NCBI GenBank assembly: GCA_965140735.1
Contig: OZ223306.1
Coordinates: 1,997,621-2,061,620 of the forward strand
Direction: 5' to 3'
Length of the DNA: 64,000 nucleotides
Source of the DNA: an uncultured Fusibacter sp.
Lineage (GTDB): Bacteria > Bacillota > Clostridia > Peptostreptococcales > Acidaminobacteraceae
In this document: piece after piece, positions 1-64,000 of the stretch
Layout of the letters: each line of letters opens with the position of its first letter
Position numbering within the stretch: the first letter of the stretch is position 1
Notes under the pieces: generated by a model
Database searches by the model: none
The model's input: the letters and a program-made list of their open reading frames with translations, nothing else
Told to the model about the DNA's origin: nothing
Program-made: the position numbers and the translations under genes

Positions 1-1296
1 ACCTGCATAACTTAAAAGATTGAGAACGCTGGCAACAGGAATCAATGTATATGCAGTAAGTCCTGTGATAGCGCCATATAAACCACCGATAAAACCGCCT
101 GCAATTAGGCCTAAAAATGGTCTTTTATACCGCATACCAACACCGTATAAACCAGGTTCTGTTACACCACCAATTAAAGCCGCAACGATATAACCGATAC
201 TAAGACTCTTTTCCTCTTTATTTTTAAGAAGAAGAGCAGCGCCCAGACACATTCCCGGAACCGCAAAACTAGCCGCACATGCTGCTGGACTCACAAATGA
301 CTCATAGCCATTCGTAGAGAAAACAAGAATTAAAGTTGAAATCATAACCAAATGCATACCACTCATAACAAGGAATTCCCAAAGCGCACCAATCAATGCA
401 ATGGCAATGACACCACCTACACCCGAAAAGCCTAGAAGACCATTACAGATATAAACCCCTAAGAATGAACCCGCTGGTCCTAAAACACCTAATGCGATGG
501 GCAACATCACGAGAATCGTTAAAAACGGCGCAAAAATAGTTCTTAGTGATGTAGGTAAATATTTTTTAAAGAATTTTTCAACATATGACATGACCCATAC
601 AGATAATATAATAGGCACGATCGTACTCGCATAATTTTGAACACTTACCGGAAGACCAAATACAGTAAAAGGGGTTCCAGATGCACTCATTTCAACAAAA
701 GTTGGATGGATCATAATCGCCCCTAAAAACATACCTGTCACTGGGGTTACCTTGAACTTTTTAGAAGCGGTATACCCCACTATAATTGGGAAAAAGTAAA
801 AACCTGCATCCCCCACAAAGGTGAAAAGTTTAAAAGTGTCTCCAGTGGCTGAAATTACGTTCAGCATACTTGGTCCTAAAAGCGCTGCTAGGAGTTTGAA
901 CATTGACGACGCCATCAGGAGCGGTATTAAAGGTGTTAAACACCCTGCCAGTCCATCTAAAATTGCAGGCCCAATTGTTTTAAGGGTTAGTTTCTTTTTT
1001 GTCTGCTCTAGATCTGTGTTGATTTCTTTCATCGTTTCAAAGCTTCCTAATTTACAAATTTCTTGATAAACTTGCTCTACAGTTTGACCAATGATAATTT
1101 GAAGTTGTCCACCAGCATTGATAAGCCCAACAACACCATCAATTTTTTGGATTTCTTCCTTATTCGGTATACTCTCATCCTTCAAATTAAAACGTAATCT
1201 CGTCATACAGTGTGTAACGCTAATCACGTTCACCTCTCCGCCAACAGCTTCTAAAATTGCTTGAGCCATTTTTTGATTTTTTTCTTGAATCCCCAT
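1..1296 (-). CDS. PTS beta-glucoside/sucrose-family EIIBC component (5' part of gene; continues beyond window start)
   Basis: Minus-strand translation from the ATG at ~1296 gives MGIQEKNQKMAQAILEAVGGEVNVISVTHCMTRLRF... The CMTRLR motif is the EIIB phospho-Cys loop, followed by a hydrophobic EIIC domain. There is an AAGGAGG RBS 7 nt upstream, and a RAT/terminator and BglG-like antiterminator lie upstream. The ORF is open to the window edge. Confidence 0.8.
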   Translation of the reverse strand, partial: MGIQEKNQKMAQAILEAVGGEVNVISVTHCMTRLRFNLKDESIPNKEEIQKIDGVVGLINAGGQLQIIIGQTVEQVYQEICKLGSFETMKEINTDLEQTKKKLTLKTIGPAILDGLAGCLTPLIPLLMASSMFKLLAALLGPSMLNVISATGDTFKLFTFVGDAGFYFFPIIVGYTASKKFKVTPVTGMFLGAIMIHPTFVEMSASGTPFTVFGLPVSVQNYASTIVPIILSVWVMSYVEKFFKKYLPTSLRTIFAPFLTILVMLPIALGVLGPAGSFLGVYICNGLLGFSGVGGVIAIALIGALWEFLVMSGMHLVMISTLILVFSTNGYESFVSPAACAASFAVPGMCLGAALLLKNKEEKSLSIGYIVAALIGGVTEPGLYGVGMRYKRPFLGLIAGGFIGGLYGAITGLTAYTLIPVASVLNLLSYAG

Positions 1297-1348
1297 TTTA
1301 TTGCCTCCTTAAATTTTTAATAGATAGATCGTTGAAAAAAGTAATATA

Positions 1349-1395
1349 TAAAAAAACCCAAATAAGCAGATCCCTTTAAGATCCACTGATTTGGG
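1349..1395 (-). terminator. Conditional rho-independent terminator overlapped by a RAT element (antitermination-controlled)
   Basis: Minus-sense hairpin CCCAAATCAGTGGATCTTAAAGGGATCTGCTTATTTGGG followed by a T7 run. Its 5' arm overlaps the RAT sequence. Confidence 0.7.
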
Positions 1396-1423
1396 TCATG
1401 CCTCCATTACGAGTAACAAATCC
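1393..1423 (-). promoter_or_regulatory. RAT (ribonucleic antiterminator) RNA target of the BglG/LicT-family protein
   Basis: Minus-sense GGATTTGTTACTCGTAATGGAGGCATGACCC matches the canonical RAT consensus (GGATTGTTACTG..AGGCA..ACC) and partially overlaps the terminator stem. Confidence 0.7.
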
Positions 1424-1428
1424 AGAAA

Positions 1429-2259
1429 CTATGATTTTATATTTTGGACAATGCGATGTATGTGAAGTAGCAAATAAAACATTTCATCTTCGGTGCTTTC
1501 AGTTGTCATCTGCTGAGCAATATACTGCCCAACCTCTGTCGCACATTTGTATATTTCAGGCTCTGTTTCCTGCATAAATTTTATAAAAGCGACATTGTCT
1601 CCACTGATGGGCTTTTTTTCTTCTAACCGTTTAAGATAGTATCGCATATGCATTGCAAACCGGTTATAATTGAACTCTTTCTTATTAACCTTTATTGTAA
1701 AAAATTGTTCTATCAAAACAGTTACATCTTCTATTAGCTTTTCAAAATCCTGTTCCTCTTGTAAAGGTTCAGAACTTTCTCTAGCGTTTATCAAGTGCAT
1801 TGCTATGCTGGTAATTTCACTTTCAGGTAATTTTATATATAATCGTTTTTGTATGAGGTTTAAGGCATATTTACCGATTGCCGTCTCAACGGGATATAAA
1901 CTTTCAATATCATATGAAAAAGGCATCTTGAGCTTCTTGTATTTTTTCATACGCTCAATTGCAAAATTAATATGATCTGATAGACTCACAACAAGGTTTG
2001 GATTAAGCAAGCAATCGAGTTCTTGCTTGGCTTTTTGCACGATTATCGCTGTCACTTCAAAAACATCTTCTGGAATCTCACAAAGCAGTTCATAGAACTT
2101 ATGATCCACTCTGTAAAAAGTCATGCCAATTGAGCTTAAATCTCTTATCTCATAAGGCATAGCTGGAAATCCGATGCCTTTACCAAAAGCGATCAATTCC
2201 TTCTTATTATCGTCTATACACAAAGCGACATTATTATTAATTTTTTTTATAGCTCTCAT
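1429..2259 (-). CDS. BglG/LicT/SacY-family transcription antiterminator (CAT RNA-binding domain plus two PRDs)
   Basis: N-terminus MRAIKKINNNVALCIDDNKKELIAFGKGIGF is a typical CAT domain, followed by PRD-like regions with conserved His. Start placed at the internal Met (MRAIKK) of the 305-aa ORF. Sits between two RAT elements and upstream of the PTS EIIBC. Confidence 0.85.
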   Translation of the reverse strand: MRAIKKINNNVALCIDDNKKELIAFGKGIGFPAMPYEIRDLSSIGMTFYRVDHKFYELLCEIPEDVFEVTAIIVQKAKQELDCLLNPNLVVSLSDHINFAIERMKKYKKLKMPFSYDIESLYPVETAIGKYALNLIQKRLYIKLPESEITSIAMHLINARESSEPLQEEQDFEKLIEDVTVLIEQFFTIKVNKKEFNYNRFAMHMRYYLKRLEEKKPISGDNVAFIKFMQETEPEIYKCATEVGQYIAQQMTTESTEDEMFYLLLHIHRIVQNIKS

Positions 2260-2299
2260 AACATAATTCTCCCGCACATACACCTCAAAAAAACAAAAA

Positions 2300-2348
2300 C
2301 TCCCAGAGCACACCAAAAAAACCGGTGATGCCTCTAAGAGTAACAAAC
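2300..2348 (-). promoter_or_regulatory. Second RAT element with imperfect terminator upstream of the antiterminator gene (autoregulatory leader)
   Basis: Minus-sense GGTTTGTTACTCTTAGAGGCATCACCGG followed by GGTGTGCTCTGGGAGTTTTTGTTTTTTT. RAT-like core plus a weak hairpin and T-runs. Confidence 0.5.
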
Positions 2349-2427
2349 CTTATATGGGTCATTATATAGCAGATTATCAGATTATGTCAAGGCTTAAAAA
2401 ATGCATTTAAAAATTTTGGGCCTTATA

Positions 2428-2462
2428 TGCCACAAATTTGCTACAAATTTGCCATAAATTAT
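2428..2462 (+). promoter_or_regulatory. Tandem palindromic CAAATTTG motifs (candidate transcription-factor sites) in the bglG-like/GGDEF intergenic region
   Basis: tGCCACAAATTTGCTACAAATTTGCCATAAATT holds two perfect CAAATTTG palindromes and a degenerate third. A further TTGCCACAAAATC lies at 2637..2650. Confidence 0.3.
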
Positions 2463-2759
2463 CTATTGTTATTCGCTATATATATGTATATAATGGTATT
2501 AATAAACATTTCCATTTTTTAGAGTTCAAACGCTCTAAAATAAAAAGATTGAATGGACCTTTTCGAAGGTTCTTCTTTCTTTTTTGGGGACAAATACTCT
2601 ATAATTTTTTGAATCAATAGATTTTTAATTTTGCCTTTTGCCACAAAATCTATTAAAATAAGATGTACCGCAGGACGCCATAACATGCGTGAAAAACGCT
2701 AATTAGGGTACATAGGTATATAAAACATCACTATATTCTTGGATTACTAGGAGCCTCTT

Positions 2760-4109
2760 ATGAACTCTCTAATCAAGCGATTTAATCTTATTTTTTTTAT
2801 GATGACCTTCTTTTTAAGTCTATCCATGTTTTTTGTCATATATATACCTATGAAGTCTGAACTCGAAAAAAACCTGCTTGGTAATTTCAGTCAGATCTCA
2901 TATTCTAAATATAATCTTGTCCAAAATGATATTCAAAATTGTGTTGAAGGCGCTATGAGTCTTTCAAGTCGAACTATGATTAATACTACTCTTGACAATT
3001 TTAGAAATAACGAAATAAGCTTATCTGAGTTACAAGCTTATACGCAACCTAAATATGAACAAGGTGCTAAAGTGCTCAAAAACATCATTCAAGCTGAACG
3101 CATCTCCAATGGACACTCTATTGCAACTTATAAAGCACCTAATATAACGACTGCAAATCTATCCTGGTATATCCCCTCAAACTTATCTGATAAAGTCATC
3201 ACACGTCTCAATATAGATAAGGAAACCACTATTGCTATGGTTATAGCTCCAATACTAAAGCAAGATATGGTTCTTGGTTACGATTATGTGGCCTATGATA
3301 TAAGCTCGAAAATTAAAGCACTTAGCACACCTGAGCTTAAAATTTCACTCTTAGATTTCGATGGCTATGATCACTATGTTAACGACTCCATAGTAATCAA
3401 CCCTGAAAATCCTCTAACATTACAACATGATGATAGGGTCATCTATTTAGATAATCTAATCCCCAACACATACTTTATCGCCACTGAAAAGCGTTCTGCC
3501 TTGTTCAAGACTATAAAGAACCTAAGCATTAGAATTCTCACAATCTGGGTGATAATCCTCCTTAGTTTTACCAGTTTGATCTATTTATACATTATTCGAT
3601 ACGCAAAAAATGAATTAAATCGCTTAAAATTTAGCCGAGATCAATTTCAAACCATGGCTTATAGAGATGATTTAACAGGTGCCTACTCTAGAACTTTTTT
3701 AGATATATGGCATAAAAAGCTTAGAGATAGTGCTTTGCAGTATTCAATTGTGCTTATCGATATCGACAATTTTAAAAATATCAATGATCTCTACGGTCAT
3801 GTCACTGGTGATTCTGTACTCAAAAAAGTGGTCCAAGTGATTAATGATACAATTCGCCAGACAGATTTATTAGTGCGATATGGTGGTGATGAATTCATCA
3901 TTCTTTATCCTAATGACACTCCCAATGAAACCAATAGCCTTATGAAGCGCATCTGTGCTAAATTGGATGCTCTAGACGAATATGACTTCGTTGTTCATAT
4001 TTCATATGGCATAAGTACTCTAAAAAATCGTGATATATTCGAAGAAAGTCTTGAATTAGCGGATCAAGAAATGTATCAAGCCAAACAAGCTTATAAAAAG
4101 AAGCATTGA
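2760..4109 (+). CDS. Membrane-anchored diguanylate cyclase (N-terminal TM plus extracytoplasmic sensor region, C-terminal GGDEF domain)
   Basis: C-terminal RDDLTGAYSRTFLD...IDNFKNINDLYGH...RYGGDEFIIL is a GGDEF domain with an intact GGDEF motif. There is an N-terminal hydrophobic segment, and an AGGAG RBS upstream. Confidence 0.85.
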   Translation: MNSLIKRFNLIFFMMTFFLSLSMFFVIYIPMKSELEKNLLGNFSQISYSKYNLVQNDIQNCVEGAMSLSSRTMINTTLDNFRNNEISLSELQAYTQPKYEQGAKVLKNIIQAERISNGHSIATYKAPNITTANLSWYIPSNLSDKVITRLNIDKETTIAMVIAPILKQDMVLGYDYVAYDISSKIKALSTPELKISLLDFDGYDHYVNDSIVINPENPLTLQHDDRVIYLDNLIPNTYFIATEKRSALFKTIKNLSIRILTIWVIILLSFTSLIYLYIIRYAKNELNRLKFSRDQFQTMAYRDDLTGAYSRTFLDIWHKKLRDSALQYSIVLIDIDNFKNINDLYGHVTGDSVLKKVVQVINDTIRQTDLLVRYGGDEFIILYPNDTPNETNSLMKRICAKLDALDEYDFVVHISYGISTLKNRDIFEESLELADQEMYQAKQAYKKKH

Positions 4110-4155
4110 GAGAATTCAATATTTTCGTTAATTTAGTTTAATTCTTGCTCTATAT

Positions 4156-4198
4156 AAAAAGAGAAAATCACCTCAAAATGAGATGATTTTCTCTTTTT
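4156..4198. terminator. Bidirectional rho-independent terminator between convergent genes
   Basis: AAAAAGAGAAAATCA...TGATTTTCTCTTTTT inverted repeat with A/T runs on both sides. Confidence 0.7.
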
Positions 4199-4220
4199 AT
4201 CACGCACTTATTGTTCACCA

Positions 4221-4850
4221 TTATTCTAAATCAAGTGGTATATTCTTACCATATCGGAATGGTATTGCAACCGTTCGATTAAAAAAGGCAATAATTGGAC
4301 CCATAAAAAATGCGGTTACCAATGTACCAATCCCAACTGTAGCACCTAGCAAAAATCCCGTAAGAGTGCAGACTAGATCTGTACCAATTCGACAGTACTG
4401 AAATTTAGCAACTTTCTTTTCAGTCATAATCAGTGCAACTGCATCATATGTTGAAACACCAAGATCTCCTGTAAAATAAAGTGCTGAGCCAAAACAAATA
4501 ACCAAAATACCTATAATTAATGCAACACTTCTGATAATCAGTGATGGTGCCGGTATCAAGACATTAAACAGCCATGATGAAAATTGAACTACATAGCCAA
4601 GTAAAAAAATATTAATGACTGTACCCAATCCAATTTTTGTTTTATCCATAAAAAATATGCCTATGAGCATTAATAAATTCACAATCATATAAAAAGTACC
4701 AAATCCAATAGTTGTATGATGCCAAATACCATGAGCAAACACTTGAAATGGGTCCATCCCAAATAAAGCAAAATTGAAAATACCAACACTAAAGCCTGTA
4801 ATCAAGACTCCTGCTATGGTCATAAAAACCCTTTTTTGTTTTTCATTCAT
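4221..4850 (-). CDS. YczE/YitT-like (DUF6198-type) small polytopic membrane protein
   Basis: MNEKQKRVFMTIAGVLITGFSVGIFNFALFGMDPFQVF... is a multi-TM protein resembling YczE-family proteins. Start placed at the internal Met, which has a GAGGAG RBS. Confidence 0.5.
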   Translation of the reverse strand: MNEKQKRVFMTIAGVLITGFSVGIFNFALFGMDPFQVFAHGIWHHTTIGFGTFYMIVNLLMLIGIFFMDKTKIGLGTVINIFLLGYVVQFSSWLFNVLIPAPSLIIRSVALIIGILVICFGSALYFTGDLGVSTYDAVALIMTEKKVAKFQYCRIGTDLVCTLTGFLLGATVGIGTLVTAFFMGPIIAFFNRTVAIPFRYGKNIPLDLE

Positions 4851-4985
4851 ATCAAAATCTCCTCTGGATATCTCATTACTATCATTATAGAGCATCTGTA
4901 TGAATTTGTAACTTACTTTTTTCTTCTATCGTTGAAATCTAACCACAACATTTTATAAGTCAAATGATATAAGTGCTTCTATTAT

Positions 4986-5013
4986 TTGACAAATTGAAAA
5001 TTCATGGTAAAAT
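4986..5013 (+). promoter_or_regulatory. Near-consensus sigma-A promoter (TTGACA - 16 nt - TAAAAT) driving a small ORF
   Basis: TTGACA at 4986..4991 and TAAAAT at 5008..5013 with a 16-nt spacer. An AAAAAGGAGG RBS follows. Confidence 0.5.
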
Positions 5014-5038
5014 AACAAGTAAAAAGGAGGCCAATCTC

Positions 5039-5146
5039 ATGATAAAGATACCGGCAAAACTAACTGTATTTATACATACTGACCTAGAGAAAAAAGAACA
5101 AATCAAGGTTCATCAAATTTATGACACCAAATGCTATAAACACTAA
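5039..5146 (+). CDS. Candidate small protein (35 aa, MIKIPAKLTVFIHTDLEKKEQIKVHQIYDTKCYKH)
   Basis: Not in the ORF track (below 60 aa). It has a near-consensus promoter plus a strong AAGGAGG RBS 8 nt upstream of the ATG. No downstream plus-strand gene, and a terminator lies ~130 nt downstream. Confidence 0.4.
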   Translation: MIKIPAKLTVFIHTDLEKKEQIKVHQIYDTKCYKH

Positions 5147-5273
5147 AATAATAGCATACCTTTTTCTCCATAAAAGGTGTGCTATCATTCTAATTGTTCC
5201 TTCAGATCGCGATCTCGCCACTGCCAGGTCAACCCGCCCATCAAGTGTTCTCGCAATCTCAGGCCCTTCATCT

Positions 5274-5306
5274 AAAAAAACGCCTCAGCATTAATGCCAA
5301 GACGTT
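5274..5306. terminator. Rho-independent terminator downstream of the CoADR-rhodanese gene (also serves the small plus-strand ORF)
   Basis: Minus-sense AACGTCTTGGCATTAATGCTGAGGCGTT (stem with G-U wobbles) followed by T7. In plus sense it is preceded by A7. Confidence 0.55.
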
Positions 5307-5318
5307 TTATCAATTTTA

Positions 5319-7349
5319 CTATTTTGCTGTACTTCTATATCGTGCCATCATTTTAGCCAGTCCACCACCATTTTCAGAATTGGTGAAACCCATAGACTTT
5401 AGAATTTGTAATGCATAAGCACTTCTCGCACCAGATGCACAGTAAAGAACAATCTTTCTATCTTTGTCGGTAAGTTCACTTGCTCTATATTCAAGTTCAT
5501 CTAAAGGAATGTTGATCGCACCCGGATAAGCACCATAAGCATACTCATCTTCAGAGCGCACATCGATAATCAACGGTCCAGTTTGAACTTCTGCTTCCAC
5601 TGCTTTTGCTTCTTCTTTTGAATCTTTAGCTTTTTCTGCGCTATTTGTATCACCAAGTGTTTTCAGCTCTGGTTCTGGTAAATTTAGAACAAAGTTGAGT
5701 GGTTTTACGGCTCTAGCATAGTTCGAGAGACTTATAAATCCGCCACTTACATTGAGTACATTTGTAAAGCCAGCCCCTACCAAAGTACGTAACGCTTGGT
5801 GTCCTTTTTTACCCGTTTGATCATAGACAAAGGTCAATTGATCCTTTTGTAATTTATCAAGTGTTGATGGAAGCATTTCGAGTGGTATATTAACAGCGCC
5901 TTCAACATGTGATTTTTCAAATGAAAAGACATCTCTTACATCTATCCAAAGCGCAGCTTTTTCTTCTAAATAGTCATCTAATTCATTAATTGTAAGTGTA
6001 GGCGAAAAACCTGAAATTCTGTTTTCAGCCACATAAGCTGCCATATTGATTGCATCATTTGCATTGCCAAGTGGTGGTGAATATGCAAAATCCATATCCG
6101 CTAAATCAGAAACAGTGAGTTTAGAAGCCACCGCTGTTGCCAAGACATCAAGTCTTCTATCCGCACCTGCATAACCTGCAGTTTGACCACCAAGTACAAC
6201 ACCTGTTTCCTTGTCATAAACCACGAGAACCGTTACAAGTTCTGCCCCTGGATAGTAAGACGTATGATTTTCTTTATGAACTACAATTGCATCTGCATTA
6301 ATGCCTTCAGCTCTTGCTGCTTTTAACGAAATACCCGTAATACCTGCAACTGCTTCGAAAACTCTAACGATGGATGTACCAATTGATCCTTTATATTCGT
6401 GTTTTTTTCCAAGTGCATTTTCTGCAGCGATTCTACCTTGACGGTTCGCTGGTCCAGCAAGTGGAATACGCACTTTCTTGCCGAGTACACGGTGCTCTAA
6501 TTCAATCATATCGCCAGCTGCATAGATGTTATCATCACTTGTTTTTAATGTTGAATCCACTAATATCCCGCCTGCAGGTCCCATTTCAAGACCCGTTTCT
6601 TGTGCAAGTTTTAAAGTAGGGCGTACACCGATTGATAATAAAACCATATCTGCATCTATCTTTGTACCGTCGTTAAGAAGGACGGTGTTCGCATGAATCT
6701 CAGAAAGTGCTTTATTAGTGTGTAAATCAATACCATATGAAATTAACTCTTCTTGGATAAAACCTGATATTTCAGCTTCCATAATCCCCATAACATGTGG
6801 CATCATTTCTACTACAGATACCTTCATGCCTCTTTTAGCAAGGGCTTCTGTCATTTCGAGACCTATAAATCCACCCCCCACAACTACTGCTGTTTTAGGC
6901 TGTTTATCTGTTATAAATGAATTGATTTTATCCATATCATCTAGAGTCCAAAGTTGAAAAACATGATCTTGATCCGCACCTGGAAGTGGTGGTGCTATCG
7001 GCTTACCACCTTGAGCTAAAATAAGCTTTGTATACTCAAACTGATTTTTTTTACCAGTACGTGAATCTGATGTATGCACGACTTTATTGACTCTATCAAT
7101 TTCTGTTGCTGTAGTATGGATATGAACTGTCGTTTGATACTGATCATTAAAACTCTCTGGGCTTTGTAAAATCAATTTTGAACGACTTTTGATGTCTCCG
7201 CCAATATAGTATGGCAATCCACAGTTTGCAAATGATATATCAGCACCCGCTTCTAGGATTGTAATTTCTGCATCTGCTGATATTCTTCGTACTTTTGCTG
7301 CAGCTGTCGCTCCTGCTGCTACACCACCAATAATAATTACTTTTTCCAT
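5319..7349 (-). CDS. CoA-disulfide reductase/NADH oxidase-family flavoprotein fused to two C-terminal rhodanese domains
   Basis: MEKVIIIGGVAAGATAAAKVRR...FANCGLPYY has an FAD/NAD(P) Rossmann fold and the redox-active Cys typical of CoADR/Nox. The C-terminus has two rhodanese-like domains including CASGARS. Start placed at the internal Met (MEKVII), which has a GAGGTGG RBS. Confidence 0.8.
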   Translation of the reverse strand: MEKVIIIGGVAAGATAAAKVRRISADAEITILEAGADISFANCGLPYYIGGDIKSRSKLILQSPESFNDQYQTTVHIHTTATEIDRVNKVVHTSDSRTGKKNQFEYTKLILAQGGKPIAPPLPGADQDHVFQLWTLDDMDKINSFITDKQPKTAVVVGGGFIGLEMTEALAKRGMKVSVVEMMPHVMGIMEAEISGFIQEELISYGIDLHTNKALSEIHANTVLLNDGTKIDADMVLLSIGVRPTLKLAQETGLEMGPAGGILVDSTLKTSDDNIYAAGDMIELEHRVLGKKVRIPLAGPANRQGRIAAENALGKKHEYKGSIGTSIVRVFEAVAGITGISLKAARAEGINADAIVVHKENHTSYYPGAELVTVLVVYDKETGVVLGGQTAGYAGADRRLDVLATAVASKLTVSDLADMDFAYSPPLGNANDAINMAAYVAENRISGFSPTLTINELDDYLEEKAALWIDVRDVFSFEKSHVEGAVNIPLEMLPSTLDKLQKDQLTFVYDQTGKKGHQALRTLVGAGFTNVLNVSGGFISLSNYARAVKPLNFVLNLPEPELKTLGDTNSAEKAKDSKEEAKAVEAEVQTGPLIIDVRSEDEYAYGAYPGAINIPLDELEYRASELTDKDRKIVLYCASGARSAYALQILKSMGFTNSENGGGLAKMMARYRSTAK

Positions 7350-7781
7350 ATAATCCACCTCATCTAATTTATTTTTAGGGAACATTGAAAACGGTTCGCT
7401 TTAAAGTTCCTTTTATTCTTTTAGTTTGTTTCTATTCTTTTATTTTTATTTTACCCCCTACCCAGGGGGTGTATTTACATTTTAATGGTTATTTGCTCTG
7501 TTGTCAATCATAATAAAAAAAGTTTACAATTGTGTATGATTCACATATGGTATACCGCATATGTTTTATACAGATCGCTGAACTGTTTTAAAATACAAAC
7601 AAAAAAAGGCACCCTCTCTTAAAAAGGACACCTTTACTCAGCTCTCTTACGTTTGCAGTTCTTGCTAACCGCAAGATTGATACAGGACGTTCTATTGCCA
7701 TCCAAGATGGTATATAATAAAAAGCACCCAATTTATAGGATGCTCATATTTTATCTTTTTGGGGACAACAAACAAGCGTTT

Positions 7782-9368
7782 TTACTTGTAAAAATCAATA
7801 TACTCTAAGTCGAGATCTCCATCAGCGCCGAGTTTAATCATAACATCAGCACTTTTAGGCACTTTAATATCAAATGAAATCTCTGTAAAATAAGGATGAC
7901 CATCCGTCGTATTTGGGAAAACTAACGTGTCTACCTTTTTCCCATTAATATACAGCATTACTGCGTCAATATCCTTCTTATTTGCATACCTAAAAGTTAA
8001 AGAAGAGGCTGCTGGCGTGTTCTTAAAAGTAATTGAATTTCCCTTCCAACAGAAATGTGTTAGAATACCATCAATCTGATTTACTCTGGCTATACCTGCC
8101 TTAATAACCGTGTTTTTATCTTTTGGCGTAAGTCTAACATAAGGCTTTTCGGAATCTGGAAATTCACCAGACTCTAAATAATCAGTCGTTGTATCAATCG
8201 TAACTGTATTTGTTAAATCATCCCAACCCATTGCAAAATCAAGCAACTTTGCGATATCTCTCAATTTGAAATAAGTTTTACCTTCTATATCATAAATTTG
8301 ATAATCCGTGTATAAGCCGTTTGTCTTTGGAAAGCTAACACGTTGATGTACTTCTGAAAAGGTAGCCACTTTTGAGGTACCATCACCAAGGGTTAACTCG
8401 TCCCCCACTGCCTTATAATTATCTGCAAAACGTATCGTTGTATAATGATCTCTATAGTCCACAGCAAATTTCTTATCAGTGTTTTCAAGTGCTTTTCCAA
8501 GGTCGGTAAGTAAAATGTAATTGCTTCCATCAATATTATAGGCGTTAAAAGTAACCTCGTTACCATCCACAAGTATTTTAGATGAGATCGGCGTTGCATT
8601 GAGTTCAGGTTCAAATGGCTTTTCCATCCATGCCTGAGCTTCTGCTGCGGTCACAACGTAAAATGCAATATTTTCGCCTAGCCCATGATACACATTATCT
8701 ATTGTGTATACTCTTACAGAACCATCCGGATTAAACGCCTTTTTAAATGTAAATGTCTGTGGCGCATCTCCCTGCCACATTTGGAAGAAAAGCGCTTTAT
8801 TCGTAGCACCTGTTATCAGCATTGGAGCCGGACCTACAAATGCATGTTCCCAATTCAATAAGCATTGTAAATACTCGGCTGTTCCCAATCCTATCGTCAG
8901 TGTAGAACCTTCAAGAACTGGAATAAGCCTCACTGAGTGTTTTCTAAGTTGCTCAGTCTCTGCCATCGAAATGACTGTTTTATCTACTTCACCTAACTTT
9001 GCAACTTGTGATTCAGAATCATATTTTCTTGTTAATTGAACCGAGTATCCTGTTATAGGTGCGTTAGGGTTTTCACCATATGTCGTCGGGTAATAATCAG
9101 GTCGAACTATGGAGACTCTCCGCCCAAATGTATAAGCATCAGGGATTCTTGTAAAATGCATTGTACCATCTGAAGCAATCTCGCCAACAGCTCCCGAAAG
9201 TCTGAGTTCTAACGTTCCTTTATAGTACTCGCCATCTCCTGTGACTTCCCACTCATAAGGTGTTGAATAGTCTGAGTTTGCAAAACTAATATTTTCAAAC
9301 TCAGTACCAATACAAGTAGCGATTACCAGCAAGAATGTACACATCATCATTAATCTACTTAATTTCAT
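7782..9368 (-). CDS. Secreted hypothetical protein with signal peptide and C-terminal copper-amine-oxidase-N-like/carbohydrate-binding-like region
   Basis: N-terminal MKLSRLMMMCTFLLVIATCIG signal-like sequence and a GAGGAGAG RBS. C-terminal segment ISSKILVDGNEVTF..ILLTDLGKAL resembles the 'stalk' domain common in clostridial secreted proteins. Confidence 0.5.
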   Translation of the reverse strand: MKLSRLMMMCTFLLVIATCIGTEFENISFANSDYSTPYEWEVTGDGEYYKGTLELRLSGAVGEIASDGTMHFTRIPDAYTFGRRVSIVRPDYYPTTYGENPNAPITGYSVQLTRKYDSESQVAKLGEVDKTVISMAETEQLRKHSVRLIPVLEGSTLTIGLGTAEYLQCLLNWEHAFVGPAPMLITGATNKALFFQMWQGDAPQTFTFKKAFNPDGSVRVYTIDNVYHGLGENIAFYVVTAAEAQAWMEKPFEPELNATPISSKILVDGNEVTFNAYNIDGSNYILLTDLGKALENTDKKFAVDYRDHYTTIRFADNYKAVGDELTLGDGTSKVATFSEVHQRVSFPKTNGLYTDYQIYDIEGKTYFKLRDIAKLLDFAMGWDDLTNTVTIDTTTDYLESGEFPDSEKPYVRLTPKDKNTVIKAGIARVNQIDGILTHFCWKGNSITFKNTPAASSLTFRYANKKDIDAVMLYINGKKVDTLVFPNTTDGHPYFTEISFDIKVPKSADVMIKLGADGDLDLEYIDFYK

Positions 9369-9692
9369 TTTAGTCTCTCCTCGTTTTCATTTTTCAAATC
9401 CAAGTGACTTATTCTTGTACTCTAAAAGATTTTACATGTTGATTCCATTGTATTCTATTTTTTATGATGAAAACGTCATTTGCACGAAATGGCCCTTTAG
9501 CGTCATGAAATGACTAAATATAAATTTCTGCTGATTTTTAAATTCATCTGCTGGTGATCTCTGTAATATAATTACACAATATGATATTATAAACGTTAGA
9601 GGGTATATCTAATGATTAGATATTAGCCATCACCTAACACTGACTTTGAATAGTCTCAAAATTAATAAAATTCAATTTAGAGGAGAACACAT

Positions 9693-10178
9693 ATGACAAT
9701 AAAAAAACTATCTAATTTAGCCATACGAGTGCTAGGCATATACTTATTAGCGACAGGATCAGCTTCTGCAATTGCTATAATTTCACCATTATTTAAGGCC
9801 CTATATCATAATGATATCCACGCACTAACAATGATTACATATATTCTATTCCTCCTGCCTGCAATCATGGGGATATTATTCATTGTAAGACCTCAATTAA
9901 TAACTCGACATATCACATATACAAACACCGATTTTGATTTAGAGGCACTTTATCAATTAACTTTGAAAATAACAGGGTTGTTGTTAGTGCTTAATAGCGG
10001 CAAAATGCTCTTGACAGGTTTTAATTTTCTTCAAGAAGGTTTATTCACAAAACTAATGCTCGATTATCTGTTTTATGGTGGATTAGATTTTATCATAAAA
10101 GTCTCCCTAATAGTCGTTGGGATCATAATCTTTATTAGATCAAAAGCGATTTCAGACCGATGTGCTCGGGGAAAATAA
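9693..10178 (+). CDS. Hypothetical integral membrane protein (about 5 TM)
   Basis: Hydrophobic segments throughout. GAGGAG RBS upstream. Confidence 0.5.
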   Translation: MTIKKLSNLAIRVLGIYLLATGSASAIAIISPLFKALYHNDIHALTMITYILFLLPAIMGILFIVRPQLITRHITYTNTDFDLEALYQLTLKITGLLLVLNSGKMLLTGFNFLQEGLFTKLMLDYLFYGGLDFIIKVSLIVVGIIIFIRSKAISDRCARGK

Positions 10179-10243
10179 TGATCTTAAACAATGAAAGAGA
10201 TGTCTGATATAGACATCTCTTTACGCTTAATTTAACTCCAAAC

Positions 10244-12952
10244 TTAATTTGTCCCTGGTACGTAAAATTGAAAAGGAAATGAGTATGCATGATCCTCTAT
10301 TTCTGTGAAATAATAACTCGTCACTGATGCGCTTGTTTTATCTATTGTTTTGGTCCCTACACCCGGCAACGTTACTTCAACATGAATAGGATCATTATGA
10401 AATGGTCCAGGAGAACGTGGAATTTTCAAAAATGCTCTGCCGTTTTCTAGCTCTAATCCAGTATATAGTGTCCCATTAAGTACGACATTAACCGTTTCAG
10501 GAAATACAGGAGGGGTGTTATGATTATCATTAACGATCTGGACTCTTATTGCAATATTATGATATGAGTCAAGTTTTGGAGCAGATTCTTCTACAGCAAC
10601 TTCCTCAGCATGTTTTAAATAAAGGTTATAGGTGCCACCATCATATCTTTTTATATAATGAGAATTTAGAGATACTCTGTTCGAATCATAACCATCTGTA
10701 GAAAATTCAAATTTGTACGCGTTCGCTTCACCATCTTTAATTTTTAATTTAGCGACACCGTTAGATACATCATGAGGCACGCCGTTTATTTTTAAATTAA
10801 TATCAGAAAAAAGCTGCTCTCTTGTCGTTACATCATAGAATGCCAAATTGATTGTATAGCTGTTACCAGCTGTTTCTGTCCCAGAAGGTTCTGTCAATGT
10901 GTTTTCACTTGTTGGTTCAAATTCCACATAATTTTCTGGTAACATGACACCGACTTCCCCGAATTCAACTTCAAAAGGATTAAACGGAAGTGCTATTGTC
11001 TCTGTCTTATAGGTGCCGTCATGTAATGGCATTTCAACCTTTACAAATTCAATATTTACTTTTCGATGAAGTAGTTCCATTAAGGTAAATCTAACTTCTT
11101 TTGCATTGGTTTTAAATTTTATATCCAGTGCTTGATTCTTAACAACATTATAATTGGCATCCAAAAGACTAATCTTAACTTTATCTAAAGAATAAGTCCC
11201 TTCGTGACCTGCTGGCTCTTGAAAATCTACTCTTACGCCATTAGGCAGTACCAAATACATTTCCAAATCCCAATACATATCATCTAGTGCTTGTTCTGCA
11301 GCTTCCATTTGCTTTTCTCTAATTTGAGTCAAGGCTGGTACAATTCGCGTATTATATAATACTGGCTTAAACCGATCTGCAAGCTTAACTTTCATGGCAG
11401 GTGTCAATAGCGATTGATAGGCAAAATTTTTACCAGAGGCATGAACTTGATCATCAAACCACCCTTCATTGTCTCCACCATCCCATATTTCATTTAGATA
11501 CTCAACAATGTATTCATCTAGCTTTCGGCTTAAATCCTGTGGATTCTTAGGATCAATCATAGGCTCAATTATACTGATCCACTCTTTGATACTTTTCACA
11601 CCTGGTCCTCTAATTGTGTTATAAAAATCAGTGTAAGCGTTATAGTATACTTTTTCATTGCCTTCAAAAGCGGCATTGACAAATTTCGTAAGCGAGTAGT
11701 CAATAATCGCTACACCTGCTGATGCAGCTGAAGATATGCTGATCAATTCATCCATGCCATAGTCAAAAATTGCTTTAGCAGCATCTAAAACCGCTTTTTT
11801 TGCTTCGGGGGTTTGTTTACCCGTTGCCCATATACCTTCGTGAATTGCAAATATCTTTTTCCCTTTACCATAATGCTTAAGGCCGTCTTTTATTGGTTCT
11901 AAACTCTTTGTTCCCAAAATAAACTCTGTTGCCTCAACCAATTTAAAATCTGAAATACTTTTTAAGTTTGCATCTAAAGCTTTAAGAGCAGTTGTGATGT
12001 CGCTCTCATTCTTTGTTTCAACAACAAAAGCTTCTGGATTAATCACTGAGGTAGCTGAGTCTCTAGCACTGTGAAGATCTCCCATAAGTAATGCAAATTT
12101 AGAAAGATGATCGGTTTTAATATAGAGCACATGTTTTTGTGAATCTACTTCATAGTAGATATGTTCCCATTGATCTGTTTCTTCATTAAGATATCGTGCG
12201 GAAATATATTCTTCTTCTAAGACATCCGTTGGTATTTTTGATGGATTATAGGGCATAGCAATAGTAGCAAATCCACTTAAGTTGTGAATATCACCTAATT
12301 TTACTTCAATTACCTCTTTATATATCACGGTTTCTGGAATACCTTTACTGTGACTATCGCTAATTTTTTTAATCACGATCTCTGTAGGCGCGTCAATGGC
12401 ATAGTTAGGCAAATCAATTTTTATGCCAAGCTCTTTTGCCTCAACAGTTAGAGTGCCAACATCAATTGACCTTGTAAAAGTTGTTTGAGCTGTATCACCT
12501 GACTGCACATCTTGAGCAGGTACATCTTGCGTAGGTGCATCCTGAGTAGGCGTATCTTGGATAAGTGTATCTTGAGCTGACATATCCTGAACTGGTGCAC
12601 CCGATTTATTCAGATAGATTAGAAAATCGTTTTCAATACCAGTTCCTGGGTCCGGTATTACAGTAAAATCGCCTTCATACCTCTGATAACCATCCATTTC
12701 AACAGCCACATGTAAAGTTCTACCTACAGTCGCCATGCCGTAATCAAATCTAAATCGATTGTTAAATGTATTAAAGTATGCATTGTCTACATAAACTTTA
12801 TAGTCACTAATTTGATCGATGGGAATATGATCTTTTAACGATGCATCATAAATTCTAAAACTGACAAAAGCTTCATTATTTGCAAAAGTATTTGATGGTA
12901 ATATGCCTATCACCATGATCATTATTAGTAACATCGACATAATTTTTTTCAT
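10244..12952 (-). CDS. Large secreted hypothetical protein (~900 aa) with signal peptide and Thr/Gln/Asp-rich linker
   Basis: MKKIMSMLLIMIMVIGILPSNTFA signal peptide. Start placed at the second ATG because of RBS spacing. The TQDTPTQDAPTQDVPAQDVQ linker is encoded by 15-bp tandem repeats. Confidence 0.55.
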   Translation of the reverse strand: MKKIMSMLLIMIMVIGILPSNTFANNEAFVSFRIYDASLKDHIPIDQISDYKVYVDNAYFNTFNNRFRFDYGMATVGRTLHVAVEMDGYQRYEGDFTVIPDPGTGIENDFLIYLNKSGAPVQDMSAQDTLIQDTPTQDAPTQDVPAQDVQSGDTAQTTFTRSIDVGTLTVEAKELGIKIDLPNYAIDAPTEIVIKKISDSHSKGIPETVIYKEVIEVKLGDIHNLSGFATIAMPYNPSKIPTDVLEEEYISARYLNEETDQWEHIYYEVDSQKHVLYIKTDHLSKFALLMGDLHSARDSATSVINPEAFVVETKNESDITTALKALDANLKSISDFKLVEATEFILGTKSLEPIKDGLKHYGKGKKIFAIHEGIWATGKQTPEAKKAVLDAAKAIFDYGMDELISISSAASAGVAIIDYSLTKFVNAAFEGNEKVYYNAYTDFYNTIRGPGVKSIKEWISIIEPMIDPKNPQDLSRKLDEYIVEYLNEIWDGGDNEGWFDDQVHASGKNFAYQSLLTPAMKVKLADRFKPVLYNTRIVPALTQIREKQMEAAEQALDDMYWDLEMYLVLPNGVRVDFQEPAGHEGTYSLDKVKISLLDANYNVVKNQALDIKFKTNAKEVRFTLMELLHRKVNIEFVKVEMPLHDGTYKTETIALPFNPFEVEFGEVGVMLPENYVEFEPTSENTLTEPSGTETAGNSYTINLAFYDVTTREQLFSDINLKINGVPHDVSNGVAKLKIKDGEANAYKFEFSTDGYDSNRVSLNSHYIKRYDGGTYNLYLKHAEEVAVEESAPKLDSYHNIAIRVQIVNDNHNTPPVFPETVNVVLNGTLYTGLELENGRAFLKIPRSPGPFHNDPIHVEVTLPGVGTKTIDKTSASVTSYYFTEIEDHAYSFPFQFYVPGTN
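12504..12595. repeat. Six imperfect 15-bp tandem repeats inside the secreted-protein gene (encode (T/A)QDxP units)
   Basis: acatcttgagcaggt / acatcttgcgtaggt / gcatcctgagtaggc / gtatcttggataagt / gtatcttgagctgac / atatcctgaactggt. Confidence 0.6.
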
Positions 12953-13419
12953 ATCCATTCCCCTTTACATACATATTTTATAGCAACAACCCATTCCTAT
13001 ACACAGTATTATATGCAAAAAAAACATAAAAAAAATCACCACTTTTGGGTGATTTTTTAATAATTCGGTTCTTATAAGCATTGAAATTAGTCAATTGCTT
13101 TTATGAGGATTTCAAAATTGAGCTTATTTGTTTTATATCTCTTTTGAGCTGGATCTGGGATGTTATAGGGGGGTTGGAAAACGTCAAAAGGTACAAGCGT
13201 AACATTTTCAGATATAAAAAGTAAAATAGATACATAAATGTCTGCAATATTAAGTTTAATATGGATGATGAAAATTGTCATACTAGCACTCTATTTATCA
13301 TAATTGCCGCTTGCTTAATGCTTTCATCTAAACAGAATAAAAATGTTACAATAAAGTTGTAATGATGTTATATCAATATGAAATGCTATTCGACATAAAT
13401 AATTATTAAGTAGGTTATT

Positions 13420-13938
13420 ATGGAATATTTAGAAATAAAAAAAGATTTATCAGTACTTGGCATAAAACTGGGTGCAACCTTTGAAAAATGTATCAAAGTA
13501 TTTGGTAATAACTACAAAGAGATTACTCGGCCTGTTTACAAAAAATCATATGTTGCTCGGTATAAAACCCTAGATTATTTTAACGGTGGTCTTGTTCTAT
13601 TCTTCGAAGATAACAATAAATTGATTTCGATAGCAATAGATAAATCTCTCTCTAGCCATTACAAGGTCCACTATGATAATGTACCAATATTTGATGTCCC
13701 AAGAAATATACTTATTAATATTTTCATAAAAAAATACGGATATGAATATCTAGATACTTCTGATCTCAATTTCATTACATCTAAAGATGGATTGCTTATA
13801 TATTCAGAAACTGTTTTCAACTATTCAGAATTAGAAGATCCATACTTTAAATTAATGGCGTCAGAAGATCAACTAAGTTATTTTGATTCTATTTTCATAT
13901 CATCTTTTTCTATAGGAAATCTCAATGCTAATGACTAG
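13420..13938 (+). CDS. Hypothetical protein (172 aa)
   Basis: ORF with a weak RBS and no recognisable motif. Lies immediately left of the island-end repeat. Confidence 0.4.
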   Translation: MEYLEIKKDLSVLGIKLGATFEKCIKVFGNNYKEITRPVYKKSYVARYKTLDYFNGGLVLFFEDNNKLISIAIDKSLSSHYKVHYDNVPIFDVPRNILINIFIKKYGYEYLDTSDLNFITSKDGLLIYSETVFNYSELEDPYFKLMASEDQLSYFDSIFISSFSIGNLNAND

Positions 13939-13942
13939 ATTT

Positions 13943-14047
13943 AATTGCTCTCTAGTATCCTGTAATTATGGTTTATTGAGAAATTTATGGTTCATTGATT
14001 CAAAAAAATAAACGAACCCTCACATTTGTATAGGTTCGTTCTTTATT
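13943..14047. repeat. Left copy of imperfect ~105-bp direct repeat (attL-like): degenerate integrase 3'-end remnant plus tmRNA-terminator-like hairpin
   Basis: aattgctctctagtatcctgtaattatgg...ttcaaaaaaataaacgaaccctcacatttgtataggttcgttctttatt matches 25865..25979 (the int C-terminus codons plus the ssrA terminator) with several mismatches and one 8-bp indel. The int-like part here is interrupted by a stop. Confidence 0.6.
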
Positions 14048-14058
14048 AAGACAACAAG

Positions 14059-14145
14059 ATTTGAGCCGAAAGCTGTGATGAGGGGTGTTCAACCTCAAAC
14101 AGCGTCAGTGAAAATCGGTTTGAGGCATCAAAAGATGGCTCAAAT
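14059..14145. other. Nested stem-loop structure just inside the island's left end (possible small structured RNA or recombination-site structure)
   Basis: ATTTGAGCC (14059..14067) pairs with GGCTCAAAT (14137..14145). Inner CCTCAAAC (14093..14100) pairs with GTTTGAGG (14118..14125), with a 17-nt loop. Confidence 0.3.
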
Positions 14146-14314
14146 GTTGTTGGTAGGCTGGGCTAGTGGGCATTAAATAAGAACTTTCAAACTGCTCCAA
14201 GAAATTTAGGTCAATCTCAATCTGTTCAGACTTTGTTATAAATACTATTTCTAATTTTACATCGTACAAATAAAGTTTATTCACAAAGATGCCATTTCCA
14301 TGCCACCACCTTCT

Positions 14315-14575
14315 CTATGTGTTAATCTTAAAACATCCTTGATACTCATTAATCTCAGAATGTTCAATCATAGGCGGCTTCACTACAATAAATTCGAAAT
14401 CCACTTGTTTGGCATTATTATAAACCTTCCCATTTTTAGGAAGAGGTACTTTTTTGCCATCCATATAGATCCAAGCACTAACGCTGTACGCTCTATTGAG
14501 TACATTAAATGTACTATTTTTCCTTATCTCAGTTATAGAAAAAATATATATTCCAATTTTATTTCTTATTGACAT
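14315..14575 (-). CDS. Hypothetical protein (86 aa; weak call, overlaps an equally long plus-strand ORF)
   Basis: ORF only. No RBS and no motif. Confidence 0.2.
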   Translation of the reverse strand: MSIRNKIGIYIFSITEIRKNSTFNVLNRAYSVSAWIYMDGKKVPLPKNGKVYNNAKQVDFEFIVVKPPMIEHSEINEYQGCFKINT

Positions 14576-14701
14576 ATTTTTCTATTATGTTACACTACTC
14601 CGTGTAAGTCATACTGTATAGGAGATGTCCATTTGAAGACATAATCTCTCTGCTACTCGATACATATTTCTTGATAAAAATAATATATTAGGAGGATAAA
14701 A

Positions 14702-15139
14702 ATGCAAAAAAAACATATTTATGTTCTAATAAGCCTTATTTCTTTAGGAAGTTTGCTTATAGATGCTTTTGTTTATGCTACAACAGTAAACATATTATAT
14801 TTCATATTGATCTATATTTTATCGTTACTTTCTGCTTCGCTTATTGGAAAATACATATCTAGATTTTTATTAGTCGTTATTGTTTTCCAAATATTATTAA
14901 CCTCTTTAATATTTCCAAAATATAGCTACGAAGATGCCGAAAGGGAAATTTTGGAAATTTATAATCAAGAACAGGTTTTCAATCTAAAGCCTACAACGGC
15001 ACTCACTTCTATTCATTTTTATGAAATTGTTAATTTTGGTTATGTTTTTGAAATTGAATATCAAGGAAAGCGTGTCGAAGTTATTGTCAATCCAAACAAC
15101 TTAGCTGAATACGGAATTCTTGGTGGAAATCATGATTAA
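14702..15139 (+). CDS. Hypothetical membrane protein (145 aa; 3 TM plus soluble C-terminal domain)
   Basis: Strong AGGAGG RBS upstream of the ATG. Hydrophobic N-terminal half. Confidence 0.5.
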   Translation: MQKKHIYVLISLISLGSLLIDAFVYATTVNILYFILIYILSLLSASLIGKYISRFLLVVIVFQILLTSLIFPKYSYEDAEREILEIYNQEQVFNLKPTTALTSIHFYEIVNFGYVFEIEYQGKRVEVIVNPNNLAEYGILGGNHD

Positions 15140-15667
15140 GAAAAATAGTAAGCATCTTATTCATATTTGTTTTAGCAACAACATCGAGATTAGGTGCTTT
15201 TAGTACAGGTCTTGTAAGTGGCCTTATAGGTAGCTATATTGACTCAAAACTTCATTATGCGACTACACTAGACCTGTTGAAAATCACTCTGATCTAGGAT
15301 AATGTAATGGATTTCTAGGATCATGTTATGACCTCGTTGAGGCAGGCATTTGGAATTATTTATTTAACTAAACGTTCAAACAATTTAATATTCACGAAAG
15401 GAAGTTTCAATTATAGATTTATTTAATCATAAATTGATTTCAAAATTTTCTCACACTGTCTAACCAAATAATGCGCTTCCACCGCTACCATGAACTGAAC
15501 CTTATCCTCATTATAGACCCCAAACAAACTCCAACCTGCTTATGTCATTCCCTCAACACGACCCGGCTTAGTTCCATAAACTGACTCAATACGAATTGAG
15601 TCTTTTTTAGTGTAAATGTAAAAATAGTTTAACGCTCTTTGTGCTACAGGTATCTGTTCTCACCTCT

Positions 15668-16185
15668 CTACTCTTCCGCATAATACCGCCTATCCTTATA
15701 CTTCATCACCAACTCTTTCTGAACTCTCACAAGATCAAGATCAAACACCTCAGCAGCCTTTAAAAAATTGAAACTCAGTGCCATATGTAAATCAGCAATC
15801 TGTAATTGATGATAAAAAAAGTCATCCTGCTCACTCACCGACAAATACTGACACTCCCTCTTATTTCTCGTGATCTTCTTGATCGCCTTAGCACTTTCAA
15901 TCGCCTCTTCCATTTCCTCGATCAAACAATCCAGAACAGTGGTATAATTCTCATCCACATTATCAAGCAATGGCATATTAAAAAGACCAAGCTTTCTTTC
16001 AGTGGTATATTCAACCTTTAACCTCGGTTCTTTCACAATTCCTATGACTTTTTCGACTAGATCAGACGGAAACTCCTGAGTACCACGCTCACACTTACTG
16101 TAATTGCTCTGACTCATGCCCAACTGACATCCAGTGAAAGACCTTCTTTATCCCTTGCAAACTTCAAACGTTCGTAAAAGTGCAT
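15668..16185 (-). pseudogene. Frameshifted XRE-family HTH regulator with ~120-aa C-terminal domain (cI-like repressor candidate)
   Basis: ATG at ~16185 with an AAGGAGG RBS encodes MHFYERLKFARDKEGLSLDVSWA* (helix 1-2 of an XRE HTH). After a +2 frame change the 151-aa ORF continues QLGMSQSNYSKCERGTQEFPSDLVEKV (helix 3 onward) plus a C-terminal domain. Together they form one complete HTH_XRE domain. Confidence 0.5.
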
Positions 16186-16296
16186 CCCTCTATCGACCTC
16201 CTTTATTATGAAATTGAATTTTGTCACAATAGAATCAAACTCCTCGATATGATATTAATTAACATGTAAAATCGTGACTTTTATGAATAAAATTCT

Positions 16297-16497
16297 TCAT
16301 TTTGTGACTTTGTTATTAAAAAAAATAGTCCATTCAAATCCAAACAGTTCCGCAATTTTTTTTGCTAACCCTACTGATGGATTTCTTTTACTATTCTCAA
16401 TCTGGGTATAGTGCGTTCTTGAAATACCTACACTATCAGCAACTTTTTGTTGACTCATCCCTTTTTGATTTCTACTGTCAATAAGATACTGTCTCAT
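16297..16497 (-). CDS. Small XRE-family HTH transcriptional regulator (66 aa, cro/cI-like)
   Basis: MSQQKVADSVGISRTHYTQIENSKRNPSVGLAKKIAELFG is a canonical HTH_3 domain. Upstream is a TTGACG-17-TATATT promoter overlapped by GTCACA operator motifs. Confidence 0.75.
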   Translation of the reverse strand: MRQYLIDSRNQKGMSQQKVADSVGISRTHYTQIENSKRNPSVGLAKKIAELFGFEWTIFFNNKVTK

Positions 16498-16661
16498 CGC
16501 ATTCTCCTTTAAGACTCATTTTGTGACTATATTAATAATATAGCCACAATTAGAGTATTCGTCAACACTTTTTTTAACATTCAACATTTTTTTATTACAT
16601 TTTGTTAAATCCAATATTGTCTGTCACAAAAAGAAACACTATAATATAGTAGAGGTGTCAT
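16498..16661. promoter_or_regulatory. Divergent promoter/operator region of the island's regulatory switch
   Basis: Minus-sense TTGACG-17nt-TATATT drives the 66-aa XRE gene. Plus-sense TTGTCT (16617..16622)-17nt-TATAAT (16640..16645) drives the first ImmR-like gene. Repeated TTTGTGACT / GTCACAA motifs at 16521..16530 and 16623..16629 overlap the promoter elements, and similar motifs occur at 16221..16230, 16273..16279 and 16301..16310. Confidence 0.5.
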
Positions 16662-16979
16662 ATGAAAATTAATCGTTTAAGAGATTTAAGAACTGAAAAA
16701 GGACTTACGCAATATGAAATTGCTGATTATTTAAATCTTAAAAGAACAACTTATGCAAATTATGAAAGTGGTACTAGAGAACCCGACTATGAAACTCTTT
16801 TAAAGATATCAGATTTCTTTGATGTTTCAATTGACTACCTATTGGAAAAAACCGATATTCGAAAATATACAGAAGATATTCTCGCTTTCAACTCTACTGA
16901 AGGTTTGACAGAAGATGATCTCAAACTTGTTCATCAGATGATTCAGAATATGCGAGATAAGAATTTGAGTAAGAAGTAG
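16662..16979 (+). CDS. ImmR/SinR-like XRE-family repressor, paralog 1 (HTH plus conserved C-terminal tail)
   Basis: LRTEKGLTQYEIADYLNLKRTTYANYESGTREPDYETLLKISDFFDVSIDYLLEKTD is an HTH_XRE domain with the ..VS.DYLL..TD motif. The C-terminal YTEDILAFNSTEGLTEDDLKLVHQMIQNMRDKN is shared by all four paralogs. Confidence 0.8.
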   Translation: MKINRLRDLRTEKGLTQYEIADYLNLKRTTYANYESGTREPDYETLLKISDFFDVSIDYLLEKTDIRKYTEDILAFNSTEGLTEDDLKLVHQMIQNMRDKNLSKK

Positions 16980-17055
16980 GATTTAATAATTGAGATTAGG
17001 AGCTGTAAGGCTCTTTTTCTAGGATTATACATGGTGAATATTGTTATACTTGAGA
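16872..17055. repeat. Left copy of ~185-bp direct repeat (3' end of ImmR-like gene plus ~75 bp downstream)
   Basis: About 90% identical to 19222..19403 (gaagatattct..gcgagataagaattt..gataattgagattaggagct.taaggctctttttcta..atacatggtga.tattgttata). Confidence 0.7.
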
Positions 17056-17144
17056 AATGTTATCACTCTATTAAGTGTCTCTTTCATATCTAATTGACAA
17101 AATTTTAATTACCTCATTTTTAATAAATTGAGAAAGGAGAAATT

Positions 17145-18197
17145 ATGAATTTATACTACTACTCAAAGCATATGCTAACCATTTTCAATAATAACAATGA
17201 ACTAATAAATTATTTTAAAGAGCTTAGCCTATGTCAAGAAACTCTTATTATCAATCCCAAGGATATAGCAAATTTGCCAGCGGGGGGTACGGAACTGAGC
17301 GAAAGTGTGAATGAAATTAGAAATGAAATTAATGACGATTTGAAAAAAACATTATCAATTATTCGAAAGAATAAACCATTGAATGTGATGTCTTTAATAA
17401 GTAATTTCATCGTTGAATTAATGGCTTCTGATGACACTTTTGGTTCAGACAATAATTTTATCGAAAAATTAAGTGAATTTATTAAACTTCATACTGATGC
17501 CTATTCTGATGAAACACTGCCCCACGTATATAAACTTACTAAATTGAGCTCAAAATTATATCAATCCATTTCTAGTTATATTGAACATTTTGAGTTTATC
17601 GTTGAAAGTAATGAAAAAAACTTTGATTCTATCCCATCTACGCACAATATAATATCAATTAACTCAGATCAAAAAACATATTATATAAGTGAATTTGTCA
17701 ATATTTTTACAAGTATAGAAAAACTATATGAATACATCTGTTTCATTTACCAAATTGATGCTGAAAAACCTAATAATAAATTATTAATTAATGATATTCA
17801 CACTGGTTCGTGGGCTACTGACTTACTTGGAATCAAACAAGTTGTTATTACTATTGAAAACTTATTAAAGGGTATAGGTGTATTTTTAAGAGATCTTATA
17901 ACTGGTCAAATCAGTAAAGAAATGTATCTTAATAAATGTGAACAAATGTCTGCATATATGGATTTAGTTAAAAAAGCAAAAGAAATTGGAATTGATAATC
18001 CGGAAGTCGGTTTATTAAAATGTTTAAAACCATTTGGCGAAATTGCTGAAAAAGGAATGACTACTCTTGAAGTTAATGGAGAAGATGTATTAAATCTCTC
18101 TGCTTACGAAAAATTGATTATAAAAATTATAAAATTGGATCTCGAAAAATTGATTGAAAGTGCCACTCAAATTGAACAATTAGAAGAAAAAGAATAA
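17145..18197 (+). CDS. Hypothetical protein (350 aa), no recognisable domain, embedded inside the ImmR-like array
   Basis: Strong AAAGGAG RBS upstream of the ATG. Predicted soluble and helical-rich, with no motif I can assign. Confidence 0.55.
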   Translation: MNLYYYSKHMLTIFNNNNELINYFKELSLCQETLIINPKDIANLPAGGTELSESVNEIRNEINDDLKKTLSIIRKNKPLNVMSLISNFIVELMASDDTFGSDNNFIEKLSEFIKLHTDAYSDETLPHVYKLTKLSSKLYQSISSYIEHFEFIVESNEKNFDSIPSTHNIISINSDQKTYYISEFVNIFTSIEKLYEYICFIYQIDAEKPNNKLLINDIHTGSWATDLLGIKQVVITIENLLKGIGVFLRDLITGQISKEMYLNKCEQMSAYMDLVKKAKEIGIDNPEVGLLKCLKPFGEIAEKGMTTLEVNGEDVLNLSAYEKLIIKIIKLDLEKLIESATQIEQLEEKE

Positions 18198-18263
18198 ACT
18201 GAAACTGATTTTTTTGACATGTTGGTGAATTTTTTCCGAGCTAATATAAAAAATATTCATCTA

Positions 18264-18327
18264 ATGATATCAAACTTGTTCATCAGATGATCCAAAACAT
18301 GCGGAATAAGAATTTGGGTAAGAAATA
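18264..18327 (+). pseudogene. 3'-terminal remnant (last ~21 codons) of a further ImmR-like paralog
   Basis: gatatcaaacttgttcatcagatgatccaaaacatgcggaataagaatttgggtaagaaatag encodes ...DIKLVHQMIQNMRNKNLGKK* with no 5' part. It is followed by the shared 5' leader of the next paralog. Confidence 0.6.
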
Positions 18328-18347
18328 GAATTTACATTAGGTGAAAT

Positions 18348-18668
18348 ATGCTATTTAGTGAAAGATTCAAGGCTTTAAGACAAGAAAAAGAATTAACTCA
18401 AACAGAACTTGCAAATAAGCTAAATATTTCTCAAGGTTCTGTTGCAATGTATGAAAGTGGAAAAAGAATACCTGAAAATAATGTGCTTATATTATTGTCT
18501 AAGTTTTTTGATGTCTCAACTGATTATTTATTAGGACTTACTGATATAAGAAAATACTCAGAAGATATTCTTGCTTTTAATTCTACTGAAGGTTTAACTG
18601 AAGACGATCTCAGACTTGTTCATCAAATGATTCAAAATTTAAGAGATAAAAATTCAGGAAATAAGTAA
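18348..18668 (+). CDS. ImmR/SinR-like XRE-family repressor, paralog 2
   Basis: MLFSERFKALRQEKELTQTELANKLNISQGSVAMYESGKRIPENNVLILLSKFFDVSTDYLLGLTD plus the conserved tail. The first ~75 nt are identical to paralog 4. Confidence 0.8.
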   Translation: MLFSERFKALRQEKELTQTELANKLNISQGSVAMYESGKRIPENNVLILLSKFFDVSTDYLLGLTDIRKYSEDILAFNSTEGLTEDDLRLVHQMIQNLRDKNSGNK

Positions 18669-18669
18669 G

Positions 18670-18987
18670 ATGATAAAATTAAGACTACGAGAATTAAGAC
18701 AATCAAAACAACTAACACAGGAAGAACTCTCTAAAATTTTAAAAATTCCTAGATCTACATATGCAAATTATGAAAATGGAAGCAGAGAGCCTGATAATAA
18801 TACAATTTCTTTAATATCTGATTATTTTAATGTATCAGTAGACTACCTTTTTGGTAAAACTGATATAAAAAAATACACCGAGGATATTCTTGCTTTTAAT
18901 TCTACAGAGGGTTTAACTGAAGATGATCTTAAACTTGTTCATCAAATGATTCAGAATATGCGGGATAAAAATTTAGGTAAGAAATAA
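18670..18987 (+). CDS. ImmR/SinR-like XRE-family repressor, paralog 3
   Basis: MIKLRLRELRQSKQLTQEELSKILKIPRSTYANYENGSREPDNNTISLISDYFNVSVDYLFGKTD plus the conserved tail. The start codon sits 2 nt after the stop of paralog 2. Confidence 0.8.
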   Translation: MIKLRLRELRQSKQLTQEELSKILKIPRSTYANYENGSREPDNNTISLISDYFNVSVDYLFGKTDIKKYTEDILAFNSTEGLTEDDLKLVHQMIQNMRDKNLGKK

Positions 18988-19006
18988 AATTTACATTAGG
19001 TGAAAT

Positions 19007-19327
19007 ATGCTATTTAGTGAAAGATTCAAGGCGTTAAGAGAAGAAAAAGGATTAACACAAGAAGAACTCTCTAAAATTCTTGGTGTTGGACGATCCACAA
19101 TTGCTGGATATGAAACAAAATCAAAGCAACCTAACTATGAACTTTTAAATAAAATTTCAATTTTTTTTGATGTGTCTACTGACTATTTACTAGGTCTTAC
19201 TGATGTAAAAAAATATTCAGAAGATATTCTTGCCTTCAACTCTACTGAAGGTTTGACAGAAGATGATATCAAACTGGTTCATCAGATGATTCAAAATATG
19301 CGAGATAAGAATTTGGGTAAGAAATAG
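19007..19327 (+). CDS. ImmR/SinR-like XRE-family repressor, paralog 4
   Basis: MLFSERFKALREEKGLTQEELSKILGVGRSTIAGYETKSKQPNYELLNKISIFFDVSTDYLLGLTD plus the conserved tail. Confidence 0.8.
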   Translation: MLFSERFKALREEKGLTQEELSKILGVGRSTIAGYETKSKQPNYELLNKISIFFDVSTDYLLGLTDVKKYSEDILAFNSTEGLTEDDIKLVHQMIQNMRDKNLGKK

Positions 19328-19403
19328 AATTTGATAATTGAGATTAGGAGCTATAAGGCTCTTTTTCTAAGATCATACATGGTGATTATTGTTATAAGTG
19401 CTA
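19222..19403. repeat. Right copy of ~185-bp direct repeat flanking the ImmR-like array
   Basis: See 16872..17055. The repeats bracket a 2.35 kb segment holding the 350-aa ORF and paralogs 2-4. Confidence 0.7.
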
Positions 19404-19514
19404 ATCGTATCACAATTGTACATTATTATATGATTACTACTTAGTTTAGGCATTTCAAAATAATTTACATTAAAAACAAAAAAATATTCAGATTTATTCA
19501 AAGAGGGGGATTCA

Positions 19515-20804
19515 ATGGTATTAAAATTATCTGCATTTACAGTGATTATCATAACGATATTATCTATTGTTGCTTTAGACATAGTTGCACACTTAATCGC
19601 TCACTTAATTGGAAACACCAATCCAAAATGGTATAAGCTTTTAGGTATAGTTTCATTTCTTTATATTGTATGCTACACTTCACTAACGGCAACCGGATTC
19701 CTTGTAATAAACAAAACTCTAGATGGTGAAAATGAATCTATTGTAAGTCAAAATTCAAATGAAATTTACTCAGTTACTGCTAAATCTGATCCTGCTAGTG
19801 CTTCAATATTCTCAGGAACTGGATATAATTTTAAAACCGGAGACTCTTATTCTGTTGATGTTGAGTACGATAAAACGAAGTATCGTTTTGATGGATGGGA
19901 AGGCGATAACGAAGGTACTATTTCATCTATGGATGTCTATCTTATAGCACATTTCACACCGATTATGTATTCTGTCAATGCAAAAGCATCTCCCCCTGAA
20001 GCTGCAACTTTCTATGGAATAGGGGATAATTTTGACTCTGGCGATAAATTTAATATAACTTTTACCTACGATAAGAATAAGTATAAATTTGAAAGTTGGT
20101 CAAAAGATAATTCTGGTATTGTAGAAAATGCCGATATAAATTTATTAGCAACTTTTACTCCTATTTACTACACCGTCACAGCCGTTTCCAATCCGCCTAA
20201 TGTAACATCTTTCAATGGAACTGGTACCGATTTTTTTTATGGAGATCCCTATAACGTTACACTAACTGATAATCTAGATAACTATGAATTTGTTAAATGG
20301 TCTAATGATAACTCTGGTGTGATCTCTGGTAACAATATTAATTTAATTGCTGAGTTTCAAGAAAAGGAAGTTTTCGACAGCATTAGTTCTCTTAATTTCT
20401 TATCAAAAGCGGAAGTTCATGCTTCAATAAAATCATTTACATCTAATTATGGAACTACATATTATGACTCATTTGTAGTACAAGACGGCATATTAGAAGG
20501 TGGTCACTCAAAATATGAGATCGTTTTAGATGGAAAATATAAAAAATTTAAGGCTGTTATGGCAGCAACACAAAGAATGTCTGAGGCACGTGTATTTAAA
20601 AACTTTGGAGAAGTTTTAATTAAAGGCGATGGAGAAACACTCTACGATAATGTTATTAATAGTAATGATAAACCTGTAGATATTGACATTGATATTAGTA
20701 ATATTGATATTTTAGAAGTCCAAGTTTATGTAGCCGCTGGTGCCGGCTATAATTCAGCCGAAACCTTGGAAATTGGTGTTGGTGATATGAAATTTTGTTA
20801 TTAA
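19515..20804 (+). CDS. Membrane-anchored surface protein with three Listeria-Bacteroides (Flg_new-type) repeats and a C-terminal NPCBM/NEW2-like putative carbohydrate-binding domain
   Basis: N-terminal TM segment. Three ~65-aa repeats (YSVTAKSDP..GTGYNF.TGDSYSVDVEYDKTKYRFDGW / YSVNAKASP..KYKFESW / YTVTAVSNP..NYEFVKW) match the Flg_new pattern. C-terminal ..DGKYKKFKAVMAATQRMSEARVFKNFGEV...LEVQVYVAAGAGYNSAETLEIGVGDMKF resembles NPCBM. Confidence 0.55.
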   Translation: MVLKLSAFTVIIITILSIVALDIVAHLIAHLIGNTNPKWYKLLGIVSFLYIVCYTSLTATGFLVINKTLDGENESIVSQNSNEIYSVTAKSDPASASIFSGTGYNFKTGDSYSVDVEYDKTKYRFDGWEGDNEGTISSMDVYLIAHFTPIMYSVNAKASPPEAATFYGIGDNFDSGDKFNITFTYDKNKYKFESWSKDNSGIVENADINLLATFTPIYYTVTAVSNPPNVTSFNGTGTDFFYGDPYNVTLTDNLDNYEFVKWSNDNSGVISGNNINLIAEFQEKEVFDSISSLNFLSKAEVHASIKSFTSNYGTTYYDSFVVQDGILEGGHSKYEIVLDGKYKKFKAVMAATQRMSEARVFKNFGEVLIKGDGETLYDNVINSNDKPVDIDIDISNIDILEVQVYVAAGAGYNSAETLEIGVGDMKFCY

Positions 20805-20889
20805 AATATCCCACTATTCTTTTTTATATTTATATGCCTATTGATTTACTATTACAGACTATACTATATCTAGAGGAAGGACTAAATAT

Positions 20890-22473
20890 ATGCTTAAGCC
20901 CAAAAGTAACAAGTACACATTTGAAAGTATAGACATAAGCAAACTAATTCTCAATCCACAAAATGCTCGATTTTATTCTGGACAGGAAAATGAATCGGAA
21001 TTTGATACTGTAAATGAAATGCTTAATTTAAAGGATTCTCATATTGTTCCATTAGCACTAGACATTGATAAAAACGACTTAAACTCACATGAACTTTTAA
21101 TTGTAAAGCCTATAGAAAATAACCAATACTTTGTTCTAGAAGGTAATCGAAGAACCACTGCAATTAAGCTAATGACTCAATATAAAAACGAATTACAGAA
21201 CTTAGATTTGAGGGCTACAGATATTAAAAAACTTCTAGTTACAAAATATAACAATACCATGCTCCCATGTGTTGTATCATCTGATGATGATTATATTAAT
21301 CAATTATTAGAGCGAACACATACTGCAAAAAAAGGGATTAGCCGAGCTATGTGGAATCCACTGGCTGCGGATAATTTTAGAGATAGTCTTGGCCAACCCT
21401 CAAAGCGAAAAACGCTTCTTGATATGGTGCTTTCATCTGAGTTTTGTACAGAAAAAGTTATCGAAATAGCTTCTTCAGATAGATGGATAGCACAATTTGC
21501 TCGTTTTACGAAAAAAAATGATGTCATGAGAAATTATTTCGGAGTTGAGTTCATTGACAATGAAAATGTTTTATTAATCTGGAATGAAAAAATAACAGTT
21601 GAACGCTTATGCCAATTAATATATGATTGTAAAGCCTTAAAGGCTTCTGAGATGGCTCAAACAGATGAACTCATTGATAATTATTTAAATAATAATATCC
21701 TTGATTTTAATGTTCTCAATCCAAGTGAATTTAATAATCCAATAATTGCATATAATCACGAGGTAAATCAGTTTTACCCTACAGATAAAGAAAACAAACA
21801 TTACCGTGAGATCGAATTGCCTACTGTAGTTGCATCCCCTAGCAAAACTGCTCCAACTATTACTGAAAATACATCCATGACTTCCTCATCTCACAATATT
21901 GTTACTCATCCTACTACAGATTTGATATCTGAAATCTATCCTGATATTACTATTGAAAGTGAATTACTTGACGACATTGATCCTGTACTGGATCCAGGAT
22001 TAAAAAGAGGTCCTAAACCTAACATTACTTTGATTTCTAGAAAATATCATATTCCAATTTCAGATCAGAGAGTCCAAGATCTATTTGCAGAGTTGAAAAA
22101 ATTACCTTTAAATCACTATATTAATGTTGGAGCAATAGGTTTTCGATCACTCATTGAATTTACAGTAAATATTTATATTGAAAAAGTTATGAACAAAAAA
22201 TTAGGTTCTTATCATTCCTTAGAAGAAAAAGTTATAGCTGTGTATAAACGAATTTCTGGAAATATAGGTGCTGGTGAAGCTAAAAAGTTTATGCCTGCTT
22301 TTTCAATAGATATTGAAAGTGATAAGATCTCTGAATGTGGTGTTATTTCAATTCTAAACACCTTAATTCACAATCATAATTTACATCCTACTATTTCTGA
22401 TTTACAGCAAAGTTTTAAAAATTATTACATGTTTTTAAAATTTTCTTGGAGTGATATCAACAAATTTTATTGA
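20890..22473 (+). CDS. ParB/Sulfiredoxin-fold N-terminal domain protein (527 aa) with GxRRxxA NTP-binding/nuclease-like motif and long uncharacterised C-terminal region
   Basis: ILNPQNARF...LLIVKPIENNQYFVLEGNRRTTAIKLM matches the ParB N-terminal domain (ParBc), including the GERRxRA-like box (GNRRTTA). The remaining ~400 aa have no motif I recognise. Confidence 0.6.
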   Translation: MLKPKSNKYTFESIDISKLILNPQNARFYSGQENESEFDTVNEMLNLKDSHIVPLALDIDKNDLNSHELLIVKPIENNQYFVLEGNRRTTAIKLMTQYKNELQNLDLRATDIKKLLVTKYNNTMLPCVVSSDDDYINQLLERTHTAKKGISRAMWNPLAADNFRDSLGQPSKRKTLLDMVLSSEFCTEKVIEIASSDRWIAQFARFTKKNDVMRNYFGVEFIDNENVLLIWNEKITVERLCQLIYDCKALKASEMAQTDELIDNYLNNNILDFNVLNPSEFNNPIIAYNHEVNQFYPTDKENKHYREIELPTVVASPSKTAPTITENTSMTSSSHNIVTHPTTDLISEIYPDITIESELLDDIDPVLDPGLKRGPKPNITLISRKYHIPISDQRVQDLFAELKKLPLNHYINVGAIGFRSLIEFTVNIYIEKVMNKKLGSYHSLEEKVIAVYKRISGNIGAGEAKKFMPAFSIDIESDKISECGVISILNTLIHNHNLHPTISDLQQSFKNYYMFLKFSWSDINKFY

Positions 22474-22526
22474 TTATCATCCCTCTCCATGGTATAGTAT
22501 ATTGAGCAAAAAAATGAGGAGGGCAT

Positions 22527-24158
22527 ATGAAAATTTTACTAATTGAACCAAGTTATAAAAATAAATATCCCCCTTTAGGATTAATGAAAATCGCTACTTA
22601 CCATAAATCTCGTGGAGATTATGTTTACTTCCATAAAGGGCTATATGATACAGACGAAAGTTGGGATCGAGTTTATATCACTTCGTTATTTACTTTTGAT
22701 TTTGATTTAGTCGTCAAATCAGTTGAGTACTATAAAAAAATTTTTACTGATAAAAATAAGATTTATCTTGGTGGAATTGCTGCTACGCTTTTAGAAGAAA
22801 AATTCAGAACCACTACTAAGTTAGACAATATGTTGACTGGTAGATTAACAAATTCTTCTCAAATTGGTTTTGATGACAATGTGAATATTGATTCATTGAT
22901 CCCAGATTATGATATTTTGATGGATACTGATTATAAGTACGGCACTGGCGATAGCATAATAAGTTATACTTCCCGTGGATGTATTAACACATGTTCATTT
23001 TGTGCAGTCCCGCTACTTGAAGGTCAGCTTACAACGGTAAACAATATTAGCTCTCAGATCAATACTATTAGAGATAAATATGGCGACAAAAGAAATCTAT
23101 TGCTGCTTGATAATAATATTCTTGGTTTTGATGAAGCTTATCTCACTAAATTCGTAACTGAGCTTAATCAGCTTGGATATATAAATACGCCATCTTATTA
23201 TCGAGTAACACGATTTGAAGAATTAATGGGCTATTATTATCGACAACTTGCTAACGGTTGTAGAACATTAAATGCATTGAAATTGATTGAAGAGTTCTTA
23301 CAAGAACTGTTAATTAAGACTACTGTCTCAGCTTCAAATAAAGAGATCATACAAGATATTCTTGATGAAGCTTACGCCGCATCCGACTTCTTTGATGTAA
23401 TGGAAAGTCGATATAATGAGATTGTTGATATTAGTACCTTCCATTATTTAAGAAATCCTCTTCAAAGATATGTGGATTTCAATCAAGGATTAGATGCGCG
23501 AGAGTTGACTCCTGAGAAAATGAAAATTCTTGCCAGACTACCGATCCGCCCATACCGTTTTGCTTTCGATAATATTAAATCAAAAGATGAATATTCTAAA
23601 GCAATCCGATTGGCTTCTGATCACGGTGTTAGACACTTTTCAAATTATTTGCTCTATAATTTTAAAGATGATCCTGTCGAGCTATACGAACGGATTATGT
23701 TAAATTTAGAATTGGTTGAAGAATTAGATCTAGTAATTTATTCATTTCCAATGAAATATGCACCTATTGATAAAACCAATCGAAAATATATAGGTGAAAA
23801 ATGGAATGCACATTTCTTGAGAATGTTTCAAGCTATTATTAATGTGACAAAAGGTGTAGTCGCAGGTGATCGTTCTTTCTTAGAGACTGCATTTGGTCAC
23901 ACTAAAGAAGAATATATTGAATTATTGCATATGCCACACGATTTTATAGTTTATAGAAATTTTTACCAAAATATCGGATTAACAGCTGACTGGAAAAAAG
24001 AATTTTCAAAATTGTCAAAATCACAAAAAGAAAAACTCATTGAAATAATTTCAACACTAAAATATGAAACTGATATCAATGAATTAAAACCTATTATTAA
24101 ATTCTATACAATGAGATACAAGCAAATTAAAGAGATCCCCAATTCAACAGCAAGTTGA
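22527..24158 (+). CDS. Cobalamin-binding-domain (class B) radical SAM enzyme, 543 aa
   Basis: N-terminal MKILLIEPSYKNKYPPLGLMKIATYHKSRGDYVYF matches the B12-binding domain signature of class B rSAM proteins. YTSRGCINTCSFCAVP gives a CxxxCxxC radical-SAM cluster motif. There is a long C-terminal extension without Cys clusters. GAGGAGG RBS upstream. Confidence 0.65.
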   Translation: MKILLIEPSYKNKYPPLGLMKIATYHKSRGDYVYFHKGLYDTDESWDRVYITSLFTFDFDLVVKSVEYYKKIFTDKNKIYLGGIAATLLEEKFRTTTKLDNMLTGRLTNSSQIGFDDNVNIDSLIPDYDILMDTDYKYGTGDSIISYTSRGCINTCSFCAVPLLEGQLTTVNNISSQINTIRDKYGDKRNLLLLDNNILGFDEAYLTKFVTELNQLGYINTPSYYRVTRFEELMGYYYRQLANGCRTLNALKLIEEFLQELLIKTTVSASNKEIIQDILDEAYAASDFFDVMESRYNEIVDISTFHYLRNPLQRYVDFNQGLDARELTPEKMKILARLPIRPYRFAFDNIKSKDEYSKAIRLASDHGVRHFSNYLLYNFKDDPVELYERIMLNLELVEELDLVIYSFPMKYAPIDKTNRKYIGEKWNAHFLRMFQAIINVTKGVVAGDRSFLETAFGHTKEEYIELLHMPHDFIVYRNFYQNIGLTADWKKEFSKLSKSQKEKLIEIISTLKYETDINELKPIIKFYTMRYKQIKEIPNSTAS

Positions 24159-24193
24159 AACAGTTTACATTCTAAAAATAAAATGTTATCCTA

Positions 24194-24228
24194 GAAACAG
24201 AACGTGTGTTCTGTTTCTTTTTTTTATT
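24194..24228 (+). terminator. Rho-independent terminator after the radical SAM gene
   Basis: AGAAACAGAAC-GTGT-GTTCTGTTTCT followed by T8. Confidence 0.7.
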
Positions 24229-24246
24229 TTAGGAGGCTACTCACTA

Positions 24247-24744
24247 ATGACCAAACTACTCGACATAATCACCACCCTTGGCATCCACATCGAATACAGC
24301 CCCGATCTTCCCTCTAAAATCAGAGGGTTTTATTATAAGGACTCAGGCGATGAGATCATCGTCATGAATGAAGACATCAAAGACGAAACCGAGTTCCGTC
24401 ACGTCTTAGCGCATGAACTAGGGCACTATTTTACCACTATAACGACTAAATCGCTCTCGCCTTATTCGTCATATCTGGATATACTTAATACCCACAGAAA
24501 CGAATCTCGTGCGATTAGATGGGCATGTGATTACCTTATCCCTACATACGATCTCATAGACTATCTAAAATCACAAAAGGGTATCTCAGTGGCAGATATC
24601 GCACAGGCATTTAAAGTCACAGAGGAAATGATCACCATGAAATTAACCATCATGAGTCTTGAAAGGCTCTACTGGAAAGTCGATGATAAAAGACAGTTGG
24701 TCCTCACTTCCCTACCCTCTATTTATATGTATACGCCATTATAA
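24247..24744 (+). CDS. ImmA/IrrE-family zinc metallopeptidase (anti-repressor protease candidate)
   Basis: VLAHELGHYF holds the HEXXH motif in the position typical of ImmA/IrrE (COG2856-like). The gene sits immediately upstream of the integrase, as immA does in ICEBs1. AGGAGG RBS upstream. Confidence 0.7.
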   Translation: MTKLLDIITTLGIHIEYSPDLPSKIRGFYYKDSGDEIIVMNEDIKDETEFRHVLAHELGHYFTTITTKSLSPYSSYLDILNTHRNESRAIRWACDYLIPTYDLIDYLKSQKGISVADIAQAFKVTEEMITMKLTIMSLERLYWKVDDKRQLVLTSLPSIYMYTPL

Positions 24745-24767
24745 TTTTTACGAAAGGAGTTGATCAT

Positions 24768-25886
24768 ATGGCGAAAAAGACAAACTTTGAAACCAATGGC
24801 AAAGAATATTACCGTGTTAGGGCTCAGATCGGTATTAATGATCAGGGTAAGCAGATCATGAAGGTCTTTTATGGCACTTCTAAAAAAGAGGCTGAGTTAA
24901 AGCGTGATGAGTACTTTGCAAACCTCAGACGTGGTATGGCACTGGATTATGACAAGTTGAAGTTTTCGGACTTCTTTTCCAATTGGCTCGATATCGTTCA
25001 TAGACCCACACTGGCACAAAGCTCATATAACCGCTATGATACGATTCATCGGATATGGATATCACAGAGTGGCTTCTACACCATGAAGCTCACTGCTATT
25101 AAGAGTATGAACATACAGCAGTATATGAACACCATCGACAAGGTACCCACTGCTGAAAAGATGTATATGCTCTTGTCCTCATTTTTTAAGTATTGCATCA
25201 GAGAAAGGGTACTCACCTTTAATCCTATGGACAACGTGCGCAAACCGAAGCAAAAACAAGTCGAAAGTAAAAAGCATCTTGATCGTGATGAAATCGCACT
25301 GCTCACTGAAGCTTACAGTGCAGATCAAAGTCTATTCGTCTATTTATTCGCATTGTTCACAGGTCTTAGACAAGGCGAGATTTTGGCGCTTACACATGCA
25401 GATATTGAAAATGATCTGATCAAGGTGAATAAAACACTGAACAGAGTTAAAAAGGATGGCAGAAACCAAGTGATCGTCACTGCACCTAAAACGCCATCAA
25501 GCATTCGGGTGATTCCCTTATTTGATGAATTAAAAGAGCCACTGAGGCGACATGTCATTCTTGAAAAAGAAAAGCATCTCCGACTTGGGATTCATTTTTC
25601 TAAAAGCAATCATCTTTTCACTGCAAATAACTGTTCTCCCATCAGAGGCGATCGCTTAACTTCAAGATGGCGAAAACTTCAAAATCAATTAGGAATTGAG
25701 GAAGATGTAAACTTTCACGCTTTACGTCATACTTTTTGCACGCTACTTGCCTCAAAAGGTGTCCCTCTAAAAACAGCTGCCACACTTATGGGCCATTCAG
25801 GTATAGAAACCACTGCTCGGATTTATACGCATGTGGATGTAGATTCTAAGATCGAAGCGATCAAATTGCTCTCTGGTATTATGTAA
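24768..25886 (+). CDS. int: Tyrosine-type site-specific integrase
   Basis: N-terminal SAM-like and core-binding region. C-terminal catalytic HALRHTF...LMGHSGIETTARIYTHV (R, H-x-x-R, Y). Adjacent to the ssrA 3' flank, with an AAAGGAG RBS upstream. Confidence 0.85.
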   Translation: MAKKTNFETNGKEYYRVRAQIGINDQGKQIMKVFYGTSKKEAELKRDEYFANLRRGMALDYDKLKFSDFFSNWLDIVHRPTLAQSSYNRYDTIHRIWISQSGFYTMKLTAIKSMNIQQYMNTIDKVPTAEKMYMLLSSFFKYCIRERVLTFNPMDNVRKPKQKQVESKKHLDRDEIALLTEAYSADQSLFVYLFALFTGLRQGEILALTHADIENDLIKVNKTLNRVKKDGRNQVIVTAPKTPSSIRVIPLFDELKEPLRRHVILEKEKHLRLGIHFSKSNHLFTANNCSPIRGDRLTSRWRKLQNQLGIEEDVNFHALRHTFCTLLASKGVPLKTAATLMGHSGIETTARIYTHVDVDSKIEAIKLLSGIM

Positions 25887-25979
25887 TTATGGCTTATCGA
25901 AAACTTTATGGTTAAATTATGGTTAATTGATTCAAAAAAACAAACGAACCCTTGCATTTGCAAAGGTTCGTTCTTTATT
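25865..25979. repeat. Right copy of direct repeat (attR-like) = integrase 3' end plus ssrA rho-independent terminator
   Basis: Minus-sense hairpin GAACGAACCTTTGCAAATGCAAGGGTTCGTT followed by a T-run, directly downstream of tmRNA. The sequence is repeated imperfectly at 13943..14047. Confidence 0.6.
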
Positions 25980-26343
25980 GGTGGAGCCGAGGGGAATCGA
26001 ACCCCTGTCCAAAAACAAATTCCTATCACTTTCTCCGAGCGCAGTCGCTTCATAAAATTCGCTCACAAGCACGTTTAACGACACACACACTAGCAAGCTA
26101 TTTCTATTATACTACCAAATCAAATTAGAAAAGCATCTGATACAGAGACCCCAGCAGGGTTTAGGTCAATGATCCTAGGCGGCTGAGATAAGGCCTAGGG
26201 TTGACGCTGCGATTAGGCAGCTAGTGCAAAATTTTCGTTTGCAATTATATTTAAGTGGTCCAGTTCATTAACGTGTACCCCAGACCAAGAAACACGGCTC
26301 GCTTACAACAGTGCATCATCCCTGTCGAAACCTGGACGGCCCC
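25979..26343 (-). ncRNA. ssrA: tmRNA (SsrA), ~365 nt, tag peptide reading frame ANENFALAA*
   Basis: 5' end GGGGCCGTCCAGGTTTCGACAGGGATGATGCACTG... and 3' end ...GGGGTTCGATTCCCCTCGGCTCCACCA, i.e. acceptor stem and T-arm. Internal GCA AAC GAA AAT TTT GCA CTA GCT GCC TAA encodes a typical ..ALAA degradation tag. smpB lies immediately upstream. Confidence 0.85.
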
Positions 26344-26357
26344 ATGAATGAGTTTGC

Positions 26358-26819
26358 CTATCTGTTATACTCTTTCAAGGCTTTTTGAATCTTGCGTTCA
26401 GCATCTTTTTTCGCAAGTGTATCGCGCTTATCGTAATTCTTCTTCCCTTTAGCAACCGCAATTTCAATCTTAACCAGACCTCTTGGGTTGATATAGAGTC
26501 TAAGTGGCACAAGTGTATAACCATCACGCGTTTTCAGATCTTCCATTTTGAAGATCTCACGCTTGTGTAACAAGAGCCTTCTCGTTCTAAGAGGATCTTT
26601 GTTAAACTGATTACCATGATCATACGGTGTAATATTCATCCCAATGATGAACATTTCGCCATTTCTGATCTCAGCATAAGCTTCTTTGATACTTGCTTTA
26701 CCAGCTCTGATGGATTTCACTTCTGTTCCGAAAAGCTCAAGACCCGCCTCATACGTATCTTCTATGAAGTAGTCGTGTCTAGCTTTTTTGTTGTTTGATA
26801 TGAGTTTAAATTCAGCCAT
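26358..26819 (-). CDS. smpB: SsrA-binding protein SmpB
   Basis: MAEFKLISNNKKARHDYFIEDTYEAGLELFGTEVKSIRAGKASIKEAYAEI... is canonical SmpB. It sits 14 nt upstream of the tmRNA 5' end. Confidence 0.9.
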   Translation of the reverse strand: MAEFKLISNNKKARHDYFIEDTYEAGLELFGTEVKSIRAGKASIKEAYAEIRNGEMFIIGMNITPYDHGNQFNKDPLRTRRLLLHKREIFKMEDLKTRDGYTLVPLRLYINPRGLVKIEIAVAKGKKNYDKRDTLAKKDAERKIQKALKEYNR

Positions 26820-26964
26820 TGGCTACCCCCTTTCAAATACATACGTTGCATTTTTAATGCGCTTAATTTACCGAACTTTATCATTTTAGCACAAACAATG
26901 CCATTATTCAATTCTTGTAGCCGTTTAGTAATCAGAATTTAATAATCAAATTTGATGATGACAT

Positions 26965-27615
26965 TTAATAACCATAATTACCCTTTATCAAAATAACCTC
27001 TATGCGATCAGGATCAAACTGTCCTTCCACCGTGGTCATATAGTTGCAAATACGATCTTTTGACCGACAATCCATGCACTTTCCAGTGATGGCACATGGC
27101 GTCTTTTTTCCCAGTCTCACTGCATCCATTGGTGCTGCTTTTTGTCTCACTCTGAGCACTGCTTCTTCATCAGAACGACAAATCTTATTCGTCCCACAAA
27201 TTAAAAAAACCTTCTCAGGACCATAAATAATCGGTGCCACACGACTTCCGTTACCATCGAGATTATAAATTTTACCTGACAGACTCAGCGCATTGATTCC
27301 TGAAAAAAACACATCCGCAGAGAAATTATCTCTGTACAATTTACGCTTCTCTGCTTTAGTCAAAGTCACATCATATTTGTTTAGATATCGACCACTGTGC
27401 TTTTCTAGCAGATCATATAACCCAATTTCTTCAAAAGTAATTGAGTCACCAACACCAACGACCTTGCCTTTAATTTTCGCCTGGATATATTCTAAAAACA
27501 TAGCCTCACTTTCAAAATACCGACACCCAATATGACGTTTTTTAAGTGCAATTGTAACCTCATCCACTTGAGTTTGAATCTCTTGAATTTGAACCGCTTT
27601 GTCCTCTGACTTCAT
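26965..27615 (-). CDS. LUD-domain (LutC/YkgG-like, DUF162) protein with C-terminal Cys-rich extension
   Basis: VVGVGDSITFEEIGLYDLL...FFSGINALSLSGKIYNLDGNGSRVAPIIYGPEKVFLICGTNKI resembles the LutC/LUD fold. C-terminal CAITGKCMDCRSKDRIC is Cys-rich. Confidence 0.5.
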   Translation of the reverse strand: MKSEDKAVQIQEIQTQVDEVTIALKKRHIGCRYFESEAMFLEYIQAKIKGKVVGVGDSITFEEIGLYDLLEKHSGRYLNKYDVTLTKAEKRKLYRDNFSADVFFSGINALSLSGKIYNLDGNGSRVAPIIYGPEKVFLICGTNKICRSDEEAVLRVRQKAAPMDAVRLGKKTPCAITGKCMDCRSKDRICNYMTTVEGQFDPDRIEVILIKGNYGY

Positions 27616-27647
27616 TTATCTAAATACCCCCTACTACTCAGTTATGG

Positions 27648-27700
27648 TTGTTACCTTAGTTGTTACTTTTAGTTGTTATCTTAGCTGTTTTTCCAATCTT
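27648..27700. repeat. Four tandem ~13-nt repeats (ttagttgttacyt) in the leader region of the LUD-domain gene
   Basis: ttatggttgttacc ttagttgttactt ttagttgttatc ttagctgttttt. Minus-sense (transcript sense) gives repeated GTAACAACTAA units. Confidence 0.5.
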
Positions 27701-27755
27701 TTCAGCCATAGGTTACCAATTATATCTATTTCAACCTTACTTTGATCTCCCCTTC

Positions 27756-28697
27756 CTAATCCCCATGATGCAACAAGATCACAGATAGGATCACCAATAA
27801 AGCCCCGCCAATTTGCATCACATTGAGATGTTCTTTTAAAATCAAAAACGCCACGATCAATGTCAAAGGTAGTTCAAGAGTCGCCACAATACTCGTTCTT
27901 TCCGATCCAATAAGTGCAACAGATTTATAGAAAAAAACCACTGGTAAAATACCTGCAGCCACCGCAATGATAAAAACATCTTTGAGCAAGTATAAACTTA
28001 GAATTGGAACGCTACCATACACCCCTATCAAGCAGACAAACGATACAATCAAGCCAAATAGAGAGGTGTAAAAAAGCACCGCAAAAGGATCTATCATAAC
28101 CATTTTGAAATCCGCATAGAGATTATAAAACGTATATGTCAATGCACTTGCAAGTCCAAAGCCAACGCCCATTAAAGAAAGATCTGAACCTTTCACAGAA
28201 AAAATATCAAGAACGAGTACGATGCCAACCATCGCAAATGCAAGCGCTATATAATTCGCTTTTCCAAGTTTTTTGGTTCCTGAAATAGCGAAAAAAATCG
28301 TCACAAAAACAGGGTTCGTAAAAAGCAACATTGAAGCAATACCTGCATTTAAATTCTGTAGTGCAAAATAAAACAATAAACTGGTTCCAAAAGCACCGAA
28401 GATGCCTTGAATAGCCGTTTGCTTAAGTTGTACTTTAGTGACTTTAAGTTTATCTTTATCAACCACCAAAATAGTGGCTAATAAGATCACCGTTCCGATC
28501 AAATATTGATAAAAATTAAGTATGAGAGGTTCAACGCCCTTCCCTAGAATCATTTTGCCTAAGATCGAATTAAAGGCATAAATACCAGATGCAATCACTG
28601 CATAAAGGAACCCCTTCTTCTTCAAAATACTTTTTTCTATTTTAAGCGTCATATTAGCTTCATGATGTTCCACTTTAAGGTTTTCATCTCTTGCCAT
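27756..28697 (-). CDS. DMT-superfamily (EamA-like) transporter
   Basis: Ten predicted TM helices and two EamA-like halves. The true start may be an internal Met. Confidence 0.6.
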   Translation of the reverse strand: MARDENLKVEHHEANMTLKIEKSILKKKGFLYAVIASGIYAFNSILGKMILGKGVEPLILNFYQYLIGTVILLATILVVDKDKLKVTKVQLKQTAIQGIFGAFGTSLLFYFALQNLNAGIASMLLFTNPVFVTIFFAISGTKKLGKANYIALAFAMVGIVLVLDIFSVKGSDLSLMGVGFGLASALTYTFYNLYADFKMVMIDPFAVLFYTSLFGLIVSFVCLIGVYGSVPILSLYLLKDVFIIAVAAGILPVVFFYKSVALIGSERTSIVATLELPLTLIVAFLILKEHLNVMQIGGALLVILSVILLHHGD

Positions 28698-28907
28698 CTC
28701 AACACCGCCTTCACCTGTTCACAACTGATTATACTATATATCAAGATCACCGTCACTTCCAAAAACAATCCGAGTCATTCAAAGTATATATTGTTGACAT
28801 ATTTTATAAACTTTTATATAATTTATTTGCATTTTATACAAACGTTTTTTAAATACGCTTCTTAAGCATCATATTTTTTACTATAAAATACTAGCAGAGG
28901 TGATCTA

Positions 28908-29660
28908 ATGAACCCTAATTACAACGATACAAACATAGAAACTATAAAAAAAGGCTACCGTTATCTTTCGGAAAAGGATAGCTTCGAATGTATGACTTGT
29001 GGCACACTTTTCGAAGTTGGAGAAATATTCCCGTTTGAAAATCGCTTCTTCACTGCTGAAAAGATGATTCAATATCATATCGCACATGAGCATGGTCAGA
29101 GACTCGAGACTCTTTTATCGCTTGACAAAAAACTCACATCTATTACTGAAAATCAAAAGGAAATCTTAACTCTGATGGCTTCAGGGATTACCGATAAAGA
29201 GATTGCAAAATCATTAAATCTATCGCCATCTACAGTTAGACATCTGCGTTTCACTATGAAGGAAAAAGCCAAACAAGCTAAAATTTTTCTCGCCATCTAT
29301 GAACTCGCATTTGAAACAGAACCATCAAGTTCTGATATCGTGCCGATCCATGTCCACGCCACTATGATTGATGACCGTTACAAAGTCACCACAGACGAGG
29401 CGAACGATATACTTAAAAATATGTTTACTTCACTAAAGCCTTTGAAACTCAAGAGTTTTTCAACAAAAGAAAAGAAAAAGCTCGTCATTTTAAGGCAAAT
29501 TGCATCCACACTTGATTCCCAAAAACATTACACTGAAAAAGAACTTAATACCATTTTGAAAGCCATCTATCATGACTTTGTCACTTTAAGACGCTACCTC
29601 ATTGAATATGGCTTTATGGATCGTTCCAAAGATGGTGCAGAATACTGGCTGAAGTCATAA
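28908..29660 (+). CDS. LuxR/GerE-type HTH regulator with N-terminal Cys/His zinc-finger-like segment and C-terminal DUF2087-like domain
   Basis: LTENQKEILTLMASGITDKEIAKSLNLSPSTVRHLR is a LuxR-type HTH. The C-terminal ...LRRYLIEYGFMDRSKDGAEYWLKS is similar to the C-terminus of the 94-aa ORF at 30251. Confidence 0.55.
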   Translation: MNPNYNDTNIETIKKGYRYLSEKDSFECMTCGTLFEVGEIFPFENRFFTAEKMIQYHIAHEHGQRLETLLSLDKKLTSITENQKEILTLMASGITDKEIAKSLNLSPSTVRHLRFTMKEKAKQAKIFLAIYELAFETEPSSSDIVPIHVHATMIDDRYKVTTDEANDILKNMFTSLKPLKLKSFSTKEKKKLVILRQIASTLDSQKHYTEKELNTILKAIYHDFVTLRRYLIEYGFMDRSKDGAEYWLKS

Positions 29661-29700
29661 CGCCCTAATTTACACCTATAACTAAAAAAGGATGTGCCTT

Positions 29701-30240
29701 ATGTTAAATAACAACACCACTAAAAGACTTATTATCAAAAATGCCCATCTAGATGAACTTGAAAAACTTATGCAAGTTGCATCATCATGGAAAAACAAAG
29801 CCATAACTGAAGGAGAAGCCTTTACAAAAGATTACTTCATTAAAGCCATAGAAAGTGGCGAGCTTCCCCCTATCCCCAATGCAAATCACGACCATTTAGA
29901 TTTCTACACAATTCTAAAAAAAGACACTTTAGAAATAATTGGTTTTATGGAAACCTACATGGGCTATCCAGATGAGGATACACTTTGGATCGGTATGTTT
30001 GTCATAGATGCCCAGCATCAACGCAACCACTATGGTCATGAAATCATCTCAAATCTCAAAAACCTTTACACTAAATACCCCTTTAGTAAAATAGGTGTCG
30101 GTGTCAGTTTAAAGAACTGGAGAGGGCTTCAATTTTGGCATAAACTAGGGTTTAATACCCTCTTCACAGTAACTGGCGACACAGAATTCACTCAAGACGC
30201 TCATGCGCTTTTAGGGCTTACCAAATCAATACACTCGTAA
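29701..30240 (+). CDS. GNAT-family N-acetyltransferase
   Basis: ...IGMFVIDAQHQRNHYGHEIISNL...WHKLGF has GNAT motif A-like and B-like regions. Start moved to the second ATG because of RBS spacing. Confidence 0.55.
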   Translation: MLNNNTTKRLIIKNAHLDELEKLMQVASSWKNKAITEGEAFTKDYFIKAIESGELPPIPNANHDHLDFYTILKKDTLEIIGFMETYMGYPDEDTLWIGMFVIDAQHQRNHYGHEIISNLKNLYTKYPFSKIGVGVSLKNWRGLQFWHKLGFNTLFTVTGDTEFTQDAHALLGLTKSIHS

Positions 30241-30250
30241 GGAGGACATC

Positions 30251-30535
30251 ATGCTTACCAAAGAAGAACAAATCGTTTTGAACCGCTTTTTAGACACAGA
30301 AGGTCGCATTAAGACATGGCCTACAAAAAAATCTAAACAAGAAATCATCTACAAGTTTCTTTCAACCCTATTAGAACCAAATCAAATTTACACTGAACAT
30401 GAAATTAATCTGATCCTTGAATCAGCTCACACTTTTAACGATCACTTCTTATTAAGACGAGGCTTGATTACATCTGGATACCTCAATAGAAAACCAGATG
30501 GTTCAGAGTATTGGGTAAATTACACTCGATCTTAA
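30251..30535 (+). CDS. DUF2087-like small protein
   Basis: ...FLLRRGLITSGYLNRKPDGSEYWVNY shares the C-terminal motif with the 28908 ORF. AAGGAGG RBS upstream. Confidence 0.5.
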   Translation: MLTKEEQIVLNRFLDTEGRIKTWPTKKSKQEIIYKFLSTLLEPNQIYTEHEINLILESAHTFNDHFLLRRGLITSGYLNRKPDGSEYWVNYTRS

Positions 30536-30692
30536 AATTTAATGTGAGCATCAACATGACCTATAATGCATTTAATAAACCTTTTGATTCTAATTTGTTT
30601 AAGTCTAACTTAATACTATTTTAATATCAAATCTTATAAATTATGGTATCATACACTTGGATGGTAAACCAATAGAAAGGAGGCTTTATTAT

Positions 30693-31277
30693 ATGCAATT
30701 AACTTTGGAAAAAATATATCTATACTTAGCAATCCCTGCATCACTTATTTTAATCATTCAAACGCTTATGACGATATTTGGTCTTTCAGGTGAAGTGGAT
30801 GCAGATTTTGATGCTGATGGTGATGTAGATATCTCAGGTGCAAGTCATATGACCATATTTTCAGTGAGAAACATTGTGGCCTTTTTTACATTTTTCGGTT
30901 GGAGTGGACTTTGGTTAATCACTAAAAATATACCTGTTGTCCTAACGCTTTTCTTTTCCATTGTCGTTGGTCTTATATTTGTCATGATATCCATGGGCAT
31001 GTTTTTTCTCGTCAGTAGAATGCAGCGTAATGGCACATTAAATTTTGATAATGCGCTTGATCAAGTTGGTGAAGTTTATATTCCCATCCCTCCCAATAGA
31101 CAAGGTGCAGGCAAAGTCATGATTGCAGTTCAAGGTTCTTTAAAAGAGCTTGAAGCCATAACCGATGAATCCTCTATTATTAAAACAGGCACAAAGGTTA
31201 AAGTCGTGGCTATATTTGGAACAAATCAACTTTTAATCGAAACTTATACCCCCAATACTCAAAAAAAGGAGATATAA
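30693..31277 (+). CDS. yuaF: NfeD-like (YuaF-type) membrane protein, flotillin partner
   Basis: N-terminal TM helices plus a C-terminal beta-rich OB-like domain. AAAGGAGG RBS 9 nt upstream of the internal Met used as start. Immediately followed by the flotillin gene. Confidence 0.6.
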   Translation: MQLTLEKIYLYLAIPASLILIIQTLMTIFGLSGEVDADFDADGDVDISGASHMTIFSVRNIVAFFTFFGWSGLWLITKNIPVVLTLFFSIVVGLIFVMISMGMFFLVSRMQRNGTLNFDNALDQVGEVYIPIPPNRQGAGKVMIAVQGSLKELEAITDESSIIKTGTKVKVVAIFGTNQLLIETYTPNTQKKEI

Positions 31278-32723
31278 ATGATCATTGAAAATTTTTCAGG
31301 CATTATGTTTACATCTTTAGCGGCCATTTTCATATTTGGATTGCTCCTTGCAATCTTATCACGCTATAAAAAATGTCCCTCTGATAAAATCCTCGTTAAA
31401 TACGGTCTAGTTGGTACGAACTCTGACGGTGCCAAAAGTGCTAAATGTATCCATGGTGGTGCAACACTTGTTTGGCCAGTTATCCAAGCTTACCGTTATT
31501 TGGATTTAACGCCAATGTCGATTGAAGTCAACCTTCAAAATGCACTTTCTAAACAAAATATTAGAATCGACGTGCCTTCGAGATTTACTGTAGGGATCAG
31601 TACTGAAGCTGACATTATGCAAAACGCAGCTGAAAGACTTTTAGGGCTTAAAAATGAAGAAGTTCAAGAACTTTCAAAAGATATCATATTTGGTCAATTG
31701 CGTCTTGTTGTTGCAACGATGGATATCGAAGAAATCAACACAGATCGCGATAAGTTTTTAGAAGAAGTTTCGAGAAACGTTGAATCTGAACTCAAAAAAA
31801 TCGGTTTAAGATTAATCAACGTTAACATTACAGACATCAGCGACGAATCTGGTTACATAGATGCACTTGGTAAAGAAGCCGCTGCAAAAGCTGTGAATGA
31901 TGCTAAAATTTCCGTATCTCAAAAAACAAGAGATGGTTCTATCGGTGAAGCGCAAGCTTTGATGGATCAAAGGGTTAAAGTGGCTGATGCCAATGCAACT
32001 GCCGTAGAAGGCGAAAACCAATCTAAAATTAAAGTTGCTGAATCCGATGCAAAACGTCGTGAAATGGAAGCCATCGCTAACAAACACGCTGTAGCAGCCG
32101 AAAAAGTTCAGCAAGCCAAAGCACTTGAAGAATCTTATGTTGCAGAAAAAGAAGCTGAAAAAGCACGTGCTGAACTCGAAAAAGCAACTCGAGAAGCTGA
32201 TCAAATCGTACAAGCAAAAATTGAAAAAGAACGTGTGGAAATCGCAGCATCAGCAGATGCAGAACGTATCAGAATTAGTGCTAAAGGTGAAGCAGATGCC
32301 ATCTACTTGAAACTTGAAGCACAAGCAAGAGGTATTAATGAAATGCTTATCCGACAAGCAGACGGTTTTAAAGCTATCGTAGAAGCTGCTGGCGGGGCGG
32401 ATGAAGCTATGAAATTAATGGTAGTTGATAAATTACCAGAACTCATTGAAAAACAAGTTGAAGCTATTAAAAACATAAAAATTGATAAAATCACTGTTTG
32501 GGATAATCTTGGTAGTGATGATGGTAAAACAAATACGGCTAAATTCGTATCTGGTATGATGCAATCTATCCCACCGTTAAATGAAATGTTTAACATGGCT
32601 GGACTTGATATACCAAGTTATTTAGGCAAAGCTCATACAGATGGCCAAACACCTGTAACACCAGAAATGGATTTATCTACTCAAGAACCTGCTGAGACTA
32701 CTGAGTTCACCACAGCAGAATAA
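31278..32723 (+). CDS. floT: Flotillin-like SPFH/band-7 protein (FloT/YuaG family)
   Basis: N-terminal TM, an SPFH domain, an extended A/E/K-rich coiled-coil region (EAEKARAELEKATREADQIVQAKIEKERVE..) and a conserved C-terminal flotillin region. Confidence 0.75.
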   Translation: MIIENFSGIMFTSLAAIFIFGLLLAILSRYKKCPSDKILVKYGLVGTNSDGAKSAKCIHGGATLVWPVIQAYRYLDLTPMSIEVNLQNALSKQNIRIDVPSRFTVGISTEADIMQNAAERLLGLKNEEVQELSKDIIFGQLRLVVATMDIEEINTDRDKFLEEVSRNVESELKKIGLRLINVNITDISDESGYIDALGKEAAAKAVNDAKISVSQKTRDGSIGEAQALMDQRVKVADANATAVEGENQSKIKVAESDAKRREMEAIANKHAVAAEKVQQAKALEESYVAEKEAEKARAELEKATREADQIVQAKIEKERVEIAASADAERIRISAKGEADAIYLKLEAQARGINEMLIRQADGFKAIVEAAGGADEAMKLMVVDKLPELIEKQVEAIKNIKIDKITVWDNLGSDDGKTNTAKFVSGMMQSIPPLNEMFNMAGLDIPSYLGKAHTDGQTPVTPEMDLSTQEPAETTEFTTAE

Positions 32724-32771
32724 AACGAATCCATCCTAAATAAATCATTTCGTGCAAATGATTAAAATAAA

Positions 32772-32827
32772 AACAAGTTATAACTTTTGAGCAGTTGTTA
32801 CTCATTCCGTTATAACTTGTTTTTTTG
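32772..32827 (+). terminator. Rho-independent terminator after floT
   Basis: AACAAGTTATAAC...GTTATAACTTGTT followed by T7. Confidence 0.6.
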
Positions 32828-33203
32828 TACGATTAAACGCTTTTATTTACACTCTTGATGAGTTCACTACTTACTTATAGCTTCCTGTAACACCAACATA
32901 TGACATCACATATACAAACAAGAATTGTTGCTTAATCTCAAACTGGCCTCTTGATCTGTCATCTCCTTTGAGTACGTCCATGCCCTCTTTGACAAGAACA
33001 TCCAAGATATTCATAAAACGTTCCCGATCTGGGTAATCTACTATTATATAATAGTTAATTAGCTAGACATGTCTTATTTCAAATTTATTATATTTTGAGT
33101 TTTCGATATATTTAAGGGAAATTGAAACAAATATTCTATACTGTATTTGTCATTCTCAAATCTAACAAGGCTTTTTTTGACAATGTATTTGCATTTTTAT
33201 GAT

Positions 33204-34016
33204 TTAAAACTTAAGTTTCCGGAGTGTTTCTTTGATTTTCTCAATTACATCATCATTTGAATATTCAAAATCGATTAGGTCATCCCTCTGAGCTCCCAAT
33301 GCGAGATAATAAGGTTCATGGTGCTTGATATGACCGGTCTTTGTCAGCGCTTTTTTACCTAAAAACTTCCTATAAAAGGTGACATGATCCATAACGTCCT
33401 TTGAAGTCAAATGGAAAATGCCTCTCTGATCAAATTCCAGTATATGCTTAAACATATAAGCGATCTGTGTATCCCATATGGTGGTGAACAGCAAATTTTC
33501 ATAAAGTTCTATATGCTTTTCAGTTTGAAGGGCAGCAATGATTTCTTTGACACGTGGGCCATTTGCACCGAAAACCATTGGCAACCTTAAAATGATTGCA
33601 TTTTGACCCAAACCTTCTATTAAAAGCTTTTCGCAGTCAATTTTAAACTGTCCATATGCCGATGTTGCGTTCGTCAAATCCGTTTCCATTTTTATGGCAT
33701 CAGATACGCCATCAAAAACATTTGCTGTTGAAAAAAAATAAACTTTTACGTCTTTTGAGGAAGCATACTCTACAATTTCAAGGTGAGTCGTCAACTGTTT
33801 ATCAAAATCACCTCTTGTACATGAAATAATGACATCAGGCTGTGTCACCTCTAATATAGGCAATAAACGGTTTAATTCCAGATCGAATTTCAAATGTTTC
33901 CACTTAGCTCCTGGCATTTCATCTCTTGAAACGCCTATGATATCATAGTCATCGTTTAGATGTTTTATAAGAGCGCTACCCACAAGCCCACTGTCTCCAA
34001 GTATAAATAACTTCTT
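33204..34016 (-). CDS. NAD-dependent epimerase/dehydratase (SDR-family, RmlD-like reductase)
   Basis: MKKLFILGDSGLVGSALIKHL is a glycine-rich Rossmann motif. Start placed at the internal Met, which has an AGGGAGG RBS. Confidence 0.65.
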   Translation of the reverse strand, partial: KKLFILGDSGLVGSALIKHLNDDYDIIGVSRDEMPGAKWKHLKFDLELNRLLPILEVTQPDVIISCTRGDFDKQLTTHLEIVEYASSKDVKVYFFSTANVFDGVSDAIKMETDLTNATSAYGQFKIDCEKLLIEGLGQNAIILRLPMVFGANGPRVKEIIAALQTEKHIELYENLLFTTIWDTQIAYMFKHILEFDQRGIFHLTSKDVMDHVTFYRKFLGKKALTKTGHIKHHEPYYLALGAQRDDLIDFEYSNDDVIEKIKETLRKLKF

Positions 34017-34103
34017 CATATACGCCTCCCTGTCCATATGTTCATGATTCTATATGCATACTTACCCAATATTTAGAACAATCCCTACATGTGTTAAAAA
34101 ATA

Positions 34104-34625
34104 CTAAAGTTGTTTCATATGCTTGATTGCCTTTATAATATGATGATGTGCAGGCTCCACTGAAAAATTGACATCTCTTTTTTCTGCATATTTCACAATT
34201 TCAAGAATCTCTTTTAAAAAAGCTTTATAACCAATTTCATTATGGTCATTCACATGAGGTTTGCCATCTCCATTAAGTGTAAAACTCTCTGTTGCAACGC
34301 ACTCACAAATTGTTCTGTCCAGAGATGCCATGTCAATATAGCCCTTTGCGATCGCTTTAAATTTTGCGCGTTTATCTACATCAGGATGTGTCTGATTTAG
34401 ACAGCACCCAAGTACATGTATTTGCTTTCTAGATGCTTTAAAAGCTTTCAACACCTCATTTTAAGCTTCCCTTCAATAAAAGCTTCATGTGAAGCTAAAT
34501 CCTTAAATAATTTTAAAGGTGCCAACTGAACACCAGCTATATTATTTTCGATCAATTGATCAATGAGTTGACCTGTTTCAATTTTTCCAAAGTCATGAGC
34601 ACGTGCACCGTGTTGTTTTATCATT
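34104..34625 (-). pseudogene. Sugar-phosphate isomerase/epimerase (TIM-barrel)-like gene split by a frameshift
   Basis: The upstream frame encodes MIKQHGARAHDFGKIETGQLIDQLIENNIAGVQLA...KLKMRC* and stops at TGA. The 116-aa ORF continues in another frame from GTG (VLKAFKASRK...). Confidence 0.4.
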
Positions 34626-35410
34626 TATCTCTCCTTTATCACCTTATCAGCTCTATTGTCTTTATCTTTTTGAACGTCATTTACTTCATTATACCAAATC
34701 TTAGAATCCCTTTGCTCCACAATTCTTGTTGTTATGACGCGCTCAATTGAAACACTCTAGGAAATTGTTTGTGACTTTTATGATTAACAAACTTACGTTA
34801 TTTTTATTATTTTCTATAACTCATCACAAAGTGTGGTGAATCAATCAGATGTGGTGAAAAAATAACCCTTTAATCTCTAAAAATAAAATTTTAGATGATC
34901 ATTATATCAGATAAGTATTAGAAATAAATACAAAAACCACATACTCAGACGATTCTACTCTATCATTCATTCTACTTTGGATTTCAAAACACCAAATTCA
35001 TTTAAATGAGCCACATATAGGTTAATAAAATACTTCAAAAGAACAAATTAAGGTTCAAAATTAAAACTTCGTTAAATCATAATTCCTCACGATTTCACGA
35101 TTCTATTTTATCTTTACAGATAATGTTAATCAAGTGATTACTCTCATTTCTTTTACACATAAATTCTAAAGAGCCTCTCTAGCCTAAATTCAAAATTCAG
35201 ATTATCATTATAATGATATTTTTCAGATTTAGCTCTCACTTGTTGCTCGACGTAAACTCTGATTTTCTCTCATGGCTTTACCACTATACTCATCAAGCGT
35301 ACCATTTACACTCTAATTTTTTACTAAAATACTATACTTTTCAATCCAGCTAAATGATATAATAATAGCATCATTCTATGAAAATACAAATGTTCTATAA
35401 GGAGATTATT

Positions 35411-36985
35411 ATGAAACAAAATCAAATTTTTAAGATTGCTATCACAGGAGTTTTGTCGTGCCTCATAGCCACAACTTCAACATTTGCCACTACATATCAA
35501 GCACCATTACTTGATTCAGAAAAAACAGTATCTGGAAAAGATATTTCTGTCTCTCAAGAGGAAATCTTAGAACAATTAGAGACTGCTGAGTCCAAAGTTA
35601 CTCAAGAAGAAAAGGAGGCTTTTGAAGCCAAGTGGGATGCTATGACTGCCCAAGAAAAACATGATTATCTATTGCCCTTTTTCCTTGATGAACTCAATAG
35701 CTTGCACACAAAACTTATAATCGCAGAAAGTGCAGTAAATAACGGTGAAACTTTGGATATGAGTTTTTTACAGCTTTATCAATCTGAATTATTGAAATTC
35801 CACGATAAAATTCTAATCCTGTCAGATATCAAACCTTATGAATACAGTGCCTATAAGCCTTTATCAAAAGCAATTGACGAACTCTACTCACTTGCGGGCC
35901 TTCTTGATTTGCAAAGTGCTGGACTAGTATCCTATGCAGTGTCTTCCGAAAACGATGCGGCTGACTCAAAAACAGATTACGAAAAACACAGTCAATACTA
36001 CATGGAGTTTTACAACCAAGCCAATGAAATCAGCTTAATGCGTCAGTACGGCATTGAAATTGATCAAAACTTAGACAGAATGTTTCAAGAAATCGCAATC
36101 GCTCATAAAAATAACTTAATGCGATACAAAAAAGCTCTTGACACAGTAACCCAGTGTGTGACCCTTTACTCAAAAGGGGGAACAGATTCCAAACTTTATC
36201 GTGCCGCTAAGAATATAAATCGAGAACTATATGTCGATTTCAACATAAGAGATACCAGTGATTTTAGCGCAATTCAAATTGATGAAAATGACAAATTGAC
36301 CCCTATGGCCTATGAAGTTGTCGCAAGTCTTGGAAAAGTATATGACGTAACAGAAGATTATTTAGTATATGCAATGGTTGGAACGCCAAGCCGGAAACAA
36401 GATGAAATGGATAAAGCTCTCTCCGATGCAAGAAGCACTCTAAAACGATTTGAGGAAGAGTGCAACCTTTATTTAGAGGCAGGGGAAACCATAGATCAAA
36501 ATATCTTTGAGACCATAGCAAATATTAAAGCTGACAGGCATAAAACCGCTAAAGAAAAAGGGTATGATTCTTGGGAAGCATATCAAATCCACTTAGAATC
36601 CCTTGAAAAAGCAAGACATGATAATCGCGTGAAAGAAAAGGCAACTGAACTCGCAGTTGTTCAAAAGGAATATGAAGATGAAATGCGTAAATTAGAAGAA
36701 GAGGCACAAGCTGAGTGGTTAAGAAATCGAGTTGATTTTAGCAAACCTCTATCTGAGCAAAATCATACTAAAGGATACTATATGGAGAAGGCTTTAGCCG
36801 ACATCGAAAACAATCCTCTTTTGAGTTCATTCTCAGAATTGAGTCTCAAAGTGGAATCACAAGCTTTTGATAAACTCTTTAAAATAAGAGCAAACGGTGG
36901 TGATACATCGCTTTTACAAGATCTCTATGATAGCCATCCCAATGATTTTTCACTAATTCTTGAACTTTATCACTACTATAAGTAA
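35411..36985 (+). CDS. Secreted hypothetical protein (signal peptide, helical-rich)
   Basis: MKQNQIFKIAITGVLSCLIATTSTFATT is signal-peptide-like, with an AAGGAG RBS 7 nt upstream. No motif recognised. Confidence 0.55.
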   Translation: MKQNQIFKIAITGVLSCLIATTSTFATTYQAPLLDSEKTVSGKDISVSQEEILEQLETAESKVTQEEKEAFEAKWDAMTAQEKHDYLLPFFLDELNSLHTKLIIAESAVNNGETLDMSFLQLYQSELLKFHDKILILSDIKPYEYSAYKPLSKAIDELYSLAGLLDLQSAGLVSYAVSSENDAADSKTDYEKHSQYYMEFYNQANEISLMRQYGIEIDQNLDRMFQEIAIAHKNNLMRYKKALDTVTQCVTLYSKGGTDSKLYRAAKNINRELYVDFNIRDTSDFSAIQIDENDKLTPMAYEVVASLGKVYDVTEDYLVYAMVGTPSRKQDEMDKALSDARSTLKRFEEECNLYLEAGETIDQNIFETIANIKADRHKTAKEKGYDSWEAYQIHLESLEKARHDNRVKEKATELAVVQKEYEDEMRKLEEEAQAEWLRNRVDFSKPLSEQNHTKGYYMEKALADIENNPLLSSFSELSLKVESQAFDKLFKIRANGGDTSLLQDLYDSHPNDFSLILELYHYYK

Positions 36986-37010
36986 TATTCCATAAAAAAG
37001 GCTCTATAAA

Positions 37011-37050
37011 AAATGCTGTGGTGGGTTAAAACTCACCACAGCATTTTTTG
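37011..37050. terminator. Bidirectional rho-independent terminator
   Basis: AATGCTGTGGTGGGTTAAAACTCACCACAGCATT flanked by A-run and T-run. Confidence 0.7.
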
Positions 37051-37532
37051 TTTTTTTCAAAAAAAGAATGCACTTATAATCAATACTCCCGTAAAATGTT
37101 GTTGTTGAAACAACCAAAGAAAGGAGAGGTCATATAAGCACATTCGTTTTTACTAAAAATTTCTTTGATTTAAAATATGTTCAAGTAAAATAGATTAGTT
37201 CTAGTAATATTTTATTGAAAATTACTCTAGAAACAAAACCAAAGCTAGGTATTTGCCCTTGCTGTTGAACGATTAAACACCACGCTACTCTACAATGACG
37301 AACTCAGACAAGTATATCGGCTTAAAGAGAATTGGCTATGGCATGAGAAATTTTAAGCGCTTTAGAAAAATAATCCTACATATTGGCTAACAAAAGGTTC
37401 AAAACATAAACCTACTCGGATTAGTTTATTCCCCATGCAATAAAATCTTACAAAATAACCTCAATATTAAAACAGTCTCAAAACAGAAAAAAGAGTGGGA
37501 GTCATGGGTATTGGCTTAGAGCCAAAAATTAT

Positions 37533-37572
37533 AGCGCCAAAAAACAGCTATTCCCGGCTGCCTTCTGGCGCT
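37533..37572 (-). terminator. Rho-independent terminator ending the lipoprotein-lgt-ORF97 transcription unit
   Basis: Minus-sense CAGCCGGGAATAGCTG followed by TTTTTTGG. Confidence 0.6.
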
Positions 37573-37579
37573 ATATATT

Positions 37580-37873
37580 TTAGATCGACTTCAATCTAAA
37601 GACATGATTTAAACCATTTGCGCTCACTTTTAATTTTCTGATGCGCTTTTGATAAACTAAATCATCAATTTCATCCACGTATATTTCGAAATCCTGGTCT
37701 AAATTTTGCTCCGTTATTGATAAACTTGAGTCCCTATTTTCCTTTATCTTTGAATCTCTCCACTTCACGATCAGCTTATCACTATAAATCTCCAATTGAC
37801 ATGCTCTATACTTAAATAGAGTCATTTTCTTTTCACAATCCAATTCAAGTAACACGCTTTTTTTCGATTCCAT
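37580..37873 (-). CDS. Hypothetical small protein (97 aa)
   Basis: ORF overlapping the lgt-like stop by 29 nt. No motif. Confidence 0.35.
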   Translation of the reverse strand: MESKKSVLLELDCEKKMTLFKYRACQLEIYSDKLIVKWRDSKIKENRDSSLSITEQNLDQDFEIYVDEIDDLVYQKRIRKLKVSANGLNHVFRLKSI

Positions 37874-38669
37874 GATTTAGCCTCTTCATCTTCCTGTCCA
37901 GCAGAACAATCCCCAGTGCCAATGTAAACATGTAGAGTAAAGGATAGAATACTTGCTTTACCCATGCATCATATTGTGTATATCTCATATAAAAGATAAC
38001 CCACCGCATACTCGTTAATCCTATTATAAAAAACAGAGCCTTCATACCCTCTACTATAAATTTTTTATGCCAAACAATAAGACCTATCACTAAAATCAAC
38101 GCTGCTGAGGCCTCATAAAGTTGAGTCGGGTGTACCTTTAACATTTCGTAGGAGAAAAAAGGCATTTTGCTAATGTCAGGCATATTTTCTATCGCTGATT
38201 TTGGAAGTGGTACTCCAAAAGGACTATGCGTAAAATTGCCATAACAACAACCATTAAAAAAACACCCTATTCTCACAATACAAAAACTAATACCAAATGG
38301 CACCACAAGCTCATCTGCAACTTTCCACAGATTCATTTTATTCAAAGCACCTAGGTACATTAAGAGCACAGCACAAAATATAATACCACCATAGAAAGAA
38401 AATCCAACCAGCTTAAATGAGAACAGTGAAATTTTACCTACACGATAAGCCTCGTAATTTACTATAAAGTTTAACCATCTTGCCCCTACAAAGAACGTAC
38501 ATGAAAGTAATGTCACAAGTCCTAATGCCTTTAAAAGAGACATGCCATTTTTTTTGAGCACAAATAGAGCAGACACGATACCAACCGCCAACGCAATCCC
38601 AATAAATAGAGGATATGCTCTCAAACGAATCGATAAATCAAAAACATTAAATTCTATAATTGGATACAT
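37845..38669 (-). CDS. lgt: Prolipoprotein diacylglyceryl transferase (Lgt)-family paralog with a substituted signature motif
   Basis: Polytopic. It carries HPTQLYEASAA, the Lgt Y235-region motif. Its signature-like RIGCFFNGCCYG has Cys at two positions where I recall Asn/Glu in canonical Lgt (GRxGNFxNxExxG; recalled from memory). Start abuts the stop of the upstream lipoprotein gene. Confidence 0.6.
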   Translation of the reverse strand: MYPIIEFNVFDLSIRLRAYPLFIGIALAVGIVSALFVLKKNGMSLLKALGLVTLLSCTFFVGARWLNFIVNYEAYRVGKISLFSFKLVGFSFYGGIIFCAVLLMYLGALNKMNLWKVADELVVPFGISFCIVRIGCFFNGCCYGNFTHSPFGVPLPKSAIENMPDISKMPFFSYEMLKVHPTQLYEASAALILVIGLIVWHKKFIVEGMKALFFIIGLTSMRWVIFYMRYTQYDAWVKQVFYPLLYMFTLALGIVLLDRKMKRLNHGIEKKRVT

Positions 38670-40727
38670 TTACTTCATCCCCTTAAAGTCAACAACAATA
38701 TTTATGAGATCTTCCATCCCCTTCATGTCCAATTGACCTTTTAAGGACATGCCACTATCGACCTTAGTAGGCGTAAGATTAACCGCTATATGAATGCCTT
38801 GGTTATCCTGATAGCCTTTTATAATCCCATCTTCATAAGTAAAGTGAATTCTTGGATCTATACCTTCTGGCACATCACTCTGGTCTAACATCATCCCATC
38901 TTCACTTAACGACAAAAAGCCACTGGTATCACTTTCTTTTTCTATAATAATATAATAAGGCATGCTGGTCCCTTCTCTTTCTTTAAGTGCTGCAAATATA
39001 ACATTTGCATCAATACCAAAAGCATCGCATCCCTCTGCATCCTCTTCATTATGACTAACCACAGAATACTGATCTGCTGTGGGCACATCTACTTTAGTAA
39101 AAGTCATCGTTCCCGGATAAACGCCGGTCACTTCATCTATCGTTGGATATGCGTCCCAATAGCCTAACTGGATCAACAAGGCTTTATATTTTGCTTTACC
39201 ATCATCTGGTGTATACCAAGCGCTTGCGAGTCTCGCTATTGTGAAATGTGAAATTTCCCCCAAGTCTGGCAAATCTAAATTGGTAATTCTTGCTCCTGTA
39301 TCTCTTAAAATCATATCTTTGATGCGAAAAAGCCTTTCCAATCTAAATTCAAAGGTGCTGTTATCATCATAACCATAAAGGTATTTCTCAAAGAGGTGTG
39401 CCTTTTCAAAAGCATCTAGGAGTTTTTTATTTTCCAGTTCAATTTTTGCGATTTCAGCTTCATTTTTTTGCCTGTTTTCAAATTCTCCTCGCAATTGTTC
39501 TTTTGCCTGTTTTCTAATTTTTTCCATCATGGCATTGCCGATGCTCTCATATGGCATTCCATTTTGAACTGCATAATCTTTGATTGCATCATCTAAAACC
39601 TTGGTTTGCAGACCTCTCATTTGATCCCAAAGTTCGTCAAAATTGCCCTTCTCCACGTTATATCCCCAAAAGGGAACATTGCTTTCAGCACCGTTTATAA
39701 AAACTTGATAAGCTGCTTCAAGCTCTTGATCTTTCCATCTTTTAATTTGTCGATCCGTAATTTCTGCTGATACCTTTAGCATCTTAGTCAGTGGATAAGC
39801 ATCCATTATTTCATTGGAAAGTGCTTTAGCTGCATCCTCATATTGACCATTGTACAAAAACGTTGCCATCTGAACACCTGTACCAACTTTACTTGCATGT
39901 TCTGTTATATTTCCAAGTAAAAGAGAAGCATCCGATTCTGGCAAATCCTTTATCGTTTCAAAAATTTTCTGCCCAGCTAGAACAGCTAAGTCTGTCCCAA
40001 ATTCATCCATTTTACCCTCATTATAATTGGCGAGTAACTTCGCATAATCGTTCTCTTTTAAAATAGCTTCCACAACATCTTGCTCTATGCTTTTACTGTT
40101 AACGCCAAGTTGGTTGGACAAAATATCCTTTACAATTTTTGATGTTTGATCTCTTAAAACGTTATTGTTATTGCGATTTTGCCAAATTTCAACCGATTTA
40201 TCCTTAGCAAATTTAGACGCTATCTCTGCTTTTGTAGGTTTCGCCTTGCTAAACCAACTAAAATGATAAGTTTCAAATGCCATATACTTTTCAGTTAGAT
40301 TGATCTCCGTTGGTCTGATAAACTCCCAATTTTCACCATTAAAATAGGCAACCCATAATTCATCTAAAGCCTCTTTGGATTGAACTTCTGTCTCTGTTAA
40401 AGCAAACTTAATCAAAATGGGTTCGTTAAAACGGCTTAAAGATTGATCCACTGAGACATCAATTGGATCAGAAAGTAACGTGCCTCGGTCTGATTCGATC
40501 TTTTCAAAATCCTTAACTTCACCTAAAGACAACTTTTGCTCTCCTTCAAGTGCATTTTCTGGTACAGCTACCAATAAATTATCCGCTTCAAGTTTTCCTA
40601 TGTTGCCCCCCGATACCCCAAGGGTTTTATCTTCTAAGATCACTTCTTTTGCCTTTTCACCACCGTTACCGTTGCCACACCCCACAATCATGGCCATGAT
40701 CAACAATATCACCCAAACCTTTTTCAT
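38670..40727 (-). CDS. Large hypothetical lipoprotein (685 aa)
   Basis: MKKVWVILLIMAMIVGCGNGNGG has a signal peptide and an IVGC lipobox. GGGAGG RBS upstream. Translationally coupled to the downstream lgt-like gene. Confidence 0.6.
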   Translation of the reverse strand: MKKVWVILLIMAMIVGCGNGNGGEKAKEVILEDKTLGVSGGNIGKLEADNLLVAVPENALEGEQKLSLGEVKDFEKIESDRGTLLSDPIDVSVDQSLSRFNEPILIKFALTETEVQSKEALDELWVAYFNGENWEFIRPTEINLTEKYMAFETYHFSWFSKAKPTKAEIASKFAKDKSVEIWQNRNNNNVLRDQTSKIVKDILSNQLGVNSKSIEQDVVEAILKENDYAKLLANYNEGKMDEFGTDLAVLAGQKIFETIKDLPESDASLLLGNITEHASKVGTGVQMATFLYNGQYEDAAKALSNEIMDAYPLTKMLKVSAEITDRQIKRWKDQELEAAYQVFINGAESNVPFWGYNVEKGNFDELWDQMRGLQTKVLDDAIKDYAVQNGMPYESIGNAMMEKIRKQAKEQLRGEFENRQKNEAEIAKIELENKKLLDAFEKAHLFEKYLYGYDDNSTFEFRLERLFRIKDMILRDTGARITNLDLPDLGEISHFTIARLASAWYTPDDGKAKYKALLIQLGYWDAYPTIDEVTGVYPGTMTFTKVDVPTADQYSVVSHNEEDAEGCDAFGIDANVIFAALKEREGTSMPYYIIIEKESDTSGFLSLSEDGMMLDQSDVPEGIDPRIHFTYEDGIIKGYQDNQGIHIAVNLTPTKVDSGMSLKGQLDMKGMEDLINIVVDFKGMK

Positions 40728-40960
40728 TTGACTACCTCCCATTCCCCAAAAATGAATTTTTACATGCTTACAATGCTTACACTCTTATGGTAGCTCTGTT
40801 ATGGCAAAGTAAATAGTATGAAAAACAAATCATCCCCATGATTTAGGGATGATTTTAGGGGTGATTTTAAATTTAACGCATTGAGAAGGCGTTTATTTAT
40901 CACTATTCTGTATTTAACTGCTTTTTATAAATTAATGTCTACATGTAAAAAACGACTCTT

Positions 40961-42334
40961 TTAAGTCGTTTTTTGATTTGCTTTTTCTTTTAGCTCTATC
41001 CTATTTTGCACTTCTAATTTTTTATAAATATTTCTATTATGACTTTTCACCGTATGAGGCGACAGATAAAGCAACTCACAAATTTCCCGATCTAATTTAC
41101 CTTCTATCAGAAGCTTAAATACATCCAATTCTCTTCTGGAGAGCACTTCTTCCGCTTTCTCAACCAAGTTTACTTTTTCTTCTGTTTTCATTTCTAAGAG
41201 ATACACCAAAAAAGAATTGTTTTCATAAATCGCAGATAATTTTTGATTGAGTGGGAAAATCATCAACATAGATAAGATGATGATACTAAGCCCCACATAG
41301 GATATACCTGTCTCACTAAATCCAAGAGACATCATTTTTTCGCCAAGTAAGTTTCCTGAAAAAACGCCCCATACATTCAGTGCTAACCCAATTCCAAAGA
41401 GAATAGCTGGATTTTTAAGATAGTCAAAATGTGATGCAATCATACTCCACCAAAAGAAATCAAAGATACCTGCGGCAAATAACATCAGTGTAAATACAAT
41501 AAAAAAGCCCAATATACTTTGTCCTAATGTGGCATACGCAATCAATGCAATGGCCCAAAAAGCCAATCCCACATATAAAAAATAAAACCTATGTACCTTA
41601 AAATATCGACTTAATAAAAATATAGCTAAAATATAAGGTGCATTTGTATAAAAGCTCTCTAACGTTTCAAACACGCCAAAATACGGATAAATGACACTGA
41701 ACATGATTCCAGAATTAAGTGTAATCACTAGTATAAAAATAAAGATAAAAGTGTAGGCACTAAGCGTATGTGTCTGAGTACGACTTTGTTCCACACGGTC
41801 TTCAACTTTGATGCCAATAAGTATTTTTAGCATTATTGCAAACACAAGCTCTATAAATAAAAAACTGAGTATAGGCGTGGTTACAACTGAGCTTATATGC
41901 GCAAGTGTTAAAAAAACATTGCCTATAATAAGAACATCTGCCACAGCTCTAACGCGCATATTTTCATTGAAATATTGACCAAGATAATGTGCAAATCCTG
42001 TCATAGTAATACCTGTAGTAAAAGCGATTAGGACGAGCAGTATATACCACAAATGAGGGGGGATTAGTATCATAAAGATGCTACAAATGAATGAAAGACT
42101 GAGTGCTGGTATCATAAATTTTTTAGCATCTCTTAAATTCTTTGCAAAAAAACTGCCCATGAGCAATCCAAATCCATGAAAAAATACGCTGATTAAGTTA
42201 ATCAGTGTTGAATCAATCTCAGAGTCCCCTGCCAGTGCATATAGAACTGGTCCTTCATATGGAAGTGCCATAATATATCCAAATACAATCGAAAAACACA
42301 TGATGATCTGCCATTGTGTTTTGTTATACCTCAT
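40961..42334 (-). CDS. Membrane-anchored LuxR-family transcriptional regulator (about 10 TM plus C-terminal LuxR HTH)
   Basis: The C-terminal LSRRELDVFKLLIEGKLDREICELLYLSPHTVKSHNRNIYKKLEV is a LuxR/GerE HTH. The N-terminal ~380 aa are hydrophobic. Confidence 0.65.
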   Translation of the reverse strand: MRYNKTQWQIIMCFSIVFGYIMALPYEGPVLYALAGDSEIDSTLINLISVFFHGFGLLMGSFFAKNLRDAKKFMIPALSLSFICSIFMILIPPHLWYILLVLIAFTTGITMTGFAHYLGQYFNENMRVRAVADVLIIGNVFLTLAHISSVVTTPILSFLFIELVFAIMLKILIGIKVEDRVEQSRTQTHTLSAYTFIFIFILVITLNSGIMFSVIYPYFGVFETLESFYTNAPYILAIFLLSRYFKVHRFYFLYVGLAFWAIALIAYATLGQSILGFFIVFTLMLFAAGIFDFFWWSMIASHFDYLKNPAILFGIGLALNVWGVFSGNLLGEKMMSLGFSETGISYVGLSIIILSMLMIFPLNQKLSAIYENNSFLVYLLEMKTEEKVNLVEKAEEVLSRRELDVFKLLIEGKLDREICELLYLSPHTVKSHNRNIYKKLEVQNRIELKEKANQKTT

Positions 42335-42619
42335 CTTATTTTCCCCCCAATTTTAATCTTAAATTTATAATACCCATTTTACACTTTTTCATTGATATTT
42401 TAAATATAAAAAACGCCCCCTTGTCTACGTTAGTTTTTTTAGACAAATGCACTCTGTTAAATTAGTAACATTTATTATTCAACGCGTTATTTTGTTGTTT
42501 TAATTTGTATTAAATTGGCTATATTATTTTTTAATACTCTTTTTTATGATACAATTTATTTTGGGTTATGAAAGGTATCCTTTTGGAGATTAATGTTGAT
42601 GTAATCTCCAAAATATCTA

Positions 42620-43117
42620 ATGAGAAGAGGTGCATACTTGAAAATTACACAAAAAAGGTTTAACACATTTTCTAGAATTATGAAAACTTTATTGACTTCA
42701 TATTCTTTAAATACTGAATACGAATCCTATCCGAGAAAATATGGAGATGATTTTTTTTATATGGCTGAAACACATATGATTCAATATATAGGTAAAAATC
42801 CCGGAATGACAGTAACAGATATTGCGACAGAATTTAGAAAAACAACCAGTGCAGTTTCACAGATTATAAAAAAACTTAAAAAGAGAAATTTAATTGAGCA
42901 GGTTCGAAACACACTGAACAATAGAGAGTATAACTTGTTTTTAAACGATAACGGTTGGGAGATATTCAATCAACATGAAGAATACGACCGCGTAGAATAC
43001 GAGAAATCTTGTTTGTTTCTGGAAGAATTCTCTGAGGAAGAACTTGAAAACTATATTAAAATCCAAGAATGTCTCAACAATGCTATAGCTGAAGCCATAA
43101 AACGTTCTAGAAATTAG
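42620..43117 (+). CDS. MarR-family transcriptional regulator (true start possibly at a downstream Met)
   Basis: MTVTDIATEFRKTTSAVSQIIKKLKKRNLIEQVRN is a winged-helix MarR-type HTH. Confidence 0.55.
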   Translation: MRRGAYLKITQKRFNTFSRIMKTLLTSYSLNTEYESYPRKYGDDFFYMAETHMIQYIGKNPGMTVTDIATEFRKTTSAVSQIIKKLKKRNLIEQVRNTLNNREYNLFLNDNGWEIFNQHEEYDRVEYEKSCLFLEEFSEEELENYIKIQECLNNAIAEAIKRSRN

Positions 43118-43162
43118 CACACTTTTATAAAAAATTATAAAAATTCATAAAAATTTAAATAA

Positions 43163-43197
43163 AAACATCCTTTTCAAACGAAGAGGATGTTTTTATT
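43163..43197 (+). terminator. Rho-independent terminator after the MarR gene
   Basis: ACATCCT...AGGATGT followed by TTTTATTT. Confidence 0.6.
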
Positions 43198-43329
43198 TAG
43201 ATACACACCTTAATTCATTTTTAAGGCATTCATAAAAATTTTATTGAAACACTTTAAAAATTTATTACCAAAACTTAATAAAAGACTTGAAATAATCCCA
43301 ACCATAAATTATAATACTATATAATTATT

Positions 43330-43360
43330 AAGTTGCTTAACGATTAAGTTGCTTAACAAA
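43330..43360. promoter_or_regulatory. Tandem TTAAGTTGCTTAAC imperfect palindromes (candidate operator) upstream of the patB-M20-gltS-like operon
   Basis: ttaagttgcttaacgattaagttgcttaac: the outer TTAAG/CTTAA arms are palindromic. Two copies lie ~70 bp upstream of the patB-like ATG. Confidence 0.35.
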
Positions 43361-43423
43361 TGTTTTTTTCACATTTTTTCTTTTTCGAATAAAAATTATA
43401 TCTAAAGGGGGGCTTTAAAAAAT

Positions 43424-44617
43424 ATGAAATACAACTTTGATGAAATTATTAACAGGAAAAACACGGGTTCACTAAAATGGGCTCATGGTGAAATGCTTGT
43501 GGAAATGGGACTCACCGAAAAATTTGATGAAAATACTTTGCCACTTTTTACAGCTGACATGGATATTGCTGTTCCACCGCCAATTGTTGAAGCAATGCAT
43601 AAAACAGCAGATACACGTATTTATGGTTACACATCACCTCCAAAGTCATATTATGAAGCCATTACCGGCTGGTTTAAACGTCGCCATGACTGGGTTTTTT
43701 CAGAAAATGATATTGTGTATTGTCCTGGAACAGTACATGCATTAGAAATTGCTATTAGAGCTTTCACAGAAATCGGCGACGGCGTTATCATTCAAAGACC
43801 TGTTTATTTTCCATTTACTGTTCAGATTGAAAAAAATAAACGCATTGTTGCCAACAATCAAATGCGTGTCGATGAAAATGGATATTATACACCTGATTTA
43901 GTTGGATTTGAAGAATTGGCTAAGAAACCTGAAAACAAACTATTTATTTTATGTAACCCACATAATCCTTCAGGCAGAATTTTTGAAGATGATATCCTTA
44001 TAAAAATGGCACAAATTTGTAAGGAAAATAATGTCATCCTCGTTGCTGATGAAATTCACGGCGATTTAATCAGATGTGATCAAAAATTTACCCCTATTGC
44101 TAAATTGGTAGAAGATCCTAGCTATATCGTGAGCTGTACGGCCATCGGTAAAACTTTTAATACAGCTGGACTACATGCCTCTGCAATTGTGATTACGGAT
44201 GAACAATTAAGAACTAAATTTTCAGATGAACTTGGTATGCAACTTCCCAGTCCCTTCACATGTAATGCCGTGATAGCCGCATATAATGAGTGTGAAGATT
44301 GGCTTGAAGCCATTAAAATCTATTTTGATGACACGATTGACTGGGTGATCTCTTTTCTAAAAGAAAATATGCCCAAAGTTAAATTTGTTAGACCCCAAGG
44401 CACTTATATTTTTTGGATGGACTTCAGAGCTTACGGTATTTCAAAAGAAGAAATCAGAAAACGAATCTACGTTGATGCAAATGTTATTCTAGAAAGCGGT
44501 CTTTTATTTGATCCAGACCAAGGTTCGGGATTTGAGAGAATTTGCTTATCTTCCCCAAGACCGATTATCCAAGAAGCTTTCGTTAGAATTGCAAACGCAT
44601 TTAAAGATTTGGAATAG
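43424..44617 (+). CDS. patB: MalY/PatB-family PLP-dependent C-S lyase (cystathionine beta-lyase-like aminotransferase class I/II)
   Basis: MKYNFDEIINRKNTGSLKW is the PatB/MalY N-terminal signature. Overall it is an aminotransferase class I/II fold. Confidence 0.75.
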   Translation: MKYNFDEIINRKNTGSLKWAHGEMLVEMGLTEKFDENTLPLFTADMDIAVPPPIVEAMHKTADTRIYGYTSPPKSYYEAITGWFKRRHDWVFSENDIVYCPGTVHALEIAIRAFTEIGDGVIIQRPVYFPFTVQIEKNKRIVANNQMRVDENGYYTPDLVGFEELAKKPENKLFILCNPHNPSGRIFEDDILIKMAQICKENNVILVADEIHGDLIRCDQKFTPIAKLVEDPSYIVSCTAIGKTFNTAGLHASAIVITDEQLRTKFSDELGMQLPSPFTCNAVIAAYNECEDWLEAIKIYFDDTIDWVISFLKENMPKVKFVRPQGTYIFWMDFRAYGISKEEIRKRIYVDANVILESGLLFDPDQGSGFERICLSSPRPIIQEAFVRIANAFKDLE

Positions 44618-44626
44618 GAGATGATT

Positions 44627-45790
44627 ATGAATAATCCTAAATTAACAAAAGCAATGAACTATATTAATTCAAATCGGGAAAACATGCTAAAACTTTGGGA
44701 AACATTAGTCAACATCGAAAGTGGTCCAGATAATGTTGAAGGTATAAATGCTGTGCAGGCAATAATTTCTGATGAACTTGATAAAGATGGATTTAATAAT
44801 CAAATCATCAAATCCACTGATGGACCCAATATTTTGATCAGTAAAAACTGCATTGAAGGTCAAAAAGAATCTATTTGTCTCATTGGTCATGTGGATACAG
44901 TTTTTAAAAAAGGTTCATTTGATCCAAATCCATTTCATATCGCGGAAGGAAAAGCATATGGTCCTGGTGTCCTTGATATGAAAGGTGGTGTCGTAATTGC
45001 CACTTATGCAATGAAAGCTTTAAAATATGCTGGCTACGATGATTATTCATTAAAAATGATCTTAGCGCCCGACGAAGAAATTGGACATCCCAAAACTGAC
45101 TTTGCCAATATCGCTATGAAAGAATTTAAAGATGGAAAAGCTGCCTTCAATTTTGAAACCGGATTTCCAGATGATGGCCTTGTCCTTGGCCGAAAAGGTG
45201 CTATTATTTTTGATCTTGTTGTGACTGGTATTCCAGCACATACAGGAAACGCACCTCAAAAAGGTAGAAATGCAATCGCTGAGTTAGCACATAAAGTTAT
45301 TGAATTTGAGAACATGACCGACTATGAAAAAGGCACTTTCTCCTGCGTTGGATTAATCAATGGGGGAAAAGCACTCAACATTGTTCCAGATCACGCTGTT
45401 GCCTCAGTAGGAATTCGGTATTCAAAAGTAAAGGACAAAGAAGAAATTATTGCCAAAATTAATGAGCTTGCTAGTAAAGTCTTTATTGAAGGGACCACTA
45501 CACAAGTTGTCTATAGGGCAAATATTGATCCTATGGAAGTTAAAGATAACAGTTTAGCACTTTTAGAAATCGTTAAAGCAAGTGCAGCGTCATTAAATCT
45601 CGCCATACCTCATGCATTGACAGTTGGTGGTATTTCTGATTCTGTATATCCAGTTTTAGCGGGTTTGCCAACAATATGCGCCTTTGGACCTAAGGGGGAA
45701 AATAATCACAGGCCAGATGAATACGCAATTGTTGAAAGCTTATTTGAAAGAACACATTTGTTTCTCGCAACAGTAATGAACTTATCTTAG
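44627..45790 (+). CDS. M20-family metallopeptidase (ArgE/DapE/carboxypeptidase-like)
   Basis: LIGHVDTV metal-binding motif and an M20 dimerisation region. Start moved to the second ATG because of RBS spacing. Confidence 0.7.
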   Translation: MNNPKLTKAMNYINSNRENMLKLWETLVNIESGPDNVEGINAVQAIISDELDKDGFNNQIIKSTDGPNILISKNCIEGQKESICLIGHVDTVFKKGSFDPNPFHIAEGKAYGPGVLDMKGGVVIATYAMKALKYAGYDDYSLKMILAPDEEIGHPKTDFANIAMKEFKDGKAAFNFETGFPDDGLVLGRKGAIIFDLVVTGIPAHTGNAPQKGRNAIAELAHKVIEFENMTDYEKGTFSCVGLINGGKALNIVPDHAVASVGIRYSKVKDKEEIIAKINELASKVFIEGTTTQVVYRANIDPMEVKDNSLALLEIVKASAASLNLAIPHALTVGGISDSVYPVLAGLPTICAFGPKGENNHRPDEYAIVESLFERTHLFLATVMNLS

Positions 45791-45817
45791 ATAACATATG
45801 AATATGGGGGGGTATTT

Positions 45818-47011
45818 ATGAACAGCACTTTAGCAATATTTATTTTAGTATTTATTTTCGGTTTAGGGGATGTTATTTCAGTTAAAACTCAAGCCGCAAT
45901 ATCCATGATCTTATTTGTGGCAATTGCCCTATTAGTCGGTTTTTGGACTAATATCTTGCCTACAACAGTGTTTGCCGATTCAAATTTGATGGTTTTAGCG
46001 CCTTTTGCTGCATCTTTGATGATAGTATCTCTGGGAACCTTATTTAATTTGCAACAATTAAAGGAGCAATGGAAAACTGCAGTTATTGCCTTTATGGCTG
46101 TACTCTCACTTTCACTGGCGCTCTTTTTTATCGGAGCACCTATTATTGGTAAACAAATGGCCATAGCTTCAGCACCTGTATTATCAGGTGGCGGTGCAGC
46201 TGCACTTATCATGTCAACAGCACTTAATGAAAAAGGATTTCCAGATATTGCAGTATTTGTCGTATTACTTTATGTCACTCAAAAATTTATTGGATTGCCA
46301 ATAGCGGCACATCTTCTCAAAAAAGAATCTCGAAATGTTATCCAAAAGTATAGATTGGGTGAATGGCATTCTGTTAAACAACCAAAGGAAAACCCTGAAA
46401 AAACACCTGAAAAGACTAAAAAGGGCATCAAGATTTTCCCTACACTTCCTAAGGACATGCAAACACCATTTGTGTTACTTACAAAGATCATGATCGTAAT
46501 CTTAATTGGGGATCAATTATTTGCTCTATTTCAAGGCAAGCTTAATGTGTTTATTATCTATTTAATATTAGGGGTTATTTTCACAGAACTCGGTTTCTTA
46601 GAATACAATATTATTAACAAAGCCAATTCAAATGGACTGGTTATGCTTTTGGCTATGACTCTAATCTTCTCAAATCTCTCTAAAGCAACACCTGAAATGG
46701 CTTTAATGTTTATAAAACCACTACTAGTAGCTGCTGCTGTTGGCATTACTGGCAATATTCTGATGTGCTTGCTCATGAGCAAAATCTTTAAATATTCCAC
46801 TTCAATGGCCGTTTCAATTGGTATGGCATGTACTTTTGGATTTCCACCAACTTATTTCTTATCTCATGAAGTTTCAAATGCCATTGGTGAGACTGAAGAA
46901 GAAAAAGAAGTCTTATTGCAACATATTCTTCCCAAAATGCTTGTGGCGGGATTTGTAACAGTTTCCATTTCATCTGTTATTTTCGCAGGTGTTATGGCTA
47001 ACTTGTTATAG
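45818..47011 (+). CDS. GltS-like sodium/glutamate symporter-family membrane transporter
   Basis: Polytopic. SGGGAAALIMSTALNEKGFPDIAVFVVLLYVTQKFIGLPIAAHLLKK resembles the GltS conserved region (SGGHGTGAAW...). Confidence 0.45.
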   Translation: MNSTLAIFILVFIFGLGDVISVKTQAAISMILFVAIALLVGFWTNILPTTVFADSNLMVLAPFAASLMIVSLGTLFNLQQLKEQWKTAVIAFMAVLSLSLALFFIGAPIIGKQMAIASAPVLSGGGAAALIMSTALNEKGFPDIAVFVVLLYVTQKFIGLPIAAHLLKKESRNVIQKYRLGEWHSVKQPKENPEKTPEKTKKGIKIFPTLPKDMQTPFVLLTKIMIVILIGDQLFALFQGKLNVFIIYLILGVIFTELGFLEYNIINKANSNGLVMLLAMTLIFSNLSKATPEMALMFIKPLLVAAAVGITGNILMCLLMSKIFKYSTSMAVSIGMACTFGFPPTYFLSHEVSNAIGETEEEKEVLLQHILPKMLVAGFVTVSISSVIFAGVMANLL

Positions 47012-47058
47012 TTTTAAACAAAAATTTAACTTTTGTTAAATGCGTATCTTATTAATAG

Positions 47059-47106
47059 AAAAAGCAGATCTACTCTTCAATGCTAAGAGTTTGATCTGCT
47101 TTTTTA
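47059..47106. terminator. Bidirectional rho-independent terminator
   Basis: AAAGCAGATC...GATCTGCTTTTTT. Confidence 0.7.
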
Positions 47107-47134
47107 TCGATCTACTTTTTTACGTCATTATGTT

Positions 47135-47953
47135 CTACCCTATCAAGTCTTCAAGTGCATGGCATAAACCATCTTCATCGTTACTCTTAGCGATGTAATT
47201 GGCAACTGATTTAAGCGCCTCAGTTGCATTGCTCATAGCAACACCTACACCTGCATACTTGATCATATCCATATCGTTTTCATTGTCACCAAATGCAAGC
47301 ACATCTTCTAGTGGAATGTCATAGTGACTACGAATGGCTTCTATGCCAGTGGCTTTAGTGACGCCTTTCGCCATAACATCAAATGAAGTTTCAAGTGATT
47401 TACAAGTTTCTAGGCCTTCAATTTCTTTTATTTCAGCCATTACAGCTTCAAAAACTTCTGGTTTTTCACTCCAGAGACCAATTTTATAAACGCTGACCTG
47501 ATCCACAAGTGGCATCAAATCAGGATGAAATTCCACTCTAAAGTGATAGGCCTTAGGTAGTTTTTTCATACCCTCTGCATATTTCTTTGCAAGGTTCATA
47601 TTTTTTTCTGAATAAATTACATCGCTGTCATAGAGATGAAAGTAAGCGTCATACTTATGACAAATTTTCACAACTTCTTTCGCCAGTAGCTTTGGAATCT
47701 CAATGGCTTGAATCACTTCTCCAGTCTTAAGATGTTTTACCACTGCACCATTGCAGGAAATGAGGAACCCATCATAATCAAGATCCTTAGTGATAATTCG
47801 ACCTGCATCATGCATTCTCCCTGTCGCTATGGCAAACAGATGGCCTTCATGAATCAAGTCAAATATTTTATTTTTGGTCTTTTCAGAAATCGTCTTATCG
47901 CTTCTTAAAAGCGTCCCATCTATATCACTTACAATTAACTTTTTATTTGTCAT
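47135..47953 (-). CDS. Cof-type HAD-IIB phosphatase
   Basis: LIVSDIDGTLL motif I; Cof-like cap; DNENDM motif near the C-terminus. Confidence 0.75.
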   Translation of the reverse strand: MTNKKLIVSDIDGTLLRSDKTISEKTKNKIFDLIHEGHLFAIATGRMHDAGRIITKDLDYDGFLISCNGAVVKHLKTGEVIQAIEIPKLLAKEVVKICHKYDAYFHLYDSDVIYSEKNMNLAKKYAEGMKKLPKAYHFRVEFHPDLMPLVDQVSVYKIGLWSEKPEVFEAVMAEIKEIEGLETCKSLETSFDVMAKGVTKATGIEAIRSHYDIPLEDVLAFGDNENDMDMIKYAGVGVAMSNATEALKSVANYIAKSNDEDGLCHALEDLIG

Positions 47954-48060
47954 TAATTTGCCTATCCTTTTCCTTTAAATATACTAATTAAAATACAATC
48001 TAATAACTAAAATACGATTTTCAATAGCCTAGTAGCCTCATTATGTTTTTACATCAGCAA

Positions 48061-50175
48061 CTACACCAGATCAAAGTCTACTTGTCTGAGTGTCGCATCT
48101 GCCTTGATCACTTCGACTTCAACCGTTTGTCCTAATTTATAGACATTTTTAGTTCTTTCACCAACCAATTGCATACGCTCTTCATCGTATACATAGTAAT
48201 CGTCATCCAGACTTTCCATTCTCACTAATCCTTCTATGGTGTTCTCAAGTTCAATAAACATCCCAAAAGAAGTGATTGTAGATATCAGCCCGGTAAATTG
48301 CTCCCCTACATGTCCCATCATGTACTCTGCTTTTTTCATATCGTCTACATCGCGTTCTGCTAGTTCTGCATTGCGTTCACGGTCAGAACTCTGTAAGGAC
48401 ACTTCATCAACAATTGCTCTTAAAGCCTTGATGCGATCCCCATTGAGTTTGCCTTGTAGCATATCTCTAATAATGCGATGAATCTGTAAGTCTGGGTAAC
48501 GTCTAATCGGTGATGTAAAGTGGCAATAGTACTTAGCTGCAAGTCCAAAGTGGCCCTCATTATTCGGTGAATATTTCGCCTGTTTTAACGATCGAAGCGT
48601 CAGTTTACTAATCACATGCTCTTCTTGGCTCCCTTTTACTTCTGCGAGCATTTGTTGGATTGCCTTTGGATGTAAGTCCTCAGCATTGCCCTTAACTTTT
48701 TTGCCAAAGTTATGCAAGAATTTATTGAGCGTTTCAATCTTTTCTTCATTTGGAATTTCATGAATACGATAGACAAATGGCAGTTCTAACCAAAACATAT
48801 GCTCAGCCACGGTTTCATTCGCTACAAGCATAAACTCTTCAATGATCTTATGACCAATTCTACGCTCTAACTTCCCTACAAAGATTGGCTTGCCTTCGCC
48901 ATCTAATTGAATTTTAGACTCAGCAAAGTCAAAATCTATCGCACCACGTCTATCACGTCGTTTTCTAAGAATTTGTGAAAGTTCTTTCATCATTTCAAAT
49001 TCACCAAAGAGAGTTCCATATTTCTCTTTAAGCTCGTGAGAAATTTTACCTTCCACAATATCAGATACATCATCGTAGTTCATACGCTCTACAGTTTTAA
49101 TGACAGATTCACAAATTTTATGGTTAACAACATCCCCATTAGGATCAATTTCCATAACACATGACATGGTCAAGCGATTCACTTGTGGATTTAAGCTACA
49201 AATCCCATTTGAAAGCCTCTCTGGTAACATCGGGATAACACGGTTGAGCAAATACACACTGGTTGCACGTCTAAGTGCTTCTTTGTCTATTTTTGAGTGT
49301 TCCTTAACATAATAAGAAACATCCGCAATATGCACCCCAAGCTCATAGTTGCCATTCGGAAGCTTGATCACGTGTACAGCATCATCTAAGTCCTTAGCAT
49401 CTTTACCGTCAATGGTGACGATTTTATAATCTCTGAAATCCTCTCTCTTCTTGATTTCATCTTCTTCTACGTCAATTGGAATATTCTCTGCTTCATGAAG
49501 CACTTTCGTATTAAAAACTTCTGGTAGTTTATACGTCCTGATGACGGATAAAATATCGACACCTGGTTCACCCGTCTGACCCAAAATCTCAGTGATTTTA
49601 CCTTCTGGATTTCTTCGATCTTCAGGCCATTTCGAAATTTCAACTACCACTTTATCGCCCTGTTTAGCCCCAAGCGCATTGTTGCGTGAAATGAAGATAT
49701 CACTTCTTATTCTCTGATCATCAGGCACTACAAATCCAAAATTCTTGCTTTCTTCATAAGTCCCTACGATTACTGTATTAGAGCGTTCAACAATCTTGAT
49801 GACTTCGCCTTCACTTTTCTTATCTGCACCGCCTACTTTAGTGAGTTTAATCATGACTTTGTCACCATTCATTGCGCCAAAGAGCGCACTTGAAGGGATG
49901 AAGACATCACGCATTTCAACGCTATCAATAATTGCAAATCCAAACCCTTTAGCAGTCATCTGAATTTTACCTACATATATTTGAAAAAATTCAGGCAAAG
50001 CAAACTTGCCTTTTTTTGTTTTAATAAGTTTAGCTTCCTCCACCATTTCATCAAGGTAAGTAAACATCAAAGGGATATCGTCTTTATCAACATTCATTTG
50101 TTCTACTAAATCCATTTCTATAAAAGCTCTTTCACTATTTGATTTGAAAAATTGCATTAAATATTCTTTGTTCAT
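48061..50175 (-). CDS. rnr: Ribonuclease R
   Basis: 704 aa with cold-shock/OB domains, an RNB catalytic domain and a C-terminal S1 domain. AAAGGAGG RBS upstream. Confidence 0.85.
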   Translation of the reverse strand: MNKEYLMQFFKSNSERAFIEMDLVEQMNVDKDDIPLMFTYLDEMVEEAKLIKTKKGKFALPEFFQIYVGKIQMTAKGFGFAIIDSVEMRDVFIPSSALFGAMNGDKVMIKLTKVGGADKKSEGEVIKIVERSNTVIVGTYEESKNFGFVVPDDQRIRSDIFISRNNALGAKQGDKVVVEISKWPEDRRNPEGKITEILGQTGEPGVDILSVIRTYKLPEVFNTKVLHEAENIPIDVEEDEIKKREDFRDYKIVTIDGKDAKDLDDAVHVIKLPNGNYELGVHIADVSYYVKEHSKIDKEALRRATSVYLLNRVIPMLPERLSNGICSLNPQVNRLTMSCVMEIDPNGDVVNHKICESVIKTVERMNYDDVSDIVEGKISHELKEKYGTLFGEFEMMKELSQILRKRRDRRGAIDFDFAESKIQLDGEGKPIFVGKLERRIGHKIIEEFMLVANETVAEHMFWLELPFVYRIHEIPNEEKIETLNKFLHNFGKKVKGNAEDLHPKAIQQMLAEVKGSQEEHVISKLTLRSLKQAKYSPNNEGHFGLAAKYYCHFTSPIRRYPDLQIHRIIRDMLQGKLNGDRIKALRAIVDEVSLQSSDRERNAELAERDVDDMKKAEYMMGHVGEQFTGLISTITSFGMFIELENTIEGLVRMESLDDDYYVYDEERMQLVGERTKNVYKLGQTVEVEVIKADATLRQVDFDLV

Positions 50176-50390
50176 TTGTTGCCTCCTTTAACGACGCATT
50201 TTGACAGCCTCGATTATAATCTTCCTTAAGAAAATTTATTCTATAGTAAGATTTATACCTTAATTATAACGTATTAACCCTATAATATATAGGTGACTTA
50301 TGTAAAAATTGTGGAAAGATAAAAAAACTGGTCTCTTAGCAAATGAAAGAAACCAGTTTAAATTAATACATTTGATAGCTCTAAAAAATA

Positions 50391-51296
50391 TTATTTATAG
50401 CTCACGATATGAACCCCTTCAGCTTTGATTACATTTTCCAAAATTTTCATCTGTTCATCATTTGGAGCTGAAAAGTTTTCAGAAGGCGTTTCCATACCAA
50501 GTGCTTCGTATTTTTCGTTGCCAAAAGCATGATACGGTAACAATTCTATCTTGGGATGATCTATCGTTTTCTTAACGAATTTTGCAGTTTGAGTTATGTT
50601 CTCAATATCTGCATTAACACCCATAATAAGAGGAATTCTAACTACAATTGGAATTTTTAAAGTGTTTAATTTTGCAATATTCTCAAGAATCTTTTGATTC
50701 TCGACGCCTGTATAAGCCAAATGTATTTGTGAATCCATATGTTTTATATCTATAAAGATCAAATCCATTTTTTTTAAAATCTCTGCCACTGTTTCAAATT
50801 GAAAATAGCCTGAAGTTTCAATGCTAAGAGAAATGCCTCTATCGTACAAGTCATCTGCAAGTGCTTTAAGTACAGCCACTTGACTCGTTGCTTCTCCACC
50901 TGAAAAAGTAACGCCACCGCCTGAATACCTATAAAATATGCTTTGTCTTTCAATCTTCTTTAAAACTTCTTCCACGGTATATGAAAATACCATTGGCTTT
51001 CGAGCACCTGTCTCACAATGTTTTACACATTCACCGCAAGCGTTACATTGGCGACGTGCTTCACTGACATTGAGATCGATCTCTATGCCTTCTGAACAAA
51101 CAGGTACACATGCCCCACACTTAATACAGAGTTCTTCATAATAAGCTATTTTCGGACTGTTGGTAAGACCTTCTGGGTTCGCACACCATTCACACCTTAA
51201 AGGACATCCGGCAAAGAACACCGTGGTTCTTATACCGTCTCCATCATTCACTGAAAAATTCTGTAAGTCTAAAAATGACCCTTTTAATGATTTCAT
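50391..51296 (-). CDS. Glycyl-radical enzyme activating protein (radical SAM, with two extra ferredoxin-like 4Fe-4S motifs)
   Basis: CPLRCEWCANPE radical-SAM cluster motif; CIKCGACVPVC and CNACGECVKHC auxiliary cluster motifs. Confidence 0.85.
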   Translation of the reverse strand: MKSLKGSFLDLQNFSVNDGDGIRTTVFFAGCPLRCEWCANPEGLTNSPKIAYYEELCIKCGACVPVCSEGIEIDLNVSEARRQCNACGECVKHCETGARKPMVFSYTVEEVLKKIERQSIFYRYSGGGVTFSGGEATSQVAVLKALADDLYDRGISLSIETSGYFQFETVAEILKKMDLIFIDIKHMDSQIHLAYTGVENQKILENIAKLNTLKIPIVVRIPLIMGVNADIENITQTAKFVKKTIDHPKIELLPYHAFGNEKYEALGMETPSENFSAPNDEQMKILENVIKAEGVHIVSYK

Positions 51297-51316
51297 ATCT
51301 ATAAGCTCCTAACGCT

Positions 51317-53689
51317 CTAATAGGCCTTGTGAGCTGTTCTTGCAATTATGGCATTCTGCATAGAAGTCGAGAGATTTACGAACTGCGTGCTGTAACCAGC
51401 CACTCTAACGAGCAGATCTTTATACTGTTCTGGATGCTCTTGAGCTTTAAGCAATGTTTCTGTGGAAATCGTGTTAAATTGAACATGGAAGCCACCAAGT
51501 GCAAAGAAAGTTTGGATCATAGCCCCTAAGTTGCTCTGACCTCTTTTAGTGCTGACTAATTCTTCGTTTAGTCTTAAGTTGAGAAGCGTTCCACCAGAGT
51601 GAACATCTTGGTTTATTTTAGCTGCTGATCTCATGGCACTAAGCGGTGTTTCTATATCCGATCCAGCCACAGGTGATACCCCTTCTGATAAAGGTTCCTT
51701 AGCTTTTCTACCACATGGTGTTGCACCAAGAACTTTCCCAGTTGGCAAATAGTTCGAGATTCCCATAAAAGCGGTTGTAAAAGCATTGCCATTGATGTCC
51801 TTGTACTGATGACAATTTTTATAGTAGTAGTTCGCTATATTCCTTGCAATATCATCTACATAGTCATTATCATTTCCGTATTTAGGCACATTTATAACTT
51901 GTTGTCTTAGCGCTTCAAAACCTTCCCAATTGGCTTCTAGGGCATTCATCAAAGTTTTCATGCTTACAGTTTGATCTTCAAAAACTAATTTTTTAATCAC
52001 AGCTAAAGAGTTGGCAGTTACAGCAAGACCTATCCCAGTCAAAACAGGACCTACGTTGTATTTAGCACCACAATCTACAAGATCTTTACCACTTGTTAGA
52101 CAATCTTCCATACAAGAAGATAAAAACGGTCTTGGTACCATTTCTTTTTGTAATTTTTGAGCCAATAAAGTTGCTATTACTGACTGCTCTATCAAATAAT
52201 CAAATTGCTTATAAAAAGCAGCTTCCACTTCTTCATACGCTTTAAATTGATGTGGATTCTTTTCACTTAGACCTATTTTCTCGCCTAGCAATCTACTTTT
52301 GCCCTCATTCAGTGCAAACTCAAGTGCTGCAGTGAAGTTGATATTAACTGCCGAGGTCCATTCACTTGTTTTTCTAAAGTGTGGAACGACACAACCACAG
52401 TTACTCCAATCTCTTGCATCTTCTGGCTCATAGCCTGCATTAAGTAACATTTGATACCCAGCAGCATCATTATGAATTGCAGGAAATCCAGTGCCTTTAC
52501 TTACAAGATGTGTCACTTCATCCAGAAAACTTTTTGGGCAATCTTGATGAATCCTAACACTCAAACCAGGTTGATGTGTTTTTACACGCTCAGTCGCTCT
52601 AAGACACATGTAAGAGAGCTCATTTGTAGCATCTTTACCATCTCGTGTCTTACCACCTACAGTTAAATTTTGGAATTGATTATACCCTGCAAAGAAATCT
52701 GCTGTATTGGCTGAAATTGTCCAAACCCATTCAGAAAGCTTAAGCCAATACGATTCTATAAGTTCTTGAATTTCATCATCTTTCATAATCCCATTATCAA
52801 TATCATTTCTATAATAAGGATACATATATTGATCAAATCGACCTGGATTTAACGCTAACGGATTTTCAGATAAAATACCACCGATTTGTGTAAACCATAC
52901 GAATTGAATTGCTTCATAGAAAGTCGAAGGAGGATTTTTAGGAATTTTAGAACAAATTTCCGAAATTTTAATAAGTTCTGCACATCTTGTCTTAGAACTT
53001 TCTCTTGCAGCCATTTCCTTCGCCTTTTCAGAATATCTTTCAGCCAATCTGATAATCCCTTGTGATGTCAAAATAATAGATTCATAAAATTCTCTTCTCT
53101 TAAGATCTTCGGCATCTGTACGTGATAATTTTGAAAGCGAAATCTTAGCATCTTCAATAATACCACCAAATCCTTTTTTGAAAAGAACATCAGTGTAATC
53201 AGGTGTAATTTCGCCTACAGCTTGTCGCCATTTAGAATCATTGTCTACAAAACCAGTATCTACAACTACTTTTGCTGTTTCACTTGGGATTTGAGATAAA
53301 AAAGCTTCTTCTAATGATTTACCTTTCCAGTATGGAAAAATATGCTTTCTAATATAATCCTTCTGACTATTCGTAATCACATATGGGTCTTGAACTCTAC
53401 TTTCAAAACTATCCATTTCACGATCTACCCAAGTCCATGAAAATTCAGGCGTCAATATACCACAGCGTCTATGTTCTCCTACTGCCCCTACAATAAGTTC
53501 CCCCTCAAAGATACTAATCGCCAATTCTTCACAAGTATCTCTAAAAGCTTTTGCTCTTCTAATAGGAACAGCTTCGCCTTCTGTTTTCATATGAGATTCT
53601 GTCCAAATTCTTGCACGATCATATGAAATTGCAGGCTTATTATTAATGTATTGTTGTCTCGCATTTTCAATTCTTTCTGTTACCATCAT
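51317..53689 (-). CDS. Glycyl radical enzyme of the PFL2/glycerol-dehydratase (1,2-eliminase) family
   Basis: 790 aa. C-terminal RVAGYSTQFVNL is the glycyl-radical motif. A Cys-containing active-site loop is present. AAGGAGG RBS upstream. Confidence 0.8.
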   Translation of the reverse strand: MMVTERIENARQQYINNKPAISYDRARIWTESHMKTEGEAVPIRRAKAFRDTCEELAISIFEGELIVGAVGEHRRCGILTPEFSWTWVDREMDSFESRVQDPYVITNSQKDYIRKHIFPYWKGKSLEEAFLSQIPSETAKVVVDTGFVDNDSKWRQAVGEITPDYTDVLFKKGFGGIIEDAKISLSKLSRTDAEDLKRREFYESIILTSQGIIRLAERYSEKAKEMAARESSKTRCAELIKISEICSKIPKNPPSTFYEAIQFVWFTQIGGILSENPLALNPGRFDQYMYPYYRNDIDNGIMKDDEIQELIESYWLKLSEWVWTISANTADFFAGYNQFQNLTVGGKTRDGKDATNELSYMCLRATERVKTHQPGLSVRIHQDCPKSFLDEVTHLVSKGTGFPAIHNDAAGYQMLLNAGYEPEDARDWSNCGCVVPHFRKTSEWTSAVNINFTAALEFALNEGKSRLLGEKIGLSEKNPHQFKAYEEVEAAFYKQFDYLIEQSVIATLLAQKLQKEMVPRPFLSSCMEDCLTSGKDLVDCGAKYNVGPVLTGIGLAVTANSLAVIKKLVFEDQTVSMKTLMNALEANWEGFEALRQQVINVPKYGNDNDYVDDIARNIANYYYKNCHQYKDINGNAFTTAFMGISNYLPTGKVLGATPCGRKAKEPLSEGVSPVAGSDIETPLSAMRSAAKINQDVHSGGTLLNLRLNEELVSTKRGQSNLGAMIQTFFALGGFHVQFNTISTETLLKAQEHPEQYKDLLVRVAGYSTQFVNLSTSMQNAIIARTAHKAY

Positions 53690-53884
53690 TTAGATCCTCC
53701 TTAAAATTTCTTGATAGAGTCATTGGAACATTACATGAGTGAGAATAGGTTCTATTATGGATGCCTATCGCCTTATGTACTATAGCTTTATGTCTTATGT
53801 TTATCTATTATGCTTAAGTGTACTTTGTGCGTTATAGCATCCTTTGATTTTAAATTAAAACCAGAATCAAAGTTATTCTGGCAT

Positions 53885-54433
53885 CTAATACTTTATAATA
53901 CTCTGAAGCACGACAGTTTCATCATAAGGATTACTATAAGTATGTGGTATATTTGCTTTAAATTTCAAAGCCGCGGGTGCTTTCAAAACAAACTCCTGCT
54001 CTTCTACCGTTAAAACCAAAGTGCCACTTGTGACAACAATGTATTCTTCGGTAGAATTAAAATGGGGTGGTGACGTGTGTTTCGCCTCTGGCAACAACTT
54101 AATATAAAAATATTCAAAGCCTGACATTGGATCAAAAGGAAAAACATCATATAGAATCATTTTTTCATCGGATTCATAAACTGGTTTTAATTGATCAATC
54201 TTAACAGTTTCATAATTTTCGTCATAAGTGCCTATTAGATCTGAAAACGCGATTCTTAGGCCTGCCGATATTTTCCATAAAGTTGAAATTGTTGGATTGG
54301 ATTCACCTCTTTCGATCTGTCCAATCATTGCTTTACTAACGCCAGTTAGTTTAGAAGTTTCTTCAAGTGTCAACCCTCTTTCAAATCTTGTTTTTTTAAG
54401 GACTATACCTATATTTGAACTTGGATCTGTCAT
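53885..54433 (-). CDS. XRE-family HTH regulator with C-terminal cupin domain
   Basis: LTLEETSKLTGVSKAMIGQIERGESNPTISTLWKISAGL is an HTH_3 domain, followed by a cupin-like beta region. Confidence 0.7.
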   Translation of the reverse strand: MTDPSSNIGIVLKKTRFERGLTLEETSKLTGVSKAMIGQIERGESNPTISTLWKISAGLRIAFSDLIGTYDENYETVKIDQLKPVYESDEKMILYDVFPFDPMSGFEYFYIKLLPEAKHTSPPHFNSTEEYIVVTSGTLVLTVEEQEFVLKAPAALKFKANIPHTYSNPYDETVVLQSIIKY

Positions 54434-54601
54434 TTTATAATGCCTCTTTCTTAACCGCTATAACATTTATATATTTAATATAACATTTGCGCAGAGATTT
54501 GTCTACCAATTTTAATGTCCTTTTATGTTCATTTTACAACATAAAACAGCTTTATAATATGTTATAATCATTATGAGTAAAAACTATTTAGGAGACTAAT
54601 T

Positions 54602-55750
54602 ATGATTTATTATATTCAAATAGGATTGTTTTCTCTACTTATACTTGCATTAGTATATTTTAACATGAAATTTGATATCAACGAAAACAAACTAGATCAT
54701 ACAATCTTTAAAGCACTTGTCCTTTCCACTGCTTTGGTTGTTGTTTTGGATGTCCTCATGTATCTACTTCCTCTGCAACAAACTGAATTATTCATATTCT
54801 TAAACAAATTAGTGACTTGCAGCTATTACATACTCAATCCAATTCCTTGTCTCTTTTGGTTTTTGTATGCTGATTTGCTTATATTCAATGACGAAACTCG
54901 CTTTAAAAAGATATTTATCATAGCTGTTATACCAACGATAATACTTGGATTAGTCTCTATTATGAGTCTATTTAATGGTTTCTTCTTCTATATAGACGCT
55001 CAAAATCAATACTATCGTGGTGCTTTTAACTGGACTCTAGTCCTTGCATGTTATCTTTATCTCGGTTACACATTCATAATGATTCTTAGAAATCGAAAAA
55101 ACATTAGTTCGAAAGACTTTTTGCCAATGCTCTTTTTTCTTTTACCTCCCACCTTTGGTGGTCTTATTCAAATATTTTTCTTTGGGACATCTGTTTTATG
55201 GATGAGTGTTACCTTTTCTATTCTTGTGATTTACACCAAAATCCAAAATGTCAATGTGTCCACAGATTACTTAACCGGCTTGTACAACCGCAGACAGTTA
55301 GATACGAATATAAGGCACTTTAACACTCTACAATCTTCTGGTCTAAAAATTGCTGGGATGATGATTGACCTAAACGATATGAAAACAATTAATGATTCCT
55401 ATGGTCATCCCATGGGAGATATTGCCTTAGAACAAACTGCATTGATCTTAAAAAACAGTTTTCAAAAGGATGATTTTATTGCTCGGTATGGTGGCGATGA
55501 GTTCGTCGTCATCTTTATGGTTGAAGATTATGAGAGTTTAGCCCATGCTGTCTTCTCTATCGAATCTAATATTGAAAGTTTTAATCAAACCAGTGAATTT
55601 CCATTTACTTTAAGTTTCAGTATCGGCTATGATCTATATGAGACAGAACCCCATGACACGATTGACGATTTTATCAAATATCTAGATCATAAAATGTACA
55701 TCTCAAAACAACAATATCATAAACAACATGATAAATTAAATCTCAAGTAA
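54602..55750 (+). CDS. Membrane-bound diguanylate cyclase (6-7 TM plus GGDEF domain)
   Basis: YLTGLYNRRQLD...IDLNDMKTINDSYGHPMGD...RYGGDEFVVIF is a GGDEF domain. Confidence 0.8.
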   Translation: MIYYIQIGLFSLLILALVYFNMKFDINENKLDHTIFKALVLSTALVVVLDVLMYLLPLQQTELFIFLNKLVTCSYYILNPIPCLFWFLYADLLIFNDETRFKKIFIIAVIPTIILGLVSIMSLFNGFFFYIDAQNQYYRGAFNWTLVLACYLYLGYTFIMILRNRKNISSKDFLPMLFFLLPPTFGGLIQIFFFGTSVLWMSVTFSILVIYTKIQNVNVSTDYLTGLYNRRQLDTNIRHFNTLQSSGLKIAGMMIDLNDMKTINDSYGHPMGDIALEQTALILKNSFQKDDFIARYGGDEFVVIFMVEDYESLAHAVFSIESNIESFNQTSEFPFTLSFSIGYDLYETEPHDTIDDFIKYLDHKMYISKQQYHKQHDKLNLK

Positions 55751-55794
55751 AATGTAAATCTATCTATTAAAAAAATCAGATCTTATTATAACTA

Positions 55795-55822
55795 AAAAAG
55801 AGCCCCTAGAGGGCTCTTTTAT
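55795..55822. terminator. Bidirectional rho-independent terminator
   Basis: AAAAAAGAGCCCCTAGAGGGCTCTTTT. Confidence 0.7.
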
Positions 55823-55889
55823 AAGTTATGATTGTTATTGAATTTTTGTTTAAACTAATCTTGTGATGTTCTATTCTGAATATTTCTAT

Positions 55890-57872
55890 CTATAATAATG
55901 AACCGATAGATGCAAATAATGGTGCAAATACAAGTGAAACGATTGTCATCAATTTGATTAAGATATTGATTGATGGACCAGAAGTATCCTTAAATGGATC
56001 ACCTACTGTATCGCCAACAACAGAAGCTTTATGGGCTTCTGAACCTTTACCGCCGTGATGGCCTTCTTCAACGTATTTCTTAGCATTATCCCATGCGCCA
56101 CCTGCATTTGCCATGAAGATCGCCATGAGTACACCCGTTACTAAAGCGCCTGCTAACATACCACCAAGTGCTTCTGGTCCTAAAAGAAGACCGACTACAA
56201 TTGGTGCAAGAACAGCCATAATACCAGGAACCATCATTTCTTTTAATGCTGCACCTGTACTGATGTCTACACAACGAGCATAGTCCGGTTTAGCAGTACC
56301 TTCCATAATCCCTGGAATAGCTTTAAATTGTCTACGAACTTCTTCAATCATTTGGAAAGCTGCCTTACCCACTGATTCCATAGTCATCGCTGAGAATAAG
56401 AATGGCAACATACCACCAATAAATAACCCTACCACAACTTTAGGATTTAAAATATTGATTGTTTCAAGATGAATCGCTTGAGAGTATGAAGCAAATAACG
56501 AAAGTGCTGTTAATGCTGCAGAACCGATTGCAAAACCTTTACCGATTGCTGCTGTTGTATTGCCAACTGCATCTAATTTATCTGTGATTTTTCTAACTTC
56601 TTTTGGTAATTCACTCATTTCTGCGATACCACCAGCATTATCTGCGATAGGACCATAAGCATCAACAGCCACGGTAATACCCGCTGTTGAAAGCATGCCT
56701 ACTGCTGCAAGTGCGATACCGTAAAGCCCCATAAATTTGAAAGCTAAAAGCGTCGCTGCTGAAATGAAGAGAATAGGCCACATTGTTGAGAACATACCGA
56801 CTGCAAGACCAGAGATAATAGTAGTCGCTGGACCTGTTAGTGATTGTTCTGCAATTTTTTGTACGTATTTGTGATCTCCTGAAGTGTATATTTCAGTAAC
56901 AACACCAATTAAAGTCCCACATACAAGCCCTGCTCCAATAGCATAAAATGCAGAAAGACTATCAAAGAAATAATTGCTTAAGAAATAAGCTGCTACTAAT
57001 ACTAAGAAACCACTTGCATACGTCGATTTTTTAAGAGCACTATGTGGATCAGATCCCTCATTACCCTTAACAAAAAATGTACCGATGATTGAAGCAAGGA
57101 TACCACACCCAGATAATAAAAGTGGGAAGAAAGCACCTTCTACACCGTATACCGCTAAACCAAGCGTGATAGATGCAATAATAGAACCTACATAAGACTC
57201 AAATAAATCGGCTCCCATACCTGCAACGTCACCTACGTTATCACCTACGTTGTCAGCGATAACTGCTGGATTTCTTGGATCATCCTCTGGAATACCTGCT
57301 TCAACTTTACCAACAAGGTCAGCACCTACATCTGCCGCTTTAGTGTATATACCACCACCAACACGTGCAAAGAGTGCAATTGAAGAAGCTCCGAGTCCAA
57401 AACCAGTAATGATTTGCGGATCTTTAAAGACATAATATAAAGCACTGATACCGAATAGACCAAGCCCCACAACGGACATGCCCATTACCGCACCACCTGA
57501 AAAAGCAACTGACAATGCTTTATTCATGCCACTTTCTTTAGCTGCAAAAGCTGTTCTTACATTAGCTTTTGTTGCAACTTGCATACCGAAAAATCCTGCT
57601 AAAGCAGAAAAAAATGCCCCACATAAAAAGGCAATTGCAGTTTGATAACTGTGCAATCCAACAGCAATAATTACTGCCAGAGCACCTGCAAAAATAACTA
57701 GAACTTTGTACTCTCTTCTTAAGAAAGCCATAGATCCTTCATGAATATAAGATGCAATCTCATTCATCCGATCATGTGTGACCGTTACTGTATCGATTTT
57801 TCTTATAACCAAGAAGAATGCGAACATGAGTGCTATGATACCGACACCCGCTGAATATAATGCGTAGTTCAT
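55890..57872 (-). CDS. hppA: Membrane-bound ion-translocating pyrophosphatase (H+/Na+-PPase)
   Basis: 660 aa, 15-16 TM, with the conserved [18 protein letters not shown] and DNVGDNVGD motifs. Confidence 0.85.
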
Positions 57873-58208
57873 CTAAAATTCCTCCCCACAATAAAGATTT
57901 AATGAAAACAAACACACTAGTTTAAACTTTTGCTTCTCATAACAATAGTTAAGTAACAAGCTCCTTTTTCACTGACCATCATAACGTTGATCGCTAAGAA
58001 GAGATTTGTTACTCCAATAAACTATTTTTTAACGAAACAGATATCTGCTTCGTTCTTTATAATAAAAAACCTTGGCATTTATAACCTCAGTTATTATTAT
58101 TTTCATTGAAAATGACAAATCAATTATTCAAAATGACAGATCATTTTTTTGTGAATTTTTTATTTATTAATATGACACGCTCTCAATCGCCTCACCTAGA
58201 ATGAGAGA

Positions 58209-58248
58209 TAAAAAAATATACAAAAATAGGTATAAACCTATTTTTGTA
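58209..58248 (-). terminator. Rho-independent terminator of secG (overlaps its stop codon)
   Basis: Minus-sense ACAAAAATAGGT-TTAT-ACCTATTTTTGT followed by ATATTTTTTT. Confidence 0.65.
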
Positions 58249-58483
58249 TATATGCTAATAGTAATGCTGCTAACATAAACACTACTGCTGATACTTTTGT
58301 CACTTTATCAAATTTATCATCATAGTCTCTAGCCTTATTTTTTCCCCATATTTGTTCAGCGCCACCACCAATTGAGCCTGATAATCCCGCTGATTTACCG
58401 GATTGCAACAATATACTCGCAATTAGGACTATAGATGCCAGTACTAAAAAAACAGTTACGATTGTCGAAAACATTTTTAACAC
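58238..58483 (-). CDS. secG: Preprotein translocase subunit SecG
   Basis: 81 aa with two TM helices and LLQSGKSAGLSGSIGGG, a SecG signature. Located downstream of eno, as in Bacilli. Confidence 0.8.
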   Translation of the reverse strand: MLKMFSTIVTVFLVLASIVLIASILLQSGKSAGLSGSIGGGAEQIWGKNKARDYDDKFDKVTKVSAVVFMLAALLLAYIQK

Positions 58484-58757
58484 CTCCGTTTGTACTTGCT
58501 TAACATAGGTATTTTAACACAGTATGTCCTAAAATACAATTAATAGTTTCTATATTTATCAAAAATGCACAAAGGCTTGATGTTGCTATTCATCAAGCCT
58601 CTGAACAATTTACCCTAGTTTCGTAACCAAAATTTGCTATTTTCATTTATTTCTACTTGAGATGCTAACTCAAGACAACTCAAAATTAAAATAGGCAAGC
58701 ATTTTCTTTTGTGTTCAAGTATAAATTATAATTGAGTGTCAATAGACCCTCTGATTG

Positions 58758-60116
<1,359 letters not shown>

Positions 60117-60129
60117 TCAATTAGTCTGT

Positions 60130-60215
60130 GGATAAACTCATAAAGTATTCACAGACTAATCTGTTTTTGTTTCTATACTTTTATATTCTATACTTCTATA
60201 TTCTATATTTCTATA
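60130..60215. repeat. Hairpin plus degenerate ~13-bp tandem repeats in the gpmI-eno intergenic region
   Basis: CAGTCTGTGGATAAACTCATAAAGTATTCACAGACT inverted repeat, then ctatacttttatattctatacttctatattctatatttctata. Confidence 0.4.
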
Positions 60216-60244
60216 AACTTTTGCTTTTATATCTTCAAAATATT

Positions 60245-61774
60245 TTATGCCTTTAAAATAATAGAAGTTCCAGTCATCTCTTCTGGTTTTTCAAGCCCCA
60301 TCATTTCAAGCATCGTCGGCGCAAGATCACAAAGTTTACCATTATCCGACAATTCGGGATTACCAACACCACCTACAATACATGGGACACGATTTATAGA
60401 ATGTGCTGTCATTGGCTCACCCGTTTCTGTAAGCATTTCTTCAGCATTGCCATGATCGGCAGTGATAATAAAATTACCACCAAGTGATTCAATTTTAGCA
60501 ACAATCTTACCGAGACACTCATCCACTGTTTCCACTGCTTTGATAGCAGCAGGGATAATACCTGTATGTCCAACCATATCTGCATTTGCAAAATTCAAAA
60601 TGATTAAATCATAAAAATCTCTATCAAGCTCACCTAAAAGTTTTTCGGTTACTTCATAAGCAGACATTTCTGGCTTAAGGTCGTATGTTGCTACTTTTGG
60701 TGAAGCCACAAGTGCTCTGTCTTCGCCTTCATTTGGTGCTTCAACACCACCATTGAAGAAGAAAGTTACATGTGCATACTTTTCGGTTTCAGCAATTCTA
60801 AGTTGCTTTTTACCAAGTTTAGCCATATATTGTCCAAGTGTATTATCAATCGTTTGTGGTTTATAAGCCACTGTAACGTTAGGCATAACTTTGTCATATT
60901 GTGTTAAACACACATAAGTCGTTTTAAAATATTCTCTTTCAAAACCATTAAATGCTTCATCTGTAATTGTTCTTGTGATTTCTCTAGCTCTATCTGGTCT
61001 AAAATTGAAAAAGATTACAGAATCATTTTCAGCAACAGTTGCAACGGGTTTACCTTCTTTAACGACCATCGTTGGGATGATGAACTCATCTGTTACACCT
61101 GCTTCATACGAGGCATTCATAAGTGCCACTGCAGATTCCGCACTTGCACCTTTGCCACGAACGAGCACATCATAAGATTTTTCGATACGTTCCCATCTCT
61201 GATCTCTATCCATCGAGTAATATCGGCCTGAAACAGAAGCAATCACACCAAAGTTTAATTCAGCCATATAAGCTTCAAGTGCTTTGATATATTTGATACC
61301 ACTTGTAGGAGAAGTATCTCTACCATCCATAAAACCATGTACATAAATATTATCTAAACCTTGATCTTTTGCAAGTTTTATAATTGCTTTTAAGTGTTCA
61401 ATGTGACTGTGAACACCACCATCTGAAAGTAAGCCCCATGTATGAAGCTTCGTGCCGTTTGCTTTTGCATTTTGCATGGCAAGAAGCAAAGCTTCATTTT
61501 CAAAGAAATCTCCATCTTTGATGGATTTAGTGATTCTAGTAAGTTCTTGATAAACCACACGGCCCGCGCCAATATTGAGATGGCCTACTTCAGAGTTACC
61601 CATTTGTCCCTCTGGTAAACCAACATCTAATCCGCTTGCGGCAATTAATGTGTGAGGGTATTTTTCAAGATAATGATCGTAATGAGGTTTTTTCGCAAGC
61701 GCAACGGCATTTCCAGTTGTTGTTTCGCTTTGTCCCCATCCATCCATTATAATGAGTGCTGTAGGTTTTTTCAT
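60245..61774 (-). CDS. gpmI: 2,3-bisphosphoglycerate-independent phosphoglycerate mutase
   Basis: 509 aa starting MKKPTALIIMDGWG, an iPGM signature. Confidence 0.95.
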   Translation of the reverse strand: MKKPTALIIMDGWGQSETTTGNAVALAKKPHYDHYLEKYPHTLIAASGLDVGLPEGQMGNSEVGHLNIGAGRVVYQELTRITKSIKDGDFFENEALLLAMQNAKANGTKLHTWGLLSDGGVHSHIEHLKAIIKLAKDQGLDNIYVHGFMDGRDTSPTSGIKYIKALEAYMAELNFGVIASVSGRYYSMDRDQRWERIEKSYDVLVRGKGASAESAVALMNASYEAGVTDEFIIPTMVVKEGKPVATVAENDSVIFFNFRPDRAREITRTITDEAFNGFEREYFKTTYVCLTQYDKVMPNVTVAYKPQTIDNTLGQYMAKLGKKQLRIAETEKYAHVTFFFNGGVEAPNEGEDRALVASPKVATYDLKPEMSAYEVTEKLLGELDRDFYDLIILNFANADMVGHTGIIPAAIKAVETVDECLGKIVAKIESLGGNFIITADHGNAEEMLTETGEPMTAHSINRVPCIVGGVGNPELSDNGKLCDLAPTMLEMMGLEKPEEMTGTSIILKA

Positions 61775-61784
61775 AATTTACTCC

Positions 61785-62531
61785 TTAGAAATTTACAAGT
61801 TGAACGAAATCAGCCTCTAAAAGGCTAGCGCCACCAACAAGTGCGCCATCGATATCCGATTCATTCATAATTTCTTCTACGTTAGCAGGTTTAACACTTC
61901 CGCCGTATTGAATTCTAACTTCTTCCGATACAACATCTGTGTATAAGTCTTTAAGGACTTCTCTAATATATGCAATTACATCATTTGCATCTTGGCTACT
62001 AGCTGTTTTACCAGTTCCAATTGCCCAAATTGGCTCATATGCAACAACGATTGTAGGCACATCTTTAGCTTCAATACCTTCAAATGCATTAATAATTTGA
62101 GTTTTACATACATTTTTTGTTTCGCCAGCTTCTCTTTGTTCTAAAGTTTCGCCAACACAAACAACTGGTACAAGTCCTTTTGCAAGTGCTTTTTTCGTTT
62201 TAAGATTTACCGTTTGATCTGTTTCTCCATAATATTGTCTTCTTTCAGAATGTCCGATGATCACATGTGATACACCGATTTCAAGTAACATATCTGCTGT
62301 CACTTCTCCTGTAAAAGCCCCTTTATCTTCAAAGTGCATATTTTGTGCACCAATCTTGATGTTAGTGCCTTTTGCTGCTTCCACCATATTTTGAAGTAAA
62401 GTGTATGGTGCACACAATAATACTTCTACATCTGTATCTGCCACCTGAGATTTAATTGCTTCTACAAAAGCAACGCCTTCTTTAATGGATTTATGCATTT
62501 TCCAGTTTCCTGCGATAATTGGTTTTCTCAT
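61785..62531 (-). CDS. tpiA: Triosephosphate isomerase
   Basis: MRKPIIAGNWKMHK...AYEPIWAIGTG; canonical TIM. Confidence 0.95.
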   Translation of the reverse strand: MRKPIIAGNWKMHKSIKEGVAFVEAIKSQVADTDVEVLLCAPYTLLQNMVEAAKGTNIKIGAQNMHFEDKGAFTGEVTADMLLEIGVSHVIIGHSERRQYYGETDQTVNLKTKKALAKGLVPVVCVGETLEQREAGETKNVCKTQIINAFEGIEAKDVPTIVVAYEPIWAIGTGKTASSQDANDVIAYIREVLKDLYTDVVSEEVRIQYGGSVKPANVEEIMNESDIDGALVGGASLLEADFVQLVNF

Positions 62532-62541
62532 GCTTTGCCTC

Positions 62542-63732
62542 CTATTTTTCGTTTAGTGCATCAATACCAGGTAATACTAGCCCTTCTAAGAATTCAAGTG
62601 ATGCACCACCACCAGTTGAGATGTGTGTCATTTTGTCACCGAATCCTAAAATATTCACAGCAGCAGCACTGTCACCACCACCGATAACAGTTGTTGCATC
62701 TGAATCAGCAAGTGCTTTTGCCACTGCAATCGTCCCTTTGGCAAAATTTTCGAATTCAAATACGCCCATCGGACCATTCCACACTACTGTTTTTGCTTTA
62801 GCTACTGCAGCTGTATATTTTTCAGCTGTTTTGGGTCCAATATCAAGCCCCATGTAATCTGCTGAGATATTTTCATCTGTTGTTACAATTGGTGCAGAAT
62901 CTTTATTAAACTCAGCCGCTACAATGTGATCTATAGGCAATAATAATTCAACGCCTTTAGCTTTTGCACCTTCAAGCATTTGTTTTGCATAGTCTACCTT
63001 GTCTTCTTCGATTAGTGATTTACCAACTTCAAAACCTTGTGCTTTAAGAAAAGTATAAGCCATACCGCCACCGATAACAAGTGTATCTACTTTAGTTAAT
63101 AAGTTTTCAATTACTTTAATTTTATCTGAAACTTTAGCACCACCAAGAATTGCACAGAAAGGTCTTTCTGGGCTATCTACAGCTTCGCCTAAGAATTTAA
63201 GTTCTTTTTGAATTAAGTAGCCACATACTGCAACTTCAACAAAATCAGTAACACCCACTGTTGAAGAATGTGCTCTATGTGCTGTACCGAACGCATCATT
63301 CACATATATATCTGCAAGGGAAGCCAAATCTTTTGAAAAAGCTTCTCCATTTTTTGTCTCTTCTTTTCTAAATCTTGTATTTTCAAGGAGCATTACTTGA
63401 CCTTCATTTAAAGAGGCTGCCGCTGCTCTCGATTTTTCTCCAACTACTGCTTCTTCTGAATTGAATATAACCGTTTGTCCCAACAATTCAGAAAGGCGGT
63501 CTGCTACAGGTTTTAAACTGAATTTTGCTTCAAATTCTTTTGGTTTTCCAAGATGTGAACAAAGGATTACTTTTGCACCATTTTTCACCAAGTATTCAAT
63601 GGTAGGCATAGCCCCTAAAATTCTATTTTCATCTGTGATTTTACCTTCCTGAATCGGAACATTAAAATCACATCTTACTAAGACTTTTTTACCTTTTACA
63701 CTAATATCTTCTATGGTTTTCTTGTTATACAT
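62542..63732 (-). CDS. pgk: Phosphoglycerate kinase
   Basis: [26 protein letters not shown]...; canonical PGK. Start placed at the internal Met, which has a GGAGG RBS. Confidence 0.95.
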
Positions 63733-63817
63733 AACCTTGCGCCTCCAAGTTATATTTATCAATATATATAGTAAGCCCTGAAATCAAATTTCAGGGCTAT
63801 TGTTTGTTAGAACCGAA

Positions 63818-64000
<183 letters not shown>

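What the first reader, a model, noticed from the sequence alone, without database searches (positions are those of the whole stretch)
13940..25979. ~12 kb integrative island at the ssrA 3' flank, with regulatory but no transfer or structural genes
Integrase and ImmA lie directly next to the tmRNA terminator, with smpB-ssrA on the other side. An imperfect direct repeat of the tmRNA terminator region lies 11.9 kb to the left. Cargo is almost entirely of unknown function: the multi-ImmR array, a 350-aa ORF, a surface protein and the ParB-like/rSAM pair. No replication, conjugation or capsid genes are present. This fits a satellite-like or mobilisable island, possibly with a defence-type cargo.
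Basis: partly seen in the sequence, partly recalled or inferred. Interest (0 to 1): 0.55.

Follow-up and report, generated by a model that had tools for sequence, protein, structure and literature searches.

The report
Defence island beside the tmRNA gene
This is a real ~12-kb integrase-bearing island next to the tmRNA gene of a Fusibacter bacterium, built from a phage-type repressor/protease/integrase switch that carries swappable anti-phage defence genes; it is a fairly ordinary kind of mobile element, though it holds one uncharacterised defence gene pair.

Summary
The tmRNA gene (25979-26343, minus strand) is followed by its terminator, a converging intact tyrosine integrase and an ImmA protease. 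A 110/121-nt imperfect direct repeat lies 11.9 kb to the left (E 2.6e-26).

Three Fusibacter relatives carry the same backbone at the same site: integrase, ImmA, ImmR, a Cro-like HTH and a 149-aa regulator. Their cargo differs and is all defence-related: Lamassu plus a type IV restriction enzyme; PDC-M22 plus a methyltransferase; here a PD-lambda-5_A-like protein plus a radical SAM enzyme. Backbone identity does not track flank identity, so the element has its own history.

Three corrections:
- The repeat contains no tmRNA sequence. It holds a relic of an integrase 3' end, so it looks like the fossil right end of an earlier related element.
- Variable DNA begins at 13172, not 13940.
- The cargo is not simply unknown; the "ParB-like" gene is defence-related.

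No replication, packaging or transfer genes were detected, so the satellite reading has no positive evidence. No empty site was found, and the integrase is decayed in all three relatives, so current mobility is unproven. Verdict: a new member of a known kind, of moderate interest.

The parts
13172..13937 (+). Variable DNA outside the repeat, including a 172-aa ORF (13420-13938) of unknown function. Possibly the remainder of an older insertion.
   Evidence: Identity of 97% to the sister strain ends at 13171. GC is 0.277. No family hits and no copy in any fetched locus.
13938..14047 (+). Left copy of the direct repeat. It holds a relic of an integrase 3' end with an in-frame stop, two TTATGGTT motifs, a degraded terminator hairpin and TTCTTTATT.
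   Evidence: (E 2.6e-26).
14052..14153 (.). A ~100-nt stable imperfect palindrome just inside the left end. Function unknown.
   Evidence: Minimum free energy -42.2 and -32.7 kcal/mol, z -3.6 and -3.9, with 0 of 200 shuffles folding as well. No Rfam family. Unique among the sequences held.
14702..15139 (+). 145-aa predicted membrane protein of unknown function. It sits in the left-end variable slot.
   Evidence: ORF, with no family hits. Relatives carry other genes here: an MNT/HepT toxin-antitoxin in F. ferrireducens and a 187-aa PG_binding protein in the sister strain.
15668..16185 (-). Conserved backbone regulator. A 23-aa leader ORF (16114-16185) overlaps by ATGA the start of a 149/151-aa protein (15668-16123).
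   Evidence: Matches phrog_1124, a transcriptional regulator family (E 9e-6). It is 93-94% identical in amino acids to the sister strain and F. ferrireducens. The leader/overlap arrangement is conserved in all three genomes.
16297..16497 (-). 66-aa Cro-like XRE HTH protein, the first gene of the leftward operon.
   Evidence: Pfam HTH_3, E 1e-15. A divergent HTH gene sits at the same position in the relatives.
16498..16661 (.). Divergent control region between the Cro-like gene and immR1.
   Evidence: Back-to-back promoter-like sites: plus strand 16617-16645 (TTGTCT-17-TATAAT) and minus strand 16565-16537 (TTGACG-17-TATATT). These are consensus matches only.
16662..16979 (+). immR1, a 105-aa XRE repressor with the conserved C-terminal tail.
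   Evidence: Pfam HTH_3, E 2e-18. Alignment A2. Tail-bearing homologues were found only in Fusibacter-related sequences.
17145..18197 (+). 350-aa protein of unknown function from a rare family. It lies between immR1 and immR2.
   Evidence: No Pfam, NCBIfam or PADLOC hits. Only 33 relatives among 1.84 billion representatives, nearly all about 340-360 aa and unnamed.
18264..18334 (+). Relic of an immR 3' end, upstream of immR2.
   Evidence: 89% identical to the 3' end of the F. ferrireducens immR. Part of repeat family D2.
18348..19327 (+). immR2 (18348-18668), immR3 (18670-18987) and immR4 (19007-19327), three more paralogous repressors in tandem.
   Evidence: Full-length match of immR2 to PADLOC capH (E 9e-14). 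The HTH halves are 48-59% identical and the tails 82-95%. The HTH half of immR2 is 91% identical to the sister strain's single ImmR.
19515..20804 (+). 429-aa protein with hydrophobic N-terminal segments, InlB B-repeat-like repeats and a C-terminal NPCBM-like domain. Cargo of unknown role.
   Evidence: Pfam NPCBM (E 9e-7) and Flg_new_2 (E 7e-6). No PADLOC hit.
20890..22473 (+). 527-aa PD-lambda-5_A-like protein. It has an N-terminal GNRR motif of ParB/Srx type, a low-complexity linker and a conserved C-terminal domain.
   Evidence: PADLOC PD-Lambda-5_A, E 3e-54, full length. phrog_9592 (E 2e-27). Partner proteins next to rSAM homologues in five other elements also hit PD-Lambda-5_A. Alignment A3. 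The ParB fold itself was not confirmed.
22527..24158 (+). 543-aa radical SAM enzyme with an N-terminal Rossmann (B12-binding-like) domain.
   Evidence: The CX3CX2C motif (C152, C156, C159) is invariant in 30 homologues. Weak Pfam Radical_SAM and NCBIfam B12-rSAM hits. phrog_9298 (E 2e-44). The AlphaFold model has pLDDT 91. The nearest solved folds are MgmA, MiaB, AprD4, TsrM and RimO.
24193..24218 (+). Terminator-like hairpin ending the cargo operon.
   Evidence: 11-bp stem followed by a T-run.
24247..24744 (+). ImmA-type zinc metallopeptidase (HELGH), 165 aa, with no GAF domain.
   Evidence: Pfam Peptidase_M78 (E 3e-16). PADLOC capP (E 2e-10). It is 92-94% identical in amino acids to the relatives' ImmA.
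24768..25886 (+). Intact tyrosine integrase of 372 aa.
   Evidence: phrog_1 integrase (E 2e-70). XerC/D-type hits. Candidate catalytic residues R201, K241, H317, R320, H343 and Y353 are present. Near-identical pseudogene fragments occur in Fusibacter sp. 3D3.
25859..25979 (+). Right copy of the direct repeat. It holds the integrase 3' end, three TTATGG(C/T)T motifs, the ssrA terminator (25942-25973) and TTCTTTATT abutting the tmRNA end.
25979..26343 (-). tmRNA (ssrA), the target locus. Tag peptide ANENFALAA.
   Evidence: ARAGORN. Rfam RF00023, 169.7 bits, full length.
26358..26819 (-). smpB, the conserved chromosomal neighbour.
   Evidence: It is 95-99% identical to Fusibacter SmpB proteins.

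Best explanation
**What it is**
The segment from about 13.2-13.9 kb to 25,979 is one allele of a family of ~12-kb islands, seen so far only in Fusibacter, that sit immediately 3' of ssrA.

**Backbone**
The backbone is the lysogeny switch of a temperate phage or of ICEBs1.
- Rightward operon: immR, then cargo, then immA, then a tyrosine integrase. It ends at the element's right arm, which adjoins the ssrA terminator.
- Leftward operon: a Cro-like HTH protein and a 149-aa regulator.
- There are two cargo slots. The main one lies between immR and immA; a small one lies at the left end.

**Cargo**
The slots hold anti-phage genes. Here that is a PD-lambda-5_A-like protein paired with a B12-domain-type radical SAM enzyme, plus two unknowns (350 aa and 429 aa).

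**Inferred mechanism**
- The integrase recombines the element at or next to the tmRNA 3' end.
- ImmR represses the leftward promoter and autoregulates the rightward operon. The defence genes are therefore expressed with the repressor in the resting state.
- On DNA damage or infection, ImmA cleaves ImmR in its conserved C-terminal tail, and the switch flips.
- The element has no replication, packaging or transfer genes. Spread must therefore rely on helpers (transduction, or hitch-hiking on phage or ICE) or on homologous replacement between the conserved ends.

**Other features**
- The four ImmR paralogues have divergent HTH halves and a shared tail. The extra immR relic suggests cassettes were added repeatedly by recombination at immR.
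- The 110-nt left repeat is the fossil right end of an earlier element with the same integrase type, which implies tandem accretion.
- Whether this copy can still excise is open; my estimate is about 40%.
For: **Shown**
- tmRNA, terminator, integrase and ImmA are adjacent.
- The integrase is intact, with its candidate catalytic residues.
- The repeat is not chance (E 2.6e-26).
- GC is 0.319 in the variable region against 0.357 in the flanks.
- Three relatives hold the same backbone at the same site with different cargo.
  - F. ferrireducens: LmuA (3e-62), LmuB (2e-129), type IV restriction enzyme (2e-65) and an MNT/HepT pair.
  - Sister strain: PDC-M22A/B (8e-115, 2e-200) and a type II methyltransferase (8e-54).
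  - Fusibacter sp. 3D3: a decayed ImmA-integrase pair pushed 6 kb from ssrA by other cargo (Fic, ParE/Phd).
  - Sources.
- The F. ferrireducens element is flanked by a 23-nt repeat spanning the tmRNA 3' end, matched in 0 of 100 shuffles.
- Backbone identity does not track the chromosome.
  - Against the sister strain: flanks 95.5-97%, backbone DNA 86-94%, integrase only 48% in amino acids.
  - Against F. ferrireducens: flanks 80-84%, backbone DNA 86-91%.
  - Sources.
- The same order (repressor, PD-lambda-5_A-like, rSAM, ImmA and/or a recombinase) occurs in an E. callanderi prophage and in other mobile or viral contigs.
- The ImmR paralogues match capH end to end, and ImmA matches capP and Peptidase_M78.
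- The repeat motif next to the integrase stop codon varies with integrase type.

**Inferred**
- The regulation logic comes from ICEBs1 ImmR/ImmA and from CapH/CapP (10.1101/2022.04.27.489752; PMC8960796).
Against: - No empty ssrA site was found. Every relative with enough sequence carries an element or its remains. A fifth contig ends 410 bp past the tmRNA.
- The integrase is frameshifted or fragmented in all three relatives.
- The window has no second copy of the 23-nt tmRNA-end core seen in F. ferrireducens: none within 3 mismatches of a 20-nt version, and none within 8 mismatches of the 23-mer at the left end.
- No excisionase was recognised.
- The family is tiny. Tail-bearing ImmR homologues came only from Fusibacter-related sequences, and JGI metagenomes gave none.
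- Defence activity of the cargo rests on HMM matches and gene context only.
Confidence: 0.65

Rival explanations
1. This is a fixed prophage remnant. A temperate phage integrated at ssrA in an ancestor and lost its lytic genes by internal deletion. What remains is an immobile lysogeny module. The site now behaves as a chromosomal defence hotspot whose cargo is exchanged by homologous recombination between the conserved immR and immA/int sequences, not by integrase-mediated movement.
For: - The module order is identical to that of a complete E. callanderi prophage, which has RecT and other early genes beyond the switch.
- The integrase is decayed in all three relatives.
- No empty site was seen.
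- The window lacks the tmRNA-core repeat.
- The integrase is mosaic: its conserved 5' 190 nt and 3' 175 nt flank a divergent middle. Together with the immR relics, this shows recombination inside the backbone.
Against: - Two complete elements, in the window and in F. ferrireducens, have nearly the same compact size (11.6-11.9 kb), and the sister strain's variable region at the site is of similar size (13.2 kb, including extra Fic-bearing DNA). All three share the same backbone. Independent random deletions would not be expected to give this.
- The window integrase is intact with all candidate catalytic residues.
- Integrase alleles differ by about 50% between strains whose flanks are 97% identical. 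This implies whole-end replacement.
- The fossil right end at 13938-14047 implies at least two integration events.
Confidence: 0.25
2. This is a phage satellite (PICI-like or a minimalist satellite). It is induced by a helper phage, excises, and is packaged in helper capsids. The unknown ORFs (350 aa, 145 aa, 172 aa) and the 100-nt palindrome would supply the hijacking, origin or pac functions.
For: - Its size is about 12 kb, and it has an integrase plus a repressor/Cro-type switch at a tRNA-like site.
- Defence cargo is typical of satellites (established knowledge, not tested here).
- Several ORFs and a structured non-coding element remain unexplained.
Against: - No primase/replicase, terS, capsid, head-size or packaging-interference family was detected with Pfam, NCBIfam or PHROGs.
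- The unknown ORFs are not conserved among the related elements, so they are cargo rather than a satellite core.
- The only conserved core genes are regulators, ImmA and the integrase.
- A close-relative search with the integrase found nothing in IMG/VR.
Confidence: 0.08
3. There is no mobile element. The repeat is a coincidental terminator duplication, and the region is ordinary strain-variable chromosome.
For: Terminator hairpins are common and can recur. The left copy is degraded.
Against: - The repeat extends 80 nt beyond the hairpin and includes an integrase 3' relic (E 2.6e-26).
- An intact integrase abuts the tmRNA terminator.
- The backbone is shared, with swapped cargo, in relatives.
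- GC deviates from the flanks.
Confidence: 0.02

Closest known systems
ICEBs1 (Bacillus subtilis) int-immA-immR module and phage phi105 ImmA/repressor
   Same: - The gene set is the same: a tyrosine integrase, an ImmA metalloprotease (short, HExxH, no GAF domain) and an XRE-type ImmR in one operon.
- This operon is divergent from a second operon, and the element sits next to a tRNA-like gene.
- The presumed logic is repressor proteolysis on DNA damage (PMC8960796).
   Different: - There are no conjugation genes (unlike ICEBs1) and no phage lytic or structural genes (unlike phi105).
- Cargo of 4.8-7 kb lies between immR and immA.
- There are four ImmR paralogues instead of one.
- No Xis was recognised.
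CapH/CapP regulator pairs of CBASS and other defence operons
   Same: - The ~105-aa repressors match the capH model end to end (E 9e-14).
- ImmA matches capP (E 2e-10).
- The regulators flank defence genes.
   Different: - CapP has extra HTH and GAF domains; this ImmA is 165 aa.
- Here the pair also belongs to an integrase module.
- The two regulator genes bracket the cargo rather than preceding it.
PD-lambda-5 two-gene defence system (Vassallo et al. 2022, PMC9519451)
   Same: - The 527-aa protein matches PD-Lambda-5_A over its full length (E 3e-54).
- It is a two-gene operon carried by prophage-type elements.
   Different: - The partner is a radical SAM enzyme, not the PD-lambda-5_B methyltransferase; it has no PADLOC hit.
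- The A-like/rSAM pairing recurs in at least five other elements.
Prophage and satellite defence hotspots and PICI-type satellites (general knowledge)
   Same: - Integrase-bearing elements at conserved sites.
- A conserved backbone flanks slots in which defence systems are swapped between strains.
   Different: - No satellite core (primase/replicase, packaging) and no phage core genes were detected.
- The family has been seen only in Fusibacter so far.
Genomic islands and cryptic prophages integrated at ssrA in other bacteria (for example E. coli CP4-57, recalled from memory and not tested here)
   Same: - The target locus is the same.
- The integrase lies next to the tmRNA 3' end.
- A repeat including the tmRNA 3' end flanks the F. 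ferrireducens relative.
   Different: In the window the flanking repeat lies wholly downstream of the tmRNA and contains an integrase 3' relic.

Membership tests
Tyrosine-integrase genomic island at a tRNA/tmRNA gene | Tyrosine recombinase with the catalytic R-K-H-x-x-R-H/W-Y residues | tested here: met
   phrog_1 integrase (E 2e-70). XerC/D-type hits. R201, K241, H317, R320, H343 and Y353 were located by motif in the sequence.
Tyrosine-integrase genomic island at a tRNA/tmRNA gene | Lies directly at the 3' end of the target RNA gene | tested here: met
   The tmRNA ends at 25979 and the integrase stop codon is at 25886.
Tyrosine-integrase genomic island at a tRNA/tmRNA gene | Flanking direct repeats that include the 3' part of the target gene | tested here: not met
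   The window repeat ends at the tmRNA 3' end, and no second copy of the tmRNA-end core exists. The related F. ferrireducens element does meet this feature: a 23-nt repeat with 3 mismatches, matched in 0 of 100 shuffles.
Tyrosine-integrase genomic island at a tRNA/tmRNA gene | Presence/absence polymorphism (an empty site in relatives) | tested here: inconclusive
   Four relatives were examined. Three carry a related element with different cargo or its remains. One contig is too short to tell. Content polymorphism was seen, but no empty site.
Tyrosine-integrase genomic island at a tRNA/tmRNA gene | Composition differs from the flanks | tested here: met
   GC is 0.319 against 0.357. The cargo is 0.28-0.31 and immA-int is 0.405.
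ImmR/ImmA (CapH/CapP-like) protease-repressor switch | XRE HTH repressor with a C-terminal oligomerisation/cleavage domain | tested here: met
   HTH_3 (E 2e-18). capH model matched at positions 5-102 of 103 (E 9e-14). The tail is conserved.
ImmR/ImmA (CapH/CapP-like) protease-repressor switch | M78-family HExxH metallopeptidase encoded with the repressor | tested here: met
   Peptidase_M78 (E 3e-16). HELGH motif. capP (E 2e-10).
ImmR/ImmA (CapH/CapP-like) protease-repressor switch | Signal-dependent cleavage of the repressor by the protease | not testable with these tools
   This needs biochemistry or in vivo assays.
PD-lambda-5 defence system | PD-Lambda-5_A protein | tested here: met
   PADLOC PDLC03998, E 3e-54, residues 11-520 against model positions 4-464 of 466.
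PD-lambda-5 defence system | PD-Lambda-5_B methyltransferase partner | tested here: not met
   The adjacent gene is a radical SAM enzyme with no PADLOC hit. No methyltransferase is present in the island.
PD-lambda-5 defence system | Protects against phage | not testable with these tools
   This needs plaque assays.
Phage satellite (PICI, cfPICI, P4-like, PLE) | Own replication module (primase/replicase and origin) | tested here: not met
   No such family was found with Pfam, NCBIfam or PHROGs. The unknown ORFs cannot be excluded.
Phage satellite (PICI, cfPICI, P4-like, PLE) | Packaging or capsid-hijack genes (terS, capsid morphogenesis, interference) | tested here: not met
   No hits.
Phage satellite (PICI, cfPICI, P4-like, PLE) | Helper-dependent induction and transfer | not testable with these tools
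   Experimental.
ICE / integrative mobilisable element | Relaxase, coupling protein, type IV secretion system or a recognisable mobilisation gene | tested here: not met
   No hits.
Intact prophage | Terminase, portal, capsid, tail and lysis genes | tested here: not met
   PHROGs gave only regulators, the integrase and the two cargo families. The left flank is conserved chromosome.

The most novel reading that the evidence does not exclude
The island's main cargo may be an undescribed restriction-modification-like immune system. In it, a B12-domain-type radical SAM enzyme would take the place of the SAM-dependent methyltransferase of PD-lambda-5, perhaps marking self nucleic acid by radical chemistry. 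The PD-lambda-5_A-like ParB-family protein would act as sensor or effector. The module would be expressed from a switch in which one ImmA protease controls four operator-specific ImmR repressors through a shared cleavable tail.

The pairing of a PD-lambda-5_A-like protein with this rSAM recurs in six elements. The same rSAM family is also paired with HATPase_c_3 and HerA-like proteins in viral contigs, and at least 526 IMG/VR contigs encode relatives.
Probability: 0.2. Interest if true: 0.7.

Novelty: new member of a known kind. Interest (0 to 1): 0.4.

Why it matters
- **For the genome.** It explains a 12-kb low-GC block and marks the ssrA flank as the defence-exchange hotspot of this Fusibacter lineage.
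- **More generally.** It is a clean example of defence systems riding inside the immR-immA-int operon of a stripped-down phage or ICE switch. The element has only regulators, a protease and an integrase as its core.
- **Two leads worth an experiment.**
  - The PD-lambda-5_A-like plus radical SAM pair is widespread in prophages but absent as a system from PADLOC v2.0.0, the defence catalogue searched here.
  - The array of four ImmR repressors has divergent DNA-binding halves and a common tail. This suggests multi-specific immunity controlled by a single protease.

Tried and rejected
1. Exact-protein look-ups of the window's SmpB, the 172-aa ORF and the rSAM returned nothing. The source genome itself could not be retrieved.
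Relatives were reached instead through protein clusters and SmpB homologues.
3. Two metagenome scans, one with the repeat pattern and one with the ImmR alignment, found nothing.
4. A viral-contig scan with the integrase found nothing.
5. I suspected a decayed tmRNA 3' fragment just right of the left repeat (TTGAGCCGA...GAGGGG), and homology between the left arms of the window and F. ferrireducens elements. Local alignment scores were no better than shuffles (136 and 52 of 500 reached them). No core-like copy within 8 mismatches exists. Rejected.
6. The hairpin differences between the repeat copies looked compensatory at first. By inspection the left copy simply has a degraded stem.
7. The ParB fold of the 527-aa protein was not confirmed.
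   - Pfam, NCBIfam and PDB sequence or profile searches gave nothing.
   - The single-sequence AlphaFold model was unusable (pLDDT 32).
   - The ParB label rests on the GNRR motif and the PD-Lambda-5_A match.
9. Literature searches found no description of a ParB-like plus rSAM defence pair. The rSAM system Ophion (10.1101/2025.09.30.679545) has different partners.

Full report
**1. What is in the sequence**

ARAGORN and Rfam agree on a full-length tmRNA at 25979-26343 on the minus strand, with tag ANENFALAA. smpB lies just upstream of it at 26358-26819.

Downstream of the tmRNA, leftwards in window coordinates, come these features:
- the ssrA terminator hairpin at 25973-25942;
- the 3' end of a converging 372-aa tyrosine integrase at 24768-25886 (phrog_1 E 2e-70; XerC/D-type hits);
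- a 165-aa Peptidase_M78/ImmA at 24247-24744, with the HELGH motif (E 3e-16).

The integrase carries candidate catalytic residues R201, K241, H317, R320, H343 and Y353.

Further left, all on the plus strand:
- a terminator-like hairpin at 24193-24218;
- a 543-aa radical SAM protein;
- a 527-aa protein;
- a 429-aa membrane/repeat protein;
- three tandem 105/106-aa XRE repressors;
- a 71-nt relic of a repressor 3' end;
- a 350-aa ORF;
- a fourth repressor.

Divergent from the first repressor are a 66-aa Cro-like HTH gene and a 149/151-aa regulator (phrog_1124). Promoter-like sites lie back to back in the 164-nt gap between the two operons.

**2. The repeat**

The repeat finder and a MAFFT alignment show 13938-14047 matching 25859-25979. 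blastn gives E 2.6e-26 in the 64-kb window, so the match is not chance.

Both ends of the repeat are sharp. The right end is the base next to the tmRNA CCA, so no tmRNA sequence is duplicated. The repeat comprises:
- the last 28 nt of the integrase ORF;
- a spacer with TTATGGTT motifs;
- the terminator hairpin;
- TTCTTTATT.

TTATGGTT occurs 8 times on the plus strand of the window. Four of these lie in the two repeat copies, against about 1.9 expected per strand.

In the left copy the integrase piece has an in-frame stop, and the hairpin stem is degraded. The left copy therefore looks like the fossil right end of another element with the same integrase type. It is not a duplicated target.

**3. 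Where the window comes from, and what relatives show**

The integrase clusters with two short pseudogene fragments from Fusibacter sp. 3D3. SmpB is 95-99% identical to Fusibacter proteins. Four related ssrA flanks were retrieved.

(a) A metagenomic contig from a sister strain (ERZ21878363).
- It is 95.5-97% identical to the window on both flanks.
- The left flank matches up to window 13171 and the right flank from 25971. Between them lie 13.2 kb of different DNA.
- That DNA has the same backbone. The regulator is 94% identical, the Cro-like HTH is present, and there is one ImmR whose DNA-binding half is 91% identical to immR2. ImmA is 92% identical, and the integrase is fragmented.
- Its cargo is PDC-M22A/B (8e-115, 2e-200), a type II methyltransferase (8e-54) and other genes.
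- A Fic gene and a different terminator lie next to the tmRNA.

(b) F. ferrireducens.
- Flanks are 80-84% identical to the window.
- The order is smpB, tmRNA, the identical terminator hairpin, a frameshifted integrase, ImmA (94%), LmuB (2e-129), MC3, LmuA (3e-62), a type IV restriction enzyme (2e-65), two unknowns, ImmR, then a divergent HTH, the regulator (split) and an MNT/HepT pair.
- This element is flanked by a 23-nt repeat, TCTTTATTGGTGGAGCCGAGGGG. That is 14 nt of the tmRNA 3' end plus 9 nt downstream.
- The left copy has 3 mismatches, is followed by a different terminator, and is matched in 0 of 100 shuffles.
- The element is about 11.6 kb.

(c) Fusibacter sp. 3D3.
- ImmA and an integrase pseudogene, about 89% identical in DNA to the window's, lie 9 kb from ssrA.
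- A fossil of the TTATGGT repeats and half the hairpin sits 6 kb from ssrA.
- Newer cargo lies between (ParE/Phd, Fic, cation efflux and others).

(d) A 9-kb contig ends 410 bp past the tmRNA, with yet another downstream sequence.

**4. What follows from the comparison**

- The site is an insertion and exchange hotspot.
- A compact backbone with the same architecture recurs. It is complete in the window, the sister strain and F. ferrireducens, and only a decayed ImmA-integrase remnant survives in 3D3. The two bounded elements, in the window and in F. ferrireducens, are each about 12 kb.
- The slot between immR and immA, and a smaller slot at the left end, hold different genes in each genome. 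Most are recognisable defence systems.
- Backbone identity does not follow chromosomal identity. DNA identity of the backbone is 86-94% whether the flanks are 97% or 80-84% identical. The integrases are only 48-51% identical in amino acids, apart from conserved 5' and 3' ends.
- The element therefore has a history of its own, with recombination inside the backbone.
- The motif repeated next to the integrase stop codon differs with integrase type. It is TTATGGTT in the window and 3D3, and TGCGGGAATTA in F. ferrireducens. This fits arm-type binding sites, which is an inference.

I found no empty site. The integrase is decayed in all three relatives. The window lacks the tmRNA-core repeat. Present-day mobility of this copy is therefore unproven.

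**5. The cargo**

The 527-aa protein.
- It matches PADLOC PD-Lambda-5_A over its full length (E 3e-54) and phrog_9592.
- Its N-terminus has the L-x-L-N-P-x-N-x-R-F and E-G-N-R-R-x-x-A motifs that suggest ParB/Srx.
- The fold could not be confirmed.
- PD-lambda-5 was described as a compact prophage-borne combination of restriction-modification and abortive infection with a methyltransferase (PMC9519451).

The 543-aa partner.
- Here the partner is a radical SAM enzyme. The CX3CX2C motif at C152, C156 and C159 is invariant in 30 homologues.
- The AlphaFold model has pLDDT 91.
- The nearest solved folds are the class B methylases MgmA and TsrM, AprD4, and the methylthiotransferases MiaB and RimO. 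TM-scores are only 0.4-0.5.
- It has more than 7,600 homologues, essentially all unnamed or "hypothetical". At least 526 IMG/VR contigs encode relatives.

Recurrence of the pair.
- In six elements examined, the gene next to the rSAM matches PD-Lambda-5_A, with E from about 4e-29 to 9e-72.
- In most of them the pair sits between a CI-like repressor and an ImmA and/or a recombinase.
- A second context pairs the rSAM with a HATPase_c_3 protein and a weakly HerA-like protein.
- The pair is thus a recurrent prophage moron of defence type, absent as a system from PADLOC v2.0.

The other cargo.
- The 350-aa ORF belongs to a rare family with 33 representatives.
- It and the 429-aa protein (NPCBM plus InlB-type repeats) remain unexplained.

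**6. The repressor array**

The four ImmR paralogues match capH end to end. Their HTH halves are 48-59% identical, while their last 40 residues are 82-95% identical. Tail-bearing homologues were found only in Fusibacter-related sequences.

CapH is cleaved by CapP inside its C-terminal oligomerisation domain. ImmR of ICEBs1 is cleaved by ImmA on DNA damage (PMC8960796).

By analogy, one ImmA here could cleave all four repressors through the shared tail, while the divergent HTH halves recognise different operators. The relic immR 3' end, and the conserved ~90 nt downstream of immR, point to cassette accretion by recombination at immR.

**7. Verdict**

This is a prophage/ICE-type lysogeny switch reduced to regulators, a protease and an integrase. 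It is parked at ssrA and used as a carrier of exchangeable defence genes.

It is not a member of PD-lambda-5, because the B component was tested and is not met. It is not a demonstrable satellite, ICE/IME or intact prophage, because their core genes were not found. I rate it a new member of a known kind, with moderate interest carried mainly by the rSAM pair and the repressor array.

Noticed in passing
window 14052-14153: A ~100-nt GC-richer imperfect palindrome lies just inside the island's left end. It folds far better than shuffles on both strands (z -3.6 and -3.9). It matches no Rfam family and has no other copy in the window or in the fetched loci.
   Followed up: partly
window 16114-16185 and 15668-16123 (minus strand): The conserved 149-aa regulator is preceded by a 23-aa ORF (MHFYERLKFARDKEGLSLDVSWA). 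This ORF has a strong AAGGAGG ribosome-binding site, and its stop overlaps the regulator's start (ATGA). It looks like the split N-terminus of an XRE HTH. The same arrangement is kept in the sister strain and in F. ferrireducens, so it may be translational coupling rather than a recent frameshift.
   Followed up: partly
L099 (Logan SRR32120541 contig), about 180 nt downstream of its tmRNA: A second, degenerate copy of the tmRNA 3' end (TTATTGGTGGAGATGGAGGGAGTCGAGC) with its own terminator lies beyond a ~180-nt insert that carries a different terminator. This looks like the footprint of a past integration at the same core. ARAGORN calls no tRNA there.
   Followed up: partly
L102, L104, L105, L107, L108 (IMG/VR contigs): Homologues of the island's radical SAM enzyme also occur as the third gene of an operon. 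The other two genes are a ~550-aa protein (weak HerA/mad8 hits) and a ~530-aa HATPase_c_3 protein. This is a second defence-like context for the same rSAM family.
   Followed up: partly
window 26965-27615 (minus strand): A 216-aa LUD-domain gene lies between smpB and the EamA transporter gene in the window, the sister strain and F. ferrireducens. It is missing at that position in Fusibacter sp. 3D3.
   Followed up: no
window 12509-12602 (inside the 904-aa surface protein gene, minus strand): There are five tandem 15-nt repeats. They encode a QDxP/TQD-type low-complexity stretch in the large secreted protein that flanks the island on the left.
   Followed up: no
window 24768-25886 compared with L088 and the sister-strain contig: The integrase gene is mosaic. 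Its first ~190 nt and last ~175 nt are 86-88% identical in DNA to the F. ferrireducens allele, while the proteins overall are only 51% identical. This suggests recombination breakpoints inside the integrase gene.
   Followed up: partly

Follow-up and report, generated by a model that had tools for sequence, protein, structure and literature searches.

Four tandem ImmR-like repressor genes with a common tail in an integrative island beside ssrA

Introduction

Four genes for XRE-type repressors are found in one small island within 64,000 nucleotides of DNA from an uncultured Fusibacter sp. (contig OZ223306.1; the whole stretch is termed the window here). This raises the question of what the additional repressors do in an element whose close relatives carry one. 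The locus is an ImmR/ImmA/Int-like integrative island of 11.9 kb beside ssrA, the tmRNA gene. A known control system is laid out here in an unusual way, as a tandem array; no description of such an array was found, and a literature search on tandem ImmR or repressor arrays gave nothing specific. The control of several repressors by one protease, suggested in the initial annotation of this sequence, is already on record: MpaR of Listeria, a single ImmA-like metalloprotease, targets a number of XRE repressors encoded by phage elements that share one host (Argov et al., 2019; PMC6872733).

The island, its attachment site and its cargo

The edges of the island are two copies, 89% identical, of a 66-nt direct repeat of the ssrA terminator region. 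The left copy, attL, is at 13982-14047, and a 47-nt portion of it also matches ssrA-proximal sequence of the related locus L002. The right copy, attR, is at 25914-25979 and abuts the 3′ end of ssrA, which lies on the reverse strand at 25979-26343. The tmRNA 3′ end itself was considered as the attachment repeat and rejected, as it is not repeated; what is duplicated is the downstream terminator region. The gene after ssrA matches the SmpB protein of L002, which carries the Pfam SmpB domain; SmpB, 95% identical, marks the organism as a Fusibacter relative.

The divergent Cro-like/ImmR-like switch is at the left of the island, a cargo slot is in the middle, and ImmA and Int are at the right. The leftward backbone module has a 151-aa HTH regulator (15668-16123, reverse strand) that matches phrog_1124, 'transcriptional regulator'. 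The L001 counterpart of this protein is 94% identical and the L002 counterpart 79-89%. The tyrosine integrase (24768-25886, forward strand; Pfam Phage_integrase, 6e-23) is only ∼51% identical to that of L002, and integrase and switch are mosaic between relatives. Conjugation genes were not found in the island.

The ImmA-type M78 metalloprotease (24247-24744, forward strand) has 165 amino acids and consists of the protease domain only, with H56ExxH60 and E86. It matches Pfam Peptidase_M78 (3e-16), phrog_87 (5e-23) and PADLOC capP (2e-10), the last over profile positions 39-150 of 242 only, and it does not have the CapP GAF domain. As was first noted, this HEXXH protease is encoded beside int about 5 kb from the repressors; the gene is directly upstream of int and 4.9 kb downstream of the array, and the intervening cargo keeps it from being adjacent to a repressor. 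Protein identity is 94% with L002 and 92% with L001; conservation of the protease is thus 92-94% among all three islands with the common repressor tail.

The first gene of the cargo slot is a 350-aa open reading frame (17145-18197, forward strand). It has no match in Pfam, PADLOC, PHROG or NCBIfam; a homologue of 50% identity follows an xre1-like gene in L010. The other cargo genes, at 19515-24158 on the same strand, encode a 429-aa membrane protein with a Pfam NPCBM match, a 527-aa protein that matches PADLOC PD-Lambda-5_A (3e-54), and a 543-aa radical-SAM-like protein that matches phrog_9298.

The repressor genes

The four XRE genes, each of 105-106 codons, form a four-copy direct-repeat family of 300 nt. 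All are intact with ribosome-binding sites, and all four proteins match Pfam HTH_3 (6e-16 to 2e-18), in agreement with what had been read from the open reading frames. The first gene, xre1 (16662-16979, forward strand, as are the others), is at the switch position, the place of the single repressor in all relatives. It is best read as the island's own ImmR/CI-like immunity repressor. The remaining genes, xre2 (18348-18668), xre3 (18670-18987) and xre4 (19007-19327), are located in the cargo slot and not at the switch. The gaps between them are 1 and 19 nt, so that xre3 starts 1 nt past the xre2 stop codon.

The HTH part of xre2 is that of the single repressor of the sister island L001: DNA identity is 95%, with eight synonymous and no non-synonymous differences (p=4e-6), and all 16 predicted contact residues match. 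The leader and upstream junction of xre2 are 91% identical to those of xre4. A single-copy orthologue of xre3 was not found, and no cognate element is known for it. The xre4 gene combines the HTH of the repressor of a PBSX-like element (L012) with an island-type tail; 15 of 16 predicted contact residues match the L012 repressor, which has sheath and baseplate genes as neighbours. Between these two proteins pN is 0.12 in the HTH and 0.34 in the tail, whereas the xre4 tail has a pN of 0.03-0.08 against its island paralogs.

A fifth copy with internal deletions is present as a pseudogene at ∼18178-18328 (forward strand), which bears out an earlier suggestion of a remnant. A 23-aa stretch of tail was detected by tblastn (78-83% identity), and 5′ and middle fragments by blastn. 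The pseudogene keeps EEKE.TETD, FFD, KKYS and DIKLVHQMIQNMRNKNLGKK with its stop, has no usable start codon, and with its 5′ end provides the stop codon of the 350-aa open reading frame.

Divergent HTH domains and a conserved tail

The HTH domains of the copies differ by 37-49% at the protein level (pN about 0.33), and DNA identity in this part is 58-66%. There are three clearly distinct predicted DNA-contact sets among the four paralogs. The initial proposal that every copy has its own recognition region thus holds for these three sets, but not for xre1 and xre3, which have 12 of 16 predicted contact residues in common.

The common tail of 37 aa (∼40 aa) displays 86-100% protein identity between copies, as proposed. 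To call it near-identical in DNA as well was an overstatement, since DNA identity is 82-90%. The pairs show 6.5-17.5 synonymous versus 2.5-7.5 non-synonymous differences, and for xre1 and xre3 the values are 17.5 and 2.5 (p=1e-11). Almost all of the DNA differences are synonymous; therefore, what maintains the tail is purifying selection, strong in every pair, and not recent gene conversion. Recent gene conversion was also rejected on the basis of tail pS values of 0.5-0.77, as in the HTH part, with the xre1/xre4 pair as an exception.

Mapping of breakpoints among the paralogs and the remnant, which the initial annotation had recommended, revealed a leader/junction swap in xre2, a 193-bp duplication of tail and flank, and incongruence between the HTH and tail of xre4. 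The swap is evident in the first 11 residues, MLFSERFKALR, which xre2 and xre4 share as had been pointed out; the DNA there is 97% identical versus 62-65% just downstream. Recombination within shared segments, suggested as a generator of variation, has therefore left real breakpoints. However, the tails are near synonymous saturation, and this indicates old mosaicism with purifying selection rather than an active cassette system.

The tail as a candidate cleavage and dimerisation module

The assignment of the proteins as ImmR-like gains support from a phmmer search of PDB sequences, where the best match is the ImmR DNA-binding domain (7t8i, 3e-9), from hhalign against ImmR (99.2% probability, residues 2-69) and from a Foldseek rmsd of 1.5 Å. 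The hhalign alignment of the family with ImmR stops at residue 69 and thus gives no homology for the tail. The best local alignment places F76/77 on F95 of ImmR (LLF/MND, the slash marking the cut), and is marginal (shuffle p about 0.055). A tail-only profile gave chance matches only against PDB sequences (E >= 0.07).

A BLASTP alignment of xre3 and xre4 with gp33 of Listeria phage A500 extends through the tail and places ILAF/NST on TIAA/HID, the MpaR cleavage motif, cut at A74/H75 (PMC6872733). Other repressors of this type are cleaved in comparable regions: ImmR between F95 and M96, in the C-terminal linker that precedes the final helix (PMC8960796), and CapH between F82 and R83, in the first helix of the C-terminal domain (bioRxiv 10.1101/2022.04.27.489752). 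CapP docks on the CapH C-terminal helix, and its cut falls within the first helix (PMC13228613). In an AF2 model of the island repressor, the HTH (residues 4-60 of xre1) is followed by a short first tail helix (71-79), which contains ILAF and a predicted cut after F76, and then by a long helix (84-103). As judged from these alignments, the tail is likely the ImmA-target region, much as initially thought.

The C-terminal helices of CapH, DdrO and SinR form the dimerisation domain (bioRxiv 10.1101/2022.04.27.489752; PMC8960796). Residues 4-100 of xre1 match the PADLOC capH profile (3e-14) over positions 9-101 of 103, and xre1 matches NCBIfam phage_RstR (NF041951) over its full length with 77.6 bits (E 7.5e-22), which is under the curated cut-off of 80. 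Full-length Foldseek matches are SinR/SinI (1b0n, a loose match), an arbitrium phage repressor and phi106 repressor-AimX complexes. No match to Pfam SinI was found, and no HTH-less antagonist is encoded. At the sequence level, the common tail is probably both a pairing surface and a cut site for the single ImmA of the island.

The switch region and candidate operators

The divergent partner of xre1 is a 66-aa Cro-like XRE protein (16297-16497, reverse strand) that matches HTH-repressor PHROG families; an equivalent small gene is present in L001, L002, L010 and L011. A scan for palindromes and words showed a single operator-like cluster in the island, at 16221-16645. It contains the palindrome TTGTGACTATATTA/ATAATATAGCCACAA at 16521-16549, TTTGTGAC words at 16301, 16520 and 16623 (the last on the reverse strand), TTGTCACAA at 16221, and a promoter-like site, TTGTCT-17-TATAAT, at 16617-16645, which is the putative xre1 promoter. 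The window has five TTTGTGAC sites in all, and a stretch of 330 bp at the switch contains three of them.

The operator words are candidates inferred from palindromes only, in a scan of 64 kb of a ∼5-Mb genome, which showed no target for action in trans. The words track the contact residues in L002 and L011, and this supports the method of relating the two. With motifs from five relatives and inverted repeats in intergenic regions, no operators for xre2-xre4 were found inside the island; the cargo intergenic regions of the window have neither inverted repeats nor operator-like words.

A hairpin with a T-run and an extended −10-like sequence, TGTTATACT, follows xre1 (16989-17050, forward strand) and is kept in six loci. 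It lies within the 193-bp repeat, which is 90% identical to 19208-19399, and a duplicate with the −10-like sequence TGTTATAAG is found after xre4 (19337-19397, forward strand). RNAalifold gives −11.5 kcal/mol for the hairpin and no covariation, with one-sided changes only.

Relatives and distribution

All five close relatives (L001, L002, L010, L011 and L012) have a single repressor. The order in L001 and L002 is cro, one xre, variable cargo with defence genes (Lamassu/Mrr, methyltransferase), ImmA and Int. More distant relatives are prophage modules with cro, xre, M78 and recombinase in this order. The tandem array is known from one genome only. A search of the genome collection for further arrays gave only F. 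ferrireducens, and a metagenome scan gave five distant loci, all single-copy. In a word-indexed set of 5.8 billion proteins, the tail was found in only nine, four of which are from this window.

Comparison with known systems

The CI-like repressors of Listeria have distinct DNA-binding domains and a common stretch after the HTH, TIAAHIDxxxxEExxxxILAYIE, with which the window tails align, and xre4 is closest to the repressor of a PBSX/monocin-like tail element. In Listeria, however, the repressors are spread over different elements, each of which has operators of its own, whereas here four are in tandem on one small island, three of the four are without local operators, and cleavage is predicted from the sequence. 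The ImmR/ImmA/Int module of ICEBs1 of Bacillus subtilis resembles the island in HTH, in an M78 gene upstream of int and in a divergent multi-operator switch. It differs in that ImmR has an extra helix at 64-88, not present in the 105-aa island repressor; the island has 4.9-7 kb of cargo between repressor and protease, no conjugation genes, and four repressors instead of one.

CapH, with an HTH at ∼2-67, a two-helix C-terminal domain at 67-107 and a cut after Phe in the first of these helices, corresponds in size and layout. The end-to-end match of xre1 to the capH profile and the defence cargo of the island add to the likeness. The linker, GAF domain and cysteine switch of CapP are missing from the island protease, and here the module is in an integrative element with int and several repressors. 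The rstR genes of CTX-phi have a highly diverged repressor/operator region within conserved flanks, show no cross-immunity between alleles, and occur in heteroimmune co-integrates at one site (PMC11509585). The island array has a similarly diverged region between conserved flanks, and xre1 approaches the phage_RstR family. CTX-phi arrays, however, are whole tandem prophages rather than bare repressor genes, and have no ImmA-type protease. SinR and SlrR of Bacillus are XRE paralogs with a common C-terminal helical multimerisation domain, matched at full length by Foldseek, but the island has neither a SinI domain nor an HTH-less antagonist, and here the genes are part of a mobile element that carries ImmA.

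Possible roles of the additional repressors

The best reading overall, for which the chances are about even, is that xre2-xre4 are ImmA-cleavable repressors of other elements that are carried as cargo. The island would be regulated as are ICEBs1 and the Listeria monocin, with xre1 as its immunity repressor. The other three genes and the dead copy would be anciently diverged immunity-repressor genes in the cargo slot, behind the duplicated hairpin/promoter-like element. The contact residues of xre2 are those of the repressor of a sister island with the same att site, and those of xre4 correspond to the repressor of the PBSX-like tail element, but the operator words of both elements are absent from the island. 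Therefore, xre2-xre4 most likely act in trans. Such a role may be repressor-type immunity against other mobile elements, or coupling to them. The two-helix tail would serve both DNA-binding dimerisation and docking and cleavage by the M78 protease, and activated ImmA is predicted to cut all four proteins after Phe76/77, inactivating them together. Several points stand against this reading. The four proteins could pair with one another through identical dimerisation tails, at a possible cost to the specificity of each; the likeness of the tail to that of ImmR is marginal; the array is known from one genome; and xre3, with contact residues like those of xre1, has no known cognate element.

Perhaps the island stockpiles the repressors of its rivals as cargo, with foreign DNA-reading domains grafted onto its own tail and release by its single ImmA, a proposal that is possible though doubtful. 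As rivals one would count the sister islands that compete for this ssrA site, a phage or tailocin of PBSX type, and one or more further elements. The host would thereby gain simultaneous immunity to several foreign elements, or resident elements would be kept silent.

It is unlikely that the array is scar tissue, a functionless row of repressors left by deletions after heteroimmune sister islands had co-integrated or recombined at ssrA. The pseudogene, the integrase and switch mosaic, the duplicated junctions (193 bp and 117 bp, 90-91% identity) on either side of parts of the array, which are a sign of recombination, and the documented co-integration of CTX-phi and RS1 with different rstR alleles (PMC11509585) would fit such a history. 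Yet four copies are intact with ribosome-binding sites, every pair of tails shows purifying selection, the xre2 HTH has had no non-synonymous change since its split from L001, and gaps of 1 and 19 nt are unlike the outcome of whole-island deletion. Equally improbable is a SinR/SlrR-type circuit, in which mixing through the tails tunes or antagonises xre1 and sets the switch threshold. Heteromers are plausible in view of the near-identical tails, and the helical dimerisation domains of CapH, DdrO and SinR, the full-length Foldseek matches and the xre1/xre3 contact residues are consistent with them. But a SinI-like tail-only peptide is not encoded, the remnant having no start codon, and Pfam SinI has no match; the same switch works with one repressor in the five close relatives; and xre2 and xre4 keep the contact residues of other elements, which a titrating partner would not need.

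There is a still smaller likelihood that xre2-xre4 are local regulators of the cargo (the 350-aa open reading frame, the 429-aa protein and the PD-Lambda-5-like pair) in the manner of CapH/CapP, released on DNA damage. The matches of xre1 to capH and of ImmA to capP agree with this, as do the PD-Lambda-5_A homologue among the cargo and the L001 switch palindrome, which recurs within the cargo region of L001 (16301-16321). The cargo intergenic regions of the window are nevertheless devoid of operator-like features, the protease is without the GAF domain, and relatives with other cargo have a single repressor. That the array is an assembly duplication, a concern raised at the outset on account of its repetitive appearance and nothing more, is almost inconceivable: mismatches between copies amount to 34-42% of HTH nucleotides and extend to most synonymous positions of the tail, every junction is unique, and the assembly is a single 4.99-Mb contig.

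Significance

Should the copies prove inert, the locus would simply document recombination between heteroimmune islands. The four natural DNA-reading domains on one invariant tail constitute a ready test system for ImmA-type recognition and for mixed dimers formed through shared dimerisation tails. If the stockpile proposal is true, the array would represent a repressor-array defence, or a control between elements, of undescribed form. If the extra repressors are active, the specificities of several elements have been collected and standardised on one protease-sensitive tail. This would carry the 'multi-phage anti-repressor' idea of Listeria over to a cis-encoded array, would put repressor genes among the known cargo of defence islands, and would let a single mobile element control or exclude a number of others by compact means.

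The repressor array and its island

Four intact XRE repressor genes, each with a Pfam HTH_3 match, lie on the plus strand at 16662–16979 (xre1), 18348–18668 (xre2), 18670–18987 (xre3) and 19007–19327 (xre4), and repeat analysis of the window groups them as a single 300 nt family. Overall identity between the proteins is 63–71%, with divergence over the first ∼66 residues and a nearly invariant stretch, termed the tail, over the last ∼40, which confirms the four genes with diverged HTH and shared tail described in the initial annotation. The leader MLFSERFKALR is common to xre2 and xre4. The remnant copy is also present, as a decayed fifth xre pseudogene at ∼18178–18328, between xre2 and a 350-aa open reading frame (orf350, 17145–18197) that separates xre1 from the remaining copies and takes its stop codon from the 5′ fragment of the pseudogene. 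An assembly duplication artefact is ruled out as the source of the array, because the copies are too different from each other.

The surrounding 11.9 kb island is bounded by a 66 nt direct repeat (13982–14047 and 25914–25979, 89% identical). The repeated piece is the terminator region just past the ssrA 3′ end; the 3′ end of the tmRNA has no second copy and was dropped as the att repeat. The host is a close relative of Fusibacter ferrireducens, the two SmpB proteins being 95% identical, and the source contig measures 4.99 Mb. On the minus strand at the left end, a 151-aa HTH gene is followed by a 66-aa Cro-like XRE gene and then the switch region. The plus-strand order is xre1, orf350, pseudogene, xre2–xre4, a 429-aa membrane protein, a PD-Lambda-5_A homologue, a radical-SAM-like protein, the M78 protease ImmA (active-site motif H56ExxH60) and a tyrosine integrase.

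Relatives of the island

The same island type is found at the same site in a syntenic metagenome contig (L001) and in F. ferrireducens (L002). Both have a Cro-like gene, one tailed repressor, variable cargo (a methyltransferase; Lamassu/Mrr-type genes), ImmA and integrase, in that order. Three further contigs with the same tail (L010, L011, L012) each have one repressor opposite one Cro-like gene. More distant homologues belong to the lysogeny modules of ordinary prophages, arranged as cro / xre–M78–recombinase or as xre–DUF8426–int, and those of temperate Firmicute phages are annotated as CI-like repressors. Same-strand neighbouring XRE genes occur in only three of 97 related loci, all phage-like contigs: L045 (two copies), L080 (three) and L019 (two, ∼450 bp apart). 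None of these has four copies or near-identical tails. Thus, with relatives single-copy and no comparable rows in the survey, the array represents local expansion and is known from a single genome. In L080 (IMGVR_UViG_3300045988_128849, 191–4523) the tandem genes encode 110, 139 and 90 aa, the first and third with similar HTH domains and tails, and are followed by two paralogous 156–157-aa genes, a fourth XRE gene and a 170-aa open reading frame.

Several other features of these islands may be recorded. At 16100–16185 (minus strand) a short open reading frame, MHFYERLKFARDKEGLSLDVSWA and a stop, resembles the first half of an HTH and overlaps the start of the 151-aa regulator in a different frame; its conservation in L001 and L002 DNA suggests either a frameshift that has been conserved or a gene in two parts. 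The first gene past the array (19515–20804) encodes the predicted 429-aa membrane protein, with repeated InlB-B-like units and an NPCBM/NEW2 domain. The PD-Lambda-5_A homologue (527 aa, 3e-54) and the 543-aa radical-SAM-like protein (phrog_9298), at 20890–24158, may together form a two-gene defence system of variant type; no PADLOC model, not even PD-Lambda-5_B, recognises the latter. A strong hairpin (24193–24218; 11-bp stem, then T8) separates the final cargo gene from immA. Similarity to L002 starts at 24199, which places most of the hairpin inside conserved DNA, and it could be a terminator insulating immA–int or a 5′ leader element. The integrase gene (24768–25886) has a mosaic make-up: ∼190 nt at its start and ∼170 nt at its end are 86–88% DNA-identical to L002 18165–19311, but the whole proteins are only ∼51% identical, against 94% for the adjoining ImmA. 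The L001 integrase (18646–19473) is split by gene calling into pieces of 182 and 79 aa; it aligns with the window integrase in two different reading frames and is probably frameshifted.

Selection on the tail and its predicted role

The tail had been described as near-identical at the DNA level as well, but DNA identity between copies is just 82–90%, with differences almost all synonymous (xre1–xre3: synonymous 17.5 vs non-synonymous 2.5, p=1e-11; xre3–xre4: 17 vs 3). Tail pS, 0.5–0.77, equals the level of the HTH part, except in the xre1/xre4 pair (0.28). This makes the paralogs old, with purifying selection maintaining the tail; recent gene conversion as the source of tail likeness is rejected for all but that pair.

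In an AF2 model (pLDDT 81), a five-helix HTH is joined by a linker to a short helix (71–79) holding ILAF and a long helix (84–103), and xre1 aligns with the PADLOC capH profile over its full length. CapH residues 67–107 are a dimerisation domain, cut by CapP at F82/R83 in its first helix (bioRxiv 10.1101/2022.04.27.489752), and the last CapH helix is the CapP docking site (PMC13228613). ImmR is cut by ImmA at F95/M96, ahead of its last helix (PMC8960796). MpaR, a Listeria ImmA-like protease, cuts CI-like repressors of several cohabiting elements at A74/H75 in a common motif, TIAAHIDxxxxEExxxxILAYIE (PMC6872733). Listeria phage A500 gp33 has this motif, and BLASTP alignments of xre3 and xre4 to gp33 continue through the tail, placing ILAF/NST...TEDDLK on TIAA/HID...SEEDIK. 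From this evidence the tail is read as a putative combined dimerisation and ImmA docking/cleavage module. A cut after Phe76/77 is predicted; the best local alignment to ImmR places F76/77 on F95, marginally (p about 0.055). ImmA is 92–94% identical across three islands sharing the tail, about the same as housekeeping SmpB, and thus adds no signal on its own.

Mosaic structure

Paralog and relative alignments reveal three clear breakpoints, partly in keeping with the proposal that recombination in shared segments generated the variation, although the likeness of the tails is put down to purifying selection. From codon 12 on, xre2 is orthologous to the L001 repressor (DNA 95% identical); a 91% match to the xre3-to-xre4 junction is seen in its leader and in the 117 bp across the junction upstream. 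The xre1 and xre4 tails with their 3′ flanks are 193-bp direct repeats (90%, falling abruptly to 50–58% either side) that bracket orf350, pseudogene, xre2, xre3 and the xre4 HTH. Thirdly, the xre4 HTH is near that of the L012 repressor (pN 0.12) and its tail far (pN 0.34), with pN of 0.03–0.08 to the tails of island paralogs; this incongruence means that either the island tail received a foreign HTH by grafting, or the L012 lineage switched partner.

Within the 193-bp repeat, the flank has a conserved hairpin, T-run and extended −10-like TGTTATAMT, an element found after the lone repressor gene of each relative. Here its first copy precedes xre2–xre4, which therefore occupy the cargo position. 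An orf350 homologue comes after an xre1-like gene in L010, and xre1–orf350 is thus probably the older arrangement. A third, partial (81%) copy of the hairpin sequence (ATCGAGATTAGGTGCTTTTAG) is at 15183–15203, downstream of a 145-aa membrane open reading frame beyond the switch, with no repressor remnant detected beside it.

DNA-contact residues and operator words

At the 16 DNA-contact positions proposed for ImmR (PMC8960796), xre2 is identical to the L001 repressor (16/16) and xre4 nearly so to that of L012 (15/16). Xre1 and xre3 agree at 12, other pairs at 6–11; the different recognition regions initially annotated therefore hold except for the likeness of xre1 to xre3. The L012 repressor, whose DNA-binding domain is the nearest relative of that of xre4, adjoins a PBSX/monocin-like contractile-tail set (L012 1–9626; sheath, baseplate J, YQBQ), a setting reminiscent of the Listeria monocin and its protease, which has several elements under its control.

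In the switch regions, the repeated words differ from one immunity type to the next. L002 and L011, identical at 15/16 contacts, have words in common, which supports reading operators from these words. Candidates are GTGATAAT-N5-ATTATCAC for the L001 type and AGTTCC-N5-GGAACT / AGGAACAAT for the L012 type. The sole operator-like cluster in the window is the xre1 switch, with a palindrome at 16521–16549 and TTTGTGAC words, three of the window's five being within 330 bp there. A motif scan found no words of the L001, L002/L011, L010 or L012 types in the island. Xre2 is kept intact despite the absence of L001-type words: its HTH differs from that of the L001 repressor by eight synonymous and no non-synonymous changes (p=4e-6). 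In L001 a second copy of the switch palindrome (16301–16321) lies inside the cargo region, so that the L001 repressor may act on a cargo promoter as well.

Possible functions of the array

Xre1 would be the island's own ImmR, and the extra copies functional, anciently diverged immunity repressors in the cargo slot, most likely acting in trans on other elements. In all of them, both pairing and inactivation by the island's ImmA would depend on the tail they have in common. Mixed dimers should be possible between proteins with identical dimerisation tails, which is a real difficulty for every model with several specificities. One rival explanation is a SinR/SlrR-like hetero-oligomer circuit. Another is an inert recombination scar, to be weighed with the breakpoints on one side and the selection on tail and xre2 HTH on the other. 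Local regulation of cargo is a third, with the possible cargo promoter of L001 speaking for it and the missing words of this island against it.

The array is confirmed, in one genome, and the proposal of several specificities under one protease is partly supported by the sequence comparisons. A tandem cis-encoded repressor array among defence cargo was not found described in the literature. That one protease acts on several repressors via a common C-terminal motif is already known from Listeria.

Follow-up and report, generated by a model that had tools for sequence, protein, structure and literature searches.

What might a ParB-like protein and a radical SAM enzyme, encoded side by side in an integrative island of an uncultured Fusibacter sp., do together? 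Considering the window (the whole 64,000-nucleotide stretch of DNA analysed here), a preliminary description had proposed that these two genes, hereafter A and B, form a novel nucleic-acid modification or phage-defence module. Our analysis found that a defence or nucleic-acid-modification reading does fit best, as a variant of a known system rather than as something wholly unknown.

Gene structure and the surrounding island

Both open reading frames were recovered on the same strand with the coordinates, sizes and intervening gap originally given for them (Table 1), and each is more than a chance open reading frame, since homologues of B number in the thousands and those of A form a large family of their own (see below). 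Gene A is preceded by the ribosome-binding sequence GGAAGG. No terminator-like site was found inside the A-B spacer, which together with the strong Shine-Dalgarno sequence ahead of B implies that A and B are co-transcribed, and as read from the sequence the two genes constitute one operon. The terminator reported at 24194..24228 was matched by an 11-bp stem followed by a T-run at 24193-24218(+10).

The surrounding integrase-bearing island likewise proved real. The lower-GC DNA at ssrA lies between imperfect direct repeats of ~108-119 nt (13940-14047 and 25861-25979) that end exactly at the 3' end of the tmRNA gene, and the island contains the ImmA and integrase genes as well as Xre-type HTH genes. 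Pfam and PADLOC annotation of the window proteins revealed no Dnd or Dpd genes in the island. We rejected the NPCBM/InlB-repeat membrane protein as a possible third component, since none of the other loci has it conserved ahead of A.

Table 1. Coordinates of the A-B module, its encoded domains and the neighbouring features within the window.
Feature	Position	Strand	Description
Integrative island with A-B module	13940..25979		~11.9 kb; lower GC; imperfect direct repeats
Membrane-anchored NPCBM/InlB-repeat protein	19515..20804		429 aa; upstream of A
Gene A	20890..22473	+	527 aa; PD-Lambda-5_A homologue (ORF, PADLOC, phrog_9592, AF2 model)
A residues ~10-170	20917..21399	+	Predicted ParB/Srx-like domain
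A residues 302-367	21793..21990	+	Probably disordered linker; pLDDT <50; gapped in alignments
A residues ~380-527	22027..22470	+	Predicted HEPN-like helical domain
A-B spacer	22474..22526	+	53 nt; Shine-Dalgarno GAGGAGG 6 nt ahead of B start codon
Gene B	22527..24158	+	543 aa; radical SAM enzyme of a large uncharacterised family
B residues 1-~115	22527..22871	+	Predicted Rossmann-like, B12-binding-like domain; NKYPPLGLMKIATYHK motif
B residues ~140-425	22944..23801	+	Predicted partial TIM-barrel radical SAM core (invariant columns, secondary structure)
B residues 152-159	22980..23003	+	CINTCSFC = CxxxCxxC [4Fe-4S]/SAM motif (alignments)
B residues 428-543	23808..24155	+	C-terminal all-helical domain
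Intrinsic terminator closing the putative A-B operon	24193..24228	+	11-bp stem, 4-nt loop, T-run
ImmA/Peptidase_M78 gene	24247..24744		Downstream of A-B terminator
Tyrosine integrase gene	24768..25886		Downstream of ImmA gene
tmRNA (ssrA) gene	25979..26343	-	ARAGORN; island abuts its 3' end
smpB	26358..26819		Beside tmRNA gene

Protein A and the PD-λ-5 family

A search of the PADLOC models matched A to PDLC03998 (PD-Lambda-5_A) at E 3e-54, with A residues 11-520 aligned to profile positions 4-464 of 466; 21 further PD-Lambda-5_A models and phrog_9592 (E 2e-27) also matched, and these profile alignments identify A as a full-length homologue of PD-Lambda-5_A. A word-indexed homologue search with A returned 7 proteins, and its repetition with their alignment added none; the family became visible only through an exhaustive search of representative sequences, in which it comprised 1672 clusters at E ≤ 1e-30.

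In experiments, PD-λ-5 has been validated as an anti-phage system of broad range: it was recovered in a phage-based selection and, as tested for the E. coli prototype only, shields its host from many phages (Vassallo et al. 2022, Nat Microbiol; PMC9519451). Its authors see in it an RM+Abi system in compacted form that includes a methyltransferase, and its cloning needed an mrr-deleted host (PMC9519451), which suggests that the methyltransferase methylates host DNA. Like PD-λ-5, the module described here is a predicted two-gene operon with A first and a SAM-using enzyme second, carried on a prophage or island, and all positions that are strictly invariant in the family are conserved in A. It differs in that A shares ~20-24% identity with canonical members, its disordered linker being longer than theirs, and in that the second gene encodes a 543-aa radical SAM enzyme instead of a ~290-aa D12-class (Dam-like) N6-adenine DNA methyltransferase. 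The A family was thus already known, as PD-Lambda-5_A, which makes the module a variant of a described system; in the open-access literature we found no paper describing the pairing of an A-type protein with a radical SAM enzyme.

Protein A is laid out as a ParB/Srx-like N-domain, a helical middle domain, a disordered linker and a HEPN-like C-domain. A Pfam scan detected no family in A even at E ≤ 10, ParB_N and ParBc models included, NCBIfam likewise gave no match for A, and the ParB/Srx assignment rests on motifs and on the AF2 model (pLDDT 80), in which the N-domain has a predicted ParB/Srx fold; the ParB-like domain claimed at the outset thus stands on motif and fold, while its Pfam counterpart went undetected. 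The reported LEGNRRTTAIK sequence lies at residues 83-93, and its EGNRR region (nt 21136-21168) belongs to a GxxRxxA-type arginine motif, E84-G85-N86-R87-R88-x-x-A91; N25-x-R27 constitutes an NPR-type motif (NAR here). Residues N25, R27, N86, R87 and R88 are invariant in 68 A-family sequences, and G85, K93, H144, G149 and W155 complete the family-invariant set of the domain. The C-terminus, previously called unassigned, instead has a predicted up-down helical HEPN fold with invariant or near-invariant R394, E401, N412, R419, E423 and [N/H]490-x3-H494-N495. The canonical Rx4-6H HEPN motif is absent from this domain, as the invariant H494 has N/H and not R at position -4.

Two further comparisons bear on A. 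No ParA-type gene adjoins it, either in the window or in the other A-B loci, its domain architecture is different, and in locus L085 a bona fide ParA/ParB_N pair is present separately, 6 kb away; a role as a partition ParB, which the preliminary description had kept in view, was rejected on these grounds. The module resembles DndB/DpdB systems in encoding a ParB/Srx-superfamily protein beside a (here putative) DNA-modifying enzyme on mobile islands, but A has EGNRR and not DGQHR, carries an additional HEPN-like domain and is accompanied by no dndACDE, dpdA/C or queuosine-pathway genes, the candidate modifier being a radical SAM protein. The DndB/DpdB analogy drawn earlier consequently fails for A and applies instead to a sister architecture of the same radical SAM family, described below.

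The radical SAM family and its genomic partners

The cluster motif of B was located where it had been reported (Table 1), and C152, C156 and C159 are invariant in 77 B-family sequences as the sole invariant cysteines of the family. The core carries the motifs DNN (195-197), DFNQG (317-321), SNYxLxN (372-378) and SFPM (406-409), interrupted by a variable helical insert (~203-307) that is missing in type-iii and phage homologues. Pfam searches, which had been proposed as a check, gave a sub-threshold Radical_SAM match (PF04055, 17.9 bits against a gathering cut-off of 29.5; several homologues carry a precomputed PF04055 match) and no B12-binding match in the window proteins, and a PDB sequence search with A and B returned nothing useful; as for A, it was structure prediction that yielded fold assignments. 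The predicted structure of B contains a partial TIM-barrel radical SAM fold and an N-terminal Rossmann-like domain of the cobalamin-binding type, and both assignments are made from motifs together with this prediction.

The best structural match of B was MgmA, and Mmp10 was also among the matches. The closest solved relatives act on protein (MgmA), small molecules (AprD4, TsrM, CysS) or tRNA and ribosomal protein (MiaB, RimO), and none of them on DNA; no recognisable DNA-binding domain was detected in B. The designation of B as a cobalamin-dependent class B enzyme is retained as a structural resemblance, in a fold class that also holds MiaB/RimO and AprD4, the last of which is not known to use cobalamin. 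Phage homologues of ~300 aa have no C-terminal helical domain and a reduced N-terminal one (HMM matches skip ~60-138 of the B profile), which makes it less likely that cobalamin is an obligatory cofactor throughout the family. A MiaB/RimO-type methylthiotransferase was rejected as an identity for B, the three conserved auxiliary-cluster cysteines of the N-domain being missing.

Compared with class B radical SAM enzymes and their relatives (MgmA, TsrM, CysS, TokK, OxsB, AprD4), B is 10-18% identical, has its own invariant motifs, helical insert and helical C-domain, and occurs in a context of defence and DNA machinery instead of biosynthesis. It is not a member of the curated class B equivalogs (PhpK, BzaD, HpnJ, MJ_0865 and others); its best NCBIfam score was 20.7 bits against cut-offs of 360-775, with matches confined to the cluster-motif region. 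Nucleic acids in which a radical SAM enzyme has methylated adenine at an sp2 carbon are already known from Cfr/RlmN; these enzymes belong, however, to a different class (class A), have no B12-like domain and act on RNA, and no specific similarity of B to them was detected. PADLOC gave no match for B even at E ≤ 1, so that tools needing both PD-λ-5 components are expected to miss the module.

We then considered the neighbourhoods in which A and B occur. The arrangement A followed by B recurs in at least 13 independent loci outside the window, all on mobile elements and spread over different elements and taxa, with both genes on the same strand and a gap of 47-122 nt (L001, L003, L004, L081, L083/84, L085/86, L087, L088/L170, L089, L168 and L169, where L088 and L170 are the same IMG/VR contig). 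In these loci the module is cargo, adjoining integrases, lying in Tn7-like cargo or standing amid other defence genes. Among 80 viral loci with A-family genes, the gene that follows came from a single homologous family in 66 of 79 cases, and all seven sampled members of that family with a Pfam match were D12-class N6-adenine DNA methyltransferases (PF02086); L082 shows an A-family gene and a D12-class methyltransferase in the same arrangement. In the clade of the window, B thus fills the DNA-methyltransferase slot of the A family. In a neighbour-joining tree of 114 B homologues, the A-linked B proteins formed one clade nested within GHKL-linked diversity, indicating a single module exchange.

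The B family as a whole, present in at least 586 species of bacteria and archaea and labelled only "hypothetical" or "radical SAM protein", occurs mostly in NurA-HerA-GHKL-rSAM operons (HerA profile E 1e-54 against 7f6d), in which it resembles HerA defence systems (Sir2-HerA, DUF4297-HerA) and HerA-NurA; unlike these, the window module has no HerA, NurA or GHKL, and no described HerA system with a radical SAM enzyme was found in the open-access literature. Other members lie in helicase-ParB_N-like-DndB-like-rSAM-GHKL operons, where a DndB-family (DGQHR) protein is encoded directly ahead of the radical SAM enzyme; the N-domain of A is homologous to the ParB_N-like partner in these sister operons. 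PIN-like proteins, beside NurA and HEPN-like ones, are encoded in B-family operons, and 4-nt overlaps of the B-family gene with the GHKL gene are common. No PADLOC-annotated system was detected in the B-family operons examined. These operons also contain no conventional methyltransferase, which leaves B as the sole candidate modifier. Short solitary B homologues, with neither A nor a GHKL partner, were present in many phage contigs.

A proposed self-marking module and its rivals

Taken with the partner swap, these neighbourhoods lead us to favour, tentatively and with something less than confidence, the reading that A and B make up a modification-dependent module of the PD-λ-5 type that acts against phage and whose radical SAM enzyme writes a self-mark on DNA. 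B would stand in for the Dam-like methyltransferase of canonical PD-λ-5 and would covalently mark host DNA in a radical-SAM-dependent reaction, of which C-methylation is the simplest possibility. A would be the sensor and effector: its ParB/Srx-like N-domain would engage DNA in an NTP-dependent manner, its HEPN-like C-domain would serve as a nuclease or abortive-infection effector, and the protein would spare marked DNA while acting on unmarked incoming DNA; that A reads the mark is proposed by analogy. The module would travel as cargo of the ssrA-integrating island and would probably be self-addictive as well. The location of the B family elsewhere among DNA-handling machinery counts for DNA marking, and so does the occurrence of solitary phage homologues, which resemble orphan methyltransferases in this respect. 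The replacement of the partner within the A family is compatible with functional equivalence without proving it. Counting against the self-mark reading are the substrates of the closest solved relatives, the lack of a DNA-binding domain in B and the missing Rx4-6H motif in A.

The module might also serve defence with B as an effector or metabolite-producing enzyme controlled by A (or by GHKL/HerA elsewhere), for example by synthesising an antiviral compound in the manner of viperins (a modified nucleotide or another small molecule), by radical damage to invading nucleic acid or by draining SAM. We regard this as unlikely, considering that effector candidates are already at hand in these operons in NurA and in the HEPN-like and PIN-like proteins, that B sits exactly in the slot of a constitutively active DNA methyltransferase, and that solitary phage homologues are more easily seen as protective modifiers than as suicide effectors. 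Still less probable is that B is a maturase acting on the protein encoded beside it (A in this module, GHKL or ParB-like proteins in other operons), for instance by side-chain C-methylation, with the partner alone being functional. The match to MgmA, a protein glutamine C-methyltransferase, and to Mmp10 would suit such an activity, as would the tight gene coupling and the overlaps with GHKL genes; yet ParB-HEPN and GHKL partners have unrelated folds while the core motifs of B are invariant everywhere, canonical PD-λ-5_A proteins work without any radical SAM enzyme, and the phage homologues exist without either partner.

Restriction-modification-like pairs can behave as addiction modules, and the module adjoins the integrase at the island end, as it also does in L081 and L083, so that A could be toxic and B protective, mainly stabilising the island with no significant antiviral role. 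We consider this account improbable, given that the A family came from a phage selection and protects against many phages (PMC9519451), although addiction is compatible with defence and the two are not mutually exclusive. The GxRRxxA motif of A and the structural likeness of B to class B methylases might finally suggest unrelated neighbours, a plasmid or ICE partition ParB next to a natural-product or cofactor methyltransferase. Conservation of the pair in at least 13 loci effectively refutes this reading, to which we give next to no credence: no parA adjoins A, NCBIfam biosynthetic models reached ~20 bits against cut-offs of 360-600, and no biosynthetic genes flanked B homologues in ~160 loci. 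A biosynthetic class B methylase was rejected for the same lack of biosynthetic neighbours, and B does not group with biosynthetic methyltransferases.

Extending the self-mark reading from the pair to the family, we put forward with greater doubt that B-family proteins are DNA-modifying radical SAM enzymes writing a new covalent self-mark that is read or exploited by at least three unrelated restriction/effector modules, namely ParB-HEPN (PD-λ-5_A), NurA-HerA-GHKL and helicase/ParB_N/DndB-like/GHKL, with the phage orphans serving as counter-defence. To our knowledge, the DNA self-marks of prokaryotic immunity are classical SAM-dependent base methylation, phosphorothioation (Dnd/Ssp), 7-deazaguanines (Dpd) and a few phage hypermodifications; if a radical SAM enzyme has replaced the methyltransferase of a validated defence system, a new chemistry of DNA marking would be indicated. 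If this reading is true, a large unannotated radical SAM family, found in at least 586 species genomes, gains a function and represents a new widespread class of restriction-modification-like immunity in bacteria and archaea. The natural module swap also offers a genetic handle, as Dam and the radical SAM enzyme appear exchangeable beside the same sensor/effector, and helps to clarify how PD-λ-5 works. The pairing of A with a radical SAM enzyme in place of a methyltransferase suggests that bacteria can label their DNA as self in a new way.

A two-gene operon in an island at ssrA

Genes A and B, both on the + strand, were found at exactly the coordinates given in the preliminary description, and the terminator it had assigned to the operon was recovered downstream of B. 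No terminator was detected in the spacer between the two genes. The proposed integrase-bearing island was also borne out, with an integrase, repeats and a tmRNA boundary. Imperfect direct repeats of ~110 nt (~85% identical) flank the island and end precisely at the tmRNA 3' end; they enclose ~11.9 kb of lower-GC DNA, and the A-B module is therefore carried as cargo by an integrative island associated with ssrA. The repeats take in the terminator hairpin of ssrA as well as the final codons of the integrase gene, and the left repeat starts right at the stop of a 172-aa ORF that may be what is left of an element that occupied this site before. Other island genes encode five Xre-type HTH proteins, an NPCBM/InlB-repeat protein anchored in the membrane and a 350-aa protein that matched no family. 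The four tandem HTH genes share 70-74% nucleotide identity and a repeated ~146-nt junction, and the island HTH genes may form a controller (C-protein-like) component.

Features of the A-B operon and the surrounding island
Feature	Position	Strand	Remark
ORF, 904 aa	10244..12958	-	just beyond left end of island; no Pfam match
ORF, 172 aa	13420..13938		no Pfam match
Left repeat	13940-14047
Fifth, divergent Xre-family HTH gene	16297..16497	-
Xre-family HTH_3 genes, four tandem paralogues	16662..16979, 18348..18668, 18670..18987, 19007..19327	+	~105 aa each
ORF, 350 aa	17145..18197	+	no Pfam, PADLOC, NCBIfam or PHROG match
Gene A	20890..22473	+	ORF, 527 aa
LEGNRRTTAIK	A residues 83-93
A-B spacer			53 nt; strong Shine-Dalgarno GAGGAGG
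Gene B	22527..24158	+	ORF, 543 aa
CINTCSFC	B residues 152-159
Operon-closing terminator	24193-24228		11-bp hairpin and T-run
ImmA/Peptidase_M78	24247..24744		downstream of operon
Tyrosine integrase	24768..25886		downstream of operon
Right repeat	25861-25979
tmRNA gene	25979..26343	-	smpB next

A PD-λ-5 homologue and a radical SAM protein

Protein A had no match in Pfam or NCBIfam and matched the PD-Lambda-5_A model PDLC03998 of a defence-system library end to end (E 3e-54), as well as 21 further PD-Lambda-5_A models of that library. PD-λ-5, an already known system, was found in E. coli by phage selection and protects against nearly all phages tested (PMC9519451). By an exhaustive profile search the A family is large, with 6296 clusters at a cut-off of E<=1e-3 and 1672 clusters at E<=1e-30. 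In the AlphaFold model of A (68 sequences, pLDDT 80), four parts follow one another: an α/β domain at the N-terminus, a helical domain in the middle, a linker predicted to be disordered (302-367) and a helical C-terminal domain. The ParB-like N-domain described earlier stood, with N25, R27, N86, R87, R88, H144, G149 and W155 invariant in the family, and the C-terminus, previously unassigned, is HEPN-like, with invariant E401 and H494 and near-invariant R394, N412, R419 and E423. In the A family, [N/H]xxxHN stands in place of the classical HEPN Rx4-6H motif. Every strictly invariant family position is kept in the A protein of the window.

The well-conserved B family comprises at least 7672 matches, nearly all annotated as hypothetical or "radical SAM protein". 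The CxxxCxxC triad provides its only invariant cysteines, alongside the invariant motifs NKYPPxGLMKxxxYHK, DNN, DFNQG, SNYxLxN and SFPM; methylthiotransferases, in contrast, have auxiliary-cluster cysteines of their own, which B lacks. Comparison of B with known enzymes gave values of 20.2 (MgmA), 19.9 (AprD4), 19.2 (TsrM), 19.1 (RimO), 18.1 (CysS), 17.1 (MiaB), 14.7 (TokK) and 11.2 (OxsB), and none of its closest solved relatives acts on DNA. Of the earlier assignment to cobalamin-dependent class B radical SAM (rSAM) enzymes, the class B-like architecture is supported, together with the triad, but curated class B equivalogs matched at only ~20 bits, around the cluster motif, so that B is at most a candidate cobalamin-dependent methyltransferase. 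B also had no match in PADLOC-DB v2, and annotation tools needing both PD-λ-5 components are therefore expected to miss the module.

Conservation of the pair and exchange of partners

The neighbourhood conservation proposed earlier as a check was found: a B homologue is immediately preceded, in the same orientation and with a gap of 47-122 nt, by a full-length A homologue in a Clostridia MAG (L001), Alkaliphilus hydrothermalis (L003), Pectinatus frisingensis (L004), L081, L083/84 (Eubacterium callanderi protein), L085/86, a Negativicutes MAG (L087, as Tn7-like cargo) and the viral contigs L088/L170 (one IMG/VR contig), L089, L168 and L169. The setting is mobile in every case. ImmA and/or integrase directly follow the pair in L081 and L083, as in the window, and often, in several other A-B loci, an Xre-type HTH gene related to those of the island lies directly upstream of A. 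The L085 element also encodes RepA_N and a separate ParA/ParB_N pair, which shows that A is not the partition protein. This single mobile element (L085/L086, 6355-9626 and 13317-17383) has two rSAM architectures, one on each side of its integrase: the A-B pair and an operon of a 261-aa protein, GHKL (504 aa) and rSAM (565 aa). The related viral contigs L169 and L171 (5852-7369) have identical downstream genes; L169 encodes an A-like protein (482 aa, partial profile coverage) with B, and L171 encodes B without A, possibly as an orphaned modifier.

Among 80 viral loci with A-family genes, 66 of 79 genes following A were members of one and the same homologous family, and all sampled members with a Pfam match were D12-class (Dam-like) N6-adenine DNA methyltransferases, the partner also seen in L082 and L166. 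An rSAM occupied this slot in the window clade only. Across 80 sampled genomes of many phyla, archaea among them, A was not the usual neighbour of B: a GHKL ATPase (HATPase_c_3, Hsp90/HtpG-like N-domain) lay beside B in 68 loci, and ~44 of the 80 had a full operon of ~385-aa, ~556-aa, GHKL and rSAM proteins (e.g. L013:3608-9677; L005-L080, L172-L180), spanning Clostridia, Bacteroidota, Spirochaetota, Desulfobacterota, Verrucomicrobiota and archaea. In this operon, HerA is the 556-aa protein (profile E 1e-54 against 7f6d_B), and the 385-aa protein is weakly NurA-like (E 0.009 against 7f6d_H); against PADLOC system models, these components gave weak partial matches only (component F2 to mad8, E 3e-7). 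In variants, an insertion adds either two paired AAA_15/NsnB-like ATPases or a ~333-aa protein together with a second GHKL.

A third architecture, on viral contigs and on plasmids of Alphaproteobacteria (e.g. pNL1, pR132505), has the gene order helicase, ParB_N-like, DGQHR/DndB-like (Pfam DndB E 5e-8), rSAM and GHKL, with PIN-like and ATPase genes near; its ParB_N-like protein is homologous to the N-domain of A (hhalign probability 95.6%, E 1.2e-8). Both plasmids (L247, NC_002033.1 58383-68740; L249, NC_012854.1) are conjugative, with a PIN-like protein and an ATPase flanking the operon, and pNL1 has an additional second large DGQHR protein.

Short B homologues (~280-320 aa) with the core motifs kept are a common feature of phage contigs in which A, GHKL, HerA and NurA are all missing (phrog_9298), an arrangement reminiscent of the orphan methyltransferases that phages carry. 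Those at L200-L246 (e.g. L202:6001-6936, L236:5977-6903), several from human-gut samples, keep RGCxNxCxFC, DNN, DFNQG and an N-terminal LMKxxxxHK, but have neither the helical insert nor the C-domain. Their 3' end is overlapped by a conserved ~335-aa gene, with a ParB_N protein or a helicase of SNF2 type sometimes near. In Marinitoga camini virus 1 (L248, KP836355.1 37383-41209), a cultured thermophile virus, the gene for the 360-aa B homologue UF08_54, annotated hypothetical, runs convergently to genes annotated as HerA and NurA-type.

Proposed roles of A and B

No B-family operon contains a conventional methyltransferase, and each combines a plausible nuclease or effector (NurA, PIN-like, HEPN-like) with an NTP-driven DNA-engaging protein (HerA, GHKL, ParB-like, helicase). 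From this context we propose that B would modify DNA, as the modification half of restriction-modification-like systems, while A, or NurA-HerA-GHKL, would act as the discrimination/effector half. This is the most economical reading, because the A-family slot otherwise holds an enzyme methylating host DNA. It is unlikely that B is instead an effector or a metabolite-producing enzyme, and we give little credence to a role as maturase of a partner protein; a pure addiction module, which is compatible with defence, likewise has a slim chance. Unrelated neighbours, a partition protein beside a biosynthetic enzyme, are effectively excluded by the refutation criteria of the preliminary description, which were tested here.

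We found no description in the open-access literature searched of an rSAM-containing PD-λ-5 variant, nor of NurA-HerA-GHKL-rSAM or ParB_N/DndB-like-rSAM-GHKL operons, although such absence is no proof. In a neighbour-joining tree of 114 B homologues, the A-linked proteins all fell in one clade nested within GHKL-linked diversity; the window module is therefore a chimera of a PD-λ-5 sensor/effector and the rSAM of a GHKL-type system. Tentatively, the rSAM family may represent a new DNA-marking chemistry common to several defence architectures.
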